DNA of 64,000 nucleotides from a virus (lineage: Duplodnaviria; Caudoviricetes), in the IMG/VR virus record IMGVR_UViG_3300042935_001404; one strand, 5' to 3'. Numbering within the stretch: position 1 is the stretch's first letter; the number at the start of each line of letters is the position of its first letter. Made by a program: the position numbers and the translations under genes. Shown piece after piece: positions 1 to 64,000 of this stretch. The notes under the pieces were generated by a model. It saw nothing but the letters and a program-made list of their open reading frames with translations, was not told the DNA's origin and ran no database searches.

Positions 1-44
1 ACACAAAGACACACTGACAGCACAGGAAAAAAGACTTTTCCAAG

Positions 45-440
45 ATGTTGACAAAACAACAGACCGACACTCAAACGGTATTCCGCCTGCAGATGAATGA
101 AACAACTGAAAATTTTTGGCTGGCACTAGCAGAGCCTGCACCGGAACCTGTGCCTATCTTTTTTAGGTTATACTACAATGAGCGTGGTGAGCCAGTATCT
201 TACAGCATGGAAGATTTGCCAGGTAATTATATAGAGATTGATGCAGAAACATACCACCGCAGTTCTTTTAATGTTCGAGTTGTTGACGGCAAATTAGTGC
301 CGGTTGTGTACAAAAGACCCGTTAGCAAGTTAAAACCCAGCACAGCAGGAACCGCGTGTGCGCCTAACAATGTTTCTGTTGTTGTTGCAGAAGATCGCCC
401 ACATACTAAATGGAGTTTAAAATCAAATGAATCAAATTGA
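45..440 (+). CDS. hypothetical phage protein (true start may be ATG at 93)
   Basis: ORF in co-oriented gene run, overlaps next start. Confidence 0.6.
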   Translation: MLTKQQTDTQTVFRLQMNETTENFWLALAEPAPEPVPIFFRLYYNERGEPVSYSMEDLPGNYIEIDAETYHRSSFNVRVVDGKLVPVVYKRPVSKLKPSTAGTACAPNNVSVVVAEDRPHTKWSLKSNESN

Positions 441-1353
441 TGTAGCAGACCTAGACTGCATCTACTTAACCTACGACGAACCACAGAAGGAAGAATTCTG
501 GGTAAAGATTCGCAACATGGTGCCTTGGGCAAAACGTGTTGACGGAGTCAAAGGGTCAGATGCCGCACACAAAGCTGCCGCAGCCGCAAGTGACACAGAG
601 CGTTTTATCTTAATTGATGGCGACAACATGCCGTACCCAGAGTTCTTTAATCAAACCCTAACGTTCCCTACCGCTGACTATGAACGTGCAGTATTCCGTT
701 GGAGAGCATGTAACAACATCAACGGACTCATGTATGGCAATGGAGGTATGAGTTCTTGGACACGCACATTTGTCAACGAAATGAAAACACACGAGAACAC
801 AGATGGCACAGCCGCTACCGAAGTAGAGTTTTGTTTTGATCCTTTATACTGGGCCATGCATGATTGCTACAGCACAACCTATCCCAATGGTTCAGCGTTT
901 CATGCTTGGCGAGCCGGCTTCCGTGAAGGTGTTAAGATGTGCTTGAACAAGGGTGTGCGTCCCACTGTGGCAGAGTTCAAGAACCGTGTGCACCAACGCA
1001 ACCTAGACAACTTGACTGTGTGGCACAACGTAGGTCGTGATGCTGAACATGGAGTTTGGGCCATTGCTGGCGCAAGAATGGGCACATACATGACCATGCT
1101 GACCAACTGGGACTACAAACAAGTACAATGGTTTGATTCGTTAAATGAGTTGTGGGAAACAGTCAAAGATACCGAGCCTGAACTACTGTTGGGCCGTGTA
1201 GCCGAAGAACTAAGCACACAGTTAGACTTGCCAATGGTGTGGTATGAAGAAGAAGCCAGCAAGTTCTTTAAACATCATTATCGTAGCGGCTGGCATAACC
1301 AAGGTGTTATGATTCGCGAAATTGATGTAATTAGAAAGCAAGAAGGCTGGTAA
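427..1353 (+). CDS. glycosyltransferase-like protein (GT-A-like, DxD motif IDGD)
   Basis: CIYLTYDEP...RVDGVKGSDAAHKAAA...FILIDGD; resembles C-terminal domain of 20517-23348. Confidence 0.5.
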   Translation: MNQIDVADLDCIYLTYDEPQKEEFWVKIRNMVPWAKRVDGVKGSDAAHKAAAAASDTERFILIDGDNMPYPEFFNQTLTFPTADYERAVFRWRACNNINGLMYGNGGMSSWTRTFVNEMKTHENTDGTAATEVEFCFDPLYWAMHDCYSTTYPNGSAFHAWRAGFREGVKMCLNKGVRPTVAEFKNRVHQRNLDNLTVWHNVGRDAEHGVWAIAGARMGTYMTMLTNWDYKQVQWFDSLNELWETVKDTEPELLLGRVAEELSTQLDLPMVWYEEEASKFFKHHYRSGWHNQGVMIREIDVIRKQEGW

Positions 1354-1928
1354 TGCAAAAACGATTGCTTTTAGATGGGTGTAGTTTTACCTATGGACTT
1401 AATTTGCTACACAATCAAAAATTAGAGCAGCACTTTGTTGAATCAGGATACGAAGTAGTTAATTTGTCACGCCCAGGTAAAAGCAATTCGGCTATTTCGT
1501 TAGACCTGTACAACAATATGGATTCTTGCGACTTATTAGTAGTAGGATGGACCTTTAGTTCTCGGTGGCATTTAAAATACCACAATCTTGACATTGATTT
1601 ACTAGCCACTAGAGAACATGTAGAATTGCCCTACACGGTAGACAGTAGATTAATAGAACAAAGTTATCAAGAGTTGCATCGGTCTTTCTACAGTTTATTT
1701 GATGCAACACATTGGAATCAACAAAGTGATATGCTAATAGACAATACAGCGGCACTGGCAGCACATCGCGGCAAACAAGCAGTATTTTTCAGCTGGGAAT
1801 CTAGAAAAGTTGCATGTGATATGCATTACCCGCATGTGCCATCCTCGCATCGACTGCCTTGTGGACACTTAAATGCAGACGGCACAACCAATCTATATAA
1901 TACGTTAACACATCTAATAGAACAATGA
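1353..1928 (+). CDS. SGNH/GDSL-hydrolase-like protein
   Basis: N-terminal DGCSFTYG, NLSRPGKSN, C-terminal HLN. Confidence 0.5.
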   Translation: MQKRLLLDGCSFTYGLNLLHNQKLEQHFVESGYEVVNLSRPGKSNSAISLDLYNNMDSCDLLVVGWTFSSRWHLKYHNLDIDLLATREHVELPYTVDSRLIEQSYQELHRSFYSLFDATHWNQQSDMLIDNTAALAAHRGKQAVFFSWESRKVACDMHYPHVPSSHRLPCGHLNADGTTNLYNTLTHLIEQ

Positions 1929-3310
1929 GCACCGGCGATCAAAGTAAATTTATGAGTCTGGCAGAGCAGATGAAAGAGGATCTTGGTCCTGCATTGTGCC
2001 TGGCCAAGTGGAAGCAAGTAAGTCTACATCTACCCACCGGGCTTAATAATTCGTGTTACCATCCGCCATTACATCCAATCTCTGCCAACGATTTACAACG
2101 CCCAGGCGGCATACATAATACTGAGCATAAAAAACAACAACGCATGATGATGATTCGCGGCGAAAAGCCCACTGAGTGTCAGTACTGTTGGAACATGGAA
2201 AATCTAGGCAAACTTTCAGACAGACATTACCGGTCGGGCGAGGCCTGGGCCGCAGTGGACTTTGAAAAAATTAAAAACAGCGTAGGCAATGAAGATGATG
2301 TTGTTCCTTCCTATGTAGAAGTTAATTTTAATCATGCATGTAATCTAAAGTGTAGTTATTGCAGTCCACAGTTTAGCAGTAGTTGGGGCGAAGAAATAGA
2401 CCGATATGGTGCGTTCCCTACTAGCAAGCCGCACAATGCTCCGGAACATTTTGTAGGCAATCGTAAACCTATTCCTGTAAGAGAAGACAATCCTTATGTG
2501 GATGCATTTTGGGAATGGTGGCCCGCCCTGTACCCACAGTTAGAACATTTCCGTATGACCGGTGGCGAACCGCTAATGGATCGAAACACTTATCGAGTGT
2601 TTGATTATGTATTAGAGCATCCTAGTCCCAAACTACACTTAAATGTAACGTCAAACTTTAGTGTAGAAGATCAACTGTTTAAAAAGTACATGTCCTATGT
2701 AAAGCGGTTGTGTACACCCAACATCGAACACTTCATGCAATATGTTAGTTTGGACTCTGGCATAGCACCACAAGCAGAATATATACGTCACGGATTAGAT
2801 TATGATCGCATGTCCAAGAACGTTGTGGAGTTCCTACAAGACATTCCTTATCGCAACAGTTTGACATTTATTGTTACAATGAATAACTTAACAGTAACAG
2901 GACTACAACCTTTGTTAGAATGGATATTAAACCTACGCAAACTATATTCTAACACATATCAACGTGTGTGGTTTGATACTCCTGTGCTACGTGAACCTGC
3001 TTGGCAAAGTTTACAAATACTTCCAGAAAGTTATGCACAACAATTAGAACGTGCTAGAGATTACATGCTGGCTAACATGATTACAGAAGCTAACCCTTTA
3101 CACGGATTTAAAGATTACGAAGTGCAACGTATTGAACGTGATATTGCGTGGATGCGTGAAGGACAACACAAAGATAACTTGGTAGCAAAAGCAGATTTTT
3201 ATCGTTTCTTTAACGAGCACGATCGCCGACGCGGCACCGACTTTTTAACAGCTTTTCCTGAAATGCGATCATGGTGGGCAGAATGTGAGTACCATGCTCG
3301 GCAATCGTAA
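1925..3310 (+). CDS. radical SAM protein with N-terminal SPASM/Twitch-like Cys domain
   Basis: CNLKCSYC, TGGEP; N-terminal CLAKW..SCYH..CQYC. Confidence 0.9.
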   Translation: MSTGDQSKFMSLAEQMKEDLGPALCLAKWKQVSLHLPTGLNNSCYHPPLHPISANDLQRPGGIHNTEHKKQQRMMMIRGEKPTECQYCWNMENLGKLSDRHYRSGEAWAAVDFEKIKNSVGNEDDVVPSYVEVNFNHACNLKCSYCSPQFSSSWGEEIDRYGAFPTSKPHNAPEHFVGNRKPIPVREDNPYVDAFWEWWPALYPQLEHFRMTGGEPLMDRNTYRVFDYVLEHPSPKLHLNVTSNFSVEDQLFKKYMSYVKRLCTPNIEHFMQYVSLDSGIAPQAEYIRHGLDYDRMSKNVVEFLQDIPYRNSLTFIVTMNNLTVTGLQPLLEWILNLRKLYSNTYQRVWFDTPVLREPAWQSLQILPESYAQQLERARDYMLANMITEANPLHGFKDYEVQRIERDIAWMREGQHKDNLVAKADFYRFFNEHDRRRGTDFLTAFPEMRSWWAECEYHARQS

Positions 3311-4433
3311 ATTTATTATTGACACCATGAGCGAGGTTTACAGTATGATGAAACCTTACTCAGATGACGAGTTGTGGGATCTAGGCGCTCATGAAATTCA
3401 ACCCAACTCAATCTATCTGTTAGGCCGCAAGCAAATGGTAGAACACACAGATCGTGTTAGAGAAATGGCTGCTGACCCAACTATAACTGTGATATTTGGT
3501 AACAGTGCCGAAGGATCTAAAACGATTGTAGATCAATTGCGTGTGTTAAAAATAGAAGACTTAGTGCTGTCAGGGAAGATATTGCTGTTGAGTGGCGGCG
3601 AAATTGAACCTCAATATCCATATTTGTTGCATGAACATTTTATCACACACATACTAGATTATAAAGAAAACATTCAAGCACAACAACGCACTGATGAAAT
3701 TTTTAACAAAAAAATTAAACCTTATAAATTTTTATTTTTAAACGGGCGGGTACGTTCTCATAGAAAATATCTGCTTGAAAGATTGCGTCAACTGGGCATT
3801 TTAGACAGTGCAATCTGGACCATGTTAGATGGCCGAATTCCAACTAATCAATATTTTAGTCTACATGAAAACGGCATAGATGTAATTGGCCAAAATACTG
3901 CGATTAAACAGTTGCCTTCAGAATACGAATTTAAATTTTTTAAGAATAAATCTATTGTGTTGGATTACCCACATAAATTTGCCAAAAATGAATTGTTTGA
4001 TACTCACTGGGGTGAAATTTATTTAGAACCTGCTCCGTACATTGACACTTATTTTAGTTTGGTAACTGAAACTGTGTTTGAATATCCTTATAGTTTTAGA
4101 ACAGAAAAAATTGCCAAACCATTGGCAATGGGCCATCCGTGGATCTGTGCTGCCAGTGTGGGATTTTATCGAGACATGCACAAATTGGGATTTCAAACAT
4201 TTGGACATGTGATAGATGAAAGTTTTGATACAATCGACAATCATCAAGATCGAATGGAAAGAATAGCAATGATAGTCAAAGATTTATGTCAACAAGATCT
4301 TGCAAGTTTTCTAAATGAATGCTATAATGTATGTAAATACAATCAACAACACCTTGCAGAATTGCGCACACAGTGTCGCAAAGAGTTTCCTGACCGTTTC
4401 CAACAATTTATCAATGAACGATTTAGATTTTAA
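3294..4433 (+). CDS. putative glycosyltransferase-like protein (ET..TEK family)
   Basis: YFSLVTETVF..TEKIAKPL..GHPWI..GFQTF..IDESFD. Confidence 0.45.
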   Translation: MLGNRKFIIDTMSEVYSMMKPYSDDELWDLGAHEIQPNSIYLLGRKQMVEHTDRVREMAADPTITVIFGNSAEGSKTIVDQLRVLKIEDLVLSGKILLLSGGEIEPQYPYLLHEHFITHILDYKENIQAQQRTDEIFNKKIKPYKFLFLNGRVRSHRKYLLERLRQLGILDSAIWTMLDGRIPTNQYFSLHENGIDVIGQNTAIKQLPSEYEFKFFKNKSIVLDYPHKFAKNELFDTHWGEIYLEPAPYIDTYFSLVTETVFEYPYSFRTEKIAKPLAMGHPWICAASVGFYRDMHKLGFQTFGHVIDESFDTIDNHQDRMERIAMIVKDLCQQDLASFLNECYNVCKYNQQHLAELRTQCRKEFPDRFQQFINERFRF

Positions 4434-5772
4434 ACATGAAATTTTAGACACCAAGAGTGCAAGTTTTTGTGCGGCCAAATGGTACAATGCTACCATATGG
4501 TTGGGAAGTGGACAAACTACCAGTTGCCACCATCCACCGGCACACTCAATTGATCTGGATGCGTTGGCCGCCAATCCTTCTGCGCTACACAACACCGCAA
4601 AGAAAAAAGATGATCGGCGACTGATGTTAGCGGGCAAACGTCCCACAGGTTGTGAATACTGCTGGAAGATTGAAGACATGGGCAAAGATTCCGTATCTGA
4701 CCGTGTGTACAAAAGTAAAATTTACCCTATAGAGGCCTTAAATGATGCATACCAAACCCCCCACACAGAAGATGTCAATCTTCGCACACTTGAAATTGCG
4801 TTCGACCGCACTTGCCAATTTGCTTGTTCTTATTGTAACCCTGCTTTCAGTAGCACATGGGTTAATGACATTAAAAAGCACGGACCTTATGTCGGTCTGG
4901 TGTCAGATGGGCGTAATCACTTTACTCATGCTCATGCTAGCAGTCAACTATACCGATTTGGTGAAACAAATCCCTACGTTGAAGCGTTCTTTAAATGGTG
5001 GGAAACTGACCTACACCGAACGCTCCAAGAACTGAGAATAACCGGTGGCGAGCCGCTGATGAGTGCTGAGACATGGAAACTGATTGATTGGTTTAAAAAC
5101 AATCCAGGCAGATCAACCACTCGGTTAGCAATCAATTCTAATCTTGGCGCAGATGTTGATGTAGATAGACTTATTGAAAGCACACGTGGCCTGGATGTAG
5201 AAATTTACACATCTATGGAGGCTGTTGGTGCTCACGCAGAATACATTCGAGATGGACTAGATTATCACGCTTGGGAAAATAATGTAACTAAACTGTTAGA
5301 CAGTCACGTAGGTGCAGTACACGTAATGGCCACTATTAATGCATTGTGCTTGACAACATTGCCAATGCTTCTGCATTATGTAGTACAACTTAAATCAAAG
5401 TATGGTCGTAAACGTGTTAACTTTACATTAAATATACTGAGATTTCCTAGTTTTCAAAGTCCACTGGTACTGCCCCGGGCATTGCTTACACGTCATATGC
5501 TTGACTTATCTAATTTCTTAAAGCGTTGGAAAACGGTTCCAGACATACTGCACGAACACGAAATTAATCACCTACAGCGATTAATTGATTATTTAGATGT
5601 AGTAAAAACTCCGCATTCAGACGCATTTGACATGCCTAAGTTACACAATGACTTTAAGCAGTTTTACACACAGTATGACCAACGCCGCGGAAAAAGTTTT
5701 AAAGATACATTTAAAGACAGTTATCCAATAGACGTAACATTATCAACATGGTATGACTCAATACAAATATAA
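4414..5772 (+). CDS. radical SAM protein with N-terminal SPASM/Twitch-like domain
   Basis: CQFACSYC, TGGEP; CAAKW..SCHH..CEYC; start refined to MNDLDF. Confidence 0.9.
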   Translation: MNDLDFKHEILDTKSASFCAAKWYNATIWLGSGQTTSCHHPPAHSIDLDALAANPSALHNTAKKKDDRRLMLAGKRPTGCEYCWKIEDMGKDSVSDRVYKSKIYPIEALNDAYQTPHTEDVNLRTLEIAFDRTCQFACSYCNPAFSSTWVNDIKKHGPYVGLVSDGRNHFTHAHASSQLYRFGETNPYVEAFFKWWETDLHRTLQELRITGGEPLMSAETWKLIDWFKNNPGRSTTRLAINSNLGADVDVDRLIESTRGLDVEIYTSMEAVGAHAEYIRDGLDYHAWENNVTKLLDSHVGAVHVMATINALCLTTLPMLLHYVVQLKSKYGRKRVNFTLNILRFPSFQSPLVLPRALLTRHMLDLSNFLKRWKTVPDILHEHEINHLQRLIDYLDVVKTPHSDAFDMPKLHNDFKQFYTQYDQRRGKSFKDTFKDSYPIDVTLSTWYDSIQI

Positions 5773-7036
5773 TTCAACAGACCTGGTACGTCCAACAGAA
5801 CTTTCGGAACGTGAAGAATTTTTATTAAAAGATTCCAAAACATTCTGCATCTACCCTTGGATACACTTACACGCATATCCCACAGGCGAAGCATATCCTT
5901 GCTGTCATGCTGAAATGGGTGTGGGCCAAATTGGCAACTGCAGATCAAACACACTGGCAGAAATATGGAACAGTCCAGAACAAAAACAACTCAGAGTTGA
6001 CATGCTGTCAGAAACCCCCAACCCGGCCTGTGGTCGTTGCTACGAACAGGAAGAGTCGGGATTTTTCAGTGGCCGCAAAAGTGCCAACAAGCACCACGGG
6101 CATCATATCAATCGAGTAGGTAATACCAATGCTGCCGGGCAGGTTGATCAATTTGAAATGACCTATTGGGATCTGCGATTTAGTAATCTTTGCAATTTAA
6201 GTTGCCGTAGTTGTGGGCATATCTTTAGTAGCAGTTGGTATAAAGATCAATCCGAGTTGGCCGGGCCTGCTTGGGCCAGTCAAAACAAACCTCTTAACTA
6301 TGCTGGTCGTTATGCCACTGACTTGTGGGAACAACTGATCGAGCATATTGATCACGTGGAGCAGATTTACTTTGCCGGCGGCGAGCCCCTGATGATGGAA
6401 GAGCACTACCTGATTCTAGAAGAACTAGAACGTCGTGGTCGCTTTGATGTTAGACTAATATACAATACTAACTTTACACAAACACGACTTAAAGACCGTA
6501 CAGTATTTGATTACTGGCGCAAGTTTGACAGTGTAGCAGTTGGGGCAAGCCTTGATGCGTCTGGTCCACGCGGTGAGTACATACGCAAAGGCACAGACTG
6601 GGCTGTGGTAGAATCAAATCGCAGACAAATGATGGAAATATGCCCCAGAGTAGACTTTTACATCAGTCCCACACTTAGTATTATGAACGCATTACATCTT
6701 CCAGACTTTCATAGAGACTGGGTAGAGAAAGGTATGTTAACGCCTCAAGACCTTAATGTAAACATACTGCAAGACCCTGCATATTTAAGAATTGATATTG
6801 CGCCCAGCGAATACAAACAACGAATACAGTCTAAATATGAACAGCATTTAGAATGGTTACGACCGTTGGATCAACTGAATCGTGCCACTGTGGGATTTGA
6901 AAGCGCCATTACATTTATGAACAGCACTGACAACACACAGCTACTTGACACTTTTTGGCGTAAGACGCACGAGCTTGACAGCATTAGACGAGAACATGTA
7001 CTTGATGTGTTACCAGAATTAAGAGCAATTAAATGA
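5753..7036 (+). CDS. radical SAM protein with N-terminal SPASM/Twitch-like domain
   Basis: CNLSCRSC, AGGEP; CIYPW..PCC..CGRC. Confidence 0.9.
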   Translation: MTQYKYNSTDLVRPTELSEREEFLLKDSKTFCIYPWIHLHAYPTGEAYPCCHAEMGVGQIGNCRSNTLAEIWNSPEQKQLRVDMLSETPNPACGRCYEQEESGFFSGRKSANKHHGHHINRVGNTNAAGQVDQFEMTYWDLRFSNLCNLSCRSCGHIFSSSWYKDQSELAGPAWASQNKPLNYAGRYATDLWEQLIEHIDHVEQIYFAGGEPLMMEEHYLILEELERRGRFDVRLIYNTNFTQTRLKDRTVFDYWRKFDSVAVGASLDASGPRGEYIRKGTDWAVVESNRRQMMEICPRVDFYISPTLSIMNALHLPDFHRDWVEKGMLTPQDLNVNILQDPAYLRIDIAPSEYKQRIQSKYEQHLEWLRPLDQLNRATVGFESAITFMNSTDNTQLLDTFWRKTHELDSIRREHVLDVLPELRAIK

Positions 7037-8427
7037 GTACATGGAACGAATTTTACAATCAGATACGTGATCCGTTGTGGCCCGATTGTGAAAATGAATA
7101 CGAGTTTAAATCTCTTCCAGAAAACATACAAAAAGAGTGCATTGAAATTTTTGGATATGCGCCAGGCTCTTTTAAAAATAAATCTAAATTACTTAATAAG
7201 AAATTTCCTATTGTAACTGATACCGCATGTCAACTTAAATGGACGTGGAGTACTATATTTCTATCCACTGGCAAAACTGCCAGTTGTCACAGAACAAACC
7301 ATCATAAATTTAACACAGATACGTTTGAATTTCACAATACACCGAGCAAATTAGATGATCGTACTAACATGCTCAACGGGGAATGGCCCAACATTGGATG
7401 TGACTATTGTAAAAACATCGAAAAAGCAGGCGGACAAAGTGATAGGATTACCAACTTGGATTTTCCTGGGATTCATGCGCCACCAGAATTAGACCAAGAC
7501 CCAACAGCAATTCATGTCACTCCGAGAATACTTGAAGTTTATTTTGATAATACATGCAATTTAAAATGTCTTTATTGTGGCCCACATTTCAGTAGCTTGT
7601 GGGATGCAGAAAATATTAAATTTGGAGATGCTGCATTTCTTAAAGATGCAAACTTGGAACACAACAAGAAAAAGTTATTTGAATGGTTAAAAATCAACGG
7701 TCACAATCTTTCAGTATTTAATATACTAGGCGGTGAACCACTTTATCAAGAAGAATTAGAACAATGCTTGACATTATTTGAACAACATCCATCGCCTGAA
7801 TTAAAAATACAAATTTTTACCAATTTAAATATTAAACTGTCACGTTTGCAAAAAATTATTGATCGCATTAAACAATTAATTGATAATAACTGTATTAGAG
7901 AATTTGAAATTACTGCCAGTCTTGACTGCTGGGGACCGCAACAAGAGTATGTTAGGTATCCGTTAGATCTTCAGGAATGGGAAAAAAACTTTGAATACTT
8001 ACTAAGTAACTCCTGGATAAATTTAATTGTAAGTTCCACTGTTACTCCTCTAACTATTAAAACACTTCCAGATTTATTGATAAAAATTGCCCAATGGAAT
8101 AAAGTCAGAACAGTATATCATTATCAAAATTCAGTCAACGACCCAGGCTATATGTTTATTGATATATTTGGAGATATATTTAAAGATGATTTTGATCAAA
8201 TAATTAAATTAAAACCAGCAAACACACCGGAAGAAATATCTAGTAGAGATTACCTAATAGGCATAGCAAAACAAAGTCAGTCGGTTGCTCCTGACGTTTT
8301 TAAAATTGGTCAATTGTTTAATTTTTTAAATAAAATGGATCTACGAAGAAATACCAGTTGGAAGTTTACATTTCCTTGGTTAATTGATGAATTTAAAAAA
8401 TATGACCTACACACAGAAAGCAATTGA
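7033..8427 (+). CDS. radical SAM protein with N-terminal SPASM/Twitch-like domain
   Basis: CNLKCLYC, LGGEP; CQLKW..SCHR..CDYC. Confidence 0.9.
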   Translation: MSTWNEFYNQIRDPLWPDCENEYEFKSLPENIQKECIEIFGYAPGSFKNKSKLLNKKFPIVTDTACQLKWTWSTIFLSTGKTASCHRTNHHKFNTDTFEFHNTPSKLDDRTNMLNGEWPNIGCDYCKNIEKAGGQSDRITNLDFPGIHAPPELDQDPTAIHVTPRILEVYFDNTCNLKCLYCGPHFSSLWDAENIKFGDAAFLKDANLEHNKKKLFEWLKINGHNLSVFNILGGEPLYQEELEQCLTLFEQHPSPELKIQIFTNLNIKLSRLQKIIDRIKQLIDNNCIREFEITASLDCWGPQQEYVRYPLDLQEWEKNFEYLLSNSWINLIVSSTVTPLTIKTLPDLLIKIAQWNKVRTVYHYQNSVNDPGYMFIDIFGDIFKDDFDQIIKLKPANTPEEISSRDYLIGIAKQSQSVAPDVFKIGQLFNFLNKMDLRRNTSWKFTFPWLIDEFKKYDLHTESN

Positions 8428-9009
8428 ATGAAGGGACTAGCATTAGGATGTAGTCACACTGCAGGAGTAGGAGTATCGGCAACAGAATGTTATGTTTCTT
8501 TGTTGTCGACGCATTATAACTGCGAGATTATTAATACTGCTGTGCCAGGCGGAAATGCAGAAAACTGTTTAAAACACCTAGTAGCACAGTTACGTGCAAG
8601 AACTCCAGATTTTGTAATAGCACAATGGCCAAATCCCATTAGACGAACACTTTGGATTAATAACAAACCTCAGTGTGAAACTATACAAAGTTCTAGTACT
8701 ACGTTTCATTTGTTGTTAAAGTCAGGAATTGACAATTTTATTCAGCCTTGGTTGCAGTGTATTATTACTGCAGATACTTTATGTAAGTTTGCCAGAATTA
8801 AAATTGTGCATATTATGCTAGAAGATTTAGATTCTAAATATGTTGATGTTCTACATAACAATGATATAACATTACATAGAGATTTAAAAAAACCTGGGCA
8901 AACATGGTTATTTGATTCAGCCGGGTCAGACAACCTACATCACTCACCACGTTGTCACGCCCAATGGGCAGAACGATTAATTGGACTATTAAATGAACAT
9001 ACCACATGA
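8428..9009 (+). CDS. SGNH/GDSL-hydrolase-like protein
   Basis: LGCSHTAG, NTAVPGGN, DNLHHSP. Confidence 0.55.
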   Translation: MKGLALGCSHTAGVGVSATECYVSLLSTHYNCEIINTAVPGGNAENCLKHLVAQLRARTPDFVIAQWPNPIRRTLWINNKPQCETIQSSSTTFHLLLKSGIDNFIQPWLQCIITADTLCKFARIKIVHIMLEDLDSKYVDVLHNNDITLHRDLKKPGQTWLFDSAGSDNLHHSPRCHAQWAERLIGLLNEHTT

Positions 9010-10213
9010 CACTTTTTGCGTGTTGCCTTGGATCTCACTGGAGGCCAGTCCTGTTGGGACTGTACGTCCTTGCTGTCTGGCCATGGACGAAATCACTGAC
9101 AGCAACGGAGACAAATATAAACTAGCAACAACTGGATTGGGCGAAATACAAAATAGCCGAGCAATGAAAACTCTGCGAGAAGACTTTCTTGCTGGTAAAA
9201 AACCGCAGAACTGCCGTCGTTGCTGGAATGAAGAACGTGCCGGTCGTACCAGCAAACGTATGCACACACTGGACAGACTCAAGCACATGATCGATCGTGA
9301 TGTTGATTGGACCCAGGATGCAATGCCATTGATGTTCCTGGATCTTAAACTAGGCAACATTTGTAATTTAAAATGTCGTATTTGCGGCTCGTGGAGTAGT
9401 AGTCAGTTTGCCGCAGAAGAAATCAAATACAATCGTGCTGAAGATACTCGTGGTAGCTTTGCGTATCAGATGCTTCGAGACGGCGCCTGGCCCAGAGAAA
9501 GTGTAGAGTTTTGGACGGACCTGGACCAACACTTGGACAACATACGCTACATTGAGTTCACCGGTGGCGAGCCTTTTATGATTCAAGAGCATTTTCAACT
9601 GCTACAAAAATTAGTAGACACTGGCCGTGCAGCACAAGTTGAAATACACTACAACACCAATGGTACACAGTATCCAGAAGAAGGCGAAGCCATCTGGAAA
9701 CACTTCAAGAATGTTGAAATTGCCATCAGCATCGACGATGTAGCAGAACGGTTTGAATACCAGCGTACCAATGCTGTGTGGTACGAAGTGGTTGAGAATG
9801 TAGAGCGTTTTCGCCAACTACGCAGTCGTAACAGTAACATCACATTACAGGCCTGTTGCACTATCAACGTGTTCAATGTGTACTATCTTGAAACTGTGGC
9901 CAATTGGTTAATACAACAGGGATTTGATTTTATCTACTGGAACATGATGCACGATGCCTATTACTTTAGTATTAGTACATTGCCAGAATCAGCCAAAGCA
10001 GAAATCACTACAAAACTAACCTCTGCAACTGTTCCGCCTAAGATACTTAAAGAGTTTGTCAGTGCGGCCGAGTTTATGAATCGTGGCAACAGTCTAGATG
10101 GACATTTGTTACGTATGAATCTACGTGACCTTGACCATAAGAGAAAGCAAAACTTAGCACAAGTGGCACCAGAGTTTGCGGCATTGATCGACTATGACTA
10201 CAACAAAACCTGA
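8993..10213 (+). CDS. radical SAM protein with N-terminal SPASM/Twitch-like domain
   Basis: CNLKCRIC, TGGEP; CVLPW..PCC..CRRC. Confidence 0.9.
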   Translation: MNIPHDTFCVLPWISLEASPVGTVRPCCLAMDEITDSNGDKYKLATTGLGEIQNSRAMKTLREDFLAGKKPQNCRRCWNEERAGRTSKRMHTLDRLKHMIDRDVDWTQDAMPLMFLDLKLGNICNLKCRICGSWSSSQFAAEEIKYNRAEDTRGSFAYQMLRDGAWPRESVEFWTDLDQHLDNIRYIEFTGGEPFMIQEHFQLLQKLVDTGRAAQVEIHYNTNGTQYPEEGEAIWKHFKNVEIAISIDDVAERFEYQRTNAVWYEVVENVERFRQLRSRNSNITLQACCTINVFNVYYLETVANWLIQQGFDFIYWNMMHDAYYFSISTLPESAKAEITTKLTSATVPPKILKEFVSAAEFMNRGNSLDGHLLRMNLRDLDHKRKQNLAQVAPEFAALIDYDYNKT

Positions 10214-11492
10214 CATACTGTGCATGGCGCCATGGACACACACGTATCTAAGTCCACAAACAGAACGGCGTATGTGTTGTGCGTCGAGAGAACCTGCGCA
10301 GAGTTTTGAACAGTACATCGACACCGGTGCTGGAACAGGACGTTACACTCCTATTACTTTGGATCAACACTGGAACGGTGAGCACATGCGATCAGTGCGA
10401 CGTCGCATGATGTCTGGCGAAACATTGCCCGAATGCGATGTATGCAATAGCAAATTGCTAAACACCGACGTTTATCGTAGTTATTTTTGGCATTTGTTCC
10501 GACACAAGTATGACGATGTTGTTGCTTCAACAGATGACACCGGGTATACCACAATGAAACCTGTAAGCTGGGACTATCGTTTTAGTAATCTTTGTAACTT
10601 TAAATGCAGAACCTGTGGTGATATGCTATCCAGTGCCTGGGAAACAGAACAAAAAACACATGACATGATCAACTGGCACAATCCTAAAAACAATTGGATG
10701 CGATCAGATGTACGTCAAGAAATAACTAAGTTTCAGGATAAACAAATTGAGGCAGAATTTGCCGACGCAGTTGAACAACATCGTGTAGAAGAAGTATACT
10801 GGGTAGGCGGCGAACCATTGATGTATGAACAGCACTGGCGCTACATGAAAAGAATAGTAGAACTTGGAGATGGAGAAAGAGTATATGCTAGGTACAACAC
10901 CAATCTTAGTCGCATTGAGTATCGTGGCATTAATTTATATCGTGATATTTTATCTAATATACGCGACTGGCAGATTTGCGCTTCCTTGGACGGAACAGAA
11001 GATATCGGAGAATACATACGTACAGGTTTGGAGTATGTATCCTTTTTAAATAATTTTGAGCAAGGACTAGCTTATCAAAAGAACCGAAGACAAATGCGTC
11101 TAGACTTTACACTAACACTGCCCGGAATGTTTGAGATTATCAAAATGGAAAAGTTAGCGCAAAAGTATAATGTAGAGTTGCTGGCCAAAGTGATATTCAG
11201 TTTCGGTCCTGATATTGTTATGAGTCCATTATCATTGCCACGTGATTTACTAGAACCCTGGATTGACGAGTTATTGCCGCAATGTCACACACAAGTAATG
11301 CGAAACATGCTTGCTCAATTGCGCACTCGCCCTACGTTTGCTGAACAATGGCCAGATCAATATGCCGCAGGCATTGCAAAAGGCAAAGCTCGTGTGTTAA
11401 AATTAGAACAGATACGTACACAACCAGTCACAATGACAGACATACTGAGCACCCGGCCTGATGTATTAACGTGGTGGATGAATATACAATGA
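10194..11492 (+). CDS. radical SAM protein with N-terminal SPASM/Twitch-like domain
   Basis: CNFKCRTC, VGGEP; CMAPW..MCC..CDVC. Confidence 0.9.
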   Translation: MTTTKPDILCMAPWTHTYLSPQTERRMCCASREPAQSFEQYIDTGAGTGRYTPITLDQHWNGEHMRSVRRRMMSGETLPECDVCNSKLLNTDVYRSYFWHLFRHKYDDVVASTDDTGYTTMKPVSWDYRFSNLCNFKCRTCGDMLSSAWETEQKTHDMINWHNPKNNWMRSDVRQEITKFQDKQIEAEFADAVEQHRVEEVYWVGGEPLMYEQHWRYMKRIVELGDGERVYARYNTNLSRIEYRGINLYRDILSNIRDWQICASLDGTEDIGEYIRTGLEYVSFLNNFEQGLAYQKNRRQMRLDFTLTLPGMFEIIKMEKLAQKYNVELLAKVIFSFGPDIVMSPLSLPRDLLEPWIDELLPQCHTQVMRNMLAQLRTRPTFAEQWPDQYAAGIAKGKARVLKLEQIRTQPVTMTDILSTRPDVLTWWMNIQ

Positions 11493-12532
11493 TAGATCAA
11501 ATTGAAATTACTTTAAAAGGCAATGACAACAGCACTACGACAGTGTGGATTGATGTTGCAGATAACAGCTTGAGTCACAAATGGCTTGCCGCATTAAATA
11601 CCCTAATCCGTAACAATTATCATTTGGAAAAGAATTACTGTTTTTTTGGATTTGTGCAAAGTCAACGCAACGCAGAATACTTAACCGAACAAATGAACAG
11701 TAGTATTGCTGCCATTAATGCTGCCAACATTGGATATCATATTGACGATTATTTTTCAACTGCTAATACTATTGCGCCCGATGTAAAGTTAATACATGAT
11801 AAGTTAAACTATCTACATCGTTACTTTGAAGATTTGCAAGGTATATCGGGTGCAATGAGTCCTTTTTATACCAAAGCAGATCCCGTGACACGATGGCATA
11901 TAAGACAATTAAATTTGTTATGTCATGAATACGAAAGTCTTGTTCTCAGTATGCGCAAAGCACTTTATACACCTGAATGGCAACGACCTAGTCAACTCAT
12001 GTGTTGGTTACACGCACCGCGATTTGTGTTAGATGAACAAGATTATGAACTGTTTGGAGTTGAAACAATCAATAGGCCACTGGGTGGAGTTTTTGTAGGC
12101 GTAAATAAAGCTGTAGGCAAACACCATTGGGAAGTGTTCAATGATGAAGGACGAGACAGCCGTGTAGGAGAGTTAATAACTACAACGCTAAAACCACAAA
12201 CAGAAGCCGCCGGCGACTTTGACATTGAATGGGCCAACAATCCTGGCACATTTCCGTGGCAGCAAAAAACCTTGACAGATTTTAGAGTATGGTTAACAAA
12301 CAACGGGTTTGATCCAGAAGATAAAAGTCTAACCATTGGACATCCGCAGGTGGCACAGGTAGATTTAATCCGTAGTTTTGGAACAGATAACTATGTAGAT
12401 ATATGGAACACCTTAGGAAGTCATCTTAACGTGCATAAAATACGCACCAGTGATGCAACAGCTACATACAGTTATAATTGGACAGATGCAGATTATGCAG
12501 ATCAACAAATTAAAATAATACAAGGGACATGA
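11489..12532 (+). CDS. hypothetical protein
   Basis: long ORF overlapping upstream stop (ATGA). Confidence 0.75.
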   Translation: MIDQIEITLKGNDNSTTTVWIDVADNSLSHKWLAALNTLIRNNYHLEKNYCFFGFVQSQRNAEYLTEQMNSSIAAINAANIGYHIDDYFSTANTIAPDVKLIHDKLNYLHRYFEDLQGISGAMSPFYTKADPVTRWHIRQLNLLCHEYESLVLSMRKALYTPEWQRPSQLMCWLHAPRFVLDEQDYELFGVETINRPLGGVFVGVNKAVGKHHWEVFNDEGRDSRVGELITTTLKPQTEAAGDFDIEWANNPGTFPWQQKTLTDFRVWLTNNGFDPEDKSLTIGHPQVAQVDLIRSFGTDNYVDIWNTLGSHLNVHKIRTSDATATYSYNWTDADYADQQIKIIQGT

Positions 12533-12533
12533 T

Positions 12534-12635
12534 ATGAACTGGATTAAAAATTTATACAATCGTATTCGTTTAGAAATACGCTATCGTAAAAAACTAAAAG
12601 AACTACGTAAACGAGATCCTTTTATCTACAAATGA
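12534..12635 (+). CDS. 33-aa basic small protein MNWIKNLYNRIRLEIRYRKKLKELRKRDPFIYK
   Basis: fills gap exactly; stop overlaps next ATG (ATGA); translated by hand. Confidence 0.65.
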   Translation: MNWIKNLYNRIRLEIRYRKKLKELRKRDPFIYK

Positions 12636-14143
12636 AGTTGAAAACATATTTGGGTGTCAGTGCCGGGTTTCACGATGCCGCTGTGAGTGTAATTCAGTCT
12701 GACGGCAGTGTACTTTTTGCCGGGCATGCAGAACGCTACAGCAAAAACAAAAACGATGCACATCTAAATGATTCGATCATTGCAGAAGCAATGTCATACG
12801 CAACTCCGGATGTGATTGCATACTATGAACGTCCGTGGGTCAAAAAACTACAACAACTATATTCGGGACAATATGAGGAAGCCTTTGATTTTGGGAATTT
12901 TACTTTGGATCAGTATTTGCATAAACATCTATCTGATACTGTTCATCGGCAGCAACTACTACGATGCCCTAGAAAATATATGTCCCATCATCATAGTCAC
13001 GCCGCCGCAGGATTCCAATCCAGCCCCTATAACAGGGCCACAGTGGTTGTAATTGATGCCATTGGTGAATTAGACACCGTAACTATCTGGGGAGCAGAAT
13101 ATGATCGATCAGGCATGGCAACGTATAAAAAACTTTGGACACAGCGTTACCCACATTCAATTGGATTGTTCTACTCTGCGGCTACTGGCAGCGTTGGCCT
13201 ACGCCCACTAGACGAAGAATATATCTTGATGGGTATGGCCGCATATGGCAATGCTAGTCACGCTGTTAAAATGCAAGCATTGGTAGAAGATGTAGACACC
13301 ATACGCTTTTGTGAAAATCTACACACAGGAATAGACAGTCAATACCTGCAAGATTTAACTGAGTTTGATATTGCCGCAGGTGCACAAGCCATTGCGGAAC
13401 AATTGATCAACAGCGTGATGCGCAGAGCCAGAGACTTTGGCTGGAGCAACAACTTGGTCTACATGGGCGGTGTTGCTCTCAACTGTAGTGCTAACCGCAA
13501 CCTAGGAGAATACTTTGATAATATTTGGATTATGCCTTGTCCTGGTGACGCTGGCAGTAGTTTGGGCGCGGCAGCACTTGCATACGGAAAACAGATACAT
13601 TGGAAAAACGCCTATTTGGGTTGTGTTATTCCGGGTGCTTATCCTGTTGCTGATATTGTATCTTGCTTACTAAGCGATAAAATTGTTGGTGTTGCTAGTG
13701 GTCGTGCTGAGTTTGGCCCTAGGGCTCTCGGCAATAGGAGTTTATTAGCAGACCCGCGTGGTGCAGACATAAAGGATCGTGTAAATGATATTAAAAGACG
13801 ACAGCAATTCAGACCATTTGCGCCGGTTATTTTGGAGGAGCATGTTGATATGTATTTTGATATGCCTCATGGCTTCCATAACAGTAGGTATATGCAAGTC
13901 ATCGCTCGCTGTAGGCATCCTCACATATTTCCTGCTATCGTTCATAGGGACGGCACTAGTAGGGTACAGACTGTTCCTAAGGATGGCTCCGGAATAAGAC
14001 AACTGCTAGAAGAATGGTACAAGGCAACAGGTTGTCCTATGTTGCTTAACACAAGTCTTAACATACGTGGCGAACCCATGGTAAATGATCGTGCAGACGC
14101 AGATAGATTTGAACAATTATACGGAGTAAAAGTCTGCTCATGA
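12632..14143 (+). CDS. carbamoyltransferase (NodU/CmcH family)
   Basis: HDAA, HHHSHAA, GGVALNC, GDAG, EFGPRALGNRS, RPFAP, LLNTSLN. Confidence 0.92.
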   Translation: MKLKTYLGVSAGFHDAAVSVIQSDGSVLFAGHAERYSKNKNDAHLNDSIIAEAMSYATPDVIAYYERPWVKKLQQLYSGQYEEAFDFGNFTLDQYLHKHLSDTVHRQQLLRCPRKYMSHHHSHAAAGFQSSPYNRATVVVIDAIGELDTVTIWGAEYDRSGMATYKKLWTQRYPHSIGLFYSAATGSVGLRPLDEEYILMGMAAYGNASHAVKMQALVEDVDTIRFCENLHTGIDSQYLQDLTEFDIAAGAQAIAEQLINSVMRRARDFGWSNNLVYMGGVALNCSANRNLGEYFDNIWIMPCPGDAGSSLGAAALAYGKQIHWKNAYLGCVIPGAYPVADIVSCLLSDKIVGVASGRAEFGPRALGNRSLLADPRGADIKDRVNDIKRRQQFRPFAPVILEEHVDMYFDMPHGFHNSRYMQVIARCRHPHIFPAIVHRDGTSRVQTVPKDGSGIRQLLEEWYKATGCPMLLNTSLNIRGEPMVNDRADADRFEQLYGVKVCS

Positions 14144-15405
14144 CTGATAAACAAGTATTTCCAATCAAAACAGACACAGGATGCTTGCTCAAGTGGGCCT
14201 GGAGCACTGTGTACTTAAATCAAGGCACAAGTGCTAGTTGTCACCGTACAGACCAACAACCCATACCTCCAGACAACTTTGAAAGTTTTCATAATCTGCC
14301 AAACAAAATAGAAGCCAGGCAAATGATGTTGCGTGGCGAATGGCCACAGGGTGGTTGTCAGTACTGCGAAAAGATTGAAACAGCTGGCGGCATGAGCGAC
14401 AGACAATATCAATTACATGCTCGTCATGACCTGGATCGTACTCCGCACGAGTTGTTTAAAGATCCAACTACGTTGGAAGTTGTACCTACCATATTAGAAG
14501 TATATTTCAACAATGTATGCAACATGGCCTGCTTGTATTGCGGCAGTCACTTTAGTACAAAATGGGAAGAAGAGAACCGACGATTTGGTGTGTTTACACA
14601 AGGCAATGTAAACTTTGGGCACAACACACAATCTAATCCCAACTATGAGCGCATGCTGGCAGACTTTTGGCGCTACCTGGAAGAGAAAGATCGTTACAAA
14701 CACATACGCTACTATCAAATACTGGGTGGCGAGCCTTTCTTCCAGGATGAGTTTGACATCAGCATGGACTTCTGGGAAAGTCATCCCAATCCAGAACTTA
14801 CATTTAACATTATTACCAACCTAAAGGTACCACCTAAAAAGTTCCAAGCCTACATTGATCGCTTTGGCAAGATGGTTGAGTCTGGCGCACTAAAACGATT
14901 GCAAATCACAGGTAGTATAGATGCCTGGGGACCACAAGAAGAATATGTGCGGTGGGGATTAGACTTGGCCGAGTGGACAGAAAACTGGGAATATCTACTA
15001 GACAAAGACTGGGTTGTGATGTGCGTGAACAGTGCAGTGTCGGCATTGACAATTAAAACAGCACCTGAGCTAGTGGAAAAGATAAACGAGTGGAACGATC
15101 GTCGCAATCCGTGGAATCCTATTAGCTACAGTTTCATGAGTGTGATGACCCCGCCTGAAATGGTTCCAGACATATTTGGACCAGGCGTGTTTGAACAGGA
15201 CTTTGCACGTTTACTGGCCGCAATGCGAGAACGCAATCCCAGCGAAGTCAGTGCTAAAGAACACATGCGTGGCATTATGAAACAGATTGTAGCAGGACCT
15301 CGCAACGCAGAACGTATTGCTGATTTGAAAGTTTATCTGACTGAAATAGATCGACGTCGTGTCACTGATTGGAAACTGTTGTTTCCGTGGCTGATAGAAC
15401 TATAA
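14140..15405 (+). CDS. radical SAM protein with N-terminal SPASM/Twitch-like domain
   Basis: CNMACLYC, LGGEP; CLLKW..SCHR..CQYC. Confidence 0.9.
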   Translation: MTDKQVFPIKTDTGCLLKWAWSTVYLNQGTSASCHRTDQQPIPPDNFESFHNLPNKIEARQMMLRGEWPQGGCQYCEKIETAGGMSDRQYQLHARHDLDRTPHELFKDPTTLEVVPTILEVYFNNVCNMACLYCGSHFSTKWEEENRRFGVFTQGNVNFGHNTQSNPNYERMLADFWRYLEEKDRYKHIRYYQILGGEPFFQDEFDISMDFWESHPNPELTFNIITNLKVPPKKFQAYIDRFGKMVESGALKRLQITGSIDAWGPQEEYVRWGLDLAEWTENWEYLLDKDWVVMCVNSAVSALTIKTAPELVEKINEWNDRRNPWNPISYSFMSVMTPPEMVPDIFGPGVFEQDFARLLAAMRERNPSEVSAKEHMRGIMKQIVAGPRNAERIADLKVYLTEIDRRRVTDWKLLFPWLIEL

Positions 15406-16199
15406 TAGTCTAGGTTGCTGGGTGCGGACCGTTGGTTGTCCATCTGTTCAAGATCTAATGCTGCCAACACATCCTTACTAGTGGTTGGTTCACGCAATGC
15501 TCGGCCTTGTACATGAATCAAGTCCTGTGCTTGATTATAATGCCAACCCGGATCAATTAGTTCTAACCTATTATTTAATAATACGCCAATACTGGTAAAA
15601 ACACACTTAGGTGGAATTAACAAATTTTTAACGTTGTCAAATTGTTCCAAGGATATTGCGTTTATTAATGATGTCAGCCCAATAGGTCGATCCTGGAAGC
15701 ACAGTTCAAATGCTCCGCCGCATAGATATACATTTTCAACGTCAGGATACTGTGAATTGAGCAAATATACCACCTGGTCCAGAGTCCAGGCCGCAAACAT
15801 TTTCTGATCCTGTCTGAGAGGCATAGTTAACACAGCCGGATTAGTGACTGGTGTATCATGAAGTATAAATTGATTTACAACAGGTCCATGATGGTTGTCA
15901 GAGATTATCTGTGCATGTTCTTGTGCCAACCAGGCTGAACCTGTGTAGGCTGGAACAGCAGGATTGAGATCGGGATTGAACACCTGTCTACTGTTGTGCC
16001 AAATTGGCGATTCTATTGGCGTTGCTGATGTTCCGTGCAATTCGTATTCTGTGTAAGATGCAACCACTATGCACTTTACAAAATCTTGTTGAATAAACTC
16101 GGCTAAGTGTTTAAACATTTGATGCGGCCGATGGCCAACTGGATCTAGCCATGCATCAATGACAATAACCGCACTTGGAGTTCGAAACTTACTGGACAT
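15333..16199 (-). CDS. hypothetical protein (weak cysteine-hydrolase/isochorismatase-like N-terminus)
   Basis: AVIVIDAW N-terminus; convergent 73-nt overlap with previous gene. Confidence 0.5.
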   Translation of the reverse strand: MSSKFRTPSAVIVIDAWLDPVGHRPHQMFKHLAEFIQQDFVKCIVVASYTEYELHGTSATPIESPIWHNSRQVFNPDLNPAVPAYTGSAWLAQEHAQIISDNHHGPVVNQFILHDTPVTNPAVLTMPLRQDQKMFAAWTLDQVVYLLNSQYPDVENVYLCGGAFELCFQDRPIGLTSLINAISLEQFDNVKNLLIPPKCVFTSIGVLLNNRLELIDPGWHYNQAQDLIHVQGRALREPTTSKDVLAALDLEQMDNQRSAPSNLDYYSSISHGNNSFQSVTRRRSISVR

Positions 16200-17220
16200 G
16201 ACACAGTTCTACTAAACTGGGATTAAACTGTATGCGTCCTGCATATTCCGAATATGCTGTGCCTAAAAAGTACATGGCTGCTGAATGATCTGTATGAGAG
16301 ATGTTGCCAATCACATCATGTTCAGCATAATTGACCCATGTGCCCCAATCTTCTAAGCGGTTAATCACTCCGCTAAATCCCATATCAACACATAGTCGAC
16401 AGAAGTTCTGCATGTCTTGATAGTTGTCTTGCTGTAGCACAAACTTTAACAGTACTTCTGCACCTGTACGTTCTACAGTGCCCTGCAACCAAGTTAAGTT
16501 GGTAATCAACTGTGACCACTGTCCTCCTAGACGCACACGTTCATATACTGGAGCAGAGCCTGCATCTATGCTGATAAAATACTGTGTAATGTGATCAAGT
16601 ATAGGAGAATCATCCAGTTGTTTTTTCAATAACAAGCCATTGGTGAACAACCGAATAGTTTGATTGGGGCCTGGACAAAATTCTCGTATCAATGGTCGCA
16701 TAATAGCACTGGCCAACGGATCGCCGTTGCCACTCATTACAATGTGGCAAGGTTCTTTAAATTCTTCTAACAAACGACGTATGTGTTGTACCTGTGCTAG
16801 TTTGCGATCATACTCGTCGCCAGAGTTGATCATTATTGCCGCAGGCCTGCAACTTGGGCAACGTAGATTACAACTTTCGTCAACGTTGATGCTGACCACG
16901 TGTGTTGTATCTATTTTGCTAGAGTGTACCACACCACATCGATCAACAGCACAATGTGTATAAGCACCAGAATCAATGTCGGCTTGTAATGCCAATGCTG
17001 ACTTGCTGTTCCATACACTGGCCAATGAATCAAAGTCTGAAATTTGTCCTACACTGATTGGCAACCATGCTTCGCATCCACATACAAAACAATCACCTTT
17101 CCAGTCTATAACCAATTGGCGACTGGGTGCATTGCAGTGATTGTCAATTGTTAATTTTAAATCTGCATTGCGCGGTATTGAATTGTAGGAGTGCCGGTTA
17201 GCAATTGGAATGACAAACAT
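16189..17220 (-). CDS. radical SAM/SPASM-like protein
   Basis: CNLRCPSC, SGNGDP, FTNG; N-terminal Cys cluster CNAP..CFVCGC..CAVDRC. Confidence 0.85.
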   Translation of the reverse strand: MFVIPIANRHSYNSIPRNADLKLTIDNHCNAPSRQLVIDWKGDCFVCGCEAWLPISVGQISDFDSLASVWNSKSALALQADIDSGAYTHCAVDRCGVVHSSKIDTTHVVSINVDESCNLRCPSCRPAAIMINSGDEYDRKLAQVQHIRRLLEEFKEPCHIVMSGNGDPLASAIMRPLIREFCPGPNQTIRLFTNGLLLKKQLDDSPILDHITQYFISIDAGSAPVYERVRLGGQWSQLITNLTWLQGTVERTGAEVLLKFVLQQDNYQDMQNFCRLCVDMGFSGVINRLEDWGTWVNYAEHDVIGNISHTDHSAAMYFLGTAYSEYAGRIQFNPSLVELCHVQ

Positions 17221-18239
17221 TATAGATATGTTTCTAAGCCGCCTCGGCGTGTCAAGTCCTGTGTACAGCAACTGATGCCACCATCCCAGAAGTAACTATG
17301 ACGCAGTTCACTAATAATTGGATTGATACGATGCCGTTTACAGAAATCAAACACATCTCTGTTGTACGCACTGAAGATAACATTTTCTTCGTCCAGCACT
17401 AAACAATTGACATCAAACACTGTTTCGGCAACAAAGCCGGTCCATTTGTTCAAGTATGTGTCAACAAACTTTGTAAACTCCTGTGTGGGGGTTTGTCCTT
17501 GCACATACCATGCTCCAGGGCTTTGTTCGTACTTGAACTTGCCTATTTCCATGGCTGCCCAGATACTGCTATCCCAAATCTTTAGCACTTCCCATCCTGG
17601 AAAGTCCTTGGCAAGATCTAAGTTGACATCGTGCTTGCTAGACAAAATAACACCGGGCTTGAGAATAGCAAACACAGCATCGCCGTGGCCGTCTGTTACT
17701 GCTTCGTGTATACGATACTCTGGGCCCAAGCAGTTGTCCACAATCCAACGTGTTTGTTCTGGCTTTAGATAATCACTGTTGTCAAAGAATACGTCACGCC
17801 CTACACGCACAATACAACTAGCACTTGCTTGGTTAAGAATGCAGTCAGCATCCCACCGACCGTTATGTGGACTGATCACTTGGTCTGCATATTCTGCACA
17901 AATGTCGTCCAGTTCTTCCATTGGTAACACACGCAGTAACTTTTGTCCCAGACTAATTTGCCAATCACGTGGAGTCAACGGAGGCAAAGGTGCACCACCG
18001 TTTTCTGTTTGCCACCACACAAATTGATCCTTGGGTGGTAAGTTGGGACGACGTACACGAGCACCATAGGTTTCGATGGTCTTTTGCAGGTTGTTTAAAT
18101 CTTCCTCAGTCTCGGCTAGAATTTGTTGTAGTTGATTGCGCACCTGCGGATTGTCAATAAAGTCAAAATAATCTGGACTGTAAGCACGACCCACAATAAC
18201 TTCTTCTAAGGGTTGCCAACTGGTGTAGGAATTAATCAT
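17220..18239 (-). CDS. amidinotransferase family protein
   Basis: WQPLEEVIVGRA, PRD, GHGD, C-terminal GGISCCT with catalytic Cys. Confidence 0.85.
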   Translation of the reverse strand: MINSYTSWQPLEEVIVGRAYSPDYFDFIDNPQVRNQLQQILAETEEDLNNLQKTIETYGARVRRPNLPPKDQFVWWQTENGGAPLPPLTPRDWQISLGQKLLRVLPMEELDDICAEYADQVISPHNGRWDADCILNQASASCIVRVGRDVFFDNSDYLKPEQTRWIVDNCLGPEYRIHEAVTDGHGDAVFAILKPGVILSSKHDVNLDLAKDFPGWEVLKIWDSSIWAAMEIGKFKYEQSPGAWYVQGQTPTQEFTKFVDTYLNKWTGFVAETVFDVNCLVLDEENVIFSAYNRDVFDFCKRHRINPIISELRHSYFWDGGISCCTQDLTRRGGLETYL

Positions 18240-19419
18240 TGTGTATTCTTTCTAATAGAGTATTTAATCTGTGGGCTTTTGAGCTACAAAATAACTGTTG
18301 GTTGTGTTCAACATCTGATCGGCAAGATTCAAACCAGGTGTGCAAGTCTTGCGACTTTAGTTGTGCAATTGTTTTACGCACAGCAATCCAACGTTCAGTA
18401 TTATCTTGTATTGTATCGTAACTGTTGTCTACGACATGATCAAATGTACGATAACCTAGGTCTCGCAATGCAGACAAGGATCCAGGGCATCCTACTACAA
18501 CAAAAGGTTGTCCGTGTTTGATTGCTTTGAATGTTTTTTCAGTTAAAAACGCACCACCTGATCCGTCTGCATCAAAGTGTGTTTCTAATACTATATTACA
18601 GTAACTATCTGTAAAATGATTGGTTTCTATTAGGTGATGATCGTTGTGTTGTTCGTGTGTGAGTGCATCGCATGTGTATGGACCGTTGCTTAAAAACTGT
18701 TTGATGTCTTCTCGAATTTCAAGAGTATCAACCTCAATGGGATTGTCAGTTTCGGCTTCATCTGTCACAATGTCAGTTCCGTAACTCCAGTAACTGTTGT
18801 CTAGTAATCCCTCACGGTGTAGGTCTGTCATCACAGTGGCCCTCCACCATTTGTGTGTTCTGCTTAGTACTGTAAAGTCACGCAATCGTCGATTGGTGTG
18901 TACAGGTGTTGGGGGTATTTGTTGATTGCGATGCCAGTATAGAAGTTCGTGATCTGGAAAATACACAAAGCCTGGAATGCCATTGGCTGCTGTATTGCCA
19001 CTGACAAACCGGTAGCAGTTGGGTGGCAGCAAATGATTTTGACACAGTTCGTCTAGTCGATCTTTGATACGGAATGGATTGTCACCTTCGTGATAGTAAA
19101 ACAGCACAGTTAGTTCTTCTCGACGCAACTGACGTCGTACCACCTCAGTCATTAAAGCAAAGTAATCAACATCAAAGTTAAAAAAGCCTAGTCCTACTGT
19201 GTAGTAAGCACCACTTGTAAGATTGCTAAGATCAGATAACTTATACTTGATGCCGTGTGTGTTGAAATGTTCGTACAACTCAGCAGGAACTGTATTGGGC
19301 CAATGCTGTACAAATTCACGCCATTCTGCAGTGTAAGGTTGTGCCTGCCACCGTGCTAGTGCAGGATATGCTTTGTTACGAACTACGCGGTCAGCAACAA
19401 AGTTATTTGCGTAGTCCAT
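18232..19419 (-). CDS. putative glycosyltransferase-like protein (ET..TEK family)
   Basis: NIVLETHF..LTEKTFKAI..QPF..GYRTF..DNSYD. Confidence 0.45.
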   Translation of the reverse strand: MDYANNFVADRVVRNKAYPALARWQAQPYTAEWREFVQHWPNTVPAELYEHFNTHGIKYKLSDLSNLTSGAYYTVGLGFFNFDVDYFALMTEVVRRQLRREELTVLFYYHEGDNPFRIKDRLDELCQNHLLPPNCYRFVSGNTAANGIPGFVYFPDHELLYWHRNQQIPPTPVHTNRRLRDFTVLSRTHKWWRATVMTDLHREGLLDNSYWSYGTDIVTDEAETDNPIEVDTLEIREDIKQFLSNGPYTCDALTHEQHNDHHLIETNHFTDSYCNIVLETHFDADGSGGAFLTEKTFKAIKHGQPFVVVGCPGSLSALRDLGYRTFDHVVDNSYDTIQDNTERWIAVRKTIAQLKSQDLHTWFESCRSDVEHNQQLFCSSKAHRLNTLLERIHND

Positions 19420-20518
19420 GGAGCATGCTAGTTAGTTCTGGCCATAATACGTTTGTCAGGCCACCCCTGTAAAAATGGCGGAAGTTGTGTTCCACGAGAG
19501 GTAAACACGCACGATGTATTGATTGGCGCTCTCTTGCACTTTGATTGTCTAGATCTTTTAGTAATCGAGCGACCTTTTCCACACGTAGCACGTCGTCGGT
19601 TTCGGCATCATAGCTTTCATCAAATATGTCATCAAAAGTTTTAAATCCGTAACTGCGCATATACTCTAAGCTGTGGGCAGGTGCAACCAATACAAATGGC
19701 ATTTCTAATGCAATAGCTTTAAATGTTTTTTCTGTTATGTGTGTTCTGCGTCCAAAGTATACAGTTTCGGTAGGAACATATACCAAACTGTCTTGTGCTT
19801 CTGCATAGTTACCTAGCCAGCAACTGGTCATCTGTTGTGATTCTTCTCCTGCAAACAATCTTGGCAAGGCAGCATGTTCAAACACTTGCGAAATATCTGG
19901 ATATGTGTTACAATACTTGTTGGCCACAACACTTATATCAACATTTTCGTATTGGCATACTCGTGGCACACTGATATGATTGTGTTCTAAACCTTGTTTG
20001 AATACATTATACAAAAACAACACACGATGATCACGCTTGCCACCTACAATACGATTGGGACTCATAAAAGTCCGTGTGGGCGCACGATCTCTTGCTCGAG
20101 GAATTAAGAATGACTTGTCATAACCGCGGAACCAGTCTTGACAGGCCCAGCCGTGGTAAAAATAATAGTGACTTTTCCATCCGTATGTTTCACATAGACG
20201 TTCAACATACTCGCCATGTTCACTTACAACAACATGACCAAATTGGGTTGGCTTTACTTGATTATGTTGATGCCACCACAAATCTATATTCCGTCTTGCT
20301 ACATCATCAAACAATGGCCGATATTCTTCCGTCCAGCACGGCTCTTGATCGTGCATCCATACATAGTCAGTTTCTATAATGTCATCACTGCCCAAGTTAA
20401 ATAAAGCATCCGGGTCAGTTTGTCCTGGCGGATCACAAAAAAACAATCTCGTACCTGGTAGATTTTTTTCTATCCAAGGCCAAAAAGTATTATTATAAAT
20501 CTCGTCTATTCTTATCAT
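19403..20518 (-). CDS. putative glycosyltransferase-like protein (ET..TEK family)
   Basis: VPTETVYF..ITEKTFKAI..MPF..GFKTF..DESYD. Confidence 0.45.
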   Translation of the reverse strand: MIRIDEIYNNTFWPWIEKNLPGTRLFFCDPPGQTDPDALFNLGSDDIIETDYVWMHDQEPCWTEEYRPLFDDVARRNIDLWWHQHNQVKPTQFGHVVVSEHGEYVERLCETYGWKSHYYFYHGWACQDWFRGYDKSFLIPRARDRAPTRTFMSPNRIVGGKRDHRVLFLYNVFKQGLEHNHISVPRVCQYENVDISVVANKYCNTYPDISQVFEHAALPRLFAGEESQQMTSCWLGNYAEAQDSLVYVPTETVYFGRRTHITEKTFKAIALEMPFVLVAPAHSLEYMRSYGFKTFDDIFDESYDAETDDVLRVEKVARLLKDLDNQSARERQSIHRACLPLVEHNFRHFYRGGLTNVLWPELTSMLHGLRK

Positions 20519-23348
20519 GTTTGATGTATTTTATTCTGGAACAAAGCCCAATTTGTTTGCGCATGAGCAGGCAGTAGATACCATTGAACAGGCACAACAG
20601 CAGAGTCGCACTCGTTTCTTTTGGTTTGTAAATTACTTATCTGACTACACCGGCTTTGATTTTCTTTGGGAACCTGTGCCTTGGCAAGCACACCAGCGAC
20701 ATGCCTGGGCAAGTCAACACCAACCAGATTCGGGCACATATCTTGTGCCTACAGTAGGCTACACAGATACAAACTATCACACCGATGTAGTATTGCAAAG
20801 AATCAACAATGAAGATTCATGGAAAATACACGAAGCAATAGATCAAGAGTCATGGGATTGGTCCTGGCATCCTGATCCGGCAGAGCCTCCTTACATCTAC
20901 GTGTTTGGTAATCAGTGGAACTTTCCTGAATACAAGGCCAGTGTAGAGTATGTTGTACCTGGAGCGACTGAACGCAAGTACATGGATCTAAAAACAACTA
21001 GACTACCGCTGCCGCAGTTATTTGCACATAATCTAGCAGTGAGCAAGTTTGATTATTCGTGGGAACCTAATCCGTTTGATCCTCCTTATGTGTATGTGTT
21101 TGGCAATCAGTGGAACCCTGGTGTACTAGAGCCCACGATAATTTATACAGTACCCGGAGCAACAGAACACAAGTATGTAGATGACATTGTGGCCACTGTA
21201 GCATCCAGTCCTGCAGACTTTGATGTGTTGCACGATATTGCTGACTTTGATTATTCCTGGAGACCCAATCCTACAGATCCAGATTACATATATGTGTTCG
21301 GCAATGAATGGCACACAGCAGAGATCATGCCCACAGTGGAATATCAAGTGGGCAGTGCCACTGAACGCAAATATGTAGAATACCCTCGAGCTAAACTGCC
21401 ACAGCACCGCAATAATAAATGGCACACAGTAGAAGATTGTGATTGGAATTATTCCTGGATACCAGATCCAGGTGATCCTCCTTACACGTATGTGTTTGGC
21501 AATCAGCATTGGTCTGCTGAAATTATGCCTACTGTCACATACACAGTTCCTGGCGCAACTGAACGCAAGTACATGGATTATCCACGTGCTCAACTGTTAG
21601 AAACACACCTACACTGGGACACTATTACACATCATGACTATGAGTTTGATCGATCTTGGCGACCCGATCCTGGTGAGCCGCCTATGATATATGTGTTTGG
21701 CAACCAACACTGGCCTGCAGAGAAAATGCCCGTGTTGCGTTACTGTTCCGAGCCTGCGGATCAAGACTTGCCCATCAAGTACATGGACTACCCTCGAGCC
21801 ACACTACTGCCCAACAAAACAATGTGGGTGCTACCTGAGGGTGTGCGTGAAGAACACGTGGACTTCTCTTGGGTTCCTGATCCTGGTGAACCTGCCTACA
21901 TCTATCAGTTTGCTACACAGTGGCAAAAAACCGGCGGCCCACAGTATCATGTGCCTGGTGCAACTGAAATCAAGTACCTTGAGCATGTAGAAATCAAAAT
22001 TGAAACTACCACAGTTCCTATTGTGGAGATTGATCACTTGGATGGTAGTGCAGGTAACATTCCCGATACCGTCAAACGCATACGTTACTTTGACAACTAT
22101 AGGGATACACTTGTACGTTTAGCCAAAAGTCTAGTTGGTGAGCATGAGTTTGTATGGGTATGTAGCAGTATTTGTGACTACACTGACTTTGACTTTTCGT
22201 GGCACCCGGAAAAATGGCAAAGCACTATGCTACATGTATTTGCCTCCAATGAACAAAAGTTTGGAGATACATTCTACATGCACGTTCCTACATTTGCGGC
22301 TCGTGCAGAGAAGAAAGCCCTGTTGGAATGGTACAGCGTAAACTATGTGCCACGGATTCGTGTTTCACGCAGACCCATGCCTGTGATACAGCACACAGAA
22401 GACAGTCATGTAGATGCAGTCAAGAACGCAACATGGTCAGGTCCATTGGCCACATTTACCACAACTGATTGTGTGTCGGATAATGTAGTCACAGTTCCGC
22501 TGTGGCGCACTGAAACCAAAACTATTGTGCCATTGAGTAAAGGTGCTGCCAGTGTGATTGTTCCGCGAGTGGCAGTAGGTGATATTCGTACACAGTTATA
22601 TGATTACCCGTACATTAATAAAACACAACGCATGGGCAAAGAACATCCGTTGGACATTGTGTTTATAAGCAATGGCGAAAAGTATGCTGGTTTTCATGAA
22701 CAACAGTTATATCGATCAGTACAAAGAGACGGGCTTGACTGCAATCACATACATCATTCTACAGGCGTAAACGGTCGAGTGGCAGCATACCAAGCAGCCG
22801 CTAGGTCAAGTACAACACCTTGGTTCTTTGCTGTGTTTGCCAAGCTAGAAGTTGATCCCAAGTTTGACTGGACATGGCAACCTGATCGTATGCAACAGGC
22901 CAAGCACTACATCTTTCACGCATACAATCCTGTGAATGGATTGACATATGGTCACCAAGCTATGATTGCATACAATAAGAAAATGGTGTTGGAGAACGTT
23001 GGAGCAGGATTAGACTTTACACTGGATCAACCGCATGAAGTTGTGCCCGTGCTCAGTGGTGTAGCTAATTATAATGAAACACCTTGGACAGCTTGGCGCA
23101 CTGCATTCCGTGAAGTGCTTAAATTAAAGGCCAGTCTGCCAGATGTAGAAAGTGAATACCGACTCCGTATGTGGCTCAGTAATGCTGGCGAAGTTCCAAA
23201 TGCAGAATGGAGTCAGTGGGGCGCCGAAGATGCAGTAGAGTACTACGACGAAGTAGGCGGCGACTTTGCGGCTCTAAAGAAAAGTTACGAGTGGACTTGG
23301 TTGGCCAGTTATGCGTTTATGCGACGCAGTTTACAACCTGATCGCTGA
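20517..23348 (+). CDS. 943-aa repeat protein with C-terminal GT-like domain
   Basis: six ~62-aa repeats; C-terminal DIVFISNGE..GVNGRVAAYQAAA resembling 427-1353. Confidence 0.75.
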   Translation: MFDVFYSGTKPNLFAHEQAVDTIEQAQQQSRTRFFWFVNYLSDYTGFDFLWEPVPWQAHQRHAWASQHQPDSGTYLVPTVGYTDTNYHTDVVLQRINNEDSWKIHEAIDQESWDWSWHPDPAEPPYIYVFGNQWNFPEYKASVEYVVPGATERKYMDLKTTRLPLPQLFAHNLAVSKFDYSWEPNPFDPPYVYVFGNQWNPGVLEPTIIYTVPGATEHKYVDDIVATVASSPADFDVLHDIADFDYSWRPNPTDPDYIYVFGNEWHTAEIMPTVEYQVGSATERKYVEYPRAKLPQHRNNKWHTVEDCDWNYSWIPDPGDPPYTYVFGNQHWSAEIMPTVTYTVPGATERKYMDYPRAQLLETHLHWDTITHHDYEFDRSWRPDPGEPPMIYVFGNQHWPAEKMPVLRYCSEPADQDLPIKYMDYPRATLLPNKTMWVLPEGVREEHVDFSWVPDPGEPAYIYQFATQWQKTGGPQYHVPGATEIKYLEHVEIKIETTTVPIVEIDHLDGSAGNIPDTVKRIRYFDNYRDTLVRLAKSLVGEHEFVWVCSSICDYTDFDFSWHPEKWQSTMLHVFASNEQKFGDTFYMHVPTFAARAEKKALLEWYSVNYVPRIRVSRRPMPVIQHTEDSHVDAVKNATWSGPLATFTTTDCVSDNVVTVPLWRTETKTIVPLSKGAASVIVPRVAVGDIRTQLYDYPYINKTQRMGKEHPLDIVFISNGEKYAGFHEQQLYRSVQRDGLDCNHIHHSTGVNGRVAAYQAAARSSTTPWFFAVFAKLEVDPKFDWTWQPDRMQQAKHYIFHAYNPVNGLTYGHQAMIAYNKKMVLENVGAGLDFTLDQPHEVVPVLSGVANYNETPWTAWRTAFREVLKLKASLPDVESEYRLRMWLSNAGEVPNAEWSQWGAEDAVEYYDEVGGDFAALKKSYEWTWLASYAFMRRSLQPDR
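20815..21986 (+). repeat. six tandem protein-level repeats, consensus (F/W)DxSWxPDPxxPPYIYVFGNQW..P.v.Y.VPGATErKY
   Basis: visible in translation; DNA-level tgtgtttggcaatcag and gcaactgaacgcaagta recur. Confidence 0.85.
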
Positions 23349-24423
23349 TGTATTCAACTTCTAAGTCTGTTAGTTCGGGATAGATAGGCAGACTTAGTAC
23401 ACGACGAGCAAGACTAGAACTTGCGGCCAACATGTCTGGGCCAGGATATGCTCTATACAACGGTAGTTCGTGCAATGGGTTTATATAATGTACTCGTGTA
23501 TCAATCTTGCGCAGTGCAAGATTTGCTCGTAGCGTATCACGTCCATCAACATCTATAACAAACTTATGAACAGCATGATTGTGTGCATTGGTATCGTTAA
23601 TCAAACACCGTATGTCTGTATGTTTAAAACGATCACGCCAATGATCTGCAATCTTTTGTCTACGTGCTTGCCAATAATCAATATGTCGAGATTTAACCAA
23701 CATGTGCGCACAGTCCAGTTCGCTCATACGACTGTTGGTACCTGGATTTCGATGTGTAGGTTTACCATTGTCTCGCCATGCTCGGGCATATTCTGCTAGA
23801 TCCAAATTGTCTGTAACAACGGCACCACCATTGCCATAACAAGCCAAGTTTTTCATAGGATCAAAACTAATTGCCGCACCACCTTTGCCTATTCTTGTGC
23901 AGTCAGCCGATAACCAATGTTGTGCGGCATCTTCGATTATAAGAGTATCATGTTGTACCCATTGATGCCAGGCGCGAACATCACCGTGATGCGTAACTGC
24001 GGCACCGTACAATCCAACCATTACAATTGCCTGATAACTTAACCCTGTTGGTATTGAATTAGTGTTTAATAAACCCTGCGCATCTGTATCAATGATGTGT
24101 ATATCCCAGCCTGCACGTACGAATGCATTGGCAGTGGCCACATAGGTCATTGCAGGGATCAACACAGTGGGAGGATGCGGCACAGGAGATTCCATGGCCC
24201 AGTAATTGGCTAAGATTTCAAGTGCATGTGTGCCTGAATGGCAAGTTACAGCATAACGCACATGATTCTTTCGAGCAAGCCATGCTTCAAACTCCACAGT
24301 GTTGTTGCCGTTCATGAGTTGACCACTGCGAAGAACTTCGTCAGTCACATCTAGAATTTCTGTGCGGAGATTGTTATACTGTTTTTTTAAACCAGTAAAC
24401 GGGATTGTAAGTCCAGTATTCAT
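23317..24423 (-). CDS. DegT/DnrJ/EryC1/StrS family PLP aminotransferase
   Basis: SGTHAL, IIEDAAQ, SFDPMKNL..YGNGG, NSRM, LSLP. Confidence 0.93.
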   Translation of the reverse strand: MNTGLTIPFTGLKKQYNNLRTEILDVTDEVLRSGQLMNGNNTVEFEAWLARKNHVRYAVTCHSGTHALEILANYWAMESPVPHPPTVLIPAMTYVATANAFVRAGWDIHIIDTDAQGLLNTNSIPTGLSYQAIVMVGLYGAAVTHHGDVRAWHQWVQHDTLIIEDAAQHWLSADCTRIGKGGAAISFDPMKNLACYGNGGAVVTDNLDLAEYARAWRDNGKPTHRNPGTNSRMSELDCAHMLVKSRHIDYWQARRQKIADHWRDRFKHTDIRCLINDTNAHNHAVHKFVIDVDGRDTLRANLALRKIDTRVHYINPLHELPLYRAYPGPDMLAASSSLARRVLSLPIYPELTDLEVEYISDQVVNCVA

Positions 24424-24599
24424 GCATTCTTTGCCCAGGCAATATACCCACCATTGGCATTGCTCCACGGGCAATACTGTTCCCACAATACAGTTGCTTG
24501 CTCTGGATTCTCTTTCATCAAGAGGTCTAGACTATGCCTGGTCTTGTATCCATCAAGACTCCAGTCATGATTTTTCAATGCAGTTTCTAAGTCATTCAT
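24420..24599 (-). CDS. hypothetical protein
   Basis: MNDLETALKNHDWS..; stop overlaps next start. Confidence 0.55.
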   Translation of the reverse strand: MNDLETALKNHDWSLDGYKTRHSLDLLMKENPEQATVLWEQYCPWSNANGGYIAWAKNA

Positions 24600-24610
24600 T
24601 TTGTTTATCT

Positions 24611-25579
24611 TTAAAAAGTAGTTTGCCAGTAGGAAGATTCGCTCAGCCACTTGTAGTAATTTTGGAATCCCTCTTCTACATCTACTCGAGGATCATATCC
24701 AAGCACAGTCCTTGCCTTCGTGATATTTAATGCACCTCGACTGGGAAAGTCCGCATCCTTGTCACGACATTCTATTGTTCCTTTGCCAACAATTTTAACA
24801 ATCATTTCTGCGGCTTCTAACAAACTCACTGAATGTGATTTGGTGATGTTGTAGGTCATATTTTTACTCATGATACGAGTTGCGGCAGACACAATGCCGT
24901 CGGCCGCGTCATCTACATAGGTAAAGTCTAACGTCTCCCCTGCCCCATTAACTCGGAGAACGCTGCCTCGCATTGCTGTGAGCATAAATTTTGCAACAAC
25001 TCGGTCCTCCACATCCAAGGGGCCGTATACAGCACTAGGCCTAATAATAGCGTAATCAAAAGCGCCGCGACGATGGTAGTCTTTGACAATGTCTTCTCCT
25101 GTTAATTTTAAGATGCCGTATTGGCCAATGGGTCGGCAATTGTAGTCCTCTTCAACTTGATCTTCAAAGTCGCCATACACCATTGAACTTGAGATGTATA
25201 CCACACGTTCTACATTGTGAGTTTTGGCACTCTCACAAATGTTAATCAACCCCTCCATCATAACTCTAGCACCCCAAGCTGGATTGGCATTTACAACCTT
25301 TTGTCGGGGGAAACTTGCCATGTGTATTACTACTTCTGGCTTGTGCTCAGCCATAACAAAGTCCATGTCACTGGCATCGGTAATATCGTATGGATAAATT
25401 TTGGTGTCTGGCGCAAGTTTTTTCATACGCTCGTGCATTAAATAGTCAATTTCTGATTGTGGAATAATACCATAGTTGGTTTTTGTATCCACAATTACAA
25501 CATTGTCTCCTCGAGCTTGTAAACGTTGTACCACGTTGTGACCAATAAGACCCAGGCCGCCTGTTACTAATATCTTCAT
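24611..25579 (-). CDS. NAD-dependent epimerase/dehydratase
   Basis: GGLGLIG, SSSMVYG, YGILK, IIRPSAVYG. Confidence 0.93.
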   Translation of the reverse strand: MKILVTGGLGLIGHNVVQRLQARGDNVVIVDTKTNYGIIPQSEIDYLMHERMKKLAPDTKIYPYDITDASDMDFVMAEHKPEVVIHMASFPRQKVVNANPAWGARVMMEGLINICESAKTHNVERVVYISSSMVYGDFEDQVEEDYNCRPIGQYGILKLTGEDIVKDYHRRGAFDYAIIRPSAVYGPLDVEDRVVAKFMLTAMRGSVLRVNGAGETLDFTYVDDAADGIVSAATRIMSKNMTYNITKSHSVSLLEAAEMIVKIVGKGTIECRDKDADFPSRGALNITKARTVLGYDPRVDVEEGFQNYYKWLSESSYWQTTF

Positions 25580-25590
25580 TTCTTTCCTTA

Positions 25591-25941
25591 TTATATTAGA
25601 TGTTGTGCAAGTACCATGCAACTAATCCAGACCCAAATTGTATTAAACCCTACCAAAGTTGGCAATGCTTTTTTATTGCTAGCCCAAATAAGTGTTAGAC
25701 TTGTTGCTAGTGTAAAGAAATACAACCACCAAATAGTAATGCCAAAGATCAAGCCAGGAACAATAATGGTAGCTTTTGCCGCCCAACTTAAAAACTCTAC
25801 AGTATTATAGTCAGTCCAATATTCTTTTGTAAACCACATGCCATAACATTCTTTAATCTTGACAAATGTGATATGTTTGTAGCTGATTAATATCAATACT
25901 GCCCACACAACTGTGCCAGCTAACATTTGATTCTCACTCAT
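25591..25941 (-). CDS. membrane protein
   Basis: several hydrophobic segments. Confidence 0.65.
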   Translation of the reverse strand: MSENQMLAGTVVWAVLILISYKHITFVKIKECYGMWFTKEYWTDYNTVEFLSWAAKATIIVPGLIFGITIWWLYFFTLATSLTLIWASNKKALPTLVGFNTIWVWISCMVLAQHLI

Positions 25942-26497
25942 ATATTTTTCCTATTATAATTGATCCAATGAACATTCCTATAGCATACTCTGCCCATAGT
26001 AGTAAACTATCCGTCATATTATCCCATTGTGCGTAGCTAATCCAGTAACCGGCCATAATACAAGCAGGCAATAAGCTAGACATTCCTGCAATCATAACAA
26101 TGATGTTGATACGGGTTGCATGATCCCAAAAGTAATTTAATGCCATTCCAAGTCCAATGGCTATTATAAAATCTGTTGTTGATGGCACAAAATTTTTAGT
26201 GAGCTCTGTGGCCAACACAACCGGAAACTGATAAAAATACAACCATCCGACTACAATCAAAATTGACACGTATAGAATTAAATGTATTAAATTTTTTATG
26301 TTGTTTCTAACAGCACAAATTACAACTGCCATTGGAAATCCGACTTTGCTAGCAAATACCAACAGCAAGGTATTATTAACAAACCCCCAACAACATCCGA
26401 TACCACACAATATACACAGCAATATCTTGGAAGTCAACGACAAGTCGTCAAGTACCGTGAATTTCATGTTTTCTTTAAACTCCATTTTAGTGTCCAA
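25934..26497 (-). CDS. membrane protein, DUF389-like
   Basis: multiple TM segments; PSTTDFIIA..AGMSSLLPA..GY. Confidence 0.55.
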   Translation of the reverse strand: MDTKMEFKENMKFTVLDDLSLTSKILLCILCGIGCCWGFVNNTLLLVFASKVGFPMAVVICAVRNNIKNLIHLILYVSILIVVGWLYFYQFPVVLATELTKNFVPSTTDFIIAIGLGMALNYFWDHATRINIIVMIAGMSSLLPACIMAGYWISYAQWDNMTDSLLLWAEYAIGMFIGSIIIGKIYE

Positions 26498-26799
26498 AAA
26501 GTTTCGTGTTGTTCGCTAAGTCTGGCCATGATACGATACAGGTGTCCGTAACTAGACATATCTGCTTGGCGAGTCCAGTAAGGTTTCTCCACAGCATGTT
26601 CCATGATAAATTTACCAGCATCGCTTTGCTGCCATTTCCATATGGGATCGGCTACCATGATGTCAGGATCTTCTACATCACCCATGCGTATCTCATGAAC
26701 ACACACGTCACGAAACTTTACGGCCCGGTCATTGATAATTTTGACCTGTTCAGGTTGCCAGTGTTTGTATTCGTCTGGATAAGTGCTTGTTATTGCCAT
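26464..26799 (-). CDS. hypothetical phage protein
   Basis: ORF in operon. Confidence 0.7.
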   Translation of the reverse strand: MAITSTYPDEYKHWQPEQVKIINDRAVKFRDVCVHEIRMGDVEDPDIMVADPIWKWQQSDAGKFIMEHAVEKPYWTRQADMSSYGHLYRIMARLSEQHETFWTLKWSLKKT

Positions 26800-26819
26800 A
26801 CACTAGTATAGCATGAGGA

Positions 26820-27512
26820 TTAGTTTTTAGCAACCAAGTCGGCTGCCATTGGAAAGATTGCTGTAATGGCTAGAGCGCAAGCTCTTGCAATTTCCATGTG
26901 CTCTTTTTGTGTGCCATTGGCCGCACGTAGTTCAATGTAATGAATCCATGAACGTAGTGTACCATTCATGTACATACGGCTAATGGTAAGGCCTTCTGGT
27001 AGAACAGCACGGGCCTGTTCTTTGGCAATGCCATTTTTAATTGCCCAAGAGTATTCTTGTTTGACACTAAACAGCACACGCCGCTGAGCACGTTCCCATT
27101 CAAATGCAATTAACCGTTGCTGTTCATCTGACAGATCTAGTTCTACACTGTTCTGACGATTCCGTGTGTCTTGGAATCGTGCTTCACGCAGAACGAACGC
27201 TTCGTCGAGTTCTTGTGTAGGATCAGCATAACGCTGAGAGAACTCTTGAAAACTAAAACTACGATGACGTAAGATCTGTCTTGCAATATCACGTGTGGTT
27301 GTAATTTCCATACAGGCCGAAACCATTTCCAGTGGGCTCCAATGTTGGTGTCGAACTAGATACTTGATTAGTCGTTCGCTTGTTTCTGTGTTTAACTGAT
27401 TGGCAGGATTGCTGACACGGGCGCAATACGCAATTAGTTCTTGCGCATCTGCAACACCCTGGTCAGCAAACTCCGTAGTCGGCTGACTGTACGATACGAG
27501 TTGAATTTTCAT
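26820..27512 (-). CDS. thyX: FAD-dependent thymidylate synthase
   Basis: HWSPLE, RHRSFSFQEFSQRY signature. Confidence 0.97.
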   Translation of the reverse strand: MKIQLVSYSQPTTEFADQGVADAQELIAYCARVSNPANQLNTETSERLIKYLVRHQHWSPLEMVSACMEITTTRDIARQILRHRSFSFQEFSQRYADPTQELDEAFVLREARFQDTRNRQNSVELDLSDEQQRLIAFEWERAQRRVLFSVKQEYSWAIKNGIAKEQARAVLPEGLTISRMYMNGTLRSWIHYIELRAANGTQKEHMEIARACALAITAIFPMAADLVAKN

Positions 27513-28198
27513 TTTTGTTTTGGTAAAGTTGTCCAGGAAACAATGGCTCTTTTGTATTTAAGTCCATTGGCCAGAAAGTTGTCACTGGTGTGAAATTTTT
27601 TGCGGCTTGCGGCAAATAATGATCCCTTGGTCCAAGGAAAAATCTTTTCAATACTGAACCATTGGAAATCTCCCATTGGGATATGTGAAAAATATTTTTG
27701 TCGGGTTTCTTCAGTGATGTGATACTTGCCAGGTTGTTTCAATGGATGTGCATCCATGTAGTCTTGCGGAATATTGTTTTCGCTTTCCTGTTCAAACACA
27801 ATAGTATTGCTATCAAATGTATCCAATGGGATAATGAAAGTCCATGCAGGATCTGAATCAACTGGATTTGCTCTTAAATTTGAATGATCGTAATCAGTGT
27901 GTATGTTGTAAGGATTTACTGAATTGAATATGTGAATCTGTTGCATAAACAAATCAGCACCAAAGTGCTCGGCAAACTTTGGTGCTAAAATGTCATGAAT
28001 TATTTTGTTATCTTGATTGTAGAAATCAAAATTGTAATAATTAGCGTACAAATATTTTTCACCAGGTTTACCACGAGGATGATCGCCTTCGTGATAACTA
28101 TCGACCGGATCAACTGTAGTCATAACAAATTTTTCAATTGTTTCAACTTCTTTGTCAGACAGAAAATTATCAATAACTCTGGTATCAATATTTCGCAT
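27509..28198 (-). CDS. hypothetical protein (possible 2OG-Fe(II)/cupin-like fold)
   Basis: HTD motif, FIIPL, late FHTSD; TATAAATA just upstream. Confidence 0.5.
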   Translation of the reverse strand: MRNIDTRVIDNFLSDKEVETIEKFVMTTVDPVDSYHEGDHPRGKPGEKYLYANYYNFDFYNQDNKIIHDILAPKFAEHFGADLFMQQIHIFNSVNPYNIHTDYDHSNLRANPVDSDPAWTFIIPLDTFDSNTIVFEQESENNIPQDYMDAHPLKQPGKYHITEETRQKYFSHIPMGDFQWFSIEKIFPWTKGSLFAASRKKFHTSDNFLANGLKYKRAIVSWTTLPKQK

Positions 28199-28206
28199 AC
28201 AAATAT

Positions 28207-28509
28207 TTATAACCCATTTAGAATTTTATTAGTTTCGGGTTGAACAAGATTGGCCACAGCACCAACATCTACCACAAAGTCTATGTCGCGAATTTCGTCA
28301 TCTAATTCTGCAAGGGTACGAGTCAACATCACCTCAATCTCATCCACACTCATACCTTGCTTTTGCAGTGTAGACAAGTTAAACGTCTTCTGACGACCGC
28401 CGTGAAATTTAAGAATTACTTTCTTGATACATTCTAACGGTACATCAGTTTTGGATACGTCGGCAATAATGTGTTCCCAAGCAGTCAGGAAGTCTTTATT
28501 GTGTTCCAT
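28207..28509 (-). CDS. hypothetical phage protein
   Basis: ORF, start refined to MEHNKD. Confidence 0.7.
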   Translation of the reverse strand: MEHNKDFLTAWEHIIADVSKTDVPLECIKKVILKFHGGRQKTFNLSTLQKQGMSVDEIEVMLTRTLAELDDEIRDIDFVVDVGAVANLVQPETNKILNGL

Positions 28510-29245
28510 CGGCAACAGCAGTCTTAACTTTGTTAGGGCCACGTGTGCGTTTTGCAGGCACAGCCGGCTCGGTTGCTACTGGTTTGCTTTTGCTTGGGCG
28601 ACTAACTGTGGGATCCATGCGTTCAGCATCTTTCTTCATACGTGCCGCTTCTGCGATCATTGACTTGGCATTTGCTTCCATTACCTGTGCTTGTGACAAC
28701 ATGTTGGCAGCAATGTCGCGATCAGTCAACGCACCACCTTCACCGGCTCGCAGTACTGGAGGAGCAACATAACCAGGTGCTGACTTGGCAGCCTGTCCGG
28801 CTTTGTATTCTGCTTCTGCTTTGCGTTTGACTTCTGGCGCTACCATTCCGCGGCTGGCATCATTTTGTGCCATACGCTTGATGGCTTCTTCGCCTTGCTT
28901 CATTTCATTCAACATCTTGTTGAGTTCATCTAGGCGAATTCTTGCATCGCCGGAAGGTGTAACAATGATGTCACTAGAACGTACCTTCTTGATCATGCGC
29001 TCTTGGTGCAGAGTTTCCAAGATAGGACGACCATCTGGGAAGTAACTGCGATGTAGCGCATCGGCAAATTCTTCTGCTGATTGACCAATTGTACTTTCCA
29101 ATACCTTTTGCACAGAATCTTGCCAGTGTGCCTGTAGCGTTTCGGGATAGACAACTAGACTCATGTGATCTTCTCCGGGTACCTGACGGAACAAAATGCA
29201 GACCTTACGGTCACCGTGTTTACCAACGTGTTTCATAAATGCCAT
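28496..29245 (-). CDS. hypothetical phage protein
   Basis: long ORF with SD (AAGGAG). Confidence 0.8.
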   Translation of the reverse strand: MAFMKHVGKHGDRKVCILFRQVPGEDHMSLVVYPETLQAHWQDSVQKVLESTIGQSAEEFADALHRSYFPDGRPILETLHQERMIKKVRSSDIIVTPSGDARIRLDELNKMLNEMKQGEEAIKRMAQNDASRGMVAPEVKRKAEAEYKAGQAAKSAPGYVAPPVLRAGEGGALTDRDIAANMLSQAQVMEANAKSMIAEAARMKKDAERMDPTVSRPSKSKPVATEPAVPAKRTRGPNKVKTAVADGTQ

Positions 29246-29247
29246 TG

Positions 29248-29451
29248 TTACTCTCCTTGTGTGTTACTGGCCGCAGATTCTTCCTGGGCCTTGGCTTGTG
29301 CTACTACTGCTTCAAGGAAACTGGTTAGTTTGTTGTAAACTTCTCCAATCTCCTTCATTTCTGCGGCACGGAAGGCACCGCGTGTGCTTGCTAAGTCAAC
29401 GATATCTTTTAACAGATTTAAATCGGCGATAGTAATTTCTTTGTTTTCCAT
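29248..29451 (-). CDS. hypothetical phage protein
   Basis: ORF in operon. Confidence 0.75.
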   Translation of the reverse strand: MENKEITIADLNLLKDIVDLASTRGAFRAAEMKEIGEVYNKLTSFLEAVVAQAKAQEESAASNTQGE

Positions 29452-29549
29452 ATAGATATTTAATAAAAAAATGTGCAGTGCAAAAGTTTTTTACTGTGGA
29501 TTACACTCAAAACTGGTCACTTAGGACAAATTGATCATCCTAAACTAGA

Positions 29550-29783
29550 TTAAAATTCTACCAATTGCTTTACATCTTTTGTTGGAACCCACATGACATT
29601 GTGAATGTCTTGTTTGACTTTTACCGGAAGATCAGCATGCACCAACACACGTTTTTCCTGTTCTCTTACTACAGTACCGATAAATGGCACTCCAGCAAAA
29701 CGTCCAAATACTCTGGATCCAAGATCAAACTTTGACCCTGGAGCATCTTTGTTTTTGTTGGCAAAGTATTCGGCGTAGCCCAT
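29550..29783 (-). CDS. hypothetical protein
   Basis: ORF in operon. Confidence 0.65.
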   Translation of the reverse strand: MGYAEYFANKNKDAPGSKFDLGSRVFGRFAGVPFIGTVVREQEKRVLVHADLPVKVKQDIHNVMWVPTKDVKQLVEF

Positions 29784-30010
29784 TATTCAAAATGCTCTTT
29801 TAATGTTTTTACACTTTCACTAATTGTGCATTTAACAATGCCTTGTTGGAATGTGGTCATGGCACAATGCATAGGTGTTGCATCTACAACTTGAATGCAT
29901 TCTTCAATTAACAATTCTGCAAATTTTTCCAATGGAATATACACATCGTCGGGTAAGTTGTCTATTTTTAATCCTGCCTGCAATGCAAGATCGTGTAGTT
30001 TTTGTTTCAT
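29783..30010 (-). CDS. hypothetical protein
   Basis: ORF, TAATG coupling. Confidence 0.65.
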   Translation of the reverse strand: MKQKLHDLALQAGLKIDNLPDDVYIPLEKFAELLIEECIQVVDATPMHCAMTTFQQGIVKCTISESVKTLKEHFE

Positions 30011-30330
30011 TATTTAACTCCAAATTCTTGTTCCAGGTCTCCATCATTATAAAAGAAACCTTGTCCTTGATCGTATTTGTTCTGTGCCAGTTGTTCAAAT
30101 GTTTCTCCGTCGTAAAATTTCTCAATGACCATACGCCATCGTTCTTCAGGATAATCAATTAGTTCAAATTCGTCAACTCGGCCGTAGCCGTCATAGGTGC
30201 CACGTACACGATCGCCGTTCTTAAACAGCACAACAACACCCGAAGCAAATGCCCAAGGTGTGTTTCTTACTGCAACCTCTGCCATTACAGGCTTGTCTGA
30301 TTTGGCACAACGCCAACTGAAGAATCCCAT
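30010..30330 (-). CDS. hypothetical protein
   Basis: MGFFSWRC.. start refined. Confidence 0.7.
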   Translation of the reverse strand: MGFFSWRCAKSDKPVMAEVAVRNTPWAFASGVVVLFKNGDRVRGTYDGYGRVDEFELIDYPEERWRMVIEKFYDGETFEQLAQNKYDQGQGFFYNDGDLEQEFGVK

Positions 30331-30334
30331 TTTA

Positions 30335-31642
30335 TTATGCCTCTTCATCTTCACCATAGTAGGCATATTGCCCGAATGGTGGAACAATAGATCTGGTACC
30401 GTGCAAGATGAACACTGTTTCTGTATAGTTTTCGTCGCCCCAACTACCAAATGGGTATCCGTCTGTAAACATAACCAATCTCTTGGGCTCAATTTCGTTG
30501 TGTTTCAAGTACTGGTACACGCAATCGAAGTCTGTGCCGCCGCCACCTGCTGGCTCGTAGTCACAAATGGTATCCAAGTTGTCACTATCGTATTGCACAG
30601 GATTGTAAGTCTCTGTATCAAAGCTAACCACATGGATCTTGTATGCCGGGAACGATTCCATAATGCCTTGGATCTCACTTAAGAAGTCCTTTAACATGGC
30701 CTCGCCAATAGAACCCGATGTGTCGATTGCCACTGCAATATCGATCATGGGCTCCAGCTTCATACCAGGCATAATAGCATCCATGTCCCAACCTTTACGG
30801 CCGGTTCGCATCCAGGTGTAGTCACTCTTAATAGTGCTTTCTAACTGCATACGGAGCAGTTCGCGCCAGTTCATTTTGGGCTCAGTCAAGTCCTTTAAGA
30901 TACGACGAACACCTGCGGGCAAGTTACCTGCGCCATCTGCGTCTGCGGCCACAGCCGACAACATAGCTTCTTTAATCTCGTCTTTAATTTGCTGACGATC
31001 CTCGGCACTTAACTTGGGACGACCCTTGCCTTTTTTGTCGCCTTCTTCGCCTTCCTCACCAGAGCCGCCACTGTCGTCATCACCCTCACCATCCAAGTGC
31101 TCGTCAATCATCTGTTCCATCAATTTGCCAATGTCGATTTTGTCTGCTTTTTCATACAAGATATCGTACACTTCCTCGGCACATAGGCCTTCATACTTTT
31201 TGTCGTACAAGCAAGGAACACTGGTAATGAACTCGCCGACACCGTGCTTCTTCAAGTCCCCGTTCACACAATAGTCGTCTGCAATATTCCACAACATGGG
31301 ATCCCGCTCACCTCTGCGTCCAAAGTGGTCATACACACAATGCAACACCTCGTGCCCAAACAGGAACTCTACTTCTTTGGGCTTCAGCAGTTTAATAAAC
31401 TTGCAATTATAATAAAAATTACGGCCATCTGTTGCGGCAGTAGGGCACCATTCGTCTGCGTTGACAAGCTTCAACCGAGTTGCCAAGTTACCAAAGAAAC
31501 TGGCCTTAAGCAACAGGCCCACACGGGCAGTGGTCAAAATTTCTCGTACTTCTCGATCCAGTTTAGGATCCATTTTACCTACGAGATCTTTAAACTTGTC
31601 GTTTTCTTTAGAATCTGCGGTAGTACCTTTTTTGGCGCTCAT
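30335..31642 (-). CDS. DUF2201-like metallopeptidase (HExxH) + VWA-domain protein
   Basis: TAATDG, HEVLH, acidic linker, MIDAS IDTSGS, GGGTDF, FTDG. Confidence 0.88.
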   Translation of the reverse strand: MSAKKGTTADSKENDKFKDLVGKMDPKLDREVREILTTARVGLLLKASFFGNLATRLKLVNADEWCPTAATDGRNFYYNCKFIKLLKPKEVEFLFGHEVLHCVYDHFGRRGERDPMLWNIADDYCVNGDLKKHGVGEFITSVPCLYDKKYEGLCAEEVYDILYEKADKIDIGKLMEQMIDEHLDGEGDDDSGGSGEEGEEGDKKGKGRPKLSAEDRQQIKDEIKEAMLSAVAADADGAGNLPAGVRRILKDLTEPKMNWRELLRMQLESTIKSDYTWMRTGRKGWDMDAIMPGMKLEPMIDIAVAIDTSGSIGEAMLKDFLSEIQGIMESFPAYKIHVVSFDTETYNPVQYDSDNLDTICDYEPAGGGGTDFDCVYQYLKHNEIEPKRLVMFTDGYPFGSWGDENYTETVFILHGTRSIVPPFGQYAYYGEDEEA

Positions 31643-31669
31643 AACATTCCTTTTGTTGCTTATGTATGT

Positions 31670-31698
31670 ATTATAGCAGAATATGCATTATTCGTCAA
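31670..31698 (-). promoter_or_regulatory. sigma70-type (early) promoter TTGACG-17-TATAAT
   Basis: consensus boxes, 17-nt spacer, upstream of VWA gene. Confidence 0.8.
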
Positions 31699-31700
31699 GC

Positions 31701-32033
31701 TCAAACAGTGTTAGGATGACTCAACATAAACCAATTTAGTTCTTTGTCTGTGGCCACATAGATTCTATAATCATTGTACCGAGCACTGTATGCCCACAAA
31801 GGATTGACGTCATCCGGCTCAAACAGCAGGGGATTGGCACTACCGCTTTTGATCATGGCAACACGGGTTTCAACATCTTGGCTCCATCCGAATGTCTTAT
31901 TAAACCATTTCCGACCATGATCAAAATCTAACACACCTGTGCCTTTCCAGTGTGCCTTTGAGAATTCAATCATGTACTGAAAATATTCTTTTTGACTGTA
32001 CCGCTTGTCGAGTCTAGTAATTTTGTATTTCAT
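31701..32033 (-). CDS. hypothetical phage protein
   Basis: ORF. Confidence 0.7.
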   Translation of the reverse strand: MKYKITRLDKRYSQKEYFQYMIEFSKAHWKGTGVLDFDHGRKWFNKTFGWSQDVETRVAMIKSGSANPLLFEPDDVNPLWAYSARYNDYRIYVATDKELNWFMLSHPNTV

Positions 32034-32066
32034 AATAAAGAAGCGGTATCTCTACCGCTTCCTTGT

Positions 32067-33152
32067 TTACGCTCTAGCCTGCAAAATGTACTTGCCGTAC
32101 TTTTGGTGGAACTCGTCAAAGTTCTTTAGCTTGGTAGGTTGGAATGGCAAGTCGTATGTGGTAAGAGCAATACGAGCACCCATAACAACTAGTTCTGTCT
32201 CAAAGTTCTTCATCATGTAGCCAAGAAAGTTGTCGGACATGTTATGGAACTCTTTATCTGGCACTTTACGAGCCACTGCATCTTTGAGCTCGTAGCACAT
32301 GGAGATAACCAAACTGTACATGGCACTGACTTCTTTAACAGACAGGTCGGTTACCTTGCCGCTTAAGATATCCTCGGGCTTGGGCAGTTTAGAACTAATC
32401 TTACGATGAGCCATAAACTTAACAGCAAGGCCTTCGCCAATTGTACCAGCAATTAAGTTGGTCAAAGTATCGTTGTCTGTGTCCTCGTCATCCAACAACT
32501 GGCTCACAAAGGTCCATGAGCGTGGAGTAGCAAAGGCACGGCTGGCACTCTTAGCGTCAAAGTCGTACAGGTCCTGTTTGGCAAAACTCAAATAACCCAC
32601 AACATCTTTGTGGATGTTGTGTTGAACAGCCCAGGCCTGGTAACTGGCAAAGTCCACCTTCATCTCTTGGTGGATGAAACGATTGGCAAGCGGAGTAGGC
32701 ATACGATAGGTAACGCCTTTGTCGCTTTCTCTGTTGCCGGCGGCCACCATAACAACATTGTCCGGCAGTTTATACTTGCCTACACGACGATTCAAAATAA
32801 GTTGGTAAGCGGCTGCCTGTACGTTGCCTGCGGCACTGTTCATCTCGTCCAAGAACAGCACTACAATAGGATACTGGCTGGCAGTTTCCTCGTCGGGCAG
32901 GTCGATGGGCGGTGCCCAGTCCATCTTGCCAATTTCTTTATTGTAAAAAGGAATGCCTCGAATGTCTGTGGGCTCCATCTGTCCCAGTCGGCAGTCGTAC
33001 ATAATGCCACCTAGCTCGTTTGCAAGTTCCTCTACCAGTTCGGATTTACCGATACCGGGAGGACCCCAAAGGAACAGCGGGCGTTTAACTTTAAATGCTT
33101 TTAACAAACTCTTGCGAGCCTGCGTAGAGGTAACGGTACGGGTATCTGACAT
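32067..33152 (-). CDS. MoxR-like AAA+ ATPase
   Basis: Walker A GPPGIGKS, Walker B LFLDE, AAGNR, LANRF. Confidence 0.9.
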   Translation of the reverse strand: MSDTRTVTSTQARKSLLKAFKVKRPLFLWGPPGIGKSELVEELANELGGIMYDCRLGQMEPTDIRGIPFYNKEIGKMDWAPPIDLPDEETASQYPIVVLFLDEMNSAAGNVQAAAYQLILNRRVGKYKLPDNVVMVAAGNRESDKGVTYRMPTPLANRFIHQEMKVDFASYQAWAVQHNIHKDVVGYLSFAKQDLYDFDAKSASRAFATPRSWTFVSQLLDDEDTDNDTLTNLIAGTIGEGLAVKFMAHRKISSKLPKPEDILSGKVTDLSVKEVSAMYSLVISMCYELKDAVARKVPDKEFHNMSDNFLGYMMKNFETELVVMGARIALTTYDLPFQPTKLKNFDEFHQKYGKYILQARA

Positions 33153-33178
33153 AGTGCTTCCTTGTTGCTAATGTATGT

Positions 33179-33207
33179 ATTATACTGTTAAACTGTTTTT
33201 CCGTCAA
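33179..33207 (-). promoter_or_regulatory. sigma70-type promoter TTGACG-17-TATAAT
   Basis: consensus boxes; leader ACATACATTAGCAACAAGG. Confidence 0.8.
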
Positions 33208-33577
33208 CCAGCCTGCGGATGCGTACACCCATGTCTTCTTCTGTGTCGCCTTTGCCTGTGAGCATGTAGGCAGTGTACTCTACCATGTCTGCTTCTTTAA
33301 ACTCCAAAGCAATGCCCAAGTTCTTAAACACAAGGTTAACTTGTTTAAGAGTTTCTTCCACTGTTTTTTGCACAATGTCTACATGGCTGGAGTCTACCTC
33401 GTCATCATCGTAGCCCATCTCGTCTGTCAGCACTTTGTGGAAGGACATTTCGTCATCCATAATGCAGAACTTACCAAACGCCTTGTTTAGCGTTTCGTCG
33501 CCAAAGTCTTCAATGTGTTCACCAATGTCGTTAGTGTCGATATCGCTAAGGCGTTCTTGTTTTGTGTATGTATGCAT
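33188..33577 (-). CDS. hypothetical acidic protein
   Basis: ORF with SD AAGGAG. Confidence 0.75.
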   Translation of the reverse strand: MHTYTKQERLSDIDTNDIGEHIEDFGDETLNKAFGKFCIMDDEMSFHKVLTDEMGYDDDEVDSSHVDIVQKTVEETLKQVNLVFKNLGIALEFKEADMVEYTAYMLTGKGDTEEDMGVRIRRLVDGKTV

Positions 33578-33606
33578 AGTTGGCTCCTTTTAGTTACTAT
33601 ACAAGT

Positions 33607-33635
33607 ATTATAGCAAAATGGGAATTATGGGTCAA
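33607..33635 (-). promoter_or_regulatory. sigma70-type promoter TTGACC-17-TATAAT
   Basis: consensus boxes. Confidence 0.8.
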
Positions 33636-33690
33636 CCAGGCTAAAAGTGTCTATTTTTTAAGCAGAATGTAGTGTTGTTTTTACGCAACA

Positions 33691-34293
33691 CTACATTGTG
33701 GGTCCGTTGCCGTTTTTAAAGCCTACCGCACCGCCTTCTGCTTCTATGCGTTTGATAACGTCTTCAAACAAGATAGGGGCAAAGTCGGTCTGTTCCACGC
33801 AGACACAATGGTAACGAGGATCGATGTCATCACTATACAATACAGTACCAGTTTTAGCATCAACTCCGCGAGCTTTCTTCACACGACTGGCGTGCAAGTG
33901 TCCGTGAATGTTGGTACCAAAACGACCTAACGATGCTTCGTGCACCGGGATATGACTCAAGATCATTCCGTTCATCACATGGTATGCACGTAATTCTCGG
34001 AAGTATTCGCGGTATTCAACATCAGGAAAGATGTCATGGTTGCCGCGGATCAACACCTTGTCGCCATTCAATCTAGCCAATGTTTTTAAACTCTTGCGGT
34101 TAATAACAACATCGCCTAAATGGTACACCTTGTCGTTTGGCCGAACACGATCGTTCCAACGCTTTACCATTTCCTCATCCATTTCATCTGGATCAGTCCA
34201 TGGCCGAATCTTTGTGATCCCGTCTGCTTCTGTGAATCGGCACACGCCGGCATGACCAAAGTGTGTGTCGCTGGTTAAAAATACTGCTGGCAT
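33691..34293 (-). CDS. calcineurin-like metallophosphoesterase
   Basis: SDTHFGH, HLGD, GNHD, HIP, IHGHLH. Confidence 0.92.
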   Translation of the reverse strand: MPAVFLTSDTHFGHAGVCRFTEADGITKIRPWTDPDEMDEEMVKRWNDRVRPNDKVYHLGDVVINRKSLKTLARLNGDKVLIRGNHDIFPDVEYREYFRELRAYHVMNGMILSHIPVHEASLGRFGTNIHGHLHASRVKKARGVDAKTGTVLYSDDIDPRYHCVCVEQTDFAPILFEDVIKRIEAEGGAVGFKNGNGPTM

Positions 34294-34318
34294 TGTGTGC
34301 TCCTTTCTTTAATGTAAT

Positions 34319-34347
34319 ATTATAACATTTTGGGTATATTTGGTCAA
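34319..34347 (-). promoter_or_regulatory. sigma70-type promoter TTGACC-17-TATAAT
   Basis: consensus boxes. Confidence 0.8.
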
Positions 34348-34829
34348 TCAGCAGAAAGTATTACTTCTTGCCAGGTGTGATCACCCATGTACTTGACCTG
34401 CATTATGTACTGATAATCTTCTGGAGTACCGGTGCTCCAGTCCTTGGGACCATTGAGCACCAACAGATTTTTTTCATGCCGTCGGTGCCACACTAACCAA
34501 TAGCAGTTGCCCATGACAATTTGAAAATGGTACTCTGCGGCATACACAGCGTCGGTTACATCGAGCCGTCGTTTGATCGCTTGTGCTTGTTTTTCTAGTA
34601 CTGAGACCAGTTCCATGATACGATCATACTCTTGCTGAGCATACATCCTAGCATGATTGATCATTACATCCTTTTGCTTTTCAACTGGGATTAGATCAAA
34701 CTTGGGTCCACCGGATTCAGTGGCATAGGGAGTTACATTACGGTTAAAAAAATGAACCAGTGTGTTGCCGGTTGAAACATCAAAACTGTTTCTTCCTTTG
34801 GCGGAGTTTGTGTGATCTGAGTCATCCAT
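34344..34829 (-). CDS. DUF2452-like protein
   Basis: recalled resemblance to DUF2452 (helical segment then YWL..GPKDW). Confidence 0.5.
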   Translation of the reverse strand: MDDSDHTNSAKGRNSFDVSTGNTLVHFFNRNVTPYATESGGPKFDLIPVEKQKDVMINHARMYAQQEYDRIMELVSVLEKQAQAIKRRLDVTDAVYAAEYHFQIVMGNCYWLVWHRRHEKNLLVLNGPKDWSTGTPEDYQYIMQVKYMGDHTWQEVILSAD

Positions 34830-34834
34830 GCACG

Positions 34835-35056
34835 TCAGCACTCGATGTCAATGTGTCGACCCTTGTCAAGGTCTAGTCGGAGATTTCTGCTCACACGTTC
34901 TGCTATGATTTGATCAAGTCTTCGTTCTTCAATTTTTTTACTGTAATCTTGTTCTCGTTGTTTGTCCATACGAGTCTGATCTAGTCGATACTGTTCTAGA
35001 TTGTACTTTATAACGTTTTGTTCGGCTCTTGATATTTGCATTTTGATTAATCCCAA
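34835..35056 (-). CDS. hypothetical protein
   Basis: ORF. Confidence 0.55.
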   Translation of the reverse strand: MGLIKMQISRAEQNVIKYNLEQYRLDQTRMDKQREQDYSKKIEERRLDQIIAERVSRNLRLDLDKGRHIDIEC

Positions 35057-35394
35057 TACATTTGGTTATTTTTTTGAAAATAATAATCTTTTACTAAATC
35101 CGTCATGTCGCTGTGATCAACTCTGTACTGTTGATGATTAACTGATATTCTTACATAACTTGCTGGGGCACTTTCGGGCCTGGGCGTTGTGGTTTTGTAA
35201 TGAATAAACCAATGCTGATTAGGTGTCGTAAAAGAACAACCATTGTTGTCAAGCCAATTATCTAGTAGATATTCAAACTGTTCTGCAGACATTGCATACG
35301 TGTGTGCATGTGCATCTGTGACACGTATGGTGATGTCAACTGACTGCTTGTCTTTAAACAGGTATATTTTTAACGATTTTTTAAATGCAAGCAT
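35047..35394 (-). CDS. hypothetical protein
   Basis: ORF. Confidence 0.6.
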   Translation of the reverse strand: MLAFKKSLKIYLFKDKQSVDITIRVTDAHAHTYAMSAEQFEYLLDNWLDNNGCSFTTPNQHWFIHYKTTTPRPESAPASYVRISVNHQQYRVDHSDMTDLVKDYYFQKNNQMYWD

Positions 35395-35410
35395 GTAACA
35401 ATATTTTAAA

Positions 35411-35484
35411 TGGAGCGGAGTGAGAGAATCGAACTCTCGACCGAAGATTGGAAATCTGCTGTTTTGCCATTAAACTAACCCCGC
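35411..35484 (-). tRNA. tRNA-Gly(TCC)
   Basis: cloverleaf GCGGGGT..TTCCAA..GTTCGATTC..TCCA. Confidence 0.93.
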
Positions 35485-35493
35485 ATACTAACT

Positions 35494-35568
35494 TGGTACC
35501 TGGACACGGTTTCGAACCGCGGACCCTCTCCGTGTAAAGGAGACGCTCTACCCCTGAGCTATCCAGGC
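35494..35568 (-). tRNA. tRNA-Val(TAC)
   Basis: cloverleaf, TCTCC-TTTACAC-GGAGA, CCA. Confidence 0.93.
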
Positions 35569-35581
35569 TTCTATTCTACTT

Positions 35582-35655
35582 TGGTCTCGGTAGCAGGAAT
35601 CGAACCTACGCTCGAACGTCCCAAACGTTCAGTGATACCATTTCACCATACCGAG
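35582..35655 (-). tRNA. tRNA-Pro(TGG)
   Basis: cloverleaf, GAACG-TTTGGGA-CGTTC, CCA. Confidence 0.93.
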
Positions 35656-35661
35656 AAAAAC

Positions 35662-35814
35662 TTAACTGGGAATTATATGAGGCAAATACGGAACTGCTCT
35701 AGGACCGTGCAGTTGTTGCAACAACTTACGAGCCTCTTCTGCAGAGTCAGCACCCACACGAGCCTTAAACTCTCGACCATCTGGTCCTCTAACTGTTGCT
35801 TCGTATAATTTCAT
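35662..35814 (-). CDS. 50-aa small protein MKLYEATVRGPDGREFKARVGADSAEEARKLLQQLHGPRAVPYLPHIIPS
   Basis: hand-translated ORF between tRNAs. Confidence 0.6.
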   Translation of the reverse strand: MKLYEATVRGPDGREFKARVGADSAEEARKLLQQLHGPRAVPYLPHIIPS

Positions 35815-35829
35815 TTTGTAACTTTAAAA

Positions 35830-35904
35830 TGGTGCCCAATGTCTGATTCGAACAGACGACCTACCGCTTACAAGGCGGTTGCTCTACCCCTGAGCCAATC
35901 GGGC
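35830..35904 (-). tRNA. tRNA-Thr(TGT)
   Basis: cloverleaf, anticodon loop CTTGTAA, CCA. Confidence 0.93.
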
Positions 35905-35922
35905 GTGTTTCTATTTATAGAC

Positions 35923-36008
35923 TGGTGCGAGTGGCCGGAATCGAACCGGCACGCCATTACAGCGGCAGATTTTAAGTCTGCTGTGGCTACCGATTACACC
36001 ACACTCGC
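35923..36008 (-). tRNA. tRNA-Leu(TAA)
   Basis: long variable arm, GCAGA-CTTAAAA-TCTGC, CCA. Confidence 0.93.
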
Positions 36009-36025
36009 ATTTCTAACTTGTATAT

Positions 36026-36054
36026 ATTATACAATAAATCGAGTTAATTGTCAA
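36026..36054 (-). promoter_or_regulatory. sigma70 promoter TTGACA-17-TATAAT for tRNA sub-cluster
   Basis: perfect consensus just upstream of tRNA-Leu. Confidence 0.85.
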
Positions 36055-36064
36055 CCAGAAGAGA

Positions 36065-36571
36065 TTAACTGTTTAGGACTTTGGCAACCGAATTCATCAC
36101 TGCGGCAATACGTCCAATATCACGAAGCTGTTCTACTGTGTAGCCTTCTTGCTTGAGTGTTTCGTAATGTGCCTTAACACAGAAGTGGCACCGGCCAACA
36201 ATACTTGCGGCCAAACTAAATGCTTCAAAGTTTGATTTGGTAGTTCCACCATGTGATGCAATAGCGTTCATGCGTAACTGTGCTGGCAGTCCTTTTAGAG
36301 CAGGATCATCAGCCATTTCAATGTAAGGATACCACACATTGTTCTGTGCCATGATGCTGGCAGCAGTCATTGCTGACTCTGCGTGTACCGGAGCATCTGC
36401 TAAAATTACTGATAGGATCTTTCCGTTACCAGTTGCGGCCAATGCGGCCACGGCACAACCCATAGCCACATCTGCATCTAATGTACTACGCAAAAGTACT
36501 GCATCAAGATTTAACTTGGTGTCCTTTGCGTAGTCTGGCAATGCACCTTTGACGGCGTCGATGAAACTCAT
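36065..36571 (-). CDS. ahpD: alkylhydroperoxidase AhpD family
   Basis: YAKDTKLNL, CHFC redox motif with downstream His; near ahpC. Confidence 0.88.
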   Translation of the reverse strand: MSFIDAVKGALPDYAKDTKLNLDAVLLRSTLDADVAMGCAVAALAATGNGKILSVILADAPVHAESAMTAASIMAQNNVWYPYIEMADDPALKGLPAQLRMNAIASHGGTTKSNFEAFSLAASIVGRCHFCVKAHYETLKQEGYTVEQLRDIGRIAAVMNSVAKVLNS

Positions 36572-37260
36572 TATTTTCTATCTCCAAACAGTTGTAACAG
36601 ATTGATAAACAAGTTGATAAAGTCCATGTACAAAGTCAATGCTCCGCGAATTTCTGCCGAGTCACTGGTTTCTACTGACAGTTCTTCACGAATCTTCTGT
36701 GTGTCGTAAGCAGTTAATCCCAGAAAGATAATGATAGCCAGTGCGGAGATCACCATCTGCATCACGGTGCTGCCAATAAAGATGTTAACAATACTGGCAA
36801 TCACGATGGCAATTAAGCCAACAAACATGAACTTGCCCATGCTGTCTAGACTTTGTTTGGTAAAGTAGCCATAGCCACTCATTACTGCAAACAAGATGCC
36901 TGCACCCATAAATGCTGACACAATACTACCCATAGTGAACACAGCAAAGATCATGGAAAAACTCAAGCCCATTAAGGCCGCAAATCCATGCAAGCATAAC
37001 TGTGCTACGCCTTTGCTGGGATTATTACCTAGCACATAGCTGACACCAAAGATGGCCGCAAGTGGTGAAAAGATCACAATCCATTTTATCCAACCTGTAA
37101 AAAAGAATGCCAGTAACTCTGGACTAGATCCCACAAAGTAACTCACAAACATTGATACAATCACAGCAAGACTCATGTGTCCATACACACGGCCCATTGC
37201 TGAATTAATTTCGCTGGCAGAACGATATGCAATTCCACCTGTATAACTTGTTCCAAACAT
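36571..37260 (-). CDS. Bax inhibitor-1/YccA family membrane protein
   Basis: multiple TM segments, TAYDTQ, ALTLYMDFINLF. Confidence 0.92.
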   Translation of the reverse strand: MFGTSYTGGIAYRSASEINSAMGRVYGHMSLAVIVSMFVSYFVGSSPELLAFFFTGWIKWIVIFSPLAAIFGVSYVLGNNPSKGVAQLCLHGFAALMGLSFSMIFAVFTMGSIVSAFMGAGILFAVMSGYGYFTKQSLDSMGKFMFVGLIAIVIASIVNIFIGSTVMQMVISALAIIIFLGLTAYDTQKIREELSVETSDSAEIRGALTLYMDFINLFINLLQLFGDRK

Positions 37261-37270
37261 GATTTTCTCC

Positions 37271-37894
37271 TTAAAATTTACCTGATGCCAATACGATTTG
37301 ACAAATATGTTCTAATCGTTCAATGTGTTCAAATGCCCGCCACGGGCTTGTATCAATGGCCACAACTCCGTGACCTTTGATGCCTACGATGTCAAAACCA
37401 ATTGTGCCATCTTTTCTTAGCCAGAGATTTTCATGACAACGGTCTGCAAGCTCTTGACTGATAGGAGGTACATCTCCTACGTTCTTGGCCACTCGAGTAT
37501 ATCTACTTAGTTCTGGAAAGTCATCAACTATAGTGCTCAAGTCAATGCCGGCGTGCATAGCAGCCACACAGTATGTAGGATGTAAATGAACCACTACTCT
37601 AACATCAGTGCTGTGCTGACCCATTGCTCGTTGTAGGCCAAAATGTAGAGGAATTTCTCCGCTGGGCTTGAGATTGGCACTGATATCAGAGTAAGGCTCT
37701 TCTTTCCATGCCAAACTGCTTACAATCTTGATCTTCTTGAACTGGTCAGGTTGCATGGTCTGCTTACGAACGCCACTGGGTGTGATATAAAAGTGATCAC
37801 GGTCGTGATGACGAATGCTCACATTGCCATCACGACTGGTAATCCAGTTGCGTCTATATGCTTCAACCAGTGTGTCGCATATAGTTTCTAACAT
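37271..37894 (-). CDS. class II aldolase/adducin family protein
   Basis: GNVS, ITPSG, E..LH, VHLHP, GHGVV. Confidence 0.9.
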   Translation of the reverse strand: MLETICDTLVEAYRRNWITSRDGNVSIRHHDRDHFYITPSGVRKQTMQPDQFKKIKIVSSLAWKEEPYSDISANLKPSGEIPLHFGLQRAMGQHSTDVRVVVHLHPTYCVAAMHAGIDLSTIVDDFPELSRYTRVAKNVGDVPPISQELADRCHENLWLRKDGTIGFDIVGIKGHGVVAIDTSPWRAFEHIERLEHICQIVLASGKF

Positions 37895-38433
37895 TACAGT
37901 GTCTCGCCACCAACTGTACGGTTACAAGCACAAAGCTCGCCAGTTTGTAGTGCATCCAATACACGAAGTGTTTCTTCTGGGCTACGACCAACGTTCAAGT
38001 TGTTGACAGTAACGTGTTGGATAACGTTCTCTGGGTCAACAATGAATGTGGCACGAAGTGCGGCGCCTGCTGGAGCATAGAACACGCCCAACTGTTCAAT
38101 CAAACTCAACTCACCACGCTGTGTGTCAGCATACTGGTGATGGGTGATCTTCTTTAGATCTGCGTGTGCTGTTTGCCATGCTACTTTGCAGAACTCATTG
38201 TCTGTGCTACCAGTGAGCAGGACTGCATCACGGTCAGCAAAGTCTTGTGTTAGTTTGTCGTAGGCTACGATTTCTGTAGGGCAAACGAATGTAAAGTCTT
38301 TTGGATAGTAAACGATTACTTTCCACTTGCCTTCAAAACTTGTTTCAGTGATGGTATAGAAAGCGTCTTCTGGTTGTCCGGGCTTAACGCCTGTGACTGC
38401 AAATGGGGCTAATTTGTCGCCAACTGTTTTCAT
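37894..38433 (-). CDS. ahpC: peroxiredoxin AhpC
   Basis: YPKDFTFVCPTE, RATFIVD, GELC. Confidence 0.95.
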   Translation of the reverse strand: MKTVGDKLAPFAVTGVKPGQPEDAFYTITETSFEGKWKVIVYYPKDFTFVCPTEIVAYDKLTQDFADRDAVLLTGSTDNEFCKVAWQTAHADLKKITHHQYADTQRGELSLIEQLGVFYAPAGAALRATFIVDPENVIQHVTVNNLNVGRSPEETLRVLDALQTGELCACNRTVGGETL

Positions 38434-38488
38434 AATATCTCCTTTGTGTTGAATGAAAATGTTTGCAGAAGTTTTTCTGCATGTGTAT

Positions 38489-38574
38489 ATTGTACAGTTA
38501 TTTACATGAGAAATCGACCATCTCTCATGGTTTCTACTGAATATATTTCTATGGCAGCCATAGAAAAAATCAAT
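38489..38574 (-). promoter_or_regulatory. ahpC promoter (TCGATT-17-TACAAT) with upstream OxyR-like site
   Basis: ATTG-N7-CTAT-N7-ATAG-N7-TTCA at 38574-38538. Confidence 0.5.
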
Positions 38575-38600
38575 AAAGAAAACCCGCTAAAGCGGGTTTG
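38575..38600 (-). terminator. intrinsic terminator after porin
   Basis: AAACCCGC-TTTA-GCGGGTTT followed by TCTTT. Confidence 0.7.
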
Positions 38601-38619
38601 AAATCTACGTTGTGTTAAA

Positions 38620-39645
38620 TCAGAAACTATGTGACAATCCAATGTAACTAGCTGTACCTATGTTTGCAGTATCGGCTGCACCAGCGGCAGTTACAGCTTG
38701 CTTGGTATCTGATAAAAACGCTTCAAGTTTAGTACGCTTGCTGAAAGAATACACTGCGCGAACGCCTGTAACACCCTTCTTAGTGTTGGCAGCACCATTG
38801 GCACCAATGTTTACATTGTTAGACAACTTAGACAAAGACACATCTAACTTGGCATTAACTGGAACTTTAATGCCGTACTCAGTTGACTTATGAGCTGCCA
38901 TAGAAGTCAAATTGTCTTTTTGATTCATTTGGTTAACTGCAACTTCTGCAAATCCAAAATTGTAAGCGGCGTTGATAGTTTGCAACTTTTCAGCATTGAG
39001 ACCAGTGATATTAGCAACTTGAGCTTTTAATCCTCCTGCTGAATAGTTAACACCAATGACGTTCACATCATTCATCAACGTTGCTGTGGTTGTAGTGGCA
39101 AAACCATTGCCAGGGACCACTACATATTTGTTATGTCTGCCCTTGGCGTTTAATAAAAATACCTCTGCACCAGCAATCTTAGGCGAAGTGTATTGCACTT
39201 GTGCAGAATTGCGACCATAATTCAAGCCAGAATGGGTACCTTTAGACCAGTCTTGCATATAATGGCCGGCACCGTTTGTGCTGACCAACTGAGTAGAGAA
39301 ACGACCTAATTTAACATTGCCGAACTTGCTATCCACAAAAATATTAGACTGTTCCCACAATTGAGTGTTGGCGTCACCAGTTGATGAATTAGCATATGAC
39401 CCTTGTGCACCAGTTTCGGAACTAAAACGATTTTGTAAAAAAATACCAACTTTGGTACCACCGCCTAAGTCTTCAGCGGCACTAAAGTTTAAATAATTAC
39501 GGTCACCTTTGGCAGCGCCAACGGTAGTAACTCCGGCAGCAGACCTTGCTACACCATATTGAACCTGACCAGAAATTGTCACGGTTGATTGTGCAAGGAC
39601 AGCAGTAGATACAGTCAATGCTAAGATTGCGAAGATTTTCTTCAT
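38620..39645 (-). CDS. Gram-negative outer-membrane porin
   Basis: signal peptide; VTISG..YG, EDLGGG, YxFSKRT, C-terminal GLSHSF. Confidence 0.92.
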   Translation of the reverse strand: MKKIFAILALTVSTAVLAQSTVTISGQVQYGVARSAAGVTTVGAAKGDRNYLNFSAAEDLGGGTKVGIFLQNRFSSETGAQGSYANSSTGDANTQLWEQSNIFVDSKFGNVKLGRFSTQLVSTNGAGHYMQDWSKGTHSGLNYGRNSAQVQYTSPKIAGAEVFLLNAKGRHNKYVVVPGNGFATTTTATLMNDVNVIGVNYSAGGLKAQVANITGLNAEKLQTINAAYNFGFAEVAVNQMNQKDNLTSMAAHKSTEYGIKVPVNAKLDVSLSKLSNNVNIGANGAANTKKGVTGVRAVYSFSKRTKLEAFLSDTKQAVTAAGAADTANIGTASYIGLSHSF

Positions 39646-39778
39646 TAGTTTTTCCTTTAGATTAAATTAAAATCAACAGATTGTCGACTTTATCAACAGA
39701 CTGTCGATATAATATTTAGTCACGCAACATGATCCCTGACTTTTTGTCAACGAAATCCATCAAAAATAGAGGTTCTGC

Positions 39779-41098
39779 TTATTGAGATCTTAACCACTGA
39801 ATTAGTCGTCGATGTAAATTATAAAGTTTTTTACTAGATCCTGGATCTTGTTTTAATATTTTTTTTCGTATCGCTCTTCGAAATATGCCACGTGGTTTTT
39901 TGACGAGTCGAAATGCATCTATAAAATTTGTTTTTAATTCTTCAATTACCTGTTGTTGAAATGCATCGCTAAAAAAATGTTTTTTGTTAAAATCCGCTAT
40001 GCGTCTAATTTCTAGTAAAAATTGATCAAACTCCGGTGCGCCAAGAGAATTAATTTTATTCAGGCTGTTGATAATTTTTTCAAGTCTTAACAAACTATTT
40101 GTCTCTTGATCATAACTTTCGTCAATCCAAGGAGCAAATGTTCGAAATCCGTAACTTCTTAGATATTCTAAACTATGCGGGCCTGCTGCCAACACAAATG
40201 GATGTCCGCAGGCAATTGGTCTCAGTATCTTTTCTGTCAAGTGAATTCTTGAGTCGTCAAATATAGTTTCCAAAACTACACTTATTGCAGTTGAATTAAA
40301 ATCATCATGATTGTACTGTGCGCTTTCGTTGCTGTCACTGTGATTGTCTTCAAACAGATCTAGTACAGTGCTGTCTTTGAGCGCAAAATTAATATTTTTA
40401 AATTTGTGGTCCCGGTAATGATACCCTTGATCGCCTTCGGACCGTCTTGATATACTGATTTTACTTTGTTCATGCAATCCATGTTTGACCAACAACTCTA
40501 TAAACTTTAATCTGTATTCTCTAGTGTTGCCCCAGGCACGATTGTATATTAGGAATTTTTTACAAACTTGAGATTGCGTTGTTAGCCGAGTATCTATCTC
40601 GGCAAATCTATACCAGTCACGAGCAATAATTGCATGGCACCAATAATAAACTGGTAAAAAATTATTTTGAGAATACTGTTCTAAGTCAACAGAATTTTTT
40701 TCAGAATGCAGTAAAATTGCCTGTTCATAAAGAGATCCACACAACAATGGTATTGACAATAAATTTTTATCAACCGCCGCTTGACTACTTATTTTGGCCA
40801 CAGTGGGTTCGTTTAATGCAATGTGTAATGACACAGGATCAATATTTGTATAAAAATTATAATGCAATGGCTCTTGGTCGTGTGCAACAACTGGAATGTT
40901 AATAAAATATGTTAGGCCGTCAACACCATTGGCGCCAAGAGCAGTCAATGCATCAAGATCAGTTAATGTATCAATATCAGTCAATGGTCTGAGGTCAGAA
41001 ATATCTTTACTACCGTGAGGATAAAATCTGTAAAATGCTGTCGGAACAGGTATAATCGATTGCACCCAGTGGTACAAATTGTCTAAGGGAATGTTCAT
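39779..41098 (-). CDS. putative glycosyltransferase-like protein (ET..TEK family)
   Basis: VVLETIF..LTEKILRPI..GHPF..GFRTF..DESYD. Confidence 0.45.
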   Translation of the reverse strand: MNIPLDNLYHWVQSIIPVPTAFYRFYPHGSKDISDLRPLTDIDTLTDLDALTALGANGVDGLTYFINIPVVAHDQEPLHYNFYTNIDPVSLHIALNEPTVAKISSQAAVDKNLLSIPLLCGSLYEQAILLHSEKNSVDLEQYSQNNFLPVYYWCHAIIARDWYRFAEIDTRLTTQSQVCKKFLIYNRAWGNTREYRLKFIELLVKHGLHEQSKISISRRSEGDQGYHYRDHKFKNINFALKDSTVLDLFEDNHSDSNESAQYNHDDFNSTAISVVLETIFDDSRIHLTEKILRPIACGHPFVLAAGPHSLEYLRSYGFRTFAPWIDESYDQETNSLLRLEKIINSLNKINSLGAPEFDQFLLEIRRIADFNKKHFFSDAFQQQVIEELKTNFIDAFRLVKKPRGIFRRAIRKKILKQDPGSSKKLYNLHRRLIQWLRSQ

Positions 41099-41121
41099 GC
41101 CATTGGATTTTGTCTTTGAAT

Positions 41122-41435
41122 AAAAGGTAATTTAATTCTGTTACGAGGATAAATTACCAAAAACCCTAGGCAGTGTTTAGACTGCCAATGCTTCCTTGGC
41201 TGTACGAGCAGAGAACTTGACGTTCTTACCAGAAACAGTTACGGTTTTGTTTACGTTTGCATTTACGTTTTTTGCTTGATTAACGGTCATCGCCTACCGT
41301 GCTGTCCACTTGTTTACTTGTTGCCCTGTCGAATCTAGTGCTCCCCCACCTAAATATACTGAATACATTTAGGTGGAGGAGGGGGGATTCGCACCCCCGT
41401 CCAAGACACTTTTCTCTTTGCTTCATACAGCAATA
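41122..41435 (-). ncRNA. ssrA: circularly permuted (two-piece) tmRNA
   Basis: acceptor piece ..GGACGGGGGTGCGAATCCCCC CTCCTCC A (ends ~41374) precedes coding piece GGGGGAG CACTAGATTCGAC (starts 41347); 7-bp acceptor stem with G3:U70; tag ORF 41260-41177. Confidence 0.9.
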
Positions 41436-41440
41436 ACTCT

Positions 41441-41448
41441 TATTTATA
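41441..41448 (-). promoter_or_regulatory. T4-like late promoter TATAAATA upstream of tmRNA
   Basis: exact octamer; also seen at 28204-28211, 35912-35919, 51055-51062 (-) and 44887-44894 (+). Confidence 0.55.
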
Positions 41449-41450
41449 AT

Positions 41451-41525
41451 TGGTTGCGGGGGAAGGACTCGAACCTCCGGCTTCCAGGTTATGAGCCTGG
41501 CGGTCTACCACTGACGTACCCCGCG
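41451..41525 (-). tRNA. tRNA-fMet(CAT), initiator type
   Basis: C1:A72 mismatch, CCAGG-CTCATAA-CCTGG, CCA. Confidence 0.88.
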
Positions 41526-41531
41526 ATAAAT

Positions 41532-41621
41532 TGGCGGAAGCGGTGAGATTCGAACTCACGAGGGACGTTGATCCCTGCTGGGTTAGTAATCCAGTGCCAT
41601 CGGCCACTCGGCCACGCTTCC
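41532..41621 (-). tRNA. tRNA-Ser(ACT), rare A34 anticodon
   Basis: long variable arm, G73, loop TT-ACT-AA, CCA. Confidence 0.85.
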
Positions 41622-41631
41622 TGCAGTTGTT

Positions 41632-41865
41632 TTATGGCAAAATTTCGCTAGATACCACACCAGGTTGTGTGGCCGCCCAGTTCGTATATTCAGTTGCTTT
41701 CTCAAGTGTGGGCCATGTTCTTTCCCATATTGTATCACCGTTTTCGAGAGTTGTAAATGTTGGGAACTCACCCACGCCGTTTGGCCATGCTAAAGATATA
41801 AGAACATCTCTTGCCTCATTTGTCAATGAGGTTCCTGCTTCCACAACTATTTTTGTTTTAATCAT
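41632..41865 (-). CDS. hypothetical protein
   Basis: ORF with SD AGGA. Confidence 0.6.
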   Translation of the reverse strand: MIKTKIVVEAGTSLTNEARDVLISLAWPNGVGEFPTFTTLENGDTIWERTWPTLEKATEYTNWAATQPGVVSSEILP

Positions 41866-41894
41866 AATATTTTCCTATAAAAAATCAAAGTATG

Positions 41895-42395
41895 CTAGAA
41901 TTTTTCATTAACTTTAGCACGATAACTAGCAGTTGATAACCCTTTAAATCGATCTGCCGCATAACTGGCAGCAAATGCATTGGGTTTAACTGATGGCGTC
42001 ACATTACATGTTCCTTTAATGTAGCCAACAGCCTGTGATATCACACAGCTCGACCCGTATTTATCGTCAGGATTGATATCTAAGTGCACCTCAACATGAC
42101 GATTTTCCAACACTTCGCCCAATTTCAAATACAGTTCAGATACTTTGTAAACTTCATTCATCAGGCGCATGCTTGGACGCGATGTTTTTTGATCAAAGTC
42201 CCGTTCGCGGTGTACTTCTCCAAACAGTTTGCAACCGTTGTTGCCGTTGATATGCACCACAATGGCCACCACGTAGTCAGCATACCAAACACCGTTTACA
42301 CGATGACGTTCTGAGTCACACCCAAGATAAATCTTAGTCTCAGGAGTTTGTTCTTCAATGAACCTTTTTACTTTAACAAGATTTATCTTTTCCAT
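41895..42395 (-). CDS. RNase H-like YkuK/DUF458 family protein
   Basis: IYLGCDSE, RLMNEVYK, EVHLDIN, FAASYAADR. Confidence 0.8.
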   Translation of the reverse strand: MEKINLVKVKRFIEEQTPETKIYLGCDSERHRVNGVWYADYVVAIVVHINGNNGCKLFGEVHRERDFDQKTSRPSMRLMNEVYKVSELYLKLGEVLENRHVEVHLDINPDDKYGSSCVISQAVGYIKGTCNVTPSVKPNAFAASYAADRFKGLSTASYRAKVNEKF

Positions 42396-42407
42396 AATAT
42401 TTTACCT

Positions 42408-42492
42408 TGGTGCGGATGGAGAGATTCGAACTCTCACGATTTTACTCGCTGGAACCTAAATCCAGTGCGGCTACCAATTACGCCACATCCGC
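42408..42492 (-). tRNA. tRNA-Leu(TAG)
   Basis: CTGGA-TTTAGGT-TCCAG, long variable arm, CCA. Confidence 0.93.
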
Positions 42493-42503
42493 ATTGTTTT
42501 TAT

Positions 42504-43439
42504 TTATTGACCGAGTTTTGTTGCAAATGATTCAAACATATGGTCCATGGTTTTGATATTTTGCAAATCTAATTTGTAGTCACCAGACTTGCTGACCAGA
42601 TGTTTTTGAACCAAGTCAGGCATGGCCAGTTTGATTGCTTGATTCAGATCCTTGACAACTTGATCTCGCACTTCTCGGGGAGTGTCTTTTCTTATAAAGA
42701 AACTGTATCCTGCCACTAAGTTTTGGTAATCAGAGAATCCGGGACTTGTTAAATTAGGCAAATCTGGAAAGTCAGTTGACTTTTTGTTGTCAAACACAAA
42801 CAGCGGTGTTAGTGTTCCGGCAGTGATGTGTTGATTAACATTGCCGTAGCTGATAACAGCAAAGTCAAGTTGATTGTTTAAAATATCTACAATCACCTGA
42901 GGTATACTTTTGTAGTTGACCAAAATTCCGTTGACTTTCATCTTGTCTATGGCTAATGATCCGTAAATGTGAAGAGGACTTCCTGTTATAGTGCTACCAT
43001 ATGTTAGTCCTTTTTGTTTGCCTAGTTCTGCCAGATCATTGAGATTCTTGATGTTTCTTTTGCTGTTGGTAACCAATACCCATTGTGGAGAATAGAAATG
43101 TGATACCGGTTCGAAATGCCGTTCGTAATCAAATCCTGTTGACGGTTTTGCACTGGCATAGGCAGTTGATGCGTAGAACAAAATTGTATGGCCATCGGCC
43201 GGGGCCGACAAGACATGTTGAGACGCTATGGCAGCGGCCCCACCTGGTTTGTTCATTACCACGACACCGGATTTCCAGATCCCGTCTAGTTTTTCTGCCA
43301 CAGTTCTTGTGATAAGATCAAGTCCACCGCCTGCTCCTGTGGGAACAATTAGTTGTACAGGTTTCTCAGGAAACGCTGATACAGAGACACTAACACTCAT
43401 AACAAGTGCGGTTAATAATGTTGATACAATTTTCTTCAC
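42504..43439 (-). CDS. Bug/TctC tripartite tricarboxylate transporter substrate-binding protein
   Basis: signal peptide; FPEKPVQLIVP..GGG.D..R, NKPGG.., ADGHT, YK. Confidence 0.9.
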   Translation of the reverse strand: MKKIVSTLLTALVMSVSVSVSAFPEKPVQLIVPTGAGGGLDLITRTVAEKLDGIWKSGVVVMNKPGGAAAIASQHVLSAPADGHTILFYASTAYASAKPSTGFDYERHFEPVSHFYSPQWVLVTNSKRNIKNLNDLAELGKQKGLTYGSTITGSPLHIYGSLAIDKMKVNGILVNYKSIPQVIVDILNNQLDFAVISYGNVNQHITAGTLTPLFVFDNKKSTDFPDLPNLTSPGFSDYQNLVAGYSFFIRKDTPREVRDQVVKDLNQAIKLAMPDLVQKHLVSKSGDYKLDLQNIKTMDHMFESFATKLGQ

Positions 43440-43460
43440 GGTTGCTTTCTTTAAAATTAA

Positions 43461-44594
43461 TCACGATCCAATGTCGTATTCCTTGCTCCAAATAAACGGC
43501 AAGTCATATAACATATTTTGCCGTTTAGTTCGAAATAGATTGTTATGCTTAAAATGATTTACTAGTGTTGTTTGGGTGTATAGATTATATACGCCTTTTA
43601 AGAAGTTTGCGGCCTCAGGTCGTCCAGATCTTAGATCTTCAACCAGAAATCTACTCTCCGGTGATGCTGTCTCGATGTCTTGCCAAGAACCGGTTAGATT
43701 TACATTTGAAATTCCTGCTAAACGTTCACTTAGCACTTTCTGCGATCGACTCACTCCATAGTTTAATTCCTGGTGTCGCCCGCAATCTAAACTCATTTGT
43801 TCAAATCCTTTGGTGGTTTTTTTATAATTGGCCTCGGCTAGCCCGCCATTGTGTAACTTTAGTTGATTTTGTTGAATGTACTTTTTAACATTGTTCTTGA
43901 ACACATGACTTTGTTTAACAGCCAGCACTGTATCTAAAAAGAACGCTTCGATATGTGGCCTATTAAACCCTTGATCTAAAACCATTGCCAGTTGTCTACT
44001 AAACCATCGACCGTTTCTATAAACAAGTCTGGGTTTTTCGTACCCTGTGATGCATTTGAAAGTGTGCCCGCTGTACTTTTGGTATACCGCATCTTCTGTT
44101 GTGGTAAATGGAAGATTAAAATATCTAACTAACTCTGTTCTCTTGCTATTAAAAATCCAGTCTTCGCTGTTGACAAATGGATTGTGTTTGTTAGGTGCTC
44201 GGGCATCCAGCAACGTTATTTCGGTATGCGGATCCCAGTGATTCTTTTTTACCCATTCATACGCACTGGTAGGGAACCATGCAAATTCTTCTGCGGCAGC
44301 AACAATTATCTCATCTAGGTGTATTTTATGTTTGGCAAACACATTGTAAATGGTTTGGCTGTCAAACCCACCACTGTAGTATAGCACTAATTTTTCGTAT
44401 TTGTTCCTGAGCTCAAAGGCTCGATACGCCATTAAATTATCAAATGAATCAGTTGATTCTGTAGTCCAGTCAACCTTATCGTATTGATCTTCGTTTAGAT
44501 AGAACTTGACTGGATGACCAGTTTCAGTAGAGTTTATCCAAGCAAGATATACATTGTTATAAGGTTGGTTGTTTACAGTGTAAAAAGCGTTCAT
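43461..44594 (-). CDS. PP-loop (SGGxDS) adenine-nucleotide alpha-hydrolase-like protein
   Basis: LYYSGGFDSQTI. Confidence 0.5.
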   Translation of the reverse strand: MNAFYTVNNQPYNNVYLAWINSTETGHPVKFYLNEDQYDKVDWTTESTDSFDNLMAYRAFELRNKYEKLVLYYSGGFDSQTIYNVFAKHKIHLDEIIVAAAEEFAWFPTSAYEWVKKNHWDPHTEITLLDARAPNKHNPFVNSEDWIFNSKRTELVRYFNLPFTTTEDAVYQKYSGHTFKCITGYEKPRLVYRNGRWFSRQLAMVLDQGFNRPHIEAFFLDTVLAVKQSHVFKNNVKKYIQQNQLKLHNGGLAEANYKKTTKGFEQMSLDCGRHQELNYGVSRSQKVLSERLAGISNVNLTGSWQDIETASPESRFLVEDLRSGRPEAANFLKGVYNLYTQTTLVNHFKHNNLFRTKRQNMLYDLPFIWSKEYDIGS

Positions 44595-44610
44595 TTATTT
44601 TTAATTAAAT

Positions 44611-44686
44611 TGGCTCCCCAACGTGGGCTCGAACCACGGACCAACAGATTAACAGTCTGCTACTCTACCGACTGAGCTATTGGGGA
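44611..44686 (-). tRNA. tRNA-Asn(GTT)
   Basis: cloverleaf, CTGTTAA loop, CCA. Confidence 0.94.
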
Positions 44687-44692
44687 ATACTC

Positions 44693-44848
44693 TTACTTGC
44701 GTTCTTTAGACGAGAATGATGCAGGTGTTGCCTGTGCGTCAATCATGGCTCTTTTAAATCCGTTGCGATCGTGTTGATCTTTAAACTTTAACAATGCCAT
44801 CAATGTTTTTGTTCGTTTGCTGAGTTTAAATGTAGATGTTGTTTTCAT
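44693..44848 (-). CDS. 51-aa basic small protein MKTTSTFKLSKRTKTLMALL..
   Basis: hand-translated; SD AAGGA upstream. Confidence 0.6.
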   Translation of the reverse strand: MKTTSTFKLSKRTKTLMALLKFKDQHDRNGFKRAMIDAQATPASFSSKERK

Positions 44849-44899
44849 TTGTTTCCTTTGGGGTATTTATTTGGGTTAAATTGCGATATAAATATCTGT

Positions 44900-45085
44900 A
44901 TGCAAACGCAAACACAAGATTTTATTTCAGTTAGTGGACATCTACAAGTGCATCTGTCACTCAGTGAGTATAACACATCTTATATTTTTGTCAATGATAT
45001 TTTCAATGATCGGCTAATTATGCGTTACTTTGGTGATCATGAATCTGCAGTCAACTGGATCAAGACTCTTAAAGACCACTATTGA
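44900..45085 (+). CDS. hypothetical protein antisense to tRNA operon
   Basis: TATAAATA at 44887-44894 directly upstream of ATG. Confidence 0.55.
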   Translation: MQTQTQDFISVSGHLQVHLSLSEYNTSYIFVNDIFNDRLIMRYFGDHESAVNWIKTLKDHY

Positions 45086-45093
45086 TCACATGC

Positions 45094-45169
45094 TGGGGAG
45101 AAGTATGGGAATTGAACCCATATTAACGGAATCACAATCCGTGGTGTTGACCTTTACACTAACTACTCC
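45094..45169 (-). tRNA. tRNA-His(GTG)
   Basis: G-1:C73, ACGGA-TTGTGAT-TCCGT. Confidence 0.92.
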
Positions 45170-45173
45170 GTGT

Positions 45174-45248
45174 TGGTCTCGCTTGCAAGAATCGAACTCA
45201 CATTCAAGAGGTAGAAGCTCTTTGTATTATCCATTATACTAAAGCGAG
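45174..45248 (-). tRNA. tRNA-Arg(TCT)
   Basis: AAGAG-CTTCTAC-CTCTT, CCA. Confidence 0.9.
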
Positions 45249-45250
45249 AA

Positions 45251-45328
45251 TGGCAGAGGGTACTGGATTCGAACCAGTGATCATGGAGTCAAAGTCCAAT
45301 GCTTTAGGCCAAACTAAGCTAACCCCCA
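45251..45328 (-). tRNA. tRNA-Gln(TTG)
   Basis: loop CTTTGAC, G73, CCA. Confidence 0.9.
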
Positions 45329-45339
45329 GTAATAATTGT

Positions 45340-45413
45340 TGGAGCGGGATAGGAGAATCGAACTCCTGACTAAACCTTGGCAAGGTTTCGTTTGACCATT
45401 AAACTAATCCCGC
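45340..45413 (-). tRNA. tRNA-Gly(GCC)
   Basis: AAACC-TTGCCAA-GGTTT, U73, CCA. Confidence 0.93.
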
Positions 45414-45416
45414 ATG

Positions 45417-45491
45417 TGGTGGTGATGAGTAGAGTCGAACTACCACCGGACTCCGTATGAAGGAGGCGCACTACCGTTATGCTACATCACC
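45417..45491 (-). tRNA. tRNA-CAT (elongator Met or Ile2, not resolved)
   Basis: fully paired acceptor GGTGATG, loop TTCATAC, CCA. Confidence 0.85.
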
Positions 45492-45493
45492 GA

Positions 45494-46228
45494 TCAGTCG
45501 AAGTAGTATTCGAGATCAGAGAGACCGACCACGTTAGAATAATCTAAGCCGTGTATGTAAGACTCGCGACGCAAGTCATTTCCGGGCACCAAGTCTCGGC
45601 GAATGTGTGTCAGTTCCATACATCCAAAAACGCCATCAGTGTCATAGCTCACGTGATTGTTGCCGTGTACGTGTACAATGGCATAGTGCTCTTGCCACCG
45701 CTCCACAGCCTGGTGCCATTGTTTGCTACGATTGGCACAGTTGTGCCATTCCATTGCAACGCCTACAATGCGATCGCGATGTTGTACGATGCTTTCAATC
45801 AAACTGTATTCACCACCTTCGATGTCCATCTTGATGAACACCTGGTCTACGCCCATTCTGTCTAGGGCCCGAACAAAATTTTCTGGCCCAATAAACTCTG
45901 GCCAATGTTTTACGTTATCTTGAAAGAATTCATCGTACATGGCTCGAATATCCAAGTGTCCACGAACCGGCGTATTGATGCTGATACGCATGGTATCTCT
46001 AGTGACACTGGCATCATACATCTGAATCGGATCTGTAGGTTTGAGATTATGCCAGTCTTGATCAAATGTAAAATCGTCACCTAGTCCAAAACTTAACAGA
46101 CCCTGTGCTTGGTCCACTGCTGAACGTGGCAAAATGTAGCCGCCGTCCATTTTTCCACCTAATCTAATTAGGTCAGGCACTGCAACAGGGCAGAGCCAAT
46201 GTAGTTCTTGGGGTAGTTTAATTTTCAT
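45494..46228 (-). CDS. FkbM-like SAM-dependent methyltransferase
   Basis: RLGGKMDGGY, SFGLGDDFTF, FIKMDIEGGE. Confidence 0.7.
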   Translation of the reverse strand: MKIKLPQELHWLCPVAVPDLIRLGGKMDGGYILPRSAVDQAQGLLSFGLGDDFTFDQDWHNLKPTDPIQMYDASVTRDTMRISINTPVRGHLDIRAMYDEFFQDNVKHWPEFIGPENFVRALDRMGVDQVFIKMDIEGGEYSLIESIVQHRDRIVGVAMEWHNCANRSKQWHQAVERWQEHYAIVHVHGNNHVSYDTDGVFGCMELTHIRRDLVPGNDLRRESYIHGLDYSNVVGLSDLEYYFD

Positions 46229-46346
46229 AATTTTATTTATTAACTGGTTTTACACACCATATAAAAGCACACTATATGCGCCCTGGTTGTTAAGCGCCAC
46301 TAACAGCCTGCAACCACGCAGGGTAGCCGTGTAATGTGCTTTTATA

Positions 46347-46420
46347 TGGTAGGGGTGCAGGGGAACGATCCCTGTTTTACGGATTAAAAGTCCGTTACTT
46401 CACCTTAAAGTTTCACCCCC
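46347..46420 (-). tRNA. tRNA-Lys(TTT)
   Basis: ACGGA-CTTTTAA-TCCGT; atypical T-loop ATCGTTC; CCA. Confidence 0.88.
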
Positions 46421-46543
46421 TAATGGGCTTTGTTTTTGTGCTCGACGCAGAGCCTTGTTGCTCTTACGATGCGAACCTGCTTTGCGGAACAGTGCAAGAC
46501 GAACGAAGCAGTTACGTTCGCGCACGATCGATTTACGTTTCAT
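46400..46543 (-). CDS. 47-aa highly basic small protein whose stop codon lies inside tRNA-Lys (ArfA/BrfA-like candidate)
   Basis: SD AAGGA; MKRKSIVRERNCFVRLALFRKAGSHRKSNKALRRAQKQSPL then GGETLR* from tRNA sequence. Confidence 0.6.
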   Translation of the reverse strand: MKRKSIVRERNCFVRLALFRKAGSHRKSNKALRRAQKQSPLGGETLR

Positions 46544-46562
46544 ACAGTTTCCTTTTATAAAA

Positions 46563-46638
46563 TGGTGGAGGATAACGGATTCGAACCGTTTGCTCCTGGT
46601 TGCAAACCAGGTGTGTTAGCCAAGTATACCAATCCCCC
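46563..46638 (-). tRNA. tRNA-Ala(TGC)
   Basis: G3:U70, CCTGG-TTTGCAA-CCAGG, CCA. Confidence 0.93.
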
Positions 46639-46639
46639 A

Positions 46640-46875
46640 ATATGCTCTGCATCCCCCGGCGGTAATTATAGAGTATCAACATAGATTAATCCGGAATCTA
46701 ACTCAACTAAGGTTAGCGATTCTATGCATCACACACTCCTTCCACCCGCTTCCCGACAGGGACCGTTATCGCATTGCTAGCGGCCTTTTGGTAAGAAGAC
46801 TACCACCCTTGAGTAACGAACTCACTTCTCTCGTACGGGTCATACTAGCCAGGCGTTACCCCGACGGGTTCTTCT
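46640..46875 (-). ncRNA. unidentified multi-helix structured RNA
   Basis: nested helices incl. GAGTGT/ATACTC, GCATAGA/TCTATGT, GGTGG/TTACC, CCTGGC/GCCGGG with G.U pairs on minus strand; no ORF in track. Confidence 0.55.
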
Positions 46876-46907
46876 CTCAAATAAGCATAAGCATAGTATT
46901 CTTTCAT
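46845..46907 (-). pseudogene. N-terminal remnant resembling a GIY-YIG (Seg-like) homing endonuclease
   Basis: MKEYYAYAYLREE then 7 unrelated residues and stop. Confidence 0.45.
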
Positions 46908-46923
46908 ACCTTGACGAGAATCT

Positions 46924-47685
46924 TTACAACCTAGATTCTATCATAGGAGCAATAAAATCAGCAATCTGAATATGAGCTTTTTCTGTAGGATGATGTGATA
47001 TTGGATTTAACAATCCAATATCAACTAAAAACGCTACTCTATTGGAGTCTACAACCCAATTTGAATAATGATAGTTGTTATCAACATTTTTCATGTTATT
47101 TCTCAAACACAATTGTGACATTAAATCTCTATCAGGTATATCAATCATATTGTCGATGGGTTGATGATACAGATGATGATTAAATGTATCAACCCATATA
47201 TTTTTGACCCCCATTGACTTATAAAAAACATTCCAAAAATTCATCTCAACTTCTAATTGTTGTACTTCGTGATTATGATCATATGAATGTTTAACCATAA
47301 ACTCGCTAAATTTATTTGGCATATTATATTTGCAATGTAACACAGACATTGTGTCTAAATCAAAAAATACATTTCGAGCAGTTGATGTGATTGCATGCAA
47401 TACAATAATTTTATCATATGTTTCTTGATCACATTTGAAATCAATTTTACTAAAATATCTTTTAGCATAATTAAATTGAGCTTGATTACTGCTTCCACCA
47501 TGTGCAAAATTTTTGTTATCTAATGCAAAATTTTTAGACAAAACACCACGAAATGATTTTGTCCCACAAATGTCTGAATTCCATGCAATAGAATTATACA
47601 CAGCAGTGGATTGCTCAATTTGATATCCTACACCAACTCCATAGGTCCAACTGCACCCAAACGTGATAAGCAAATTTTTATTCAT
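46924..47685 (-). CDS. SGNH/GDSL-hydrolase-like protein
   Basis: FGCSWTYG, NFAHGGSSN, SHHPTE. Confidence 0.55.
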   Translation of the reverse strand: MNKNLLITFGCSWTYGVGVGYQIEQSTAVYNSIAWNSDICGTKSFRGVLSKNFALDNKNFAHGGSSNQAQFNYAKRYFSKIDFKCDQETYDKIIVLHAITSTARNVFFDLDTMSVLHCKYNMPNKFSEFMVKHSYDHNHEVQQLEVEMNFWNVFYKSMGVKNIWVDTFNHHLYHQPIDNMIDIPDRDLMSQLCLRNNMKNVDNNYHYSNWVVDSNRVAFLVDIGLLNPISHHPTEKAHIQIADFIAPMIESRL

Positions 47686-48334
47686 GTTTTTGTAGTACCA
47701 TTCTTAATGTTCCCTCGGCCATGTTAGATCCAATATGAGTATCATCAAGTTCAAAACACAAAATCTCATCTCTAAAAATTTCAATTTGATCACGTATGTA
47801 TGTTGATGCAGTATTTTTTATTTCTGTAGTCTCTGCACCTATCATATGACACACATTCATCATGATAAAAATTTTACCACCTGGTTTGGTCATTTGTAAG
47901 ACTTGATTGATCCTGTTAGAAAATTGCGACAATGGAATAAAATGCAAAGCATTCATACTCATGATATTTTCAAATTTTTCTGTATTTTCCTTGACAAACG
48001 CATCATCTACAAACCCAACCTGGTCAGCATAAAAATTTAATGATTTTGAATCAATGCCGATTATGTTTGGAATATATTTTTTATATATGTTCCACCCACA
48101 TCCAATATCATAAATTTTAGAGCTTGATGCTAATTGTAAAATATAGTAAAAAGGAACCATTGAAAATATTCTTTTGCCACGATATTCGCGCGGCGTCATT
48201 CCCATAAAGCCCAAAGTTGGTATATTAGTTTCCCAAGTCAACAAATCAAAATCTTGTTTTACGTTACGTGCCAAATCAGTTGATTCAAAGCTTTTTCGAA
48301 AATTTTCTAAGTTATATGCGTTTAAATTGTTCAT
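47678..48334 (-). CDS. class I SAM-dependent methyltransferase-like protein
   Basis: IYDIGCG, IGIDS, SMNALHF, KPGG. Confidence 0.7.
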   Translation of the reverse strand: MNNLNAYNLENFRKSFESTDLARNVKQDFDLLTWETNIPTLGFMGMTPREYRGKRIFSMVPFYYILQLASSSKIYDIGCGWNIYKKYIPNIIGIDSKSLNFYADQVGFVDDAFVKENTEKFENIMSMNALHFIPLSQFSNRINQVLQMTKPGGKIFIMMNVCHMIGAETTEIKNTASTYIRDQIEIFRDEILCFELDDTHIGSNMAEGTLRMVLQKHE

Positions 48335-48353
48335 ACATTATATATGATAGATA

Positions 48354-48438
48354 TGGTGGAGATGATAGGGATCGAACCTATTGTGACCGAAGTCGGAAGA
48401 TTTACAGTCTCCTGCCATACCATTACGGCGGCATCTCC
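48354..48438 (-). tRNA. tRNA-Tyr(GTA)
   Basis: long variable arm, CTGTAAA loop, CCA. Confidence 0.93.
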
Positions 48439-48443
48439 ATGTC

Positions 48444-48518
48444 TGGTACTCGATAGCGGAGTCGAACCGCTCTTGCCTGGATGAAAACCAGATGTCCTAA
48501 CCGATAGACGAATCGAGC
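48444..48518 (-). tRNA. tRNA-Glu(TTC)
   Basis: TCTGG-TTTTCAT-CCAGG, CCA. Confidence 0.92.
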
Positions 48519-48597
48519 AAAAAGAGGAGAGCCACGGTTGCAGGACCTAGTGTCTCGTTGCCGAGAGAAGTGTCCAGGCGATGTGGCTCTCAAAACT

Positions 48598-48672
48598 TGG
48601 CGGTCTGTGGGGGAATCGAACCCCCGTAAGTGGATAGACAATCCACAGTAATAACCTCTATACGAACAGACC
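48598..48672 (-). tRNA. tRNA-Asp(GTC)
   Basis: GTGGA-TTGTCTA-TCCAC, G73, CCA. Confidence 0.92.
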
Positions 48673-48680
48673 AAAATCTA

Positions 48681-48895
48681 CTATTTTAAAACATACTAAA
48701 GGAACCATTGTGCATCTATGTCTACCTATAGGACCGTCTCCTATAGACCTGCACGGTCATTACTGCCTACATGCTCCGCCGCTTTTCTGGACATTTCTGC
48801 CCGGTTTCATGGACCTAGCTTGAGCGTGGGCGGCCCCACAGTCCTCGCCTTAGATCCCTAACGGTGTAGGTAACCTTTAATACGTTTTAAAATAG
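48681..48895 (-). ncRNA. unidentified 215-nt structured RNA with 22-bp closing stem
   Basis: 48895-48874 pairs 48702-48681 (two G.U on minus strand); inner hairpins GTGGG/CCCAC, GGGCA-GAAA-TGTCC, CTATAGGA/TCCTATAG. Confidence 0.6.
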
Positions 48896-48926
48896 CAACC
48901 CTTACGGGTTACCAAAAACAACAACT

Positions 48927-48959
48927 TTTTAAAGAACGTCTAGTTAATTTCCTAACTAG
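48927..48959 (-). promoter_or_regulatory. rrn-type boxB-boxA antitermination signal
   Basis: CTAGTTAG-GAAA-TTAACTAG hairpin followed by CGTTCTTTAAAA. Confidence 0.65.
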
Positions 48960-48964
48960 TCTCT

Positions 48965-48993
48965 AGTATAACACAATGGCTATATCTAGTCAA
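48965..48993 (-). promoter_or_regulatory. sigma70 promoter TTGACT-17-TATACT
   Basis: consensus boxes, TG upstream of -10. Confidence 0.8.
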
Positions 48994-49062
48994 TTTGTTT
49001 TGCAAAGTCCCTACACTGTGTAGGGTTATTTGCAGATCCAGCTAATTTCTTAACTTGTTTCT

Positions 49063-49091
49063 ATTGTAGCAAAATGGCGTTTAATTGTCAA
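49063..49091 (-). promoter_or_regulatory. sigma70 promoter TTGACA-17-TACAAT (tandem upstream)
   Basis: consensus boxes. Confidence 0.8.
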
Positions 49092-49132
49092 CTTAGTACT
49101 TTAGTATACCCTACGCACTGTAGGGTTATTAT

Positions 49133-49206
49133 TGGCGTACCTCCAAGGACTCGAACCTTGACTGACGGTTTTGGAGACCGCGGTGCTGCCATTACACCAG
49201 AGATAC
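49133..49206 (-). tRNA. tRNA-Trp(CCA)
   Basis: GCGGT-CTCCAAA-ACCGT, G73, CCA. Confidence 0.92.
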
Positions 49207-49213
49207 ATTAAAT

Positions 49214-49287
49214 TGGTAGCCTGTCAAGGTAACGATCCTTGGTCGCTCGATTATCAGTCGAGTGCTCTACCTTTGAGCTAACGGGCT
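49214..49287 (-). tRNA. tRNA-Ile(GAT)
   Basis: CTCGA-CTGATAA-TCGAG; atypical T-loop ATCGTTA. Confidence 0.88.
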
Positions 49288-49292
49288 ATGAT

Positions 49293-49367
49293 TGGCGGGT
49301 CCTGCAGGAATCGAACCCACACCGCTTGGTTCGAAGCCAAGCATGATATCCATTTCACCAAGGACCC
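49293..49367 (-). tRNA. tRNA-Arg(TCG)
   Basis: CTTGG-CTTCGAA-CCAAG, CCA. Confidence 0.92.
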
Positions 49368-49372
49368 TTAAC

Positions 49373-49462
49373 TGGCGGTGCGACTCGGATTCGAACCGAG
49401 AACCCGGATTACGCCGAGCGACAGATTAGCAATCTGCTCTAATACCATTATAGGACCACACC
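49373..49462 (-). tRNA. tRNA-Ser(GCT)
   Basis: long variable arm, TTGCTAA loop, G73. Confidence 0.92.
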
Positions 49463-49468
49463 GTTGTT

Positions 49469-49560
49469 TGGCGGAAGACGGAGGAGTCGAACCCCATCCC
49501 TGTTAAGAGAACCTGGTTTTCAAGGCCAGTCGCAGGACCGGTCCCGCTGCATCATCTTCC
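49469..49560 (-). tRNA. tRNA-Ser(TGA) with 8/4 acceptor/T-stem architecture
   Basis: acceptor GGAAGATG/CGTCTTCC (8 bp), T-stem GGGG/CCTC (4 bp), loop CTTGAAA, G73. Confidence 0.82.
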
Positions 49561-49569
49561 TAAAATGTG

Positions 49570-50331
49570 TTAAAGATTTTTAAAAACTTTTTTTATAATT
49601 GCACTGCGATCCAGTTTGGAACTGGCACCCAGCACAATGACTGCGTACTGTTGTTTGTTGTGTTCTACCAGCATGGCCACACACCATCCAGCAAGATTAG
49701 TAAATCCAGTCTTGCTCACGTCCACACGGGTAAACTCTGCCAACAGTGGACGGGATGTGTGAACCAGGTTCACAGAGCTGCCGCCTATTTTGTCAAGTTT
49801 TTTCAACAGCACAGTTGACTGCCCACTGGCTTCTTGTATAAACCAATAGTTGGCAGCAATCTGTACCATTTCTATTAGATCCCGTGCAGTGGACACATTG
49901 AACACACCCAGGCCTGACGGATCTACAAATTTAGTATTTCGAAGATTCCACATCCGGGCATGTCGATTCATTTCAGCTACAAAGGCAGATCGGCCTCCGG
50001 GGTAGTTCTGTGCAATGGTTTCGGCTGCTCCGTTGTCACTGCTGACCAGCATGGCCAGCAACAACTGTTCTCTGGTGTACCTGCCGGGCGGCAATCGACT
50101 GCCGGTGTTTTTTCTCAGCACCAACTGCTGTTGAAGATCTCTGTTGTGATCCAATGCAACCATGGCAGTCATCAACTTGGTCACACTGGCCATTGATCTG
50201 ATTTGATCACTATTTTGACTCAGTTCCGTGCGCTGTGCATTGATGTTGTAGACCAACACTGTGGGCTCACGTGCGTGGGCCGTTGCATTGGATAAAACTG
50301 TACAAAAAAGTACTGCGGCAAATAATTTCAT
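49570..50331 (-). CDS. D-alanyl-D-alanine carboxypeptidase/endopeptidase (peptidase S11)
   Basis: signal peptide; ASVTKLMTA (SxxK), SDN, KTG. Confidence 0.92.
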   Translation of the reverse strand: MKLFAAVLFCTVLSNATAHAREPTVLVYNINAQRTELSQNSDQIRSMASVTKLMTAMVALDHNRDLQQQLVLRKNTGSRLPPGRYTREQLLLAMLVSSDNGAAETIAQNYPGGRSAFVAEMNRHARMWNLRNTKFVDPSGLGVFNVSTARDLIEMVQIAANYWFIQEASGQSTVLLKKLDKIGGSSVNLVHTSRPLLAEFTRVDVSKTGFTNLAGWCVAMLVEHNKQQYAVIVLGASSKLDRSAIIKKVFKNL

Positions 50332-50349
50332 ATCTTTATTTTGTAAAAT

Positions 50350-50424
50350 TGGAACACAGGACAGGACTCAAACCTGCATGATACGGATTTGCAATCCGTT
50401 GCGTAATCATTCCGCCACCTGTGC
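50350..50424 (-). tRNA. tRNA-Cys(GCA)
   Basis: ACGGA-TTGCAAA-TCCGT, U73, CCA; atypical D/T loops. Confidence 0.85.
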
Positions 50425-50575
50425 ATATACGTCGAACACACTGTTTCCAATGTGTGTATTAAAGCACTCTAAAATACTTAGGCTGCCTGTTCTTAAAGAA
50501 TGCTTTAATACGAACTAATTTTTCCTCCCACACAAGGGATTCCATCCTAGTCGCCGCCCGTTCGTGCTTGTTTAT

Positions 50576-50605
50576 AGTGTAGCACAGGACCTCGTTTCCT
50601 GTCAA
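50576..50605 (-). promoter_or_regulatory. possible sigma70 promoter TTGACA-18-TACACT
   Basis: boxes upstream of tRNA-Cys. Confidence 0.5.
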
Positions 50606-50616
50606 CACTTTAGGAT

Positions 50617-50778
50617 TTATGTCCAAAGTTGATTCTTGACTCGCATGCGAGTTTCGAGTTCCAACCTAGCACGTTCCAACTTTTCCCGAATCAACTTTTC
50701 ACGTTGTTCCGGTGTCAGTGTGTGCTCTGTTGTGTACTTTACTTCACGCATTCGTTGTTTTAAATCTAATTTCTTCAT
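50617..50778 (-). CDS. 53-aa charged small protein MKKLDLKQRMREVKYTTEHTL..
   Basis: hand-translated; SD AAGGA just after terminator. Confidence 0.6.
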   Translation of the reverse strand: MKKLDLKQRMREVKYTTEHTLTPEQREKLIREKLERARLELETRMRVKNQLWT

Positions 50779-50790
50779 TTTTCCTTTTCT

Positions 50791-50828
50791 AAAAACAAAA
50801 AACCCTAGGGTTTTTAATCCTAGGGTCC
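50791..50828 (-). terminator. intrinsic terminator (attenuator-type)
   Basis: ACCCTAGG/CCTAGGGT stem followed by TTTTTGTTTTT. Confidence 0.8.
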
Positions 50829-50853
50829 TTGGAGTTTGTGTGTAAACTTTTAT

Positions 50854-50994
50854 TTACGACATGGTCTCCTGGACCCTGGTACCCTCTGGTGTGCGATCAT
50901 ATGACATGCTATTGATTGCCGACCAAATAGAGGGCGCGAAGCCGGCCTGTTTGGCTAAACAATTTGATATAGAATGTAATACGTTTGTTTGCAT
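50854..50994 (-). CDS. 46-aa putative leader peptide MQTNVLHSIS..SYDRTPEGTRVQETMS
   Basis: between promoter and terminator; contains anti-terminator strand AGGGTCC. Confidence 0.55.
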   Translation of the reverse strand: MQTNVLHSISNCLAKQAGFAPSIWSAINSMSYDRTPEGTRVQETMS

Positions 50995-51042
50995 TTTTGT
51001 TTCTTTAAATTTATATACACCTTTTTATTGGCGCATGTGTGT

Positions 51043-51071
51043 ATTGTATAGGTTTATTTATACAAGGTCAA
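51043..51071 (-). promoter_or_regulatory. sigma70 promoter TTGACC-17-TACAAT with nested TATAAATA
   Basis: boxes and late motif at 51055-51062. Confidence 0.7.
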
Positions 51072-51129
51072 CCACTTGGTTGTTCAAAATGCAAATTTTT
51101 TTCAAGATATTTGCCTTAATAAGTACACT

Positions 51130-52224
51130 ATGCAACAAGCATTCAACGGAGTACACAGCGGCGAGATTTGGAATCAAAGCCAATGTCTAGTACACGAATA
51201 CAACATCAATAACACAATATATCAAACACTACGCGATACCGGGTTTAGTGTAACTGACAATCCACGGATATGGAAAAAATCAAACCAAACAGTGATCGTT
51301 TGCCTGGTTGACGATATACGAAGTTGTAGTACAGACTATCACAGTGACTTGCCCTACTTGTTTGATGCCAATACCACAGTCATAACCGACAACTATATCA
51401 CTTGTCCCACGCAGTACCATGTGATAAGATTGCCCGCTAGTTTCTTGGGAATCTATCACTATGTGCCCAGCAACCAAACATGGCAGCCAGAACGAGATTT
51501 TTCTTTTGCAGTAAATCGAATTGACCAACGCAGATTTATGCTGATGTTGGAAATCGGACTCAGAGTACATTTGCACAAAGGCCATGTAAATTTCAACTGT
51601 TATCGTCCAGGAAATTCCGTAGTGTCAGACCCTGCTCTTATTTCCACAACCCGGGCATTAGAACATTGGAATAACCATTGGAACCAGACCAGCAACGAAG
51701 ACAAATCAAAATATCAAAAAAGTTATGAATTGCTAACAGCACAAATGCCTGTGCGCAATTATGAAATAGAACATGATGAAATTTTTAATCGGTCATATGT
51801 TAACATTGTGGCCGAAACCTACAGCAGTGACAACAACATATCACTGAGTGAAAAAATATTCAGAGCATTGGTAACACCTGCTCCGTGGACCGTATCGTCG
51901 GGTCGATACACAGTGGCCTATTTAACTAGCTTGGGATTTGATACTGTGTCAGATCTAATAGACCACAACCATTACGATAGACTAATAGAAGTGCAAGAGA
52001 AGCAACGCATATTTGTATGGAAAAGCCTTGAAACTATTAAATCATTGAAGTCTCAAGATCTAACTCTGCTACAAGACAGATGTCAACGTGCTGCCACACA
52101 CAATCAAACTGTATTGGCCGCAATGGCTGCTCGGTGGCCCAATGATTTTGCTCAGTGGATCAGCATACTTACACAAACGCTAACCAATCCACAGGCGATC
52201 GAACCCATTCAGTGTCAAATTTAA
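51130..52224 (+). CDS. putative glycosyltransferase-like protein (ET..SEK family)
   Basis: NIVAETYS..LSEKIFRAL..PW..GFDT. Confidence 0.45.
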   Translation: MQQAFNGVHSGEIWNQSQCLVHEYNINNTIYQTLRDTGFSVTDNPRIWKKSNQTVIVCLVDDIRSCSTDYHSDLPYLFDANTTVITDNYITCPTQYHVIRLPASFLGIYHYVPSNQTWQPERDFSFAVNRIDQRRFMLMLEIGLRVHLHKGHVNFNCYRPGNSVVSDPALISTTRALEHWNNHWNQTSNEDKSKYQKSYELLTAQMPVRNYEIEHDEIFNRSYVNIVAETYSSDNNISLSEKIFRALVTPAPWTVSSGRYTVAYLTSLGFDTVSDLIDHNHYDRLIEVQEKQRIFVWKSLETIKSLKSQDLTLLQDRCQRAATHNQTVLAAMAARWPNDFAQWISILTQTLTNPQAIEPIQCQI

Positions 52225-52822
52225 AATTCTTAACTTGACCGTCAAGATAATTTTGCATCATTGTCAATCTAAGATCAATGTTATGTAGATGATGTGTAGT
52301 GCTGTGATCGCCAATTTCCAGCCAATCAAGTCCATGGTCGGCACCAGGCTGGGAAGGTGTAACTAATATTGTTGTATGGTTAGTATCAAACTTGATCAAT
52401 CTTATCAAGTCTTGATCGTTGTTAATTTGCTGCCAAGTGTTGTATTGTACAGCGTTCGATGCTGTGCATGTTATAACAACACTGACTGTGGATATTTTGG
52501 GATTTAGTTGCAGTGTCATCAGTCGTGTGTCGCCACAATCAACTATGTACTGTTCATGTTGTTGGTGTATCAACAAGGGCTTTCGTATGGGCTCTTTGTG
52601 TAAATTTTGATAAAAATAGTTGACCCGCAGTAATTTTGCAATTTCGTTTTGCAGTCCTGCTGGCCAAGACAACAAATCAGTGCCATACAAATCTAATGCT
52701 TGATTTACCACAGAACAAGATCCTTCGAGTGTCTGTACCGGAGTTAGTTGTGCAATGGGAAATGCTGGATGGTAAAACATGCAGTATGTTGACCCAAGTG
52801 CTGTTTTTATTATATCTGTCAT
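52169..52822 (-). CDS. hypothetical protein
   Basis: start refined to MTDIIK; TAAATA upstream. Confidence 0.6.
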   Translation of the reverse strand: MTDIIKTALGSTYCMFYHPAFPIAQLTPVQTLEGSCSVVNQALDLYGTDLLSWPAGLQNEIAKLLRVNYFYQNLHKEPIRKPLLIHQQHEQYIVDCGDTRLMTLQLNPKISTVSVVITCTASNAVQYNTWQQINNDQDLIRLIKFDTNHTTILVTPSQPGADHGLDWLEIGDHSTTHHLHNIDLRLTMMQNYLDGQVKNFKFDTEWVRSPVDWLAFV

Positions 52823-52849
52823 ATTGGTATTTACTTGTAAATATAAACA

Positions 52850-53779
52850 ATGATTGAAATACACGGTCCTACTTACACCTACTCTGGCGAGATTCTGTCC
52901 AGCCCCGAAATTATTTTGGTTCGTGACCACCACTATAATCCCGACGAACATTGTTATCATGTGGAAAAATTATTGGAAAACAGTTCATGTGATCCGCAAC
53001 AGCATCTGTTGGTATTTGATCACGTCAATATGCAAGAAGGATTAACCCAATATCCGCATGTTTGTTTACCTATGTTTTTGGCCCGAGAAAATAAAGAATT
53101 TATACATCAAGACATACAACCAGATTGGAGTTGTAAAACAACTACATTCAACTTTATGATCAACAAACCCAGACCCAACAGACGTCGATTGTTGGCATTA
53201 ATCGAACAACATAAATTAACCAATTATTGTCATTCTCTTGCGTGGAAAACAAATGACATTAATACCATACCTGTAACCAACTATGTCTTTGGCCCCGAAG
53301 TTGCAATGGATCAAGGAGTTCGTAACGGTTCATTTAAAAATGCACACACCTATAATAAATTGTTGCAGAAAACAGTGTTTGAGCCTGCTTGTGTTTCTTT
53401 GATAACTGAACCTGCGTATTATGAAAAAGAAACTATAGTAACAGAAAAGACGTTGATGGCATTGTATGCAGGAACTATTCCAATTTGGGTTGGCGGTTGG
53501 CGCATAGCAGATTATATGGCCAGCATGGGATTTGATGTGTTTAATGACATTGTTGATCATAGTTACCAAAGCGAACCAGATCCTGAACTGCGATGCAACT
53601 ATGCTGTAGAACGCAATCTTGAACTGTTGACAAATTTTGATCTAGCTTTTGTCAGCATTGAGTTAACACGCCTACAGCACAATTATGATCTGTTACAACA
53701 AAATGTTTTTTTAAAAGATGTGCTAGAAAAAACTCAACGATCAGAGTTACAGTCAATAGTTGCGCAGGAACTTTTCTAG
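52850..53779 (+). CDS. putative glycosyltransferase-like protein (E..TEK family)
   Basis: SLITEPAY..VTEKTLMAL..TIPIW..GFDVF..DHSY. Confidence 0.45.
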   Translation: MIEIHGPTYTYSGEILSSPEIILVRDHHYNPDEHCYHVEKLLENSSCDPQQHLLVFDHVNMQEGLTQYPHVCLPMFLARENKEFIHQDIQPDWSCKTTTFNFMINKPRPNRRRLLALIEQHKLTNYCHSLAWKTNDINTIPVTNYVFGPEVAMDQGVRNGSFKNAHTYNKLLQKTVFEPACVSLITEPAYYEKETIVTEKTLMALYAGTIPIWVGGWRIADYMASMGFDVFNDIVDHSYQSEPDPELRCNYAVERNLELLTNFDLAFVSIELTRLQHNYDLLQQNVFLKDVLEKTQRSELQSIVAQELF

Positions 53780-54118
53780 ATCACCATACAGTTGTGACAT
53801 GACTGCTTCGCGACTACCAAACATATAAACACTGGTTGGTATGCGTTTGTCAATTCTAATATAATACGGACTTTGCAGTTTGCGATCAAGAGTTAACACA
53901 ATGCGTCGATTGCCCGGGGTTGGTTTGATCTCTAGTTCATAATGTGCTAAATCTAACACACGACTGAACACATAAAATCCATGTTCGGTAAGACGCAGGC
54001 CACCGGTCTTACGAATGTTTGCCCACCAAGTCTTGACAGCAACTTCAACGGGCTCGGCAAATTCTTCTGGCAGATTGGCCACCAGTGCTTGGGTTAATTT
54101 TAGTTTATCACGCACCAC
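53753..54118 (-). CDS. hypothetical phage protein
   Basis: ORF. Confidence 0.7.
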   Translation of the reverse strand: MVRDKLKLTQALVANLPEEFAEPVEVAVKTWWANIRKTGGLRLTEHGFYVFSRVLDLAHYELEIKPTPGNRRIVLTLDRKLQSPYYIRIDKRIPTSVYMFGSREAVMSQLYGDLEKFLRNY

Positions 54119-54404
54119 TGGGCTGAACTGTGTCGCCCTGGGTCAACAATACCACAGTGAACTTGTCGGTCTTGAACTGTGCGTTTAGTTTCTTTGAAAG
54201 ATTGTGTGCATGGCCGGGATTGGAGAAACTGACTTTCTTGTACTTGGGCCCAGGGTGTTGCACCAACATGTTGCTGGTTTTGAGATTAATAGGAGAGTTG
54301 TTGTAGAACACAGCCCACACCCCTGCTGACGATAAAACCTGTTCAGTTTTGTACGTGGTTTTATTTGTCAGTTCTAGAATAACTTTGGGTTTTGGTCTTG
54401 ACAT
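54108..54404 (-). CDS. hypothetical phage protein
   Basis: ORF with SD GGAG and ATAAATA upstream. Confidence 0.75.
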   Translation of the reverse strand: MSRPKPKVILELTNKTTYKTEQVLSSAGVWAVFYNNSPINLKTSNMLVQHPGPKYKKVSFSNPGHAHNLSKKLNAQFKTDKFTVVLLTQGDTVQPSGA

Positions 54405-54447
54405 TCATTAAACTCCTACATTTATTTATGACAAATATAGGGACTTT

Positions 54448-54654
54448 TTAAAATGCTCCACCCTTCATTTCCACTGTAATTTCGCTTTCTTGTGCGGCAT
54501 TTACAGCAGATTCTCTTGCGGCCTGTAGTGCGATCAACAGCCTTGTGAGGTCAGCATGGAGATCCTTGGCATCTTTGATGGGCATGGTAAAGTCTCTGGC
54601 ACCACGTGCTTCAAATCCTTGAAGACGTTCGATAAATCGTTGAATGTGTATCAT
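54448..54654 (-). CDS. hypothetical phage protein
   Basis: ORF, ATGA coupling. Confidence 0.65.
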   Translation of the reverse strand: MIHIQRFIERLQGFEARGARDFTMPIKDAKDLHADLTRLLIALQAARESAVNAAQESEITVEMKGGAF

Positions 54655-55019
54655 CTTGTCAAGTATCCTTTTAAGTCTGGCGGAGTCCATCCCTGAGGCT
54701 TGAGCACTTTGCCATCTTCGCGTTTACGCACCCGGCCTGTTTCGCGATCAACCTTGGCAAAGTTGGTTGCCATAACTTCTTTCCATGCACCTTCGCCATC
54801 AAAGCCTGCTGAATGAATGGCTCCAATTGTAACAACCAAGATGTCAATCAGTGCATCCAGTTGTTCAGTCAAGTCGTTGGCTTCGACGGCTTCTCGAAGT
54901 TCTCGATGCTCTTCGTCTATTAGATTCAAATACATCTTATATTGTGAAATAGAGTAGGCATCGACCTTTTGGTCACAGGCCTTCATGAACTTTTCTTGAT
55001 CTCGGAATGGATTTGTCAT
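54651..55019 (-). CDS. MazG-like NTP pyrophosphohydrolase (PRA-PH/DR2231-like)
   Basis: LIDEE..EL.EA..LDALIDI..NFAK..REDGKVLKP. Confidence 0.85.
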   Translation of the reverse strand: MTNPFRDQEKFMKACDQKVDAYSISQYKMYLNLIDEEHRELREAVEANDLTEQLDALIDILVVTIGAIHSAGFDGEGAWKEVMATNFAKVDRETGRVRKREDGKVLKPQGWTPPDLKGYLTR

Positions 55020-55453
55020 AGTGTCACTTGTTCTTTGTTCTTAAATGGGCCTTGGTAAGGATAGCGTTGTAGTGCAATCAGTTTGGGATCCTGAATGATC
55101 TTCCAATTTCGTCCACGCTTGATAGAATACCATCCTGCGGCAAACCAACTTTTGCTTTTGGCAGTCTTGGTGTAGATTGGCAAGTGATGCACCACGTCCC
55201 ACACAGGATTATAACAACGACCTGCTACCGGATATCCGTGTACAGAGGTATTGTCAGGTTTGGATGTTGTTTGTTCTTTGGCAAATACAATGTTTGATTC
55301 TTTGGCCGCAAGTTTGATTGTTTTAAATTGCTTGACTTGATTGTTGATACGAACTTGATATCCGCCATTCCATGCTTCGATGTTGCCAACTTTGCGATCA
55401 TCTTCTTGTAAGATCCAAAACTGTTTGTCTGCTACGACTTTAGCTACTAACAT
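55016..55453 (-). CDS. hypothetical phage protein
   Basis: ORF. Confidence 0.75.
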   Translation of the reverse strand: MLVAKVVADKQFWILQEDDRKVGNIEAWNGGYQVRINNQVKQFKTIKLAAKESNIVFAKEQTTSKPDNTSVHGYPVAGRCYNPVWDVVHHLPIYTKTAKSKSWFAAGWYSIKRGRNWKIIQDPKLIALQRYPYQGPFKNKEQVTL

Positions 55454-56447
55454 TTAAAACTCCTTTATATGTTTCATTCAACCAACGGCCAAACCCTTCG
55501 GCGTTTTCACTACATCGTACTAGATCATACTTGCCGCAAAATTGCATAAACCTTACGCCCACCTGTCCGATATCCTTGTGCGAGATCTGTTCAATGATAG
55601 CAAGATCCACTGTGTCTTTTACTGCCTGTGGTTGATGTGTAAGATCAATCAACTGACGATTGCGTTCATAGTCATCCAACACACGATGTTCTTCACCGTT
55701 ATGGTCTGTCCATCTTTGCAACATCATGTTGTTCCAGTTGTAGCCTTTGGTTGTACGGTCTGCAAATGCTTCTTGTAGACCCACCTTGTTCTTGGTGCCT
55801 TTTGTTCGCACACCAGGAAATGCAGAGAACACATTGTCGCTGGTATCGCCACGCATACATTTTTCGAACAACAACCATGCAGGATCAGGAATCTGTTTGG
55901 GTTCCTTGGTCTTCTTATCAACTACAGGTCTACCTTTGGCATCATAAATGCCTTCTGTGGTGATAAGTTCGTCTGTGATACCATTGTATTGTTTTACGTT
56001 TGCGGCCAGCAACTGCACAAAATCTGTGTCGCTACTGATCACAATGTGTTCGTCTTGGGGATGTAGGGTAATCCAACGGGCAATAATGTCATCGCCCTCT
56101 GCAGTGGGACATCGAATCACACTGCAATTGGTTCTTTCTGACAAGTATTTAGTCAAATTATCATACGTTTCCCAGAACATTTTATCTTCTTCTGCTTCTG
56201 TTTCTGTAAGAGCGGCACGGGCTACAGCACGGTTTGCTTTGTAGGGTTTGTAGTGATCTTTGCGCCAGCTACGTCCCTCCAGTGCAAAAACAACATGGTC
56301 TGCTTCAAAACGTTTAACAACCTTGTTAGCACTCATCAGCGTTGTGTGCAGTGCTACCCCAACTTTTTCCCATGGATCTGACGCACGAAATGCAGTGTGC
56401 CTTGCACGAAAAAACATATTAGCTGTGTCAATTAACACATAACGCAT
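55440..56447 (-). CDS. rnh: T4-type RNase H / 5'-3' flap exonuclease
   Basis: LID, YKANR, AEGDDII, SSDTDFVQL, GDTSDNV..FPG. Confidence 0.88.
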   Translation of the reverse strand: MRYVLIDTANMFFRARHTAFRASDPWEKVGVALHTTLMSANKVVKRFEADHVVFALEGRSWRKDHYKPYKANRAVARAALTETEAEEDKMFWETYDNLTKYLSERTNCSVIRCPTAEGDDIIARWITLHPQDEHIVISSDTDFVQLLAANVKQYNGITDELITTEGIYDAKGRPVVDKKTKEPKQIPDPAWLLFEKCMRGDTSDNVFSAFPGVRTKGTKNKVGLQEAFADRTTKGYNWNNMMLQRWTDHNGEEHRVLDDYERNRQLIDLTHQPQAVKDTVDLAIIEQISHKDIGQVGVRFMQFCGKYDLVRCSENAEGFGRWLNETYKGVLNVSS

Positions 56448-56455
56448 AGAGAACC

Positions 56456-57157
56456 TTAGACTTTGTTGTGGGTATTGATATATTGTAACATAAAACGATT
56501 CCAAAAGCTATGGCCATCCTTGCCAAAATGCCATGAATTGGGTGCAACTGTTTCTATTCCTGCGGCTCTGATTCGAGCATTATATGTGCCTTCTGAGTTA
56601 TACGGGTCAATGTAACTGTTGCCCCATTTTTTTGGTTTCTTAATACTACTAAAATCATTATTACCATTGAAGAAGATATGATTAACACCCAGTTTGTTTA
56701 GTTCGGTATGTAACTTCCAAATTTCATCGTGTGCTTGTTGAGTTTTTTGTTTCCAATCTACACTGACTACAAACTCTTTGTAGCGTTGTTTATGCTTGTC
56801 GGGAACATCATCCTGGCCACTGGCACCAATTTGGTAATATACTCCGTCAATCAACCATTCTTCTCGTTCCCAGGTGCTCCACTGTATTACCATCAGCACT
56901 TCTTCAACATGATGTATTTTTTTTAACCAATCTCTGGTTGTGCGTAAAATTCTAGTGTTACTGCTGGCACTTTCAGCATCACAGTGAAAACTGGCTCGTA
57001 GTGCATCGCTTAACCGCCTGCCCCAACTCACTGCTAAATTTTCTGGATGCGGAGCACGACCCATGTAAAACAACTGTCCATCGTCCATGGCAAATGCATG
57101 CGGATTAACTGCTTCGGCAGCCGCAGTGTGGCTATCACCGTTTACATAAAGAATCAT
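56456..57157 (-). CDS. SGNH/GDSL-hydrolase-like protein
   Basis: VNGDSHTAA, SASSN, SWHFGKDGH. Confidence 0.55.
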   Translation of the reverse strand: MILYVNGDSHTAAAEAVNPHAFAMDDGQLFYMGRAPHPENLAVSWGRRLSDALRASFHCDAESASSNTRILRTTRDWLKKIHHVEEVLMVIQWSTWEREEWLIDGVYYQIGASGQDDVPDKHKQRYKEFVVSVDWKQKTQQAHDEIWKLHTELNKLGVNHIFFNGNNDFSSIKKPKKWGNSYIDPYNSEGTYNARIRAAGIETVAPNSWHFGKDGHSFWNRFMLQYINTHNKV

Positions 57158-57840
57158 ACAATGTTGTGTTTTGTAATATGGTCATGCATGACATTTGCCC
57201 ATTGAGTGTGAGCCGCACTTTCGTAGTGTTGCCATCCTGGAGTTATTTCTTTATAACCTTGGCGCTGGCACCATTCAGTGTAGATTAATTCTTTAGAGTA
57301 AGGTGTTAAAAATGCATTGTTCCAGTCAAGTTGGTTTACTTCACTTGGCAAAATAAACTCATCAAACGCATTGAAAAACAAATGCGGAATTTTTTTGTAC
57401 TCTAACAACTTGTGTATGTTAAAAATTTTATTGTGCCAATAAGCACCTTGTACCAACCGCCAGTAACCATCAGGTTGCACATTTTCAACATAATGTTTGT
57501 ATCGATCTTTATATTCCTCAGGAACAGGAATACCTACTCCAATTTGGTTTATTTCCCAAAATCGTCCCTTGCCCCACTCGTCAACTAAAAACCATTGTAC
57601 GCGATTAAACTGTGTCCATCCAACCACTACTAGATCAGGTTTTGGACTGCTGGGATTGTTTAAAAAATCCAGTGTTTGTTCGTAAATTAAATCATTACTT
57701 GCACCCGGGGTTGCATCGTTGATAAATTTTGTTTTGTATTGCCCGTTGAATCTTTCGGCTAACTTAGGTGCCATTCCGTGAGTAGACTCCGGCAACTCTG
57801 TACCTGCTACGTTACTATCACCGTTGAAATATATCAGCAT
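57154..57840 (-). CDS. SGNH/GDSL-hydrolase-like protein
   Basis: FNGDSNVAG, ATPGASN, WQHYESAAH. Confidence 0.55.
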   Translation of the reverse strand: MLIYFNGDSNVAGTELPESTHGMAPKLAERFNGQYKTKFINDATPGASNDLIYEQTLDFLNNPSSPKPDLVVVGWTQFNRVQWFLVDEWGKGRFWEINQIGVGIPVPEEYKDRYKHYVENVQPDGYWRLVQGAYWHNKIFNIHKLLEYKKIPHLFFNAFDEFILPSEVNQLDWNNAFLTPYSKELIYTEWCQRQGYKEITPGWQHYESAAHTQWANVMHDHITKHNIV

Positions 57841-58223
57841 TATGACACTTCGGATCGGCCATCCCCTATGTCGCGACTTTTCACCACACGATTGGGATTG
57901 TTTGCCATTTCTTGTTCCCATGTTTCCATCACAACATGACGACAAACATTCTGGAACCAACGATCAACAATGTCTGAATCTTTGTCGTCGGGTTTGCCTT
58001 GATATCCAGCACGAATCAAATTGGCAACAAACTTGTCGTTCCAGTCCAGTTCAAATGCACCTTGATGCATGTTCTCGGGATCCACTTGCATGCTGAGAAT
58101 TGCCACATAGGGCTCGCCTTTTTCTGTGGCAATTTCTTTTTCAGTTTTTACTGGTACCTTGGGCTTGGGATCAGCCTTGGGTTTAGGTTCAGGTTTCTTT
58201 TTAAATCTATCAAAAAATCCCAT
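57840..58223 (-). CDS. hypothetical phage protein
   Basis: ORF. Confidence 0.75.
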   Translation of the reverse strand: MGFFDRFKKKPEPKPKADPKPKVPVKTEKEIATEKGEPYVAILSMQVDPENMHQGAFELDWNDKFVANLIRAGYQGKPDDKDSDIVDRWFQNVCRHVVMETWEQEMANNPNRVVKSRDIGDGRSEVS

Positions 58224-58232
58224 ATAGTTTCC

Positions 58233-59333
58233 TTAGAATAAATCCACAGTTTCCCAAGGCAAATAGTTTTTGCCAAAGTGTCCGTAGTTGGTTGTGCTAC
58301 TGTAGATAGGACGGAAGAGATCAAATCGTTCAATAATGCCTAGAGGTGTTAGATCAACGTTGTCTTGCACCCACTTGGTCAATTCACGACTTTGTGGTTT
58401 GTGGTCTGTTTCGACGTAAAAGCTCATGGGCTGTGCCATGCCAATAGCATAACTGATCTGTACAGTTGCCCAATCTGCTCGACCACTGGCCACAATGTTC
58501 TTGGCAATCCAACGTGTCAAGTAGGCAGCACTTCGATCAACCTTAGTGGGATCTTTTCCTGAGAAAGCCCCGCCACCATGAGGACTATACCCGCCGTATG
58601 TATCCACAATAATCTTGCGACCAGTAAGCCCAGTGTCACCATCAGGACCACCAACGACAAATCTACCAGTGGGGTTAATATAAAATTCGGTTTGATTATC
58701 AACATAATTTTTAGGAAGAATATTACGGATAATTGATTCTACTTTGTTGCGGAGTAACGCTGTTTCAATATCATCGCTATGTTGCGTAGAACAAACAACT
58801 TTAGCAACACGTTTGGGTGTGCCAGCATCATTGTACTCAAATGTCACTTGGCTCTTGGCATCTGGGCCTAGCCATTCAATGCCCAGTTCCTTGCGTTGTC
58901 GTGCAAGTTCTTCCACAATACGATGGCTCCAATAAATGGCACTGGGCATGTGTGTATCGGTTTCGTTACAAGCATATCCAAACATCAGTCCTTGATCGCC
59001 TGCACCGAATGTATCTGTGCCCAGTGCAATGTCTGCACTTTGACCATGTAACAAATTGGTGATCTCAACAGTGCGCCAATCAAACCCAGACTGTTCATAC
59101 CCAACGTCTTTGATAACTCTGCGTACTGCTGATTCAACTTCTTCGGCATGTAAGATGCCTTTGTATTCGCCAGCAACCACAACACGATTGGTAGTCACTA
59201 GTGTTTCACAAGCACAGCGTAGTGCAGGATTTTCCTTGGACATTACCAAGTCCAGAACAGCATCGCTAATAGCATCTGCAATTTTATCCGGATGTCCTTC
59301 GGATACACTTTCACTTGTAAATAGATAACTCAT
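58233..59333 (-). CDS. metK: S-adenosylmethionine synthetase
   Basis: FTSESVSEGHPDK, GAGDQG, GGGAFSGKDPTKVDRS. Confidence 0.97.
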   Translation of the reverse strand: MSYLFTSESVSEGHPDKIADAISDAVLDLVMSKENPALRCACETLVTTNRVVVAGEYKGILHAEEVESAVRRVIKDVGYEQSGFDWRTVEITNLLHGQSADIALGTDTFGAGDQGLMFGYACNETDTHMPSAIYWSHRIVEELARQRKELGIEWLGPDAKSQVTFEYNDAGTPKRVAKVVCSTQHSDDIETALLRNKVESIIRNILPKNYVDNQTEFYINPTGRFVVGGPDGDTGLTGRKIIVDTYGGYSPHGGGAFSGKDPTKVDRSAAYLTRWIAKNIVASGRADWATVQISYAIGMAQPMSFYVETDHKPQSRELTKWVQDNVDLTPLGIIERFDLFRPIYSSTTNYGHFGKNYLPWETVDLF

Positions 59334-59343
59334 TAATTTCCTT

Positions 59344-60198
59344 TTATTTTCCCCATCCGTTACCCCACAGATCAACGTGCAATCTTGGAGTATAGTAGTA
59401 TCCACGCACAAGTGCCCAGTCTGCAACATTCACACGGTTCTCTGCATATGGAGCAACAACACCACCTTGTGGCATAACATATACCACGCCTTCAAATCCT
59501 GCGGCACGATAAGCGGCCACAGCACGATCTACTTCTTCAAAGTGTACTTCGCTGTCAATCACAAACTTAAGATACACAGTACCAAAGTTTTGATAGTCTG
59601 CCACAATCTCGGGTTTAATTGCCTCTGCCCATGCTTCTCCGCTGGCACTGAGTTTGGGACTTACAGAGAATGTAAGTTCATTGTGTCCTGCCAGCCATGT
59701 GTTAAGATATTCTCTAAACTTGGGCTGTAACTTTTGAGTACCATTGGTCTCAAATGTAACATTCTTAATGCCACGCATATCGTCATGATCAAACAAGTCT
59801 TGATATGTACGTTGCCATCCCAGCAATGGCTCACCGCCTGTGATCACAAGATGTGTGTCATTGCCTGTGCGATTGGTCCAACGACGGTCAGGAATCAAGT
59901 CTAGCATTTTGTTTACTAGTTCATCAATCTCATATGTAGGGCTAAGTTCTTTGAAGTCTGGATGCCAACTTGCATAACTGTCGCAACCGGTGTTCACAAG
60001 CGGCAGTTCTTCAAATGTTTTATACAAGTGTACACTCTTGGCAACTTCATCTGCTTCTGTGCTTTTCTCCCCAGGCCGGCACCCGAAACCTGCACAGGTA
60101 AAGTTACAGCCAAATGTGCGTAAAAACACACTGGGTACACCAATAAAGCGACCTTCGCCTTGTGCCGAATAGAATAGTTCTGATACTTTTAATTTCAT
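59344..60198 (-). CDS. queE: 7-carboxy-7-deazaguanine synthase (radical SAM), insertion-containing variant
   Basis: SELFYSAQGEG..PSVFLRTFGCNFTC..GCDS, ITGGEP, FETNGT, SPK, PRLHVDLWG. Confidence 0.88.
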   Translation of the reverse strand: MKLKVSELFYSAQGEGRFIGVPSVFLRTFGCNFTCAGFGCRPGEKSTEADEVAKSVHLYKTFEELPLVNTGCDSYASWHPDFKELSPTYEIDELVNKMLDLIPDRRWTNRTGNDTHLVITGGEPLLGWQRTYQDLFDHDDMRGIKNVTFETNGTQKLQPKFREYLNTWLAGHNELTFSVSPKLSASGEAWAEAIKPEIVADYQNFGTVYLKFVIDSEVHFEEVDRAVAAYRAAGFEGVVYVMPQGGVVAPYAENRVNVADWALVRGYYYTPRLHVDLWGNGWGK

Positions 60199-60219
60199 AT
60201 GCTATTATATACTAATCAG

Positions 60220-61131
60220 TTAAGACTTGTCAACTAAATTTTTAATAATTCGTTTGACACCTTGCTCGAATGACATTGGTTTATAATCGGACATGACCGA
60301 TCTCAGTTTGTCAATGTTGGGTCTACGTGTTGCAGTACTGCCGGCCTTGCCAGGAGAGGAAGTCCACTCAGGGTCAGTGTGACCCAGTTCTTCGGCAATG
60401 ACTTTTACTGCATCCCGAATGGTAATTTCTCTATCATTGCCTATGTTGAACAATTCACGTGTTTGTGTTTTGGCGCAGAATATGCTGGCTCGAACAGCAT
60501 CTTCTACATGACAAAAACTGCGTGTTTCTTCCGGGCCAACAACTTCAAATATACCATTTTGAATCTTGGCAATTTGATCTGCCAAGAAATGACCAGCCTT
60601 GCTGTTGTCACCATACACATTAAAGTACCGTATCATTACATAGGGCAACGGTGAGTTGGTCAAGTAGTTTTCTGCACAGATCTTGGGCAAACGATAACTC
60701 CATCTAGCATTGTGAATATTGTTGATCGTGATATCTGTATGCTCAGCCACAGGACTAACCGGATCGTCACTTACTACTTCACTGGAACTAGCGTACACTA
60801 GTTTTTTTAACTGTTTATTCATGCCGGCAAATTCAAATACATTGAAGTCGCCGACCATGTTGTTCCATAACACTTGGTTGGGACGCTCGTAAAAGTTCTT
60901 GGTTCCGTTGATTGCACCATAGTGATAGATGTAATCAAAGTCCACAGGCAAGTCTGCGTAGGCCACATCGCCTGCAGTCAAGTCCACATCGATAAACTTG
61001 TCACAGGGCGGTATGGTTGAGCTACGACTATGGTTGTCCATGGCCCATACTACATTTTTTTTATCGTGTTTGAGTTGGCGGCAGATTTCTGTGCCCAACA
61101 AGCCGCTGGCACCGGTTACTAATATTTTCAT
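60220..61131 (-). CDS. NAD-dependent epimerase/dehydratase
   Basis: GASGLLG, ASSSEV, YRLPK, RYFNVYG. Confidence 0.92.
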   Translation of the reverse strand: MKILVTGASGLLGTEICRQLKHDKKNVVWAMDNHSRSSTIPPCDKFIDVDLTAGDVAYADLPVDFDYIYHYGAINGTKNFYERPNQVLWNNMVGDFNVFEFAGMNKQLKKLVYASSSEVVSDDPVSPVAEHTDITINNIHNARWSYRLPKICAENYLTNSPLPYVMIRYFNVYGDNSKAGHFLADQIAKIQNGIFEVVGPEETRSFCHVEDAVRASIFCAKTQTRELFNIGNDREITIRDAVKVIAEELGHTDPEWTSSPGKAGSTATRRPNIDKLRSVMSDYKPMSFEQGVKRIIKNLVDKS

Positions 61132-61901
61132 TTGATAAATTTCTCGTTGTCGTCAATTACACTTTGAATCAGTTTGAAGTCAAGACCCAGTTTCTTGATC
61201 AAGTTATTCCACGCACTGGTGTCTTTGGGCAAGCAATGGCCTCCGTAACCACGTGTGTTTTTATTGGCCATCAAGTATGCAGGATTGATACAGTCACGTT
61301 GCGTGATGGCATTGTACACATTCATGTAGTTGGCGTCTAGTTTTTGACAAACTTCATAAGTGACGTTGGCAAAGGTCACCTGCATGGCATGGTGTACGTT
61401 GTTAAAATACTTGACAATTTCTGCTTCTGTAGGTTTAACGCAGGCCACATGCTTGGGATAGAAACCGTGAATCTTTTTAATCAACTCAAAGTCTTCTTCA
61501 CGATAGCTGCCAATGATCAACAGATCATGATTGTGAATAAAGTCTGCCAGTGCAGTCTTGGCACGTAGGAACTCTGGCACACTACAGATTTTCATACGTG
61601 GATACTCTGCACTGAGCCGTTCGCTTGTGCCCGGTACCACTGTGCTTTTAACTGCAATCAATCCTCGGTAGTTTAGTCCATCAAGGTCTTTGATTACATT
61701 TTCTACAATGCTGGTGTCACAGTCTCCGTTCGGTGCTTGATTGGTTGGCACACTGACAAAAACACAATCAGCGTCTATAACGTCCATGATAGATGATCCT
61801 TCGTATGCAGGATCAAAGAAGCACATGTTATGGCCCAGATACTCTAGTCCTTCGTACACTGCTTTGCCAACAGTACCTTTTCCAATTACACCCACGTTCA
61901 T
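61128..61901 (-). CDS. UDP-glucose/GDP-mannose dehydrogenase family
   Basis: GKGTVG, VSVPT, KSTVVPG, PEFL, KYFNN, GYGGHCLPKD. Confidence 0.93.
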   Translation of the reverse strand: MNVGVIGKGTVGKAVYEGLEYLGHNMCFFDPAYEGSSIMDVIDADCVFVSVPTNQAPNGDCDTSIVENVIKDLDGLNYRGLIAVKSTVVPGTSERLSAEYPRMKICSVPEFLRAKTALADFIHNHDLLIIGSYREEDFELIKKIHGFYPKHVACVKPTEAEIVKYFNNVHHAMQVTFANVTYEVCQKLDANYMNVYNAITQRDCINPAYLMANKNTRGYGGHCLPKDTSAWNNLIKKLGLDFKLIQSVIDDNEKFIK

Positions 61902-62314
61902 TTGTCATCTCCTGGAATGATTGAATCTACTCTGTACGTGTCAGTTTCGTAGTCTTCTCCGCCACGTGGACCTTCGGCAAAGGCAATAAATGTACAGCCA
62001 TCCACTGTGGTTTTCATGGCATGAATCTCATTGGGTGGGCTGATAATAAAGTCACCTTTTCTAGCCAAGAATTCTGTAGGTGTTACGTCACTGTCTACGG
62101 GTTTGCTGTAGTACACCATACTGCCTGTGAGCACATAGGTATATTGAGTAGTGTGTTTGTGATAGTGATTACCACGTACTGCACCGGCTGTGTTGGTAAT
62201 CAAGCAAGCGTGATTGATACCGGCCTTGTAAAAGATATCTGTAATTGTGCCACGGTCGTCGCTGAACGTTCCTAGCCCTGTTTCGTTGTTGTTGTAAATG
62301 TTGTATTGTTTCAT
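61898..62314 (-). CDS. cupin-fold sugar epimerase/isomerase (RmlC/WxcM-like)
   Basis: DDRG, RGNHYH, PPNEIH. Confidence 0.8.
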   Translation of the reverse strand: MKQYNIYNNNETGLGTFSDDRGTITDIFYKAGINHACLITNTAGAVRGNHYHKHTTQYTYVLTGSMVYYSKPVDSDVTPTEFLARKGDFIISPPNEIHAMKTTVDGCTFIAFAEGPRGGEDYETDTYRVDSIIPGDDK

Positions 62315-63543
62315 TGTGATATAAACCTTGTGTTGGGATTGATGCGTAATAATGCTTGCTTAAGACCTTCGCCAATGTTCCAACTTAAAATTAGAGCGTA
62401 TGGATTGGGATACTTTGCAAATTCATTATCATCTAAGATTGGTATACGGCTAAGAGGAGTATACTTACCTTGCTTGTGTTCACTAGCATCGGTAATACAA
62501 TGCAGGTGTGTTTTATTTAGGCCATGCCACGCAAGCCATGTATTTGCTTTGGCGGCAGCACCCACGCCAATGATCACAGCGTCAGGTTCGTCTTGTAGTA
62601 TTTGATAAAATTTAGCCAACCATGTGTTGCGTTGTTGTTCAAACTTCTTTTGAAGGCCCACGTAAAAGCCTGGATCAAATAGGCCAGCAGTGGTTTCTGT
62701 GTGGATAGCATTCGACACCTTTTCCGGCACTCCTGCACCTGTGCTTTTTCTTGCTACCACACGCAAACTACCACCATGATAATCAACCACATCAAAGTCC
62801 GCAATTTCTAATCCAGCCTCTGCCAACAAGTTGTGCAGGCTCTTGATAGTAAAGTAACTGATGTGTTCATGATACACCATGTCAGTGAAGCGTCCGCTAC
62901 GAACCATTTCCAGCCAGTATGGAACTTCAAACACAAATACACCATCCGTGTCTAGTAGAAAACTTACACCATGTGCAAACTCTGTAGGATCGTTAGCATG
63001 ATTGAATACATTGTTGGCAATGACAACTGAGGCACGACCATGTTTGGGAACAAGATCATAAGCAACATTGGGATGAAATAATGCCTGTACTGCATCAACT
63101 CCTTGTGATTTGGCCAACTCACACATTGCACTGCTGGAATCAATGCCCAACGTGGCGGTTGATTCATTGTTGAATTGTCGGATCAAGTATGCATCGTTGC
63201 TGCCAATTTCCACCACAAGACCCGCAGTGTTGTATTTTGATTTGATAGTTGTGGCAAACTCGTCCCAGTGATCTCTTGCTGTCTTTGAGTTGCTGGATGT
63301 GTAACTGTAACTGTACAAGTTGTATCTTGCTTCGGCATTGCTGACATACCCCAATTGCAACATGCCTGAGTTGGGATTCAAATGTACTTGCAATGGAAAC
63401 ACTGGCTCACTTAGATTCAACTGATCCCGGGACACAAACGTGTCTGCGTAGGCGTGTTGTCCAAAGTCCAATACCTTGGTCACTGATTCTGTAGTGATTA
63501 AACATGTGTCCAACTGTCTGCTGTGTGTTATGTCTGTTGTCAT
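62311..63543 (-). CDS. NDP-sugar C-methyltransferase (C-methyltransf N/C-terminal domains)
   Basis: VEIGSNDA, NNVFNH, YHEHISYF, HGGSLR, GAAAK, KQGKYTP, ILSWN. Confidence 0.9.
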   Translation of the reverse strand: MTTDITHSRQLDTCLITTESVTKVLDFGQHAYADTFVSRDQLNLSEPVFPLQVHLNPNSGMLQLGYVSNAEARYNLYSYSYTSSNSKTARDHWDEFATTIKSKYNTAGLVVEIGSNDAYLIRQFNNESTATLGIDSSSAMCELAKSQGVDAVQALFHPNVAYDLVPKHGRASVVIANNVFNHANDPTEFAHGVSFLLDTDGVFVFEVPYWLEMVRSGRFTDMVYHEHISYFTIKSLHNLLAEAGLEIADFDVVDYHGGSLRVVARKSTGAGVPEKVSNAIHTETTAGLFDPGFYVGLQKKFEQQRNTWLAKFYQILQDEPDAVIIGVGAAAKANTWLAWHGLNKTHLHCITDASEHKQGKYTPLSRIPILDDNEFAKYPNPYALILSWNIGEGLKQALLRINPNTRFISQ

Positions 63544-64000
63544 TTTGGAAGTTTAAATTGTGTTGTTTGATTGTTTGGATCGTTGGCCTTCATAAGTGCC
63601 CATGGATCAATTTTTCCTGCGGCTGCCGCATCCCAGTGGGCGGTGTCGATATTTTTAGATCGCATATACGCAGCCAGTTTACCAACATCCACAAGCCGAT
63701 TGTGTGTGACGTACTTGTTATGGAAGTCTTCGGGATTTTTTGGATTGCCTTCAAAGTACTTTTTCTTTTTGGCATTTTCATCTGCATTATTACCAGTTAA
63801 ATCATGACGGTCGTGTGTGACATCTACTTCAATGATTTTCATTATGTCCAGCAGATAAGCCATTTGACTAACTTCAGCATCAATCAATTGATGCTTGCTA
63901 AGATAACCTGTTAGCTCTGGCCACTCTGCTGGTATAATGGGAAATATACTGTATGGATGTTCATTGTGAGTGTGTACTTTTAACAACTTGAACTCTCCAG
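63540..64000 (-). CDS. partial gene, C-terminus of probable glycosyltransferase-like protein
   Basis: frame stays open to window edge (GEFKLLKVHTHNEHPYSIFP..); pathway context. Confidence 0.45.
   Translation of the reverse strand, partial: GEFKLLKVHTHNEHPYSIFPIIPAEWPELTGYLSKHQLIDAEVSQMAYLLDIMKIIEVDVTHDRHDLTGNNADENAKKKKYFEGNPKNPEDFHNKYVTHNRLVDVGKLAAYMRSKNIDTAHWDAAAAGKIDPWALMKANDPNNQTTQFKLPK

What the first reader, a model, noticed from the sequence alone, without database searches (positions are those of the whole stretch)
46400..46543. Basic small ORF reads into tRNA-Lys: tRNA processing would create a non-stop mRNA (ArfA/BrfA-like)
Seen: SD AAGGA and ATG at 46543. Exactly 41 codons (14 Lys/Arg, motif FRKAGSHRKSNK) precede tRNA-Lys +1 (46420), and the only in-frame stop is 21 nt inside the tRNA. 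Established: RNase P cuts at tRNA +1. E. coli arfA and B. subtilis brfA are made from non-stop transcripts, so tmRNA destroys their products unless trans-translation is saturated. Inference: this is an alternative ribosome-rescue factor whose non-stop switch is tRNA maturation, a feedback design I do not know to be described. Sequence homology to ArfA is not established.
Basis: partly seen in the sequence, partly recalled or inferred. Interest (0 to 1): 0.85.

Follow-up and report, generated by a model that had tools for sequence, protein, structure and literature searches.

The report
Stop-less basic peptide gene abutting tRNA-Lys
A real, widely conserved 41-codon phage gene for a very basic peptide has no stop codon before the tRNA-Lys gene it runs into. 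Its relatives always run into a tRNA, a long hairpin or a terminator instead of stopping, the gene layout of the ribosome-rescue factors ArfA and BrfA, so it is probably a new, unannotated rescue-factor-like family.

Summary
ATG 46543, 41 codons, tRNA-Lys(UUU) +1 at 46420, first in-frame stop 46402-46400 inside the tRNA.

- **Real gene.** The core has median dN/dS 0.11. It belongs to a large family with no Pfam, NCBIfam or PHROGs model: 594 clusters at 50% identity.
- **The layout is a family trait.**
  - In 62 distinct viral loci and in tRNA arrays of Burkholderia, Rhodoferax and Thiobacillus, the ORF enters tRNA-Lys(UUU) with no earlier stop, in all three frames.
  - In 33 loci of a second phage group, a 15-26 bp helix starts where the conserved core ends. 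No stop lies before it or in its 5' arm.
  - Stand-alone chromosomal homologs read through 14-29 bp hairpins, some followed by a U-run, before their stop, as arfA and brfA do.
- **Context.** The window also encodes a permuted tmRNA.
- **Sequence.** Homology to ArfA is not established. The core motif RKAGSHRK / RKGGAHRK resembles the mRNA-channel motifs of ArfA (KGKGS) and ArfT (KKGGSTNKK).
- **Untested.** Rescue activity, RNase P cutting in vivo and control by tmRNA are inferred.

First-stage notes of this scan report the same layout in at least three other genomes. None was followed up.

Verdict: a new variant of the ArfA/BrfA design, of high interest.

The parts
46550..46554 (-). Shine-Dalgarno AAGGA, 6 nt before the ATG
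   Evidence: An SD-like motif lies 4-12 nt upstream of the start in 94 of 102 distinct family loci.
46421..46543 (-). Conserved 41-codon core ORF. It encodes a basic peptide whose nearly invariant core is RNxFVxLALFRKAGSHRKSNKALRR.
   Evidence: 112 clusters found and 594 clusters at 50% identity. Median dN/dS 0.11; codon-position entropy 0.56/0.36/1.26. AF2 gives a single helix, residues 12-38, pLDDT 79.
46420..46421 (-). Junction of codon 41 and tRNA-Lys +1. This is the predicted RNase P cleavage site that would leave the ORF without a stop.
   Evidence: tRNA boundary from ARAGORN. RNase P cutting at tRNA +1 is established knowledge. Cleavage here was not measured.
46400..46420 (-). Read-through tail GGETLR plus TGA, encoded by tRNA-Lys nucleotides 1-21. 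It is translated only from uncut precursor.
   Evidence: Tails differ completely between relatives and follow the entry frame into the tRNA (GGETLR, GV, WA, IAQLVEQ, or the whole tRNA).
46347..46420 (-). tRNA-Lys(UUU) with encoded CCA
   Evidence: ARAGORN; Rfam RF00005 at 51.4 bits. It is the downstream partner in 62 of 66 distinct loci where the ORF reads into a tRNA.
46563..46638 (-). tRNA-Ala(UGC) directly upstream. The ORF mRNA is therefore the spacer between two tRNAs.
   Evidence: A same-strand upstream tRNA ends within 30 nt of the ATG in 41 of 88 loci.
41177..41432 (-). Phage-encoded permuted (two-piece) tmRNA, context for the non-stop logic
   Evidence: Rfam RF04321 at 129.9 bits and beta_tmRNA at 96.5 bits. 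Found over cut-off in 14 of 32 large relatives' contigs searched, none of them among the hairpin-type contigs. Most relatives' tags are ANDERFALAA-like.

Best explanation
The ORF is a real gene for a ~41-residue, helical, strongly basic peptide of a large unannotated family.

**Defining trait of the family.** The conserved ~40-residue core is followed at once by an RNA processing or termination structure that lies before the stop codon.
- In the window's group it is the 5' end of tRNA-Lys(UUU), an RNase P site.
- In a second phage group it is a 15-26 bp hairpin.
- In chromosomal copies it is a 14-29 bp hairpin or an intrinsic terminator.

**Proposed mechanism**
1. The tRNA array is transcribed as a precursor.
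2. RNase P cuts at tRNA-Lys +1 and releases the inter-tRNA spacer as a short mRNA that ends after codon 41 without a stop.
3. Ribosomes run to its 3' end.
4. tmRNA, from the host or the phage, tags the peptide for degradation.
5. The untagged peptide accumulates only when trans-translation is saturated. That could happen after defence nucleases cut tRNAs or mRNAs.
6. [quoted passage not shown]

**Shown here:** the gene is real, and the stop-less layout is conserved in three structural guises.
**Inferred:** cleavage, tmRNA control, ribosome binding and rescue.
For: 1. **Layout conserved.** 62 distinct viral loci read into tRNA-Lys(UUU) with no earlier stop, in three frames and 14 geometries. 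The peptide is 37-45.7 codons long up to tRNA +1. tRNA arrays of Burkholderia, Rhodoferax, Thiobacillus and a Gallionellaceae MAG show an ORF-into-tRNA junction too; ARAGORN calls the tRNA Lys(UUU) in the first three genera and a questionable tRNA-SeC in the Gallionellaceae locus.
2. **Second phage group.** In 33 distinct loci a 15-26 bp helix starts 24-39 nt after the motif, at the end of the core. No stop lies before it or in its 5' arm. In the 27 loci scanned for exact inverted repeats, it is the only one of 13 bp or more, or one of very few, per ~6 kb locus; six loci showed none at that strict threshold.
3. **Chromosomal homologs.** They are the same family (hhalign 98.3%, E 1.4e-14). Their ORFs run 20-65 codons beyond the core through hairpins of 14-29 bp that at most 1 of 100-200 shuffles matched. 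The stop is in the loop, in the 3' arm or beyond. L194, L197 and L192 have a U-run before the stop.
4. **Same design as known factors.** arfA uses RNase III cleavage or termination in a stem-loop; brfA has a terminator before the stop (PMC8012679).
5. **Motif likeness.** RKAGSHRK and RKGGAHRKS resemble ArfA KGKGS and ArfT KKGGSTNKK, which those papers place or propose in the mRNA channel. The family has an invariant His among Lys/Arg, compare the KH motif of ArfA and BrfA.
6. **tmRNA context.** The window and 14 of 32 large relatives' contigs searched encode a tmRNA. Most carry a canonical ...ALAA degron tag.
7. **Selection on the protein.** dN/dS is 0.11, while the tails are unconserved.
8. 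**A gap to fill.** ArfA is rare in Betaproteobacteria: 37 of 1000 genomes (PMC11633108). None of 9 genomes carrying this family has PF03889.
Against: - No experiment and no 3'-end data exist. Metatranscriptome contigs cover the ORF only thinly and give no ends.
- No significant sequence homology to ArfA. For the phage family, 54 of 150 column shuffles score as high. The chromosomal subfamily is marginal: P 0.039, 2 of 100 shuffles.
- No PDB, Pfam or NCBIfam hit.
- Some members have ordinary stops and no structure: Sideroxydans L156, L199, L200 and Acidovorax phage ACP17.
- In many hairpin-type loci the stop lies in the 3' arm, so an uncut transcript would still allow normal termination.
- A ribosome that reaches the tRNA before RNase P acts could terminate at the internal stop.
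- The near-exclusive pairing with tRNA-Lys, rather than any tRNA, is not explained by the rescue model alone.
Confidence: 0.55

Rival explanations
1. It is an ordinary small basic protein, for example an RNA or tRNA binder or an anti-defence peptide that works with tRNA-Lys. Its 3' end merely overlaps the next RNA gene because the array is compact. The stop inside the tRNA or hairpin is the working stop on unprocessed transcripts.
For: - tRNA-Lys(UUU) is the partner in 62 of 66 tRNA junctions.
- A stop always appears within a few codons inside the tRNA.
- Some homologs have plain stops.
Against: - The tails range from 2 residues to a whole translated tRNA and are unconserved.
- The hairpin group has no adjacent tRNA-Lys.
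- Chromosomal copies are under no compaction pressure, yet they place a hairpin or terminator inside the ORF.
- Among the 62 distinct loci that read into tRNA-Lys, none has acquired a stop at the end of the core.
Confidence: 0.2
2. It is a diverged, shortened member of the ArfA family (PF03889) that has lost the segment around KGKGS. On this view it is homologous to ArfA, not merely analogous.
For: - The blocks are colinear: FVAAALF[RK]K against LVAQPLFR, and KGG[AV]H.K against KGKGSY.RK.
- hhalign of the chromosomal subfamily against ArfA gives P 0.039, with 2 of 100 shuffles as high.
- Earlier scan notes describe a 'GKG-less ArfA-like' 42-codon gene in a SAR11-type bacterium.
Against: - The phage family against ArfA scores no better than shuffles.
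- A first hhalign gave probability 0.1.
- No PF03889 hit at E up to 10 in 91 members scanned.
- ArfA, BrfA and ArfT are themselves regarded as independent inventions.
Confidence: 0.15
3. It is a cis-acting translated leader. Ribosomes that read into the acceptor stem or hairpin tune the folding, processing or expression of the downstream tRNA, and the peptide itself matters little.
For: - The ORF physically invades the tRNA.
- In 20 of 33 hairpin-type loci the helix ends exactly at the next tRNA's -1 position.
- The ORF is rich in Lys codons, and its usual downstream partner is tRNA-Lys.
Against: - Purifying selection acts on the amino-acid sequence across hundreds of clusters. The invariant residues lie in the middle of the peptide, not at its C-terminal end.
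- Chromosomal homologs have no downstream tRNA.
Confidence: 0.07
4. It is a ribosome-binding peptide with the opposite purpose. It occupies the mRNA channel or A site to block host trans-translation or host translation (shut-off) rather than to rescue ribosomes.
For: It has a basic helical tail with motifs like those of factors that bind the mRNA channel. It is carried by phages.
Against: - It also exists as a conserved stand-alone chromosomal gene.
- The phage brings its own tmRNA with a normal degron tag in most relatives.
Confidence: 0.05

Closest known systems
ArfA (YhdL, Pfam PF03889) of E. coli and other Gamma- and some Betaproteobacteria
   Same: - Small basic protein.
- The ORF continues past the functional core into an RNA structure, so the translated mRNA lacks a stop and the product is controlled by tmRNA (PMC8012679).
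- Gly-rich K/R motif plus a His in the tail.
- The tails beyond the core are unconserved.
   Different: - No detectable sequence homology. The match is marginal for the chromosomal subfamily.
- The core is ~40 residues, against 52-55 for ArfA.
- The motif is RKAGSHRK or RKGGAHRK, not KGKGSY.
- In the window the truncating device is a tRNA 5' end (RNase P), not an RNase III hairpin or terminator.
- RF2 dependence is unknown.
BrfA (YqkK) of Bacillus subtilis
   Same: The ORF has a rho-independent terminator before the stop codon. Chromosomal homologs L194, L197 and L192 show a hairpin plus U-run before the stop. It has a basic C-terminal part with a His.
   Different: It is unrelated in sequence: a profile search of PDB, which holds BrfA entry 6SZS, found nothing. 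It comes from a different phylum. The phage form uses a tRNA instead of a terminator.
ArfT of Francisella tularensis
   Same: About 40 residues. Its charged C-terminal part carries KKGGSTNKK, close to the family's RKGG[AV]HRKSNK or RKAGSHRKSNK. It was unannotated in many genomes.
   Different: [quoted passage not shown] This family nearly always has such a structure. Homology was not tested because no ArfT sequence was available from a tool.
C-terminal tails of SmpB and ArfB
   Same: They are positively charged tails that become helical in the empty mRNA channel. The AF2 model of the peptide is one long basic helix.
   Different: Those tails are attached to globular domains. This peptide has no other domain.

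Membership tests
ArfA (PF03889) | Match to the Pfam ArfA model | tested here: not met
   No hit at E up to 10 for the window peptide, the 41 cores of A5, the 40 of A6 and 10 further full-length chromosomal homologs. No hit in six-frame searches of the nearest phage record.
ArfA (PF03889) | Profile-profile homology to ArfA sequences | tested here: inconclusive
   Phage family (245 sequences) against ArfA (103 sequences): score 8.9, and 54 of 150 column shuffles score as high. Chromosomal subfamily against ArfA: P 0.039, 2 of 100 shuffles.
ArfA (PF03889) | KGKGS(Y) motif | tested here: not met
   The family has RKAGSHRK (phage) or RKGG[AV]H.K (chromosomal). This is a resemblance, not the motif.
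ArfA/BrfA functional class | An RNA structure (RNase III hairpin or terminator) inside the ORF before the stop, giving a non-stop mRNA | tested here: met
   At the sequence level only. There is a tRNA 5' end in 62 distinct loci, a 15-26 bp helix in 33 loci, and 14-29 bp hairpins or terminators in 11 of 18 chromosomal loci, with weaker ones in 3 more. None has a stop before the structure. Cleavage or termination itself was not measured.
ArfA/BrfA functional class | Product kept low by tmRNA tagging | not testable with these tools
   Only context is available: the window and 14 of 32 large relatives' contigs searched encode a tmRNA, mostly with ...ALAA tags.
ArfA/BrfA functional class | Basic C-terminal tail with a KH motif that binds the mRNA entry channel | tested here: inconclusive
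   33% K+R. His25, Lys27 and Lys30 are invariant. A literal KH occurs only in some members, for example ...AGKH.... Binding is not testable here.
ArfA/BrfA functional class | Recruits RF2 (or RF1) to non-stop ribosomes; synthetic lethality with ssrA | not testable with these tools
   The one complex prediction gave no verdict (see Tried and rejected). This needs biochemistry and genetics.
ArfT | ~40 residues with a KKGGSTNKK-like C-terminal motif, and an own stop with no truncating structure | tested here: inconclusive
   Size and motif are similar. The gene layout differs: a structure precedes the stop. No ArfT sequence was available for an alignment.

The most novel reading that the evidence does not exclude
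tRNA maturation by RNase P is used as the switch that makes a non-stop mRNA for a new, widespread class of alternative ribosome-rescue factor. The class would be borne by phages and by Betaproteobacteria.

Together with the phage's own tmRNA and its 25-tRNA array, it would form a portable module that repairs translation after host nucleases attack tRNAs or mRNAs. Each cleavage event would yield one tRNA-Lys and one message for the back-up factor.
Probability: 0.4. Interest if true: 0.9.

Novelty: new variant of a known kind. Interest (0 to 1): 0.8.

Why it matters
Alternative rescue factors are tiny and evolve independently, and homology searches miss them. The reviews read here say that further ones probably await discovery.

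- **A candidate family.** It has hundreds of clusters. It was found not by sequence likeness but by its gene layout, a stop-less core that abuts an RNA processing site.
- **A lineage with a gap.** It occurs where ArfA is rare: 37 of 1000 Betaproteobacteria.
- **Phage biology.** It occurs in phages that also carry tmRNA and large tRNA sets.
- **If confirmed**, it would:
  - add RNase P to the enzymes that create regulatory non-stop mRNAs;
  - show that phages import a back-up ribosome-rescue system;
  - give a search rule (core ORF running into a tRNA, hairpin or terminator) for more such factors.

The hypothesis is directly testable with standard genetics and in vitro translation.

Tried and rejected
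- **Known-family searches.** Pfam, PHROGs and NCBIfam scans of the peptide and relatives gave nothing. A profile search of PDB chain sequences gave nothing at E up to 10.
- **hhalign against ArfA.** Not above shuffled controls for the phage family.
- **Complex prediction, peptide with E. coli RF2.** 'No answer', score 0.00, controls not run. I treat this as no evidence either way.
- **ESM Atlas feature search.** Only unnamed small viral clusters, plus a weak DUF7230 lead (0.86) that no Pfam scan confirmed.
- **Metatranscriptome contigs laid on 45000-48000.** Thin cover of the ORF (pieces 46441-46591 and 46499-46638) and no information on RNA ends. DNA carry-over cannot be excluded.
- **Arrest-peptide idea.** Rejected because the last ~8 residues before the junction are the least conserved.
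- **Generic-repeat idea for the group-B hairpin.** Rejected because, in the 27 loci scanned, it is the only exact inverted repeat of 13 bp or more, or one of very few, per locus.
- **Fusion idea.** I considered that the phage tmRNA tag turns the peptide into a functional fusion. This is unlikely, because most relatives' tags are ordinary ANDERFALAA-type degrons.
- **Literature searches.** No description of this family or layout was found.
- **First attempt at the large profile search.** That row was removed.

Full report
**1. The observation**

On the minus strand the window reads tRNA-Ala(UGC) 46638-46563, then 19 nt holding AAGGA (46554-46550), then ATG at 46543. ARAGORN places tRNA-Lys(UUU) at 46420-46347, and Rfam confirms it.

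The ORF 46543-46400 has 47 codons. Codon 41 ends at 46421, so tRNA +1 starts a new codon. The first in-frame stop, TGA 46402-46400, is tRNA nucleotides 19-21. The 41 residues hold 6 Lys and 8 Arg. Every detail of the finding is correct.

**2. It is a real, conserved gene**

- A word-indexed search found 112 clusters of small proteins with a nearly invariant core, RNxFVxLALFRKAGSHRKSNKALRR.
- A profile search of 1.84 billion representatives found 594 clusters at E up to 1e-3. The match always lies at residues 1-40, while total lengths run from 42 to about 190.
- In 94 distinct core DNA sequences, entropy by codon position is 0.56/0.36/1.26 bits and median pairwise dN/dS is 0.11.
- 101 of 102 distinct loci start with ATG, and 94 have an SD-like motif.
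- Pfam, PHROGs, NCBIfam and PDB sequence searches give nothing.
- AF2 with the family alignment predicts one long helix, residues 12-38, mean pLDDT 79.

**3. The stop-less junction is a family trait**

Two scans of IMG/VR gave 147 loci carrying the motif, 102 of them distinct.

- In 62 distinct loci the ORF reads straight into tRNA-Lys(UUU) with no earlier stop.
- The distance from the motif to tRNA +1 is 21-47 nt.
- All three frames are used. The stop falls at tRNA position +5, +7, +10, +13, +18, +20, +23, +27 or +77, or nowhere within the locus. That makes 14 geometries.
- The peptide up to tRNA +1 is 37-45.7 codons, with a mode of 40.67.
- The translated tails (GGETLR, GV, WA, IAQLVEQ, or a whole tRNA) simply follow the frame.
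- The GenBank record named Synechococcus phage BUCT-ZZ01 has the same junction, 42 codons followed by tRNA-Lys.
- In bacterial assemblies the gene sits in tRNA arrays of Burkholderia, Rhodoferax and Thiobacillus and again runs into tRNA-Lys(UUU). A Gallionellaceae MAG has the same kind of junction, but ARAGORN calls the tRNA there a questionable tRNA-SeC.

**4. A second phage group swaps the tRNA for a hairpin**

In 33 distinct AT-rich loci the core ends in ...RRxEKSKK.

- A continuous 15-26 bp helix starts 24-39 nt after the motif (mostly 29-31 nt), which is exactly at the end of the core.
- No locus has a stop before the helix or in its 5' arm. The stop lies in the loop or insert in 6 loci, in the 3' arm in 18, and beyond the helix in 9.
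- In 20 loci the helix ends at the nucleotide before the next tRNA, which is Met, Cys, Arg, Thr or His.
- The arms differ between loci while pairing is kept, for example TGTATCCTATT/AATAGGATACA against TGTATCCCATT/AATGGGATACA.
- In the 27 loci scanned for exact inverted repeats, this helix is the only one of 13 bp or more, or one of very few, per ~6 kb locus; six loci showed none at that strict threshold.
- Stems of this length are plausible RNase III substrates. That is an inference.

**5. Chromosomal homologs show the arfA/brfA hallmark**

More distant members are stand-alone genes among ordinary bacterial genes such as TamB, PhoU, peptidase M24 and FliP. A six-frame search found the family in 11 of 300 genomes of the class that holds Rhodoferax saidenbachensis. 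The same kind of search found Pfam ArfA in 3 of 300. These copies are clearly the same family: hhalign 98.3%, E 1.4e-14, with 0 of 100 shuffles as high.

Their ORFs run 20-65 unconserved codons past the core.

| Hairpin inside the ORF | Loci (of 18) |
|---|---|
| 14-29 bp, matched by at most 1 of 100-200 shuffles | 11 |
| Weaker hairpin | 3 |
| None | 4 |

In all 14 loci with a hairpin it begins before the stop. The stop lies in the loop, in the 3' arm or beyond. In L194, L197 and L192 a U-run follows the stem and precedes the stop.

This matches the published design. arfA carries a stem-loop that causes premature termination or RNase III cleavage. brfA carries a rho-independent terminator before the stop. 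Both give non-stop mRNAs that tmRNA keeps silent (PMC8012679).

**6. Relation to known factors**

- Homology to ArfA is not demonstrable for the phage family: hhalign probability 0.1, and 54 of 150 column shuffles score as high.
- It is marginal for the chromosomal subfamily: P 0.039, 2 of 100 shuffles.
- At motif level the family's RKAGSHRKSNK and RKGG[AV]HRKSNK resemble ArfA KGKGS and ArfT KKGGSTNKK. Those papers place or propose these motifs in the empty mRNA channel.
- The invariant His among Lys/Arg recalls the KH motif shared by ArfA and BrfA.
- ArfA, BrfA and ArfT are themselves regarded as independent inventions. So failing the ArfA membership test does not weaken the reading that this works like an Arf.

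**7. Context**

- The window carries a permuted tmRNA at 41177-41432: RF04321 at 129.9 bits.
- The same family scores over its cut-off in 14 of 32 large relatives' contigs. None of the hairpin-type contigs among them has it, and those carry no standard tmRNA either. These counts come from two phage lineages, so they are not independent.
- Most phage tmRNA tags are ordinary degrons such as ANDERFALAA. The window's clade has a conserved 27-residue tag ending in ALAV.
- Neighbouring genes include a TctC-family receptor and a porin. Together with the beta-type tmRNA, they point to a betaproteobacterial host.
- A published survey finds arfA in only 37 of 1000 Betaproteobacteria and arfB in 709 (PMC11633108).
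- None of 9 genomes carrying the new family has PF03889. The base rate is low, so this is weak evidence.

**8. Mechanism and its status**

- *Shown:* the gene is real, and the core-then-structure-before-stop layout is conserved in three guises.
- *Established elsewhere:* RNase P cuts at tRNA +1, and non-stop products are tagged by tmRNA.
- *Inferred:* the spacer mRNA is released without a stop; the peptide accumulates only when trans-translation is saturated; it binds the vacant mRNA channel and promotes release.

Weak points:
- Some members have ordinary stops: L156, L199, L200 and phage ACP17, where the gene is unannotated and lacks an ATG.
- The stop lies in the 3' arm in many hairpin loci.
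- A ribosome may race RNase P to the tRNA.
- The near-exclusive use of tRNA-Lys is unexplained. It may reflect only the zero-length linkage, or a tie to defences that cut tRNA-Lys.

**9. Earlier scan notes and verdict**

First-stage notes in at least three other genomes describe the same ORF-into-tRNA-Lys layout. None was followed up. Two followed-up notes describe a 'GKG-less ArfA-like' 42-codon gene in a SAR11-type bacterium. My own tests neither prove nor exclude that link.

I rate the finding as a new variant of the ArfA/BrfA design in a new protein family. My confidence in the rescue-factor reading is 0.55, and interest is high.

Noticed in passing
window 41177-41432 (-): Phage-encoded permuted (two-piece) tmRNA: RF04321 at 129.9 bits. 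ARAGORN reads a 27-residue tag, ANVNKTVTVSGKNVKFSARTAKEALAV. It is conserved with conservative changes in three relatives, whereas other related phages carry ANDERFALAA-type tags.
   Followed up: partly
window 46717-46817 (within the unnamed RNA 46640-46875, - strand, upstream of tRNA-Ala): Very high word depth in four lake, marine and freshwater metatranscriptomes: up to 13,739, against 5-20 over the ORF. Rfam has no match even at E up to 1. Two runs hold a variant that replaces 46671-46740 with 26 other letters. This looks like an abundant, conserved, unnamed structured RNA.
   Followed up: partly
L082:3117-3176 and relatives (group-B hairpins): The loop of the 15-22 bp hairpin holds a near-consensus TTGACA-N17-TATAAT promoter whose -10 box lies in the 3' arm, about 10 nt before the next tRNA. 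In other loci (L095, L102, L103) a 17-26 bp stem encloses a 70-90 nt insert with a T-arm-like GGTTCGAAAC element. That insert may be a small RNA released by processing.
   Followed up: no
L078:503-795 and L081: The ORF reads into a tRNA-like 5' half (acceptor and D arm). About 250 nt of structured sequence follows before the next tRNA, and ARAGORN calls no tRNA there. It could be an intron-containing or split tRNA-Lys.
   Followed up: no
L179:1484-1632 (Acidovorax phage ACP17, KY979132 151747-151895): A cultured phage has an unannotated homolog of the peptide. It has its own stop, no ATG start and no adjacent tRNA, and it overlaps the start of the next gene. It is either decaying or expressed differently, and would be a useful contrast for experiments.
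   Followed up: partly
window 36571-44594 and 49570-50331 (-): Host-like genes are interspersed with the tRNAs: a Bax-inhibitor-1 family membrane protein, a Gram-negative porin, a TctC-family receptor, a YkuK-type RNase H-like protein and a D-Ala-D-Ala carboxypeptidase.
   Followed up: no
window 41532-41621 (-): ARAGORN calls a tRNA-Ser with anticodon ACT (A at the wobble position) next to the tmRNA. The same pair, tRNA-Ser(ACT) and tRNA-Met beside the tmRNA, recurs in relatives L173 and L178.
   Followed up: no

What the first reader, a model, noticed from the sequence alone, without database searches (positions are those of the whole stretch)
46640..46875. Unnamed ~235-nt multi-branched RNA directly upstream of tRNA-Ala
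Seen (minus strand): GC-rich stretch with no ORF in the track. It contains hairpins TGAG/CTCA, GGTAG/TTACC, CCTGT/GCGGG, a long stem GAGTGT..GCATAGA / TCTATGT..ATACTC, and closing helices GGTGG/TTACC and CCTGGC/GCCGGG. G.U pairs favour the minus strand. Established: T4-like tRNA regions carry stable non-tRNA RNAs, and GOLLD/ROOL RNAs occur beside phage tRNAs. Identity unknown.
Basis: partly seen in the sequence, partly recalled or inferred. Interest (0 to 1): 0.7.

Follow-up and report, generated by a model that had tools for sequence, protein, structure and literature searches.

The report
New knotted RNA in phage tRNA array
The flagged stretch is a real, highly expressed, intricately knotted non-coding RNA of about 235 bases, from an uncatalogued family that more than a hundred uncultured freshwater phages carry among their tRNA genes; what it does is not yet known.

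Summary
The RNA is real: window 46639-46873, minus strand, one copy (own covariance model, 169 bits, E 3e-51). No Rfam 15 family matches, even at E up to 10. Relatives occur in over 117 IMG/VR contigs, including complete 175-525 kb phages, and in about 85 more metagenome contigs. No true relative was found in 185,579 bacterial species genomes or in GenBank phages.

Two alignments show 98% of cells paired (33-49% when partners are slid), with 31 and 36 of 48 pairs showing compensatory changes. The fold has five hairpins, two pseudoknots, a covarying H1-H3 loop-loop contact, and a long arm closed by a long-range helix.

In 55 of 98 distinct contexts the RNA starts 0-2 nt after a tRNA's encoded CCA. 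In 35 a tRNA starts 2-10 nt after its end, as here. Freshwater metatranscriptome contigs cover the core at word depths of 3,000-25,000, too deep to be DNA carry-over.

Best reading: a stable RNA cut out of the tRNA-operon transcript that acts in trans as a folded particle, target unknown. Rivals: a self-cleaving ribozyme that sets tRNA 3' ends, or a GOLLD/ROOL-like RNA-only multimer. This scan found the same family earlier on other DNA.

The parts
46639..46873 (-). The whole non-coding RNA (235 nt here; 177-285 nt in relatives, mode 205)
   Evidence: cmsearch with own model R1: 169.1 bits, E 3.4e-51, the only hit in the window. Identity with the nearest complete phage (L110/G002) begins exactly at the 5' AGAAC.
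46866..46873 (-). Conserved single-stranded 5' tail (family consensus AGAACGU; here AAGAACCC). In relatives it directly follows a tRNA CCA end.
   Evidence: Nearly invariant columns in A2. No covarying partner was found. 58 of 98 contexts have CCA 0-3 nt upstream.
46848..46865 (-). Hairpin H1 (GUCGGG/CCUGGC) with loop GUAACG. The loop pairs with the H3 loop (contact K1, AACG:CGUU).
   Evidence: All 5 pairs show compensatory changes, 98-99.6% paired.
46833..46845 (-). Hairpin H2 with loop GACCC. The loop bases ACCC form pseudoknot PK1 with GGGU at 46805-46808.
   Evidence: H2: 3-4 of 4 pairs compensatory. PK1 variants: ACCG:CGGU in L176 and GUCC:GGAC in L170/L246.
46825..46832 (-). Conserved purine-rich joiner J2/3 (family GAUGAGAAG; here GAGAGAAG)
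   Evidence: Nearly invariant in 89 and 100 sequences. Unpaired in the model.
46810..46824 (-). Hairpin H3 (UGAGU/ACUCA) with loop UCGUU, the partner of the H1 loop
   Evidence: 3-4 of 5 pairs compensatory. The loop covaries with the H1 loop.
46802..46808 (-). GGGUGGU, the shared strand of both pseudoknots (GGGU with the H2 loop, GGU with the H4 loop)
   Evidence: Invariant in main-type members. It changes together with both loops in L176 and L170/L246.
46783..46800 (-). Hairpin H4 (GUCUU/AAGGC) with an 8-nt loop that holds the invariant ACC (PK2)
   Evidence: 4 of 5 pairs compensatory; 99.3% paired in A2 and 97.8% in A4.
46770..46782 (-). Hairpin H5 (CGC/GCG) with conserved loop UAGCAAU
   Evidence: C-G to U-A compensatory change in 4-5 sequences; 100% paired.
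46651..46763 (-). The 3' arm. Long-range helix P_A (46758-46763 with 46651-46656), bulge GU, P_C (46754-46755 with 46657-46658), bulge GGAA, P_B (46746-46749 with 46659-46662), conserved internal loop GUGGAA / AUAAUUA (46740-46745 and 46663-46669), and the variable hairpin H7 (46670-46739).
   Evidence: P_A: 6 of 6 pairs compensatory. P_B: C-G changes to A-U and to U-A. H7 base: 6-7 of 7 pairs compensatory. H7 ranges from 5 bp plus a GCAA loop to more than 100 nt.
46639..46650 (-). Conserved 3' tail (GCAGAGCAUAUU). It ends on the base before tRNA-Ala +1.
   Evidence: The AGC is invariant. In 35 of 98 contexts a tRNA begins 2-10 nt after AGAGCA, mode 4.
46563..46638 (-). tRNA-Ala(UGC). Its 5' processing site would set the RNA's 3' end.
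   Evidence: ARAGORN and Rfam tRNA, 54.5 bits.

Best explanation
This is the gene for a stable, non-coding "passenger" RNA of the phage tRNA operon. It belongs to a large family that is in no RNA catalogue.

Shown:
- It is conserved in several hundred freshwater phage and metagenome contigs. Four of five complete giant-phage genomes carry one copy; the fifth carries two.
- It sits in the tRNA array like one more tRNA unit.
- It folds into a compact 5' domain of five hairpins. The loops of four of them take part in two pseudoknots and one loop-loop contact.
- It also has a long, irregular 3' arm closed by a long-range helix.
- Its core is extremely abundant in lake and river RNA libraries.

Inferred:
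- It is transcribed as part of the long minus-strand tRNA precursor. In this window that would run tRNA-Tyr, two inserted ORFs, the RNA, tRNA-Ala, a small ORF, then tRNA-Lys.
- Its 3' end is made by RNase P cutting at tRNA-Ala +1.
- In most relatives its 5' end is made by whatever matures the upstream tRNA's CCA end.
- The released RNA of about 205-235 nt resists decay because of its knotted fold.
- It works in trans as a folded particle that binds a conserved host or phage component. The near-invariant unpaired stretches (AGAACGU, GAUGAGAAG, AGAACG, GUGGAA/AUAAUUA, GCAGAGCA) would form the working surface.

The target is unknown.
For: - Homologs: an exact 19-mer occurs in 50 IMG/VR contigs. 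A 5'-half pattern occurs in more than 117. A third pattern occurs in at least 120 metagenome stretches, about 85 of them real.
- Copy number: complete 175-525 kb phage genomes hold 1-2 copies.
- Structure: 98.0% and 98.1% of cells paired, against 33-49% for slid controls. 31 and 36 of 48 pairs show compensatory changes. 0 of 500 shuffles reach the observed values.
- Pseudoknots and the loop-loop contact covary in divergent members.
- Array context: 87 of 98 contexts have a tRNA within 300 nt. 55 have a tRNA 3' end within -2 to +4 nt of the start, from 11 isotypes. 35 have a tRNA start 2-10 nt after the end.
- No promoter-like or terminator-like site lies next to the RNA in the window.
- Expression: in four RNA runs the core bins reach word depths of 37-59 (X23), about 3,900 (X19), 7,600 (X21) and 25,400 (X20). 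The neighbouring ORF has depth 0 and tRNA-Ala about 5-200. A depth of 25,400 over genomes of at least 175 kb would need about 4 Gb of DNA reads, yet run X20 holds 0.48 Gb.
- No known family matches.
Against: - The RNA ends are not measured. Only assembled contigs of the RNA runs could be laid, and these cannot show starts, ends or strand.
- Part of the depth contrast arises because the core is shared by many phages while the flanks are not.
- No partner protein or RNA is identified. Neighbouring genes vary (metallophosphoesterase, an RNA polymerase omega-like protein, HNH and others) and may only reflect shared ancestry.
- The exact abutment to CCA, with no spacer, is not explained by ordinary bacterial 3'-end trimming. 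That fact favours the ribozyme rival.
- The single sequence is not unusually stable.
Confidence: 0.55

Rival explanations
1. It is a large self-cleaving ribozyme that cuts at its own 5' edge. This would free the upstream tRNA's 3' end from the array transcript, the role proposed for the HDV-like theta ribozymes of gut phages. Here the RNA would belong to a new, much larger class with a doubly pseudoknotted core and a stabilising peripheral arm, comparable in layout to glmS.
For: - In 55 of 98 contexts, involving 11 tRNA isotypes, the RNA begins 0-2 nt after the tRNA end. 58 of 98 have CCA within 3 nt.
- A highly structured trailer with no spacer would block exonucleolytic trimming, which calls for a precise endonucleolytic cut.
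- About 100 nt are near-invariant, with conserved unpaired purine-rich joiners around two pseudoknots. This is typical of catalytic cores.
- Precedent: theta ribozymes lie within +/-5 nt of tRNA 3' ends in phages (PMC10879173).
- A calcineurin-type phosphoesterase is the commonest neighbour, in 47 loci. Such an enzyme could remove a cyclic phosphate. This last link is my inference.
Against: - No Rfam ribozyme family matches, even at E up to 10.
- The 5'-terminal bases have no covarying partner, so there is no HDV-type P1 helix.
- 43 of 98 contexts, this window included, have no abutting upstream tRNA.
- Self-cleavage would leave a 2',3'-cyclic phosphate on an already complete CCA end and block charging. 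Theta-associated tRNAs mostly lack CCA; only 4.5% encode it.
- Spacers of 2-10 nt are normal between all units of this array, so close abutment is not special.
Confidence: 0.15
2. It is a building block of an RNA-only homo-oligomer (a ring or cage), a small counterpart of GOLLD and ROOL or of the phi29 packaging RNA. The covarying H1-H3 loop-loop pairing would form between molecules rather than within one.
For: - The H1 and H3 loops are complementary and covary in at least four forms: GUC:GAC, AUCA:UGAU, AACG:CGUU (this window), and UCAU:AUGA, extending to 6 bp in L246.
- In ROOL, a covarying kissing loop first read as an intramolecular tertiary contact proved to be intermolecular (PMC12286853).
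- The setting and abundance match those of GOLLD and ROOL. GOLLD lies 120 nt from this RNA in L041 and in the same array in L145.
Against: - H1 and H3 are only about 25 nt apart, with H2 between them, so an intramolecular contact is at least as plausible.
- The RNA is three to four times smaller than ROOL or GOLLD.
- One subgroup has identical, non-complementary GUAGCA loops on both hairpins.
- No structural or biophysical data exist.
Confidence: 0.15
3. It is a cis-acting or DNA-level element: a riboswitch or leader for the downstream gene, or an embedded promoter. The conserved 3' internal-loop strand reads TATAAT.
For: - The loop strand is UAUAAU. Its variants keep the TAnnnT pattern (TACAAT, TATAGT, TAAATT), and its first U is paired at the end of a helix.
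- In several relatives an ORF with a ribosome-binding site starts 20-30 nt downstream.
Against: - What lies downstream is heterogeneous: tRNAs of 11 isotypes, another small RNA, or unrelated ORFs. There is no common regulated gene and no expression platform.
- No -35 element sits at a fixed distance, because H7 varies from about 14 nt to more than 100 nt.
- The promoter scan finds nothing there in the window.
- The bases on both sides of the loop covary as RNA helices with partners up to about 100 nt upstream.
- The loop also fits a common RNA structural motif, UAA/GAN (from my own knowledge).
Confidence: 0.04
4. It is a very divergent member of a known universal RNA, such as RNase P RNA, 6S RNA, SRP RNA, a tmRNA piece, a group I intron or a Y RNA.
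For: Phages of this kind do carry copies of cellular translation RNAs: 24 tRNAs and a permuted tmRNA in this window, and group I introns in L100.
Against: - cmscan against all 4,227 Rfam families at E up to 10, with permissive filters, gives nothing on the element. The same library readily finds tmRNA, GOLLD and group I introns nearby.
- The fold derived here has no RNase P P4/CR-I-V pattern, no 6S-type central bubble and no tRNA-like end (by inspection).
- There is no true match in one genome each of 185,579 bacterial and archaeal species. The 10 exact 19-mer hits are chance matches in unrelated, mostly high-GC sequence.
Confidence: 0.03

Closest known systems
GOLLD (Rfam RF02032) and ROOL (RF03087), the large ornate RNAs of phages and prophages
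   Same: All are encoded by phages at or in tRNA islands, have elaborate pseudoknotted folds with covarying loop-loop contacts, are very abundant, and have no known protein partner or function. GOLLD occurs in the same arrays as this RNA (L041, L145).
   Different: There is no sequence or model similarity. This RNA is 205-235 nt, against roughly 600-800 nt. Its architecture differs: a five-hairpin knotted 5' domain plus one long arm. Its oligomeric state is unknown.
Phage T4 stable RNAs species 1 and 2 (rnaC, rnaD) in the T4 tRNA gene cluster (from my own knowledge)
   Same: They are non-tRNA stable RNAs encoded inside a phage tRNA cluster, released from the tRNA precursor transcript, and of unknown function.
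   Different: They are shorter, about 120-140 nt. blastn of this region against GenBank phages finds only tRNA matches and none to T4. No shared structure is known.
HDV-like theta ribozymes of gut phages (PMC10879173)
   Same: They sit with their 5' edge within a few nt of a phage tRNA 3' end and are proposed to process tRNA 3' trailers.
   Different: Theta ribozymes are minimal HDV folds, and their tRNAs mostly lack CCA. Here there is no HDV-type P1 helix and no Rfam match, the RNA is about three times larger, the tRNAs encode CCA, and self-cleavage has not been tested.
phi29 packaging RNA (pRNA)
   Same: It is a phage RNA of about 120-174 nt whose two loops covary and pair, in pRNA between molecules to form a ring (from my own knowledge; cited in PMC12286853).
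   Different: There is no model match. The genomic setting and fold differ. Nothing links this RNA to packaging.

Membership tests
GOLLD RNA (RF02032) | Scores at or above the family's covariance-model threshold | tested here: not met
   No hit on the element at the gathering score or at E up to 10. The same model scores 210-213 bits on true GOLLD in L041 and L145.
GOLLD / ROOL kind (ornate phage RNAs) | Phage-encoded, at tRNA islands, with an extensive covariation-supported pseudoknotted structure | tested here: met
   87 of 98 contexts have a tRNA within 300 nt. 36 of 48 pairs are compensatory, with two pseudoknots and a loop-loop contact.
GOLLD / ROOL kind (ornate phage RNAs) | Assembles into an RNA-only multimeric cage | not testable with these tools
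   This needs native gels or cryo-EM. The covarying H1-H3 loops are compatible with it but do not show it.
ROOL RNA (RF03087) | Scores with the family's covariance model | tested here: not met
   No hit at E up to 10.
HDV-like / theta ribozymes | Nested double pseudoknot whose P1 helix is formed by the first nucleotides after the cleavage site | tested here: not met
   The 5'-terminal AGAACGU has no covarying partner. The pseudoknots involve the H2 and H4 loops instead. No Rfam HDV-type hit.
HDV-like / theta ribozymes | 5' edge within +/-5 nt of a tRNA 3' end | tested here: met
   Met in 55 of 98 contexts, but not in this window, where two ORFs lie between tRNA-Tyr and the RNA.
HDV-like / theta ribozymes | Self-scission in vitro | not testable with these tools
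   A bench assay is needed.
RNase P RNA, 6S RNA, SRP RNA, tmRNA, group I intron, Y RNA, pRNA | Match to the Rfam model of the family | tested here: not met
   cmscan of 46400-47100 against 4,227 families at E up to 10 finds only tRNA-Ala and chance-level hits outside the element.
tRNA / tRNA-like | Cloverleaf with an acceptor stem formed by the two ends | tested here: not met
   ARAGORN and the Rfam tRNA model do not call it. The 5' and 3' tails show no covarying pairing.
T4 rnaC / rnaD-type stable RNAs | Non-tRNA RNA gene inside a phage tRNA cluster, on the same strand and without its own promoter or terminator | tested here: met
   The window has 24 tRNAs plus a tmRNA on the minus strand. 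No promoter-like or terminator-like site lies next to the element.
T4 rnaC / rnaD-type stable RNAs | Sequence relationship to the T4 RNAs | tested here: not met
   blastn (word size 11) against 50,697 GenBank phage records matches only the tRNA part.

The most novel reading that the evidence does not exclude
The RNA is the first member of a new class of large self-cleaving ribozyme, roughly the size of glmS. It would cut exactly at the tRNA CCA / RNA junction, so that giant freshwater phages mature their own tRNA 3' ends without host nucleases. The excised ribozyme would be what accumulates to very high levels in lake RNA.
Probability: 0.12. Interest if true: 0.9.

Novelty: new variant of a known kind. 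Interest (0 to 1): 0.68.

Why it matters
Few bacterial or phage RNA classes of this size combine near-invariant cores, multiple pseudoknots and very high abundance. Those that do have usually turned out to be ribozymes, parts of the translation apparatus or, recently, RNA-only cages.

This family is widespread in lake phages, including complete 175-525 kb genomes. It is among the most abundant phage-derived sequences in the four freshwater RNA libraries examined. It sits beside tRNAs, a phage tmRNA, a putative ribosome-rescue peptide and, in relatives, GOLLD.

It offers a small, tractable model of about 205 nt, with a minimal natural variant of 177 nt, for asking what the "ornate" RNAs of phage tRNA islands do. 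The fold given here is defined well enough to design self-cleavage, oligomerisation and pull-down experiments directly.

Tried and rejected
- Thermodynamic test: the minus strand does not fold better than shuffles (z = +0.49) and neither does the plus strand (z = -0.64). This is uninformative.
- GenBank phages: blastn of the region gave only tRNA hits.
- Own assembly: it is not held. Relatives cannot be drawn for a virus record.
- Genome-contig scan with the 19-mer: 10 hits, all chance matches in unrelated, mostly high-GC sequence.
- Helices I considered and dropped:
  - the 3' mini-hairpin AUGC/GCAU, broken by U-to-C variants;
  - pairing of the 5' CGU(U) with the AACG joiner, not kept in L010, L141 or the subgroup that lacks ACG;
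  - pairing between the 5' and 3' tails, which shows no covariation.
- My slip: the structure I gave to build_rna_model had the 5' strand of H4 one column too far 5'. As a result R1 and the structure stored with A4 show H4 only 40% paired. With the right register H4 is 97.8-99.3% paired. Detection was not affected.
- The model-based alignment A4 misplaces the pseudoknot strand of L170/L246 by one column. Their compensatory changes were therefore read from the sequences themselves.
- Neighbour-gene clustering gave no consistent partner.
- Literature: four full-text searches, including exact core sequences, found no description of this RNA. The supplements of the 10,006-candidate virus RNA catalogue are not held, so I could not check whether the motif is listed there.
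- Read laying: only assembled contigs were available, so no ends, strand or per-gene ranking could be obtained.
- The second conserved small RNA that follows this one in many relatives is absent from the window.

Full report
**What is there.** The window is a piece of a large phage genome. Its minus strand carries 24 tRNA genes and a circularly permuted tmRNA between about 35.4 and 50.4 kb. The flagged stretch lies between the stop codon of a 253-codon ORF (46924-47685) and tRNA-Ala(UGC) (46563-46638). It has no conserved ORF. Its G+C is 0.47-0.55, against 0.25-0.33 in the ORFs just upstream. No Rfam 15 family matches it, either at the curated thresholds or at E up to 10 with permissive filters. 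A single-sequence fold is no more stable than shuffled controls on either strand, so thermodynamics alone says nothing.

**Homologs.**
- The nearest held virus record (G001) has a 75%-identical copy between tRNA-Tyr and tRNA-Ala. The 3' half of the element is more conserved there than the tRNA-Ala next to it.
- An exact 19-mer from the core occurs in 50 IMG/VR contigs.
- A third pattern that avoids all the pseudoknot motifs finds at least 120 metagenome stretches, about 85 of them real.
- Five complete or near-complete phage genomes of 175-525 kb hold one copy each, except one with two.
- The closest relative of the window's copy lies in a 346,856-bp genome with terminal repeats (L110/G002).
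- The same 19-mer in one genome for each of 185,579 prokaryotic species gave only ten chance hits in unrelated, mostly high-GC sequence.
- GenBank phages gave only tRNA hits.
- All 24 listed sequencing runs that hold the stretch are freshwater, lake or river samples. Eighteen DNA runs from 18 coded studies hold at least 66% of its words.

**Structure.** I aligned 89 distinct IMG/VR copies with MAFFT (A2) and tested a hand-derived structure on it. 98.0% of cells form standard pairs, against 38-46% when partners are slid by 1-3 columns. 31 of 48 pairs show compensatory changes, and no shuffle out of 500 reaches the observed values. I then made a second, largely independent alignment of 100 copies: 86 from the metagenome scan, 13 IMG/VR copies and the window's own, fitted to my covariance model (A4). 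With the corrected structure it gives 98.1% paired, against 33-49% when slid, and 36 of 48 compensatory pairs.

The fold, 5' to 3', is:
1. a conserved unpaired tail, AGAACGU;
2. hairpin H1;
3. hairpin H2, with loop GACCC;
4. a conserved joiner, GAUGAGAAG;
5. hairpin H3;
6. the strand GGGUGGU;
7. hairpin H4, with an 8-nt loop that holds an invariant ACC;
8. hairpin H5, with loop UAGCAAU;
9. the joiner AGAACG;
10. a long arm made of the long-range helix P_A, a GU bulge, the 2-bp P_C, a GGAA-type bulge, P_B, a conserved asymmetric internal loop (GUGGAA opposite AUAAUUA) and the variable hairpin H7;
11. the conserved tail GCAGAGCAU.

H7 ranges from 5 bp capped by GCAA to more than 100 nt. The window's H7 carries a 28-nt apical insert that it shares with otherwise different family members.

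**Pseudoknots and loop-loop contact.** In main-type members, GGGU and the H2 loop ACCC, and GGU and the H4 loop ACC, never vary. Divergent members settle the question.
- L176 (207 bits) has ACCG with CGGU.
- L170 and L246 (110 and 118 bits) have GUCC with GGAC.
- In those same two RNAs, GGU:ACC becomes CU(U):(U)AG, so two of the three pairs are compensated.
- The H1 and H3 loops are complementary and change together: GUC:GAC in about 57 sequences, AUCA:UGAU in about 20, AACG:CGUU in the window's subgroup, and UCAU:AUGA in L170, extending to 6 bp in L246. A small subgroup with GUAGCA on both loops is an exception.

So the loops of four of the five hairpins in the 5' domain (H1-H4) take part in higher-order pairing.

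Three of the six are replaced. CCUGGC is the 3' strand of H1, not a closing helix. CCUGU/GCGGG and GGUGG/UUACC give way to P_A, P_C and P_B.

**Context and processing.** Among 98 distinct genomic contexts, 87 have a tRNA within 300 nt. In 55, covering 11 isotypes, a tRNA 3' end lies -2 to +4 nt from the RNA's first base, with a mode of 0. 58 have an encoded CCA within 3 nt upstream. In 35, a tRNA starts 2-10 nt after AGAGCA, with a mode of 4. The window's tRNA-Ala follows that pattern.

In L110 the RNA lies flush between tRNA-Tyr and tRNA-Ala. In the window, two low-GC ORFs (46924-47685 and 47678-48334; no Pfam match) have been inserted between tRNA-Tyr (48354-48438) and the RNA. Similarity to L110 resumes exactly at the RNA's 5' AGAAC, which independently marks the 5' boundary. 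No sigma70-like promoter or intrinsic terminator lies next to the element. Co-transcription with the array is therefore the simplest reading, and RNase P cleavage at tRNA-Ala +1 would set the 3' end. Both of these points are inferences.

**Expression.** I laid four freshwater metatranscriptome runs, from at least three studies and held as assembled contigs, on 46400-47100. Contigs on the conserved core (46736-46807) sum to word depths of about 3,900, 25,400, 7,600 and 59. The inserted ORF beyond 46928 has none, and tRNA-Ala has about 5-200.

Contig depths cannot rank genes strictly, and the core collects reads from many related phages. However, a depth of 25,400 on genomes of at least 175 kb would need more than 4 Gb of DNA reads, and that run holds 0.48 Gb. 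The signal must therefore be RNA, strongly enriched over the rest of the genome. Ends and strand could not be read from contigs.

**What it is likely to do.** The data show a compact, very stable-looking, highly expressed RNA that behaves genomically like one more unit of the tRNA array. My best-supported reading (0.55) is a passenger RNA excised by the tRNA-processing machinery that acts in trans as a folded particle on a conserved but unknown target.

Two more specific mechanisms remain open.
- A self-cleaving ribozyme acting at its own 5' edge (0.15). The zero-spacer junction with CCA, the catalytic-core-like conservation and the precedent of the tRNA-adjacent theta ribozymes (PMC10879173) favour it. 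Against it: there is no P1-type helix and no ribozyme-model hit, many copies (this one included) have no upstream tRNA, and a cyclic phosphate would be left on a finished CCA end.
- An RNA-only oligomer built through the H1-H3 loops (0.15). ROOL offers a precedent: a covarying "tertiary" kissing loop there proved to be intermolecular (PMC12286853). GOLLD also sits in the same arrays (L041, L145).

A cis-regulatory or promoter role, and membership of a known universal RNA family, are unlikely (0.04 and 0.03).

**Comparison and novelty.** In setting and style the RNA belongs with GOLLD and ROOL and with the T4 species 1 and 2 RNAs. It fails every sequence or model test for membership in any of them. 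Four full-text searches, including exact core strings, found no description of it. A published catalogue of 10,006 candidate viral RNA structures (PMC10690425) could not be checked, because its supplements are not held.

Earlier notes of this scan had already flagged the same family on other genomes and reached the same "new family, function unknown" verdict. My analysis agrees with that verdict. It adds a corrected and more complete fold (P_A, P_C and P_B, both pseudoknots, and the loop-loop contact, each with compensatory evidence), context statistics and expression evidence.

**Caveat on my own work.** The structure string I used to build model R1 had one helix (H4) shifted by a column. This lowered the stored-structure count on A4 and was corrected. 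It does not affect detection or the conclusions.

Noticed in passing
window 41086-41463 (-): A circularly permuted, two-piece tmRNA gene (Rfam tmRNA_permuted 129.9 bits; also beta_tmRNA 96.5 bits), overlapping a tRNA-Met call. The betaproteobacterial type hints at the host group.
   Followed up: no
window 46400-46543 (-): A 47-codon, very basic ORF starts 20 nt after tRNA-Ala and runs into tRNA-Lys. It is conserved in G001/L001 and L110.
   Followed up: no
window 46924-48334 (-): Two overlapping low-GC ORFs (about 30% G+C; 253 and 218 aa; no Pfam match) are inserted between tRNA-Tyr and the RNA. In L110/G002 those two genes abut. This looks like a recently acquired cassette whose 3' junction is exactly the RNA's 5' end.
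   Followed up: partly
L003:~290-372 (-), and at least 25 other loci: A second conserved small RNA of about 85 nt, with an 11-bp AU-rich closing stem (GAAGCAUAUUGA...UCAAUAUGCUUU) and a U-run, directly follows this RNA in many relatives. It is absent from the window. It may belong to the "shared closing stem" modules noted earlier in this scan.
   Followed up: partly
L041:8986-9452 (-); L145:7640-8102 (+); L100:4552-4748 and 5921-6130 (-): True GOLLD RNAs (210-213 bits) and group I introns lie in the same tRNA arrays as this RNA in related phages. In L041 GOLLD ends 120 nt upstream of it.
   Followed up: no
L010:869-1096 (-); L020:4603-5199 (+): Among 159 loci searched (many from near-identical phages), the commonest neighbours are a calcineurin-type metallophosphoesterase (47 loci) and a 76-aa RNA polymerase omega (Rpb6/RpoZ)-like protein (37 loci). 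Neither was found in window 39001-54000.
   Followed up: partly
window 46663-46670 (-): The 3' strand of the conserved internal loop reads UAUAAU. Family variants keep TAnnnT (UACAAU, UAUAGU, UAAAUU). Its first U is the last pair (G.U) of H7, the geometry of a promoter -10 fork junction. This may be coincidence, and it also fits a UAA/GAN-type structural loop.
   Followed up: partly
window 46682-46728 (-), inside H7: The apical part of H7, including a 28-nt insert, is identical in the window and in L045, L097, L098 and L113, whose H7 bases or 5' domains differ. L110, the window's closest relative elsewhere, has a different H7. This suggests that hairpin tops are exchanged as modules.
   Followed up: no
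window 41898-42395 (-); 49573-50331 (-); 1925-3310, 7033-8427, 12632-14143 (+): Auxiliary genes around the array: an RNase H-like DUF458 protein, a D-Ala-D-Ala carboxypeptidase (Peptidase_S11), two weak radical SAM matches below Pfam's cutoff, and a carbamoyltransferase.
   Followed up: no

What the first reader, a model, noticed from the sequence alone, without database searches (positions are those of the whole stretch)
48681..48895. Unnamed 215-nt RNA closed by a 22-bp AU-rich stem, first unit after the tRNA-operon promoters
Seen: CTATTTTAAAACGTATTAAAGG pairs with CCTTTAGTATGTTTTAAAATAG, both deviations being G.U on the minus strand only. Inside are GGATCTA/TAGGTCC, GTGGG-GCCG-CCCAC, a GNRA hairpin GGGCA-GAAA-TGTCC, CTATAGGA/TCCTATAG and GTGCA/TGCAC. 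Inference: a discrete ncRNA, possibly released by RNase III, and possibly a ribozyme or protein decoy.
Basis: partly seen in the sequence, partly recalled or inferred. Interest (0 to 1): 0.65.

Follow-up and report, generated by a model that had tools for sequence, protein, structure and literature searches.

The report
Uncatalogued folded RNA of lake phages
This stretch is a real gene for a tightly folded, non-coding RNA found in uncultured giant freshwater phages, either at the head of their tRNA operons or as a stand-alone early gene; it matches no catalogued RNA family, is probably cut out by host RNase III, and most likely acts by binding a host protein.

Summary
Observation confirmed: the 22-bp stem and all listed helices exist (minus strand, z -5.1). 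The 110 distinct homologs (145-238 nt) come only from uncultured phage or metagenome contigs, one copy in each of six near-complete 320-383 kb genomes. The AU stem is a variable, sometimes absent clamp. It is about 22 bp long, shows the E. coli RNase III distal-box UA/UG signature at one register, and no terminator follows, which supports release by RNase III or RNase P (inferred). Forty of 110 copies have no tRNA within 3 kb of held sequence; two complete genomes place it among shuffled sigma-70 promoter/mini-gene cassettes, so it is a trans-acting gene, not a tRNA spacer. No match to Rfam, RNase P, SRP, 6S, Y RNA, T4 rnaC/rnaD or PA5oct ncRNAs. Homologs occur in metatranscriptome contigs. 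Best mechanism (inferred, 0.45): an early protein-binding decoy; rival: ribozyme or ligand binder (0.2). This scan reported apparently the same family before on other phage genomes.

The parts
49063..49091 (-). sigma-70 promoter P1 (11/12 consensus, extended -10)
   Evidence: conserved in relatives
48965..48993 (-). sigma-70 promoter P2 (10/12, extended -10)
   Evidence: a consensus promoter lies within 260 nt upstream in 84/110 homologs
48927..48938 (-). boxA-like antitermination motif in the leader (inferred NusB/S10 site, as in rrn leaders)
   Evidence: present upstream in 28/110 homologs, usually about 50 nt before the core
48896..48913 (-). small leader hairpin abutting the stalk
48874..48895 (-). 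5' arm of the 22-bp AU-rich closing stalk (P1); predicted RNase III cut between 48890 and 48889
   Evidence: rules from PMC1540722
48701..48876 (-). conserved 176-nt RNA core
48860..48873 (-). 5' strands of the short UUA helix, P2 and P3; partners at 48760-48762, 48766-48770 and 48776-48780
   Evidence: P2 and P3 100% paired in 110 cores, with compensatory changes
48811..48857 (-). arm P4 (variable, 34-64 nt); apical loop 48831-48834 kisses the P6 loop
48806..48810 (-). junction strand AUGAA, which with AG at 48858-48859 forms the upper three-way junction
48781..48805 (-). arm P5 (variable, 20-86 nt; often GNRA-capped)
48757..48763 (-). invariant strand GUAAUGA of the lower junction
48703..48758 (-). 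arm P6 (variable; about 10-90 nt inside its base pairs); apical loop 48734-48738 is the kissing partner; base helix GAN/NUU covaries
48681..48702 (-). 3' arm of the closing stalk; predicted RNase III cut between 48685 and 48684
48598..48672 (-). tRNA-Asp, co-transcribed; RNase P cleavage at its 5' end would also free the RNA's 3' end
   Evidence: a tRNA lies within 60 nt downstream in 39/110 homologs; one metatranscriptome contig spans both

Best explanation
A phage gene for a stable, trans-acting structured RNA. Host sigma-70 polymerase transcribes it, probably early, from a consensus promoter (here with rrn-type boxA antitermination). No terminator follows; the 5' leader pairs with the 3' trailer into a stalk of about 22 bp that host RNase III cuts, and/or RNase P frees the 3' end at the next tRNA, leaving a clamped RNA of about 200 nt. 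Two three-way junctions of near-invariant nucleotides form the working surface; three interchangeable arms and a 2-4-bp loop-loop contact brace them. The RNA most likely works as a decoy or scaffold that binds a host protein, most plausibly one acting on tRNAs or ribosomes (a translation factor or a translation-directed anti-phage effector). Shown: gene, fold, context, one copy per genome. Inferred: timing, processing enzyme, protein binding and the identity of the target.
For: Fold: (91.3% of cells paired, 36/54 pairs with two-sided change; slid controls 35-42%). Loop-loop contact: (18 of 45 loop types with 3 or more WC pairs; shuffles mean 8.1, max 17 of 2000). Trans-acting gene: promoter upstream in 84/110, no tRNA within 3 kb in 40/110; the commonest next ORF family occurs in only 7 of 57 loci; embedded in arrays of 24 and 19 promoters per 16 kb with ORFs of about 80 aa, like T4-type hyperplastic early regions (PMC2839356, PMC4122927). 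One copy in each of six near-complete genomes. Processing: stalk of 15 bp or more in 86/110 versus 0.2% in shuffles, distal-box signature, and similar stalks around an unrelated neighbouring RNA family. Conservation sits in junctions while the arms vary several-fold in length. Expression hint.
Against: No binding partner identified; no Ro60 in five carrier genomes; no local likeness to E. coli rRNA or RNase P RNA that would name a mimicked target. Invariant junctions braced by a peripheral loop contact are equally typical of ribozymes and riboswitch aptamers. Proximal-box position 1 is A-U, not the preferred G-C, E. coli rules may not hold for the host, and the UA/UG signature may be inherited from one ancestor. 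About 20% of homologs lack the stalk. Many tRNA-less loci are short contig pieces. Part of the invariance was imposed by the search patterns, although 5'-anchored and 3'-anchored searches agreed.
Confidence: 0.45

Rival explanations
1. The RNA is a ribozyme or ligand-binding RNA of a new class: the invariant junctions are an active site or pocket, and the kissing loops play the role that loop-loop contacts play in hammerhead or VS ribozymes.
For: Near-invariant unpaired strands and G.U pairs next to junctions; the peripheral brace appears to switch from P4-P6 to P5-P6 when P4 is short (L574, L576, L577, L510); compact core with variable arms.
Against: No Rfam ribozyme or riboswitch hit even at E 10, including minimal variants; hammerhead motif 1/110, RNase P CR-I 15/110 and CR-V 22/110; no P4-type pseudoknot; no fixed downstream gene or expression platform; a protein-type processing stalk suggests that it does not cut itself out.
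Confidence: 0.2
2. It is an RNA-only oligomer or virion-associated structural RNA (GOLLD/ROOL/OLE or phi29 pRNA style): the complementary loops pair between molecules.
For: Covarying hetero-loop pairing; GOLLD and ROOL lie near phage tRNA islands and use intermolecular kissing loops, one of which was first read as intramolecular (10.1101/2024.12.08.627333).
Against: One contact of only 2-4 bp, absent in minimal variants (L531, L584, L609); a quarter the size of ROOL; sigma-70 early-type context, not late or packaging genes.
Confidence: 0.12
3. It is a cis-acting aid for processing or stabilising the tRNA operon transcript, with no function after release.
For: First unit after promoter and boxA in the window; a tRNA within 60 nt downstream in 39/110.
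Against: 40/110 copies have no tRNA within 3 kb and neighbours are shuffled; the conserved part is the interior, not the stalk.
Confidence: 0.07
4. It is a 6S-like decoy of sigma-70 RNA polymerase.
For: Length of about 200 nt with a long closing stem.
Against: No central single-stranded bubble: the 5' strand is continuously paired from P1 through P2; no 6S hit; the phage itself relies on sigma-70 promoters.
Confidence: 0.05
5. It is an antisense or base-pairing small RNA, or a small-peptide mRNA.
For: An AUG in the upper junction opens a 16-codon frame in the window.
Against: The AUG is absent in 11/110, frame lengths run from 2 to 41 codons and core lengths take all three phases; no long conserved single-stranded seed.
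Confidence: 0.04

Closest known systems
Phage T4 rnaC and rnaD (species 1 and 2 RNAs, 139 and 119 nt)
   Same: Non-tRNA structured RNAs inside a phage tRNA operon, function unknown (PMC3014915, PMC9697503).
   Different: No sequence or structure match to model R1 even with filters off; ours is longer, has a 22-bp stalk and often its own promoter outside tRNA clusters; the T4 RNAs are classed as late.
GOLLD and ROOL RNAs
   Same: Phage or prophage RNAs near tRNA islands, lake origin (GOLLD), kissing loops, unknown function (10.1101/2024.12.08.627333).
   Different: 659 to over 800 nt versus 145-238 nt; no Rfam hit; only one loop-loop contact.
PA5oct ncRNA001 (236 nt) and ncRNA002
   Same: Abundant ncRNAs (up to about 5% of phage reads) in the terminal-repeat region of the nearest cultured jumbo-phage group, which uses host RNA polymerase (PMC7318152).
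   Different: Not homologous.
Bacterial RNase P RNA (including short type T)
   Same: Closing stem, similar size to type T (own knowledge), tRNA-operon context, a loose CR-IV-like match in 78/110.
   Different: CR-I and CR-V not conserved, no P4 pseudoknot, nested topology differs.
rrn-operon processing architecture (boxA leader and RNase III stalk)
   Same: Tandem sigma-70 promoters, boxA-like motif and a two-turn helix flanking a stable RNA.
   Different: The enclosed RNA is not rRNA-like; boxA is present in only 28/110.

Membership tests
Any Rfam 15 family | covariance-model hit at gathering score | tested here: not met
   (E up to 10)
T4 rnaC/rnaD | sequence or structure homology | tested here: not met
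T4 rnaC/rnaD-like kind (phage tRNA-island stable RNA) | non-tRNA structured RNA co-transcribed with phage tRNAs | tested here: met
   window layout; 70/110 homologs near tRNAs
T4 rnaC/rnaD-like kind (phage tRNA-island stable RNA) | accumulates as a discrete stable species | tested here: inconclusive
   metatranscriptome contigs hold homologs; one 198-nt contig is confined to the core, but contigs cannot fix ends, strand or level
RNase P RNA | CR-I/CR-V pairing into the P4 pseudoknot | tested here: not met
   CR-I 15/110, CR-V 22/110; no such pair in the covariation ranking
RNase P RNA | cleaves pre-tRNA 5' leaders | not testable with these tools
   needs an in vitro assay
Small self-cleaving ribozymes (hammerhead, HDV/theta, twister, pistol, hatchet) | class-specific catalytic core | tested here: not met
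   no Rfam hit; hammerhead motif 1/110
Small self-cleaving ribozymes (hammerhead, HDV/theta, twister, pistol, hatchet) | self-cleavage in vitro | not testable with these tools
   needs experiment
6S RNA | central single-stranded bubble between two duplexes | tested here: not met
   5' strand continuously paired from P1 through P2; no Rfam hit
SRP RNA / Alu domain | helix-8 motif, or two adjacent kissing hairpins joined by a UGU turn | tested here: not met
   helix-8 motif 0/110; the kissing arms belong to different junctions
Y RNA / YrlA | tRNA-like T loop and a Ro60 gene in the genome | tested here: not met
   T-loop motif 1/110; no TROVE hit in 5 near-complete carrier genomes while controls rang
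GOLLD/ROOL | over 500 nt, multi-pseudoknot consensus | tested here: not met
   145-238 nt; no Rfam hit
E. coli RNase III substrate | helix of 11-22 bp with distal box UA/UG 10-11 bp from the cut and an AU-rich proximal box | tested here: inconclusive
   window meets the distal box and proximal-box positions 2-4 but not 1; 37/70 stalks meet the distal box at one register (PMC1540722); cleavage itself untested

The most novel reading that the evidence does not exclude
The family is a new class of trans-acting ribozyme, or an RNA-based counter-defence or host-takeover effector, that phages move around as a promoter-plus-RNA cassette in the same way as their early mini-genes.
Probability: 0.2. Interest if true: 0.9.

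Novelty: new variant of a known kind. Interest (0 to 1): 0.56.

Why it matters
Stable non-tRNA RNAs in phage tRNA clusters have been unexplained since T4 species 1 and 2. This family supplies what those lack: 110 natural variants, a covariation-supported fold, minimal versions of 145-156 nt that delimit the functional core, natural compensatory kissing-loop sets for mutagenesis, and a predicted maturation site. Its presence among early promoter cassettes suggests that such RNAs are host-takeover effectors and not by-products of tRNA processing. That is directly testable by in vitro transcription, probing, cryo-EM and pull-down, although no cultured carrier phage was found.

Tried and rejected
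Rfam at gathering and permissive thresholds on the window and 23 loci: nothing over the RNA. blastn against 50,697 cultured phages: one 29-nt chance hit. Pattern scan of GTDB genomes: six hits, none with the core; model R1 on 151 genomes of one phylum sample: none, which shows only 'not found in those searched'. Model R1 on eight cultured phages (Paride, Hallingskeid, fHe-Yen9-03, XacN1, Vibrio 2.275, RaK2, SHEFM2K, T4): only E of about 1 noise, one inside a CDS. PA5oct ncRNA001/002, T4 rnaC/rnaD, E. coli rrnB and rnpB: no match with filters off. The RNAalifold alternative, pairing the 5' GGUUA with UGACC, was rejected: its outer pair survives in 2 of 32 variants not selected for that sequence, whereas GAN/NUU is 99% paired with four pair types. 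A pseudoknot between the invariant GAA and UUC (RNase P P4-like) has no covariation support. Likenesses recalled from memory (group I P5abc, group II domain V, L1 stalk, kink-turn, VS ribozyme, retron) were inspected by eye only and are not claimed. Peptide coding rejected. The different RNA at the same position in L009 is not a substitute: it co-occurs with this family. No fixed protein neighbour, no Ro60 or RNase P protein. Full-text search for four sequence strings: no paper; the supplement of Fremin et al. 2023 (PMC10690425, candidates mined from IMG/VR) is not held, so overlap with its list is unchecked. Lack of contig cover on ORFs 47400-48300 is not used, because L001 lacks those ORFs. 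The window's own assembly is not held. One search used a gap range that was too long and so sampled only long variants; one search filled the gap.

Full report
Setting. The window comes from a large phage. It carries 24 tRNAs and a permuted betaproteobacterial-type tmRNA. A close relative is a complete 346,856-bp genome. The nearest cultured phages, at about 50% protein identity for the exonuclease tested, are PA5oct/Paride and the RaK2/GAP32 group. The host is unknown; a betaproteobacterium is inferred from the tmRNA only. The feature lies on the minus strand between two sigma-70 promoters and tRNA-Asp.

Observation. The minus strand folds at -79 kcal/mol, z -5.08; the plus strand folds less well. 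The closing stem has 22 pairs with two G.U. Rfam gives nothing over the stretch even at E 10.

Homologs. Neighbour-based and pattern searches gave 110 distinct cores of 145-238 nt in 163 loci, some being the same contig fetched twice. All are from viral or metagenome contigs. A covariance model finds one significant copy in each of six near-complete genomes of 320-383 kb; one contig, L348, has a tandem pair. It finds none in eight cultured phages or in 151 sampled bacterial genomes. The patterns fixed some positions, so invariance is partly by design. However, 3'-anchored searches returned no 5' variants, and the 5'-anchored search returned very different 3' arms that still kept GUAAUGA and UUCC.

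Fold. The conserved unit is the 176-nt core, 48876-48701. A lower three-way junction joins the stalk, a short UUA/UAA helix continuing into P2, and arm P6. An upper junction joins P3, arm P4 and arm P5 through the strands AG and AUGAA. Across 110 cores, P2 and P3 are 100% paired and the base of P6 99.7%; the six top-ranked mutual-information pairs are all pairs of this model. On 78 aligned cores, 91.3% of cells pair and 36 of 54 pairs show two-sided change, against 35-42% pairing when partners are slid. RNAalifold proposed a different lower junction; the divergent variants refute it (2 of 32 keep its outer pair), and agree with the MFE fold. The arms vary widely: P4 34-64 nt, P5 20-86 nt, the inside of P6 10-90 nt.

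Loop-loop contact. The P4 and P6 apical loops are complementary. Among 45 loop-type combinations, 18 have three or more Watson-Crick pairs, against a shuffle mean of 8.1 and maximum of 17; related sequences are not independent, so this is not a strict probability. The central two pairs occur as CG/CG, CA/UG, UG/CA and CU/AG. The third pair is often mismatched. Where P4 is short, the P6 loop instead matches a loop in P5 (L574, L576, L577; also L510, whose P4 is long). The data cannot say whether the contact is within one molecule or between two.

The stalk. It reaches 15 pairs or more in 86 of 110 copies (0.2% in shuffles) and is missing in about a fifth. Ungapped stalks are about 21-22 bp and 78% AU on the 5' arm, with wobbles concentrated at pairs 7-10. 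E. coli RNase III needs an 11-bp helix with a distal box UA/UG 10-11 bp from the cut and an AU-rich proximal box (PMC1540722; my numbering is deduced from the paper's text). At one register, 37 of 70 stalks show the canonical distal box, the best of 24 registers scanned. In the window this predicts cuts at 48890/48889 and 48685/48684. Only 1 of 106 copies has a terminator-like site downstream, so the 3' end must be made by processing. An unrelated RNA family beside it is often clamped by a similar stalk. The stalk is therefore a maturation device and not the functional part. RNase P cleavage at the next tRNA would serve where one follows. The enzyme is inferred, not shown.

Context. A consensus sigma-70 promoter lies within 260 nt upstream in 84 of 110 copies, often 19-29 nt from the core; a boxA-like motif occurs in 28. 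Seventy copies are near tRNAs; forty have none within 3 kb of the sequence held. Neighbouring ORFs are small and shuffled, and the commonest next gene occurs in 7 of 57 loci. In two near-complete genomes the RNA is one cassette in an array of 24 or 19 promoters per 16 kb with ORFs of median 84 and 77 aa. This resembles the promoter-mediated modular regions of T4-type phages (PMC2839356, PMC4122927). It argues for an independent, probably early, trans-acting gene and against a riboswitch, leader or tRNA spacer.

Expression. Contigs from four metatranscriptomes of four studies overlap the RNA. One of 155 nt lies within the core with two differences. One of 505 nt runs from the promoter region into tRNA-Asp. 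One of 198 nt at depth 261 belongs to a stalk-less homolog; by my arithmetic (191 minus 64 equals the 127 loose letters) it ends at the first core base and 7 nt past the last. Contigs cannot prove ends, strand or abundance, and RNA libraries may hold DNA, so this is a hint.

What it is not. Coding is excluded by variable frames and lengths. RNase P, SRP, 6S, Y RNA and the known small ribozymes fail their defining features. T4 rnaC/rnaD and PA5oct ncRNA001/002 are analogues without homology; their functions are unknown too. GOLLD and ROOL share the setting and the use of kissing loops but are far larger. No paper in the library holds the sequence; the Fremin 2023 candidate list could not be checked.

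Mechanism. Conservation concentrated in two junctions, dispensable arms, one copy per genome, protected ends and residence in both tRNA islands and early-type cassette arrays fit best an RNA that presents a fixed surface to a host protein. I give the decoy or scaffold model 0.45, with a translation-related or defence protein as the likeliest target; the target is an inference from context alone. A new ribozyme or ligand binder gets 0.2, an RNA-only oligomer 0.12, and the other readings less.

Earlier notes. The scan has reported what appears to be this family on other genomes. Those notes are unchecked and were used as leads only: the kissing loop, boxA, single copy and T4 comparison were tested here. 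The points I did not see in the few lines shown of those notes are the corrected lower junction, the RNase III register, the apparent brace switch and the early-cassette context.

Verdict. A real, conserved, uncatalogued phage RNA gene; a new variant of a known but unexplained kind. Interest 0.56.

Noticed in passing
window 48527-48591 (minus), between tRNA-Asp and tRNA-Glu: A second conserved small RNA of about 65 nt with a 9-bp closing stem, conserved flanking strands and a variable inner hairpin; more than 20 variants in related loci; no Rfam hit.
   Followed up: partly
L009:11497-11651; also L598, L602, L333, L543, L324, L300, L339, L034, L018: A different RNA family of about 150 nt (z -6.0), often directly downstream of the RNA studied here and often closed by a similar long stalk; no Rfam hit; covariation is visible in the hits.
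   Followed up: partly
window 41086-41500 (minus): Permuted (two-piece) betaproteobacterial-type tmRNA with a long 27-residue tag.
   Followed up: no
window 48927-48938 and 48965-49126: rrn-like leader: tandem promoters, each preceded by a similar short hairpin (49009-49025, 49108-49126), and a boxA-like motif about 50 nt before the core.
   Followed up: partly
L024:2300-2400; also L016, L030, L049, L291, L296: A conserved structured leader of about 100 nt between the promoter and the RNA in several tRNA-less copies, with a hairpin and a CCA just before the core in some; unidentified.
   Followed up: no
window 46924-48334 (minus): Two ORFs (253 aa unknown; 218 aa methyltransferase-like) are inserted between tRNA-Tyr and tRNA-Ala; the near-identical relative L001 has only about 200 nt there.
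   Followed up: no
window 46685-46870 (minus): A GC-rich non-coding stretch just upstream of tRNA-Ala that looks structured and has no Rfam gathering hit.
   Followed up: no
L348:99-509: Two diverged tandem copies of the RNA; the first has lost obvious loop complementarity.
   Followed up: partly
L506, L518, L530, L503, L524 versus L064, L296: Near-identical P4 arms occur with unrelated P6 arms, which suggests that arms are exchanged by recombination between phages.
   Followed up: no
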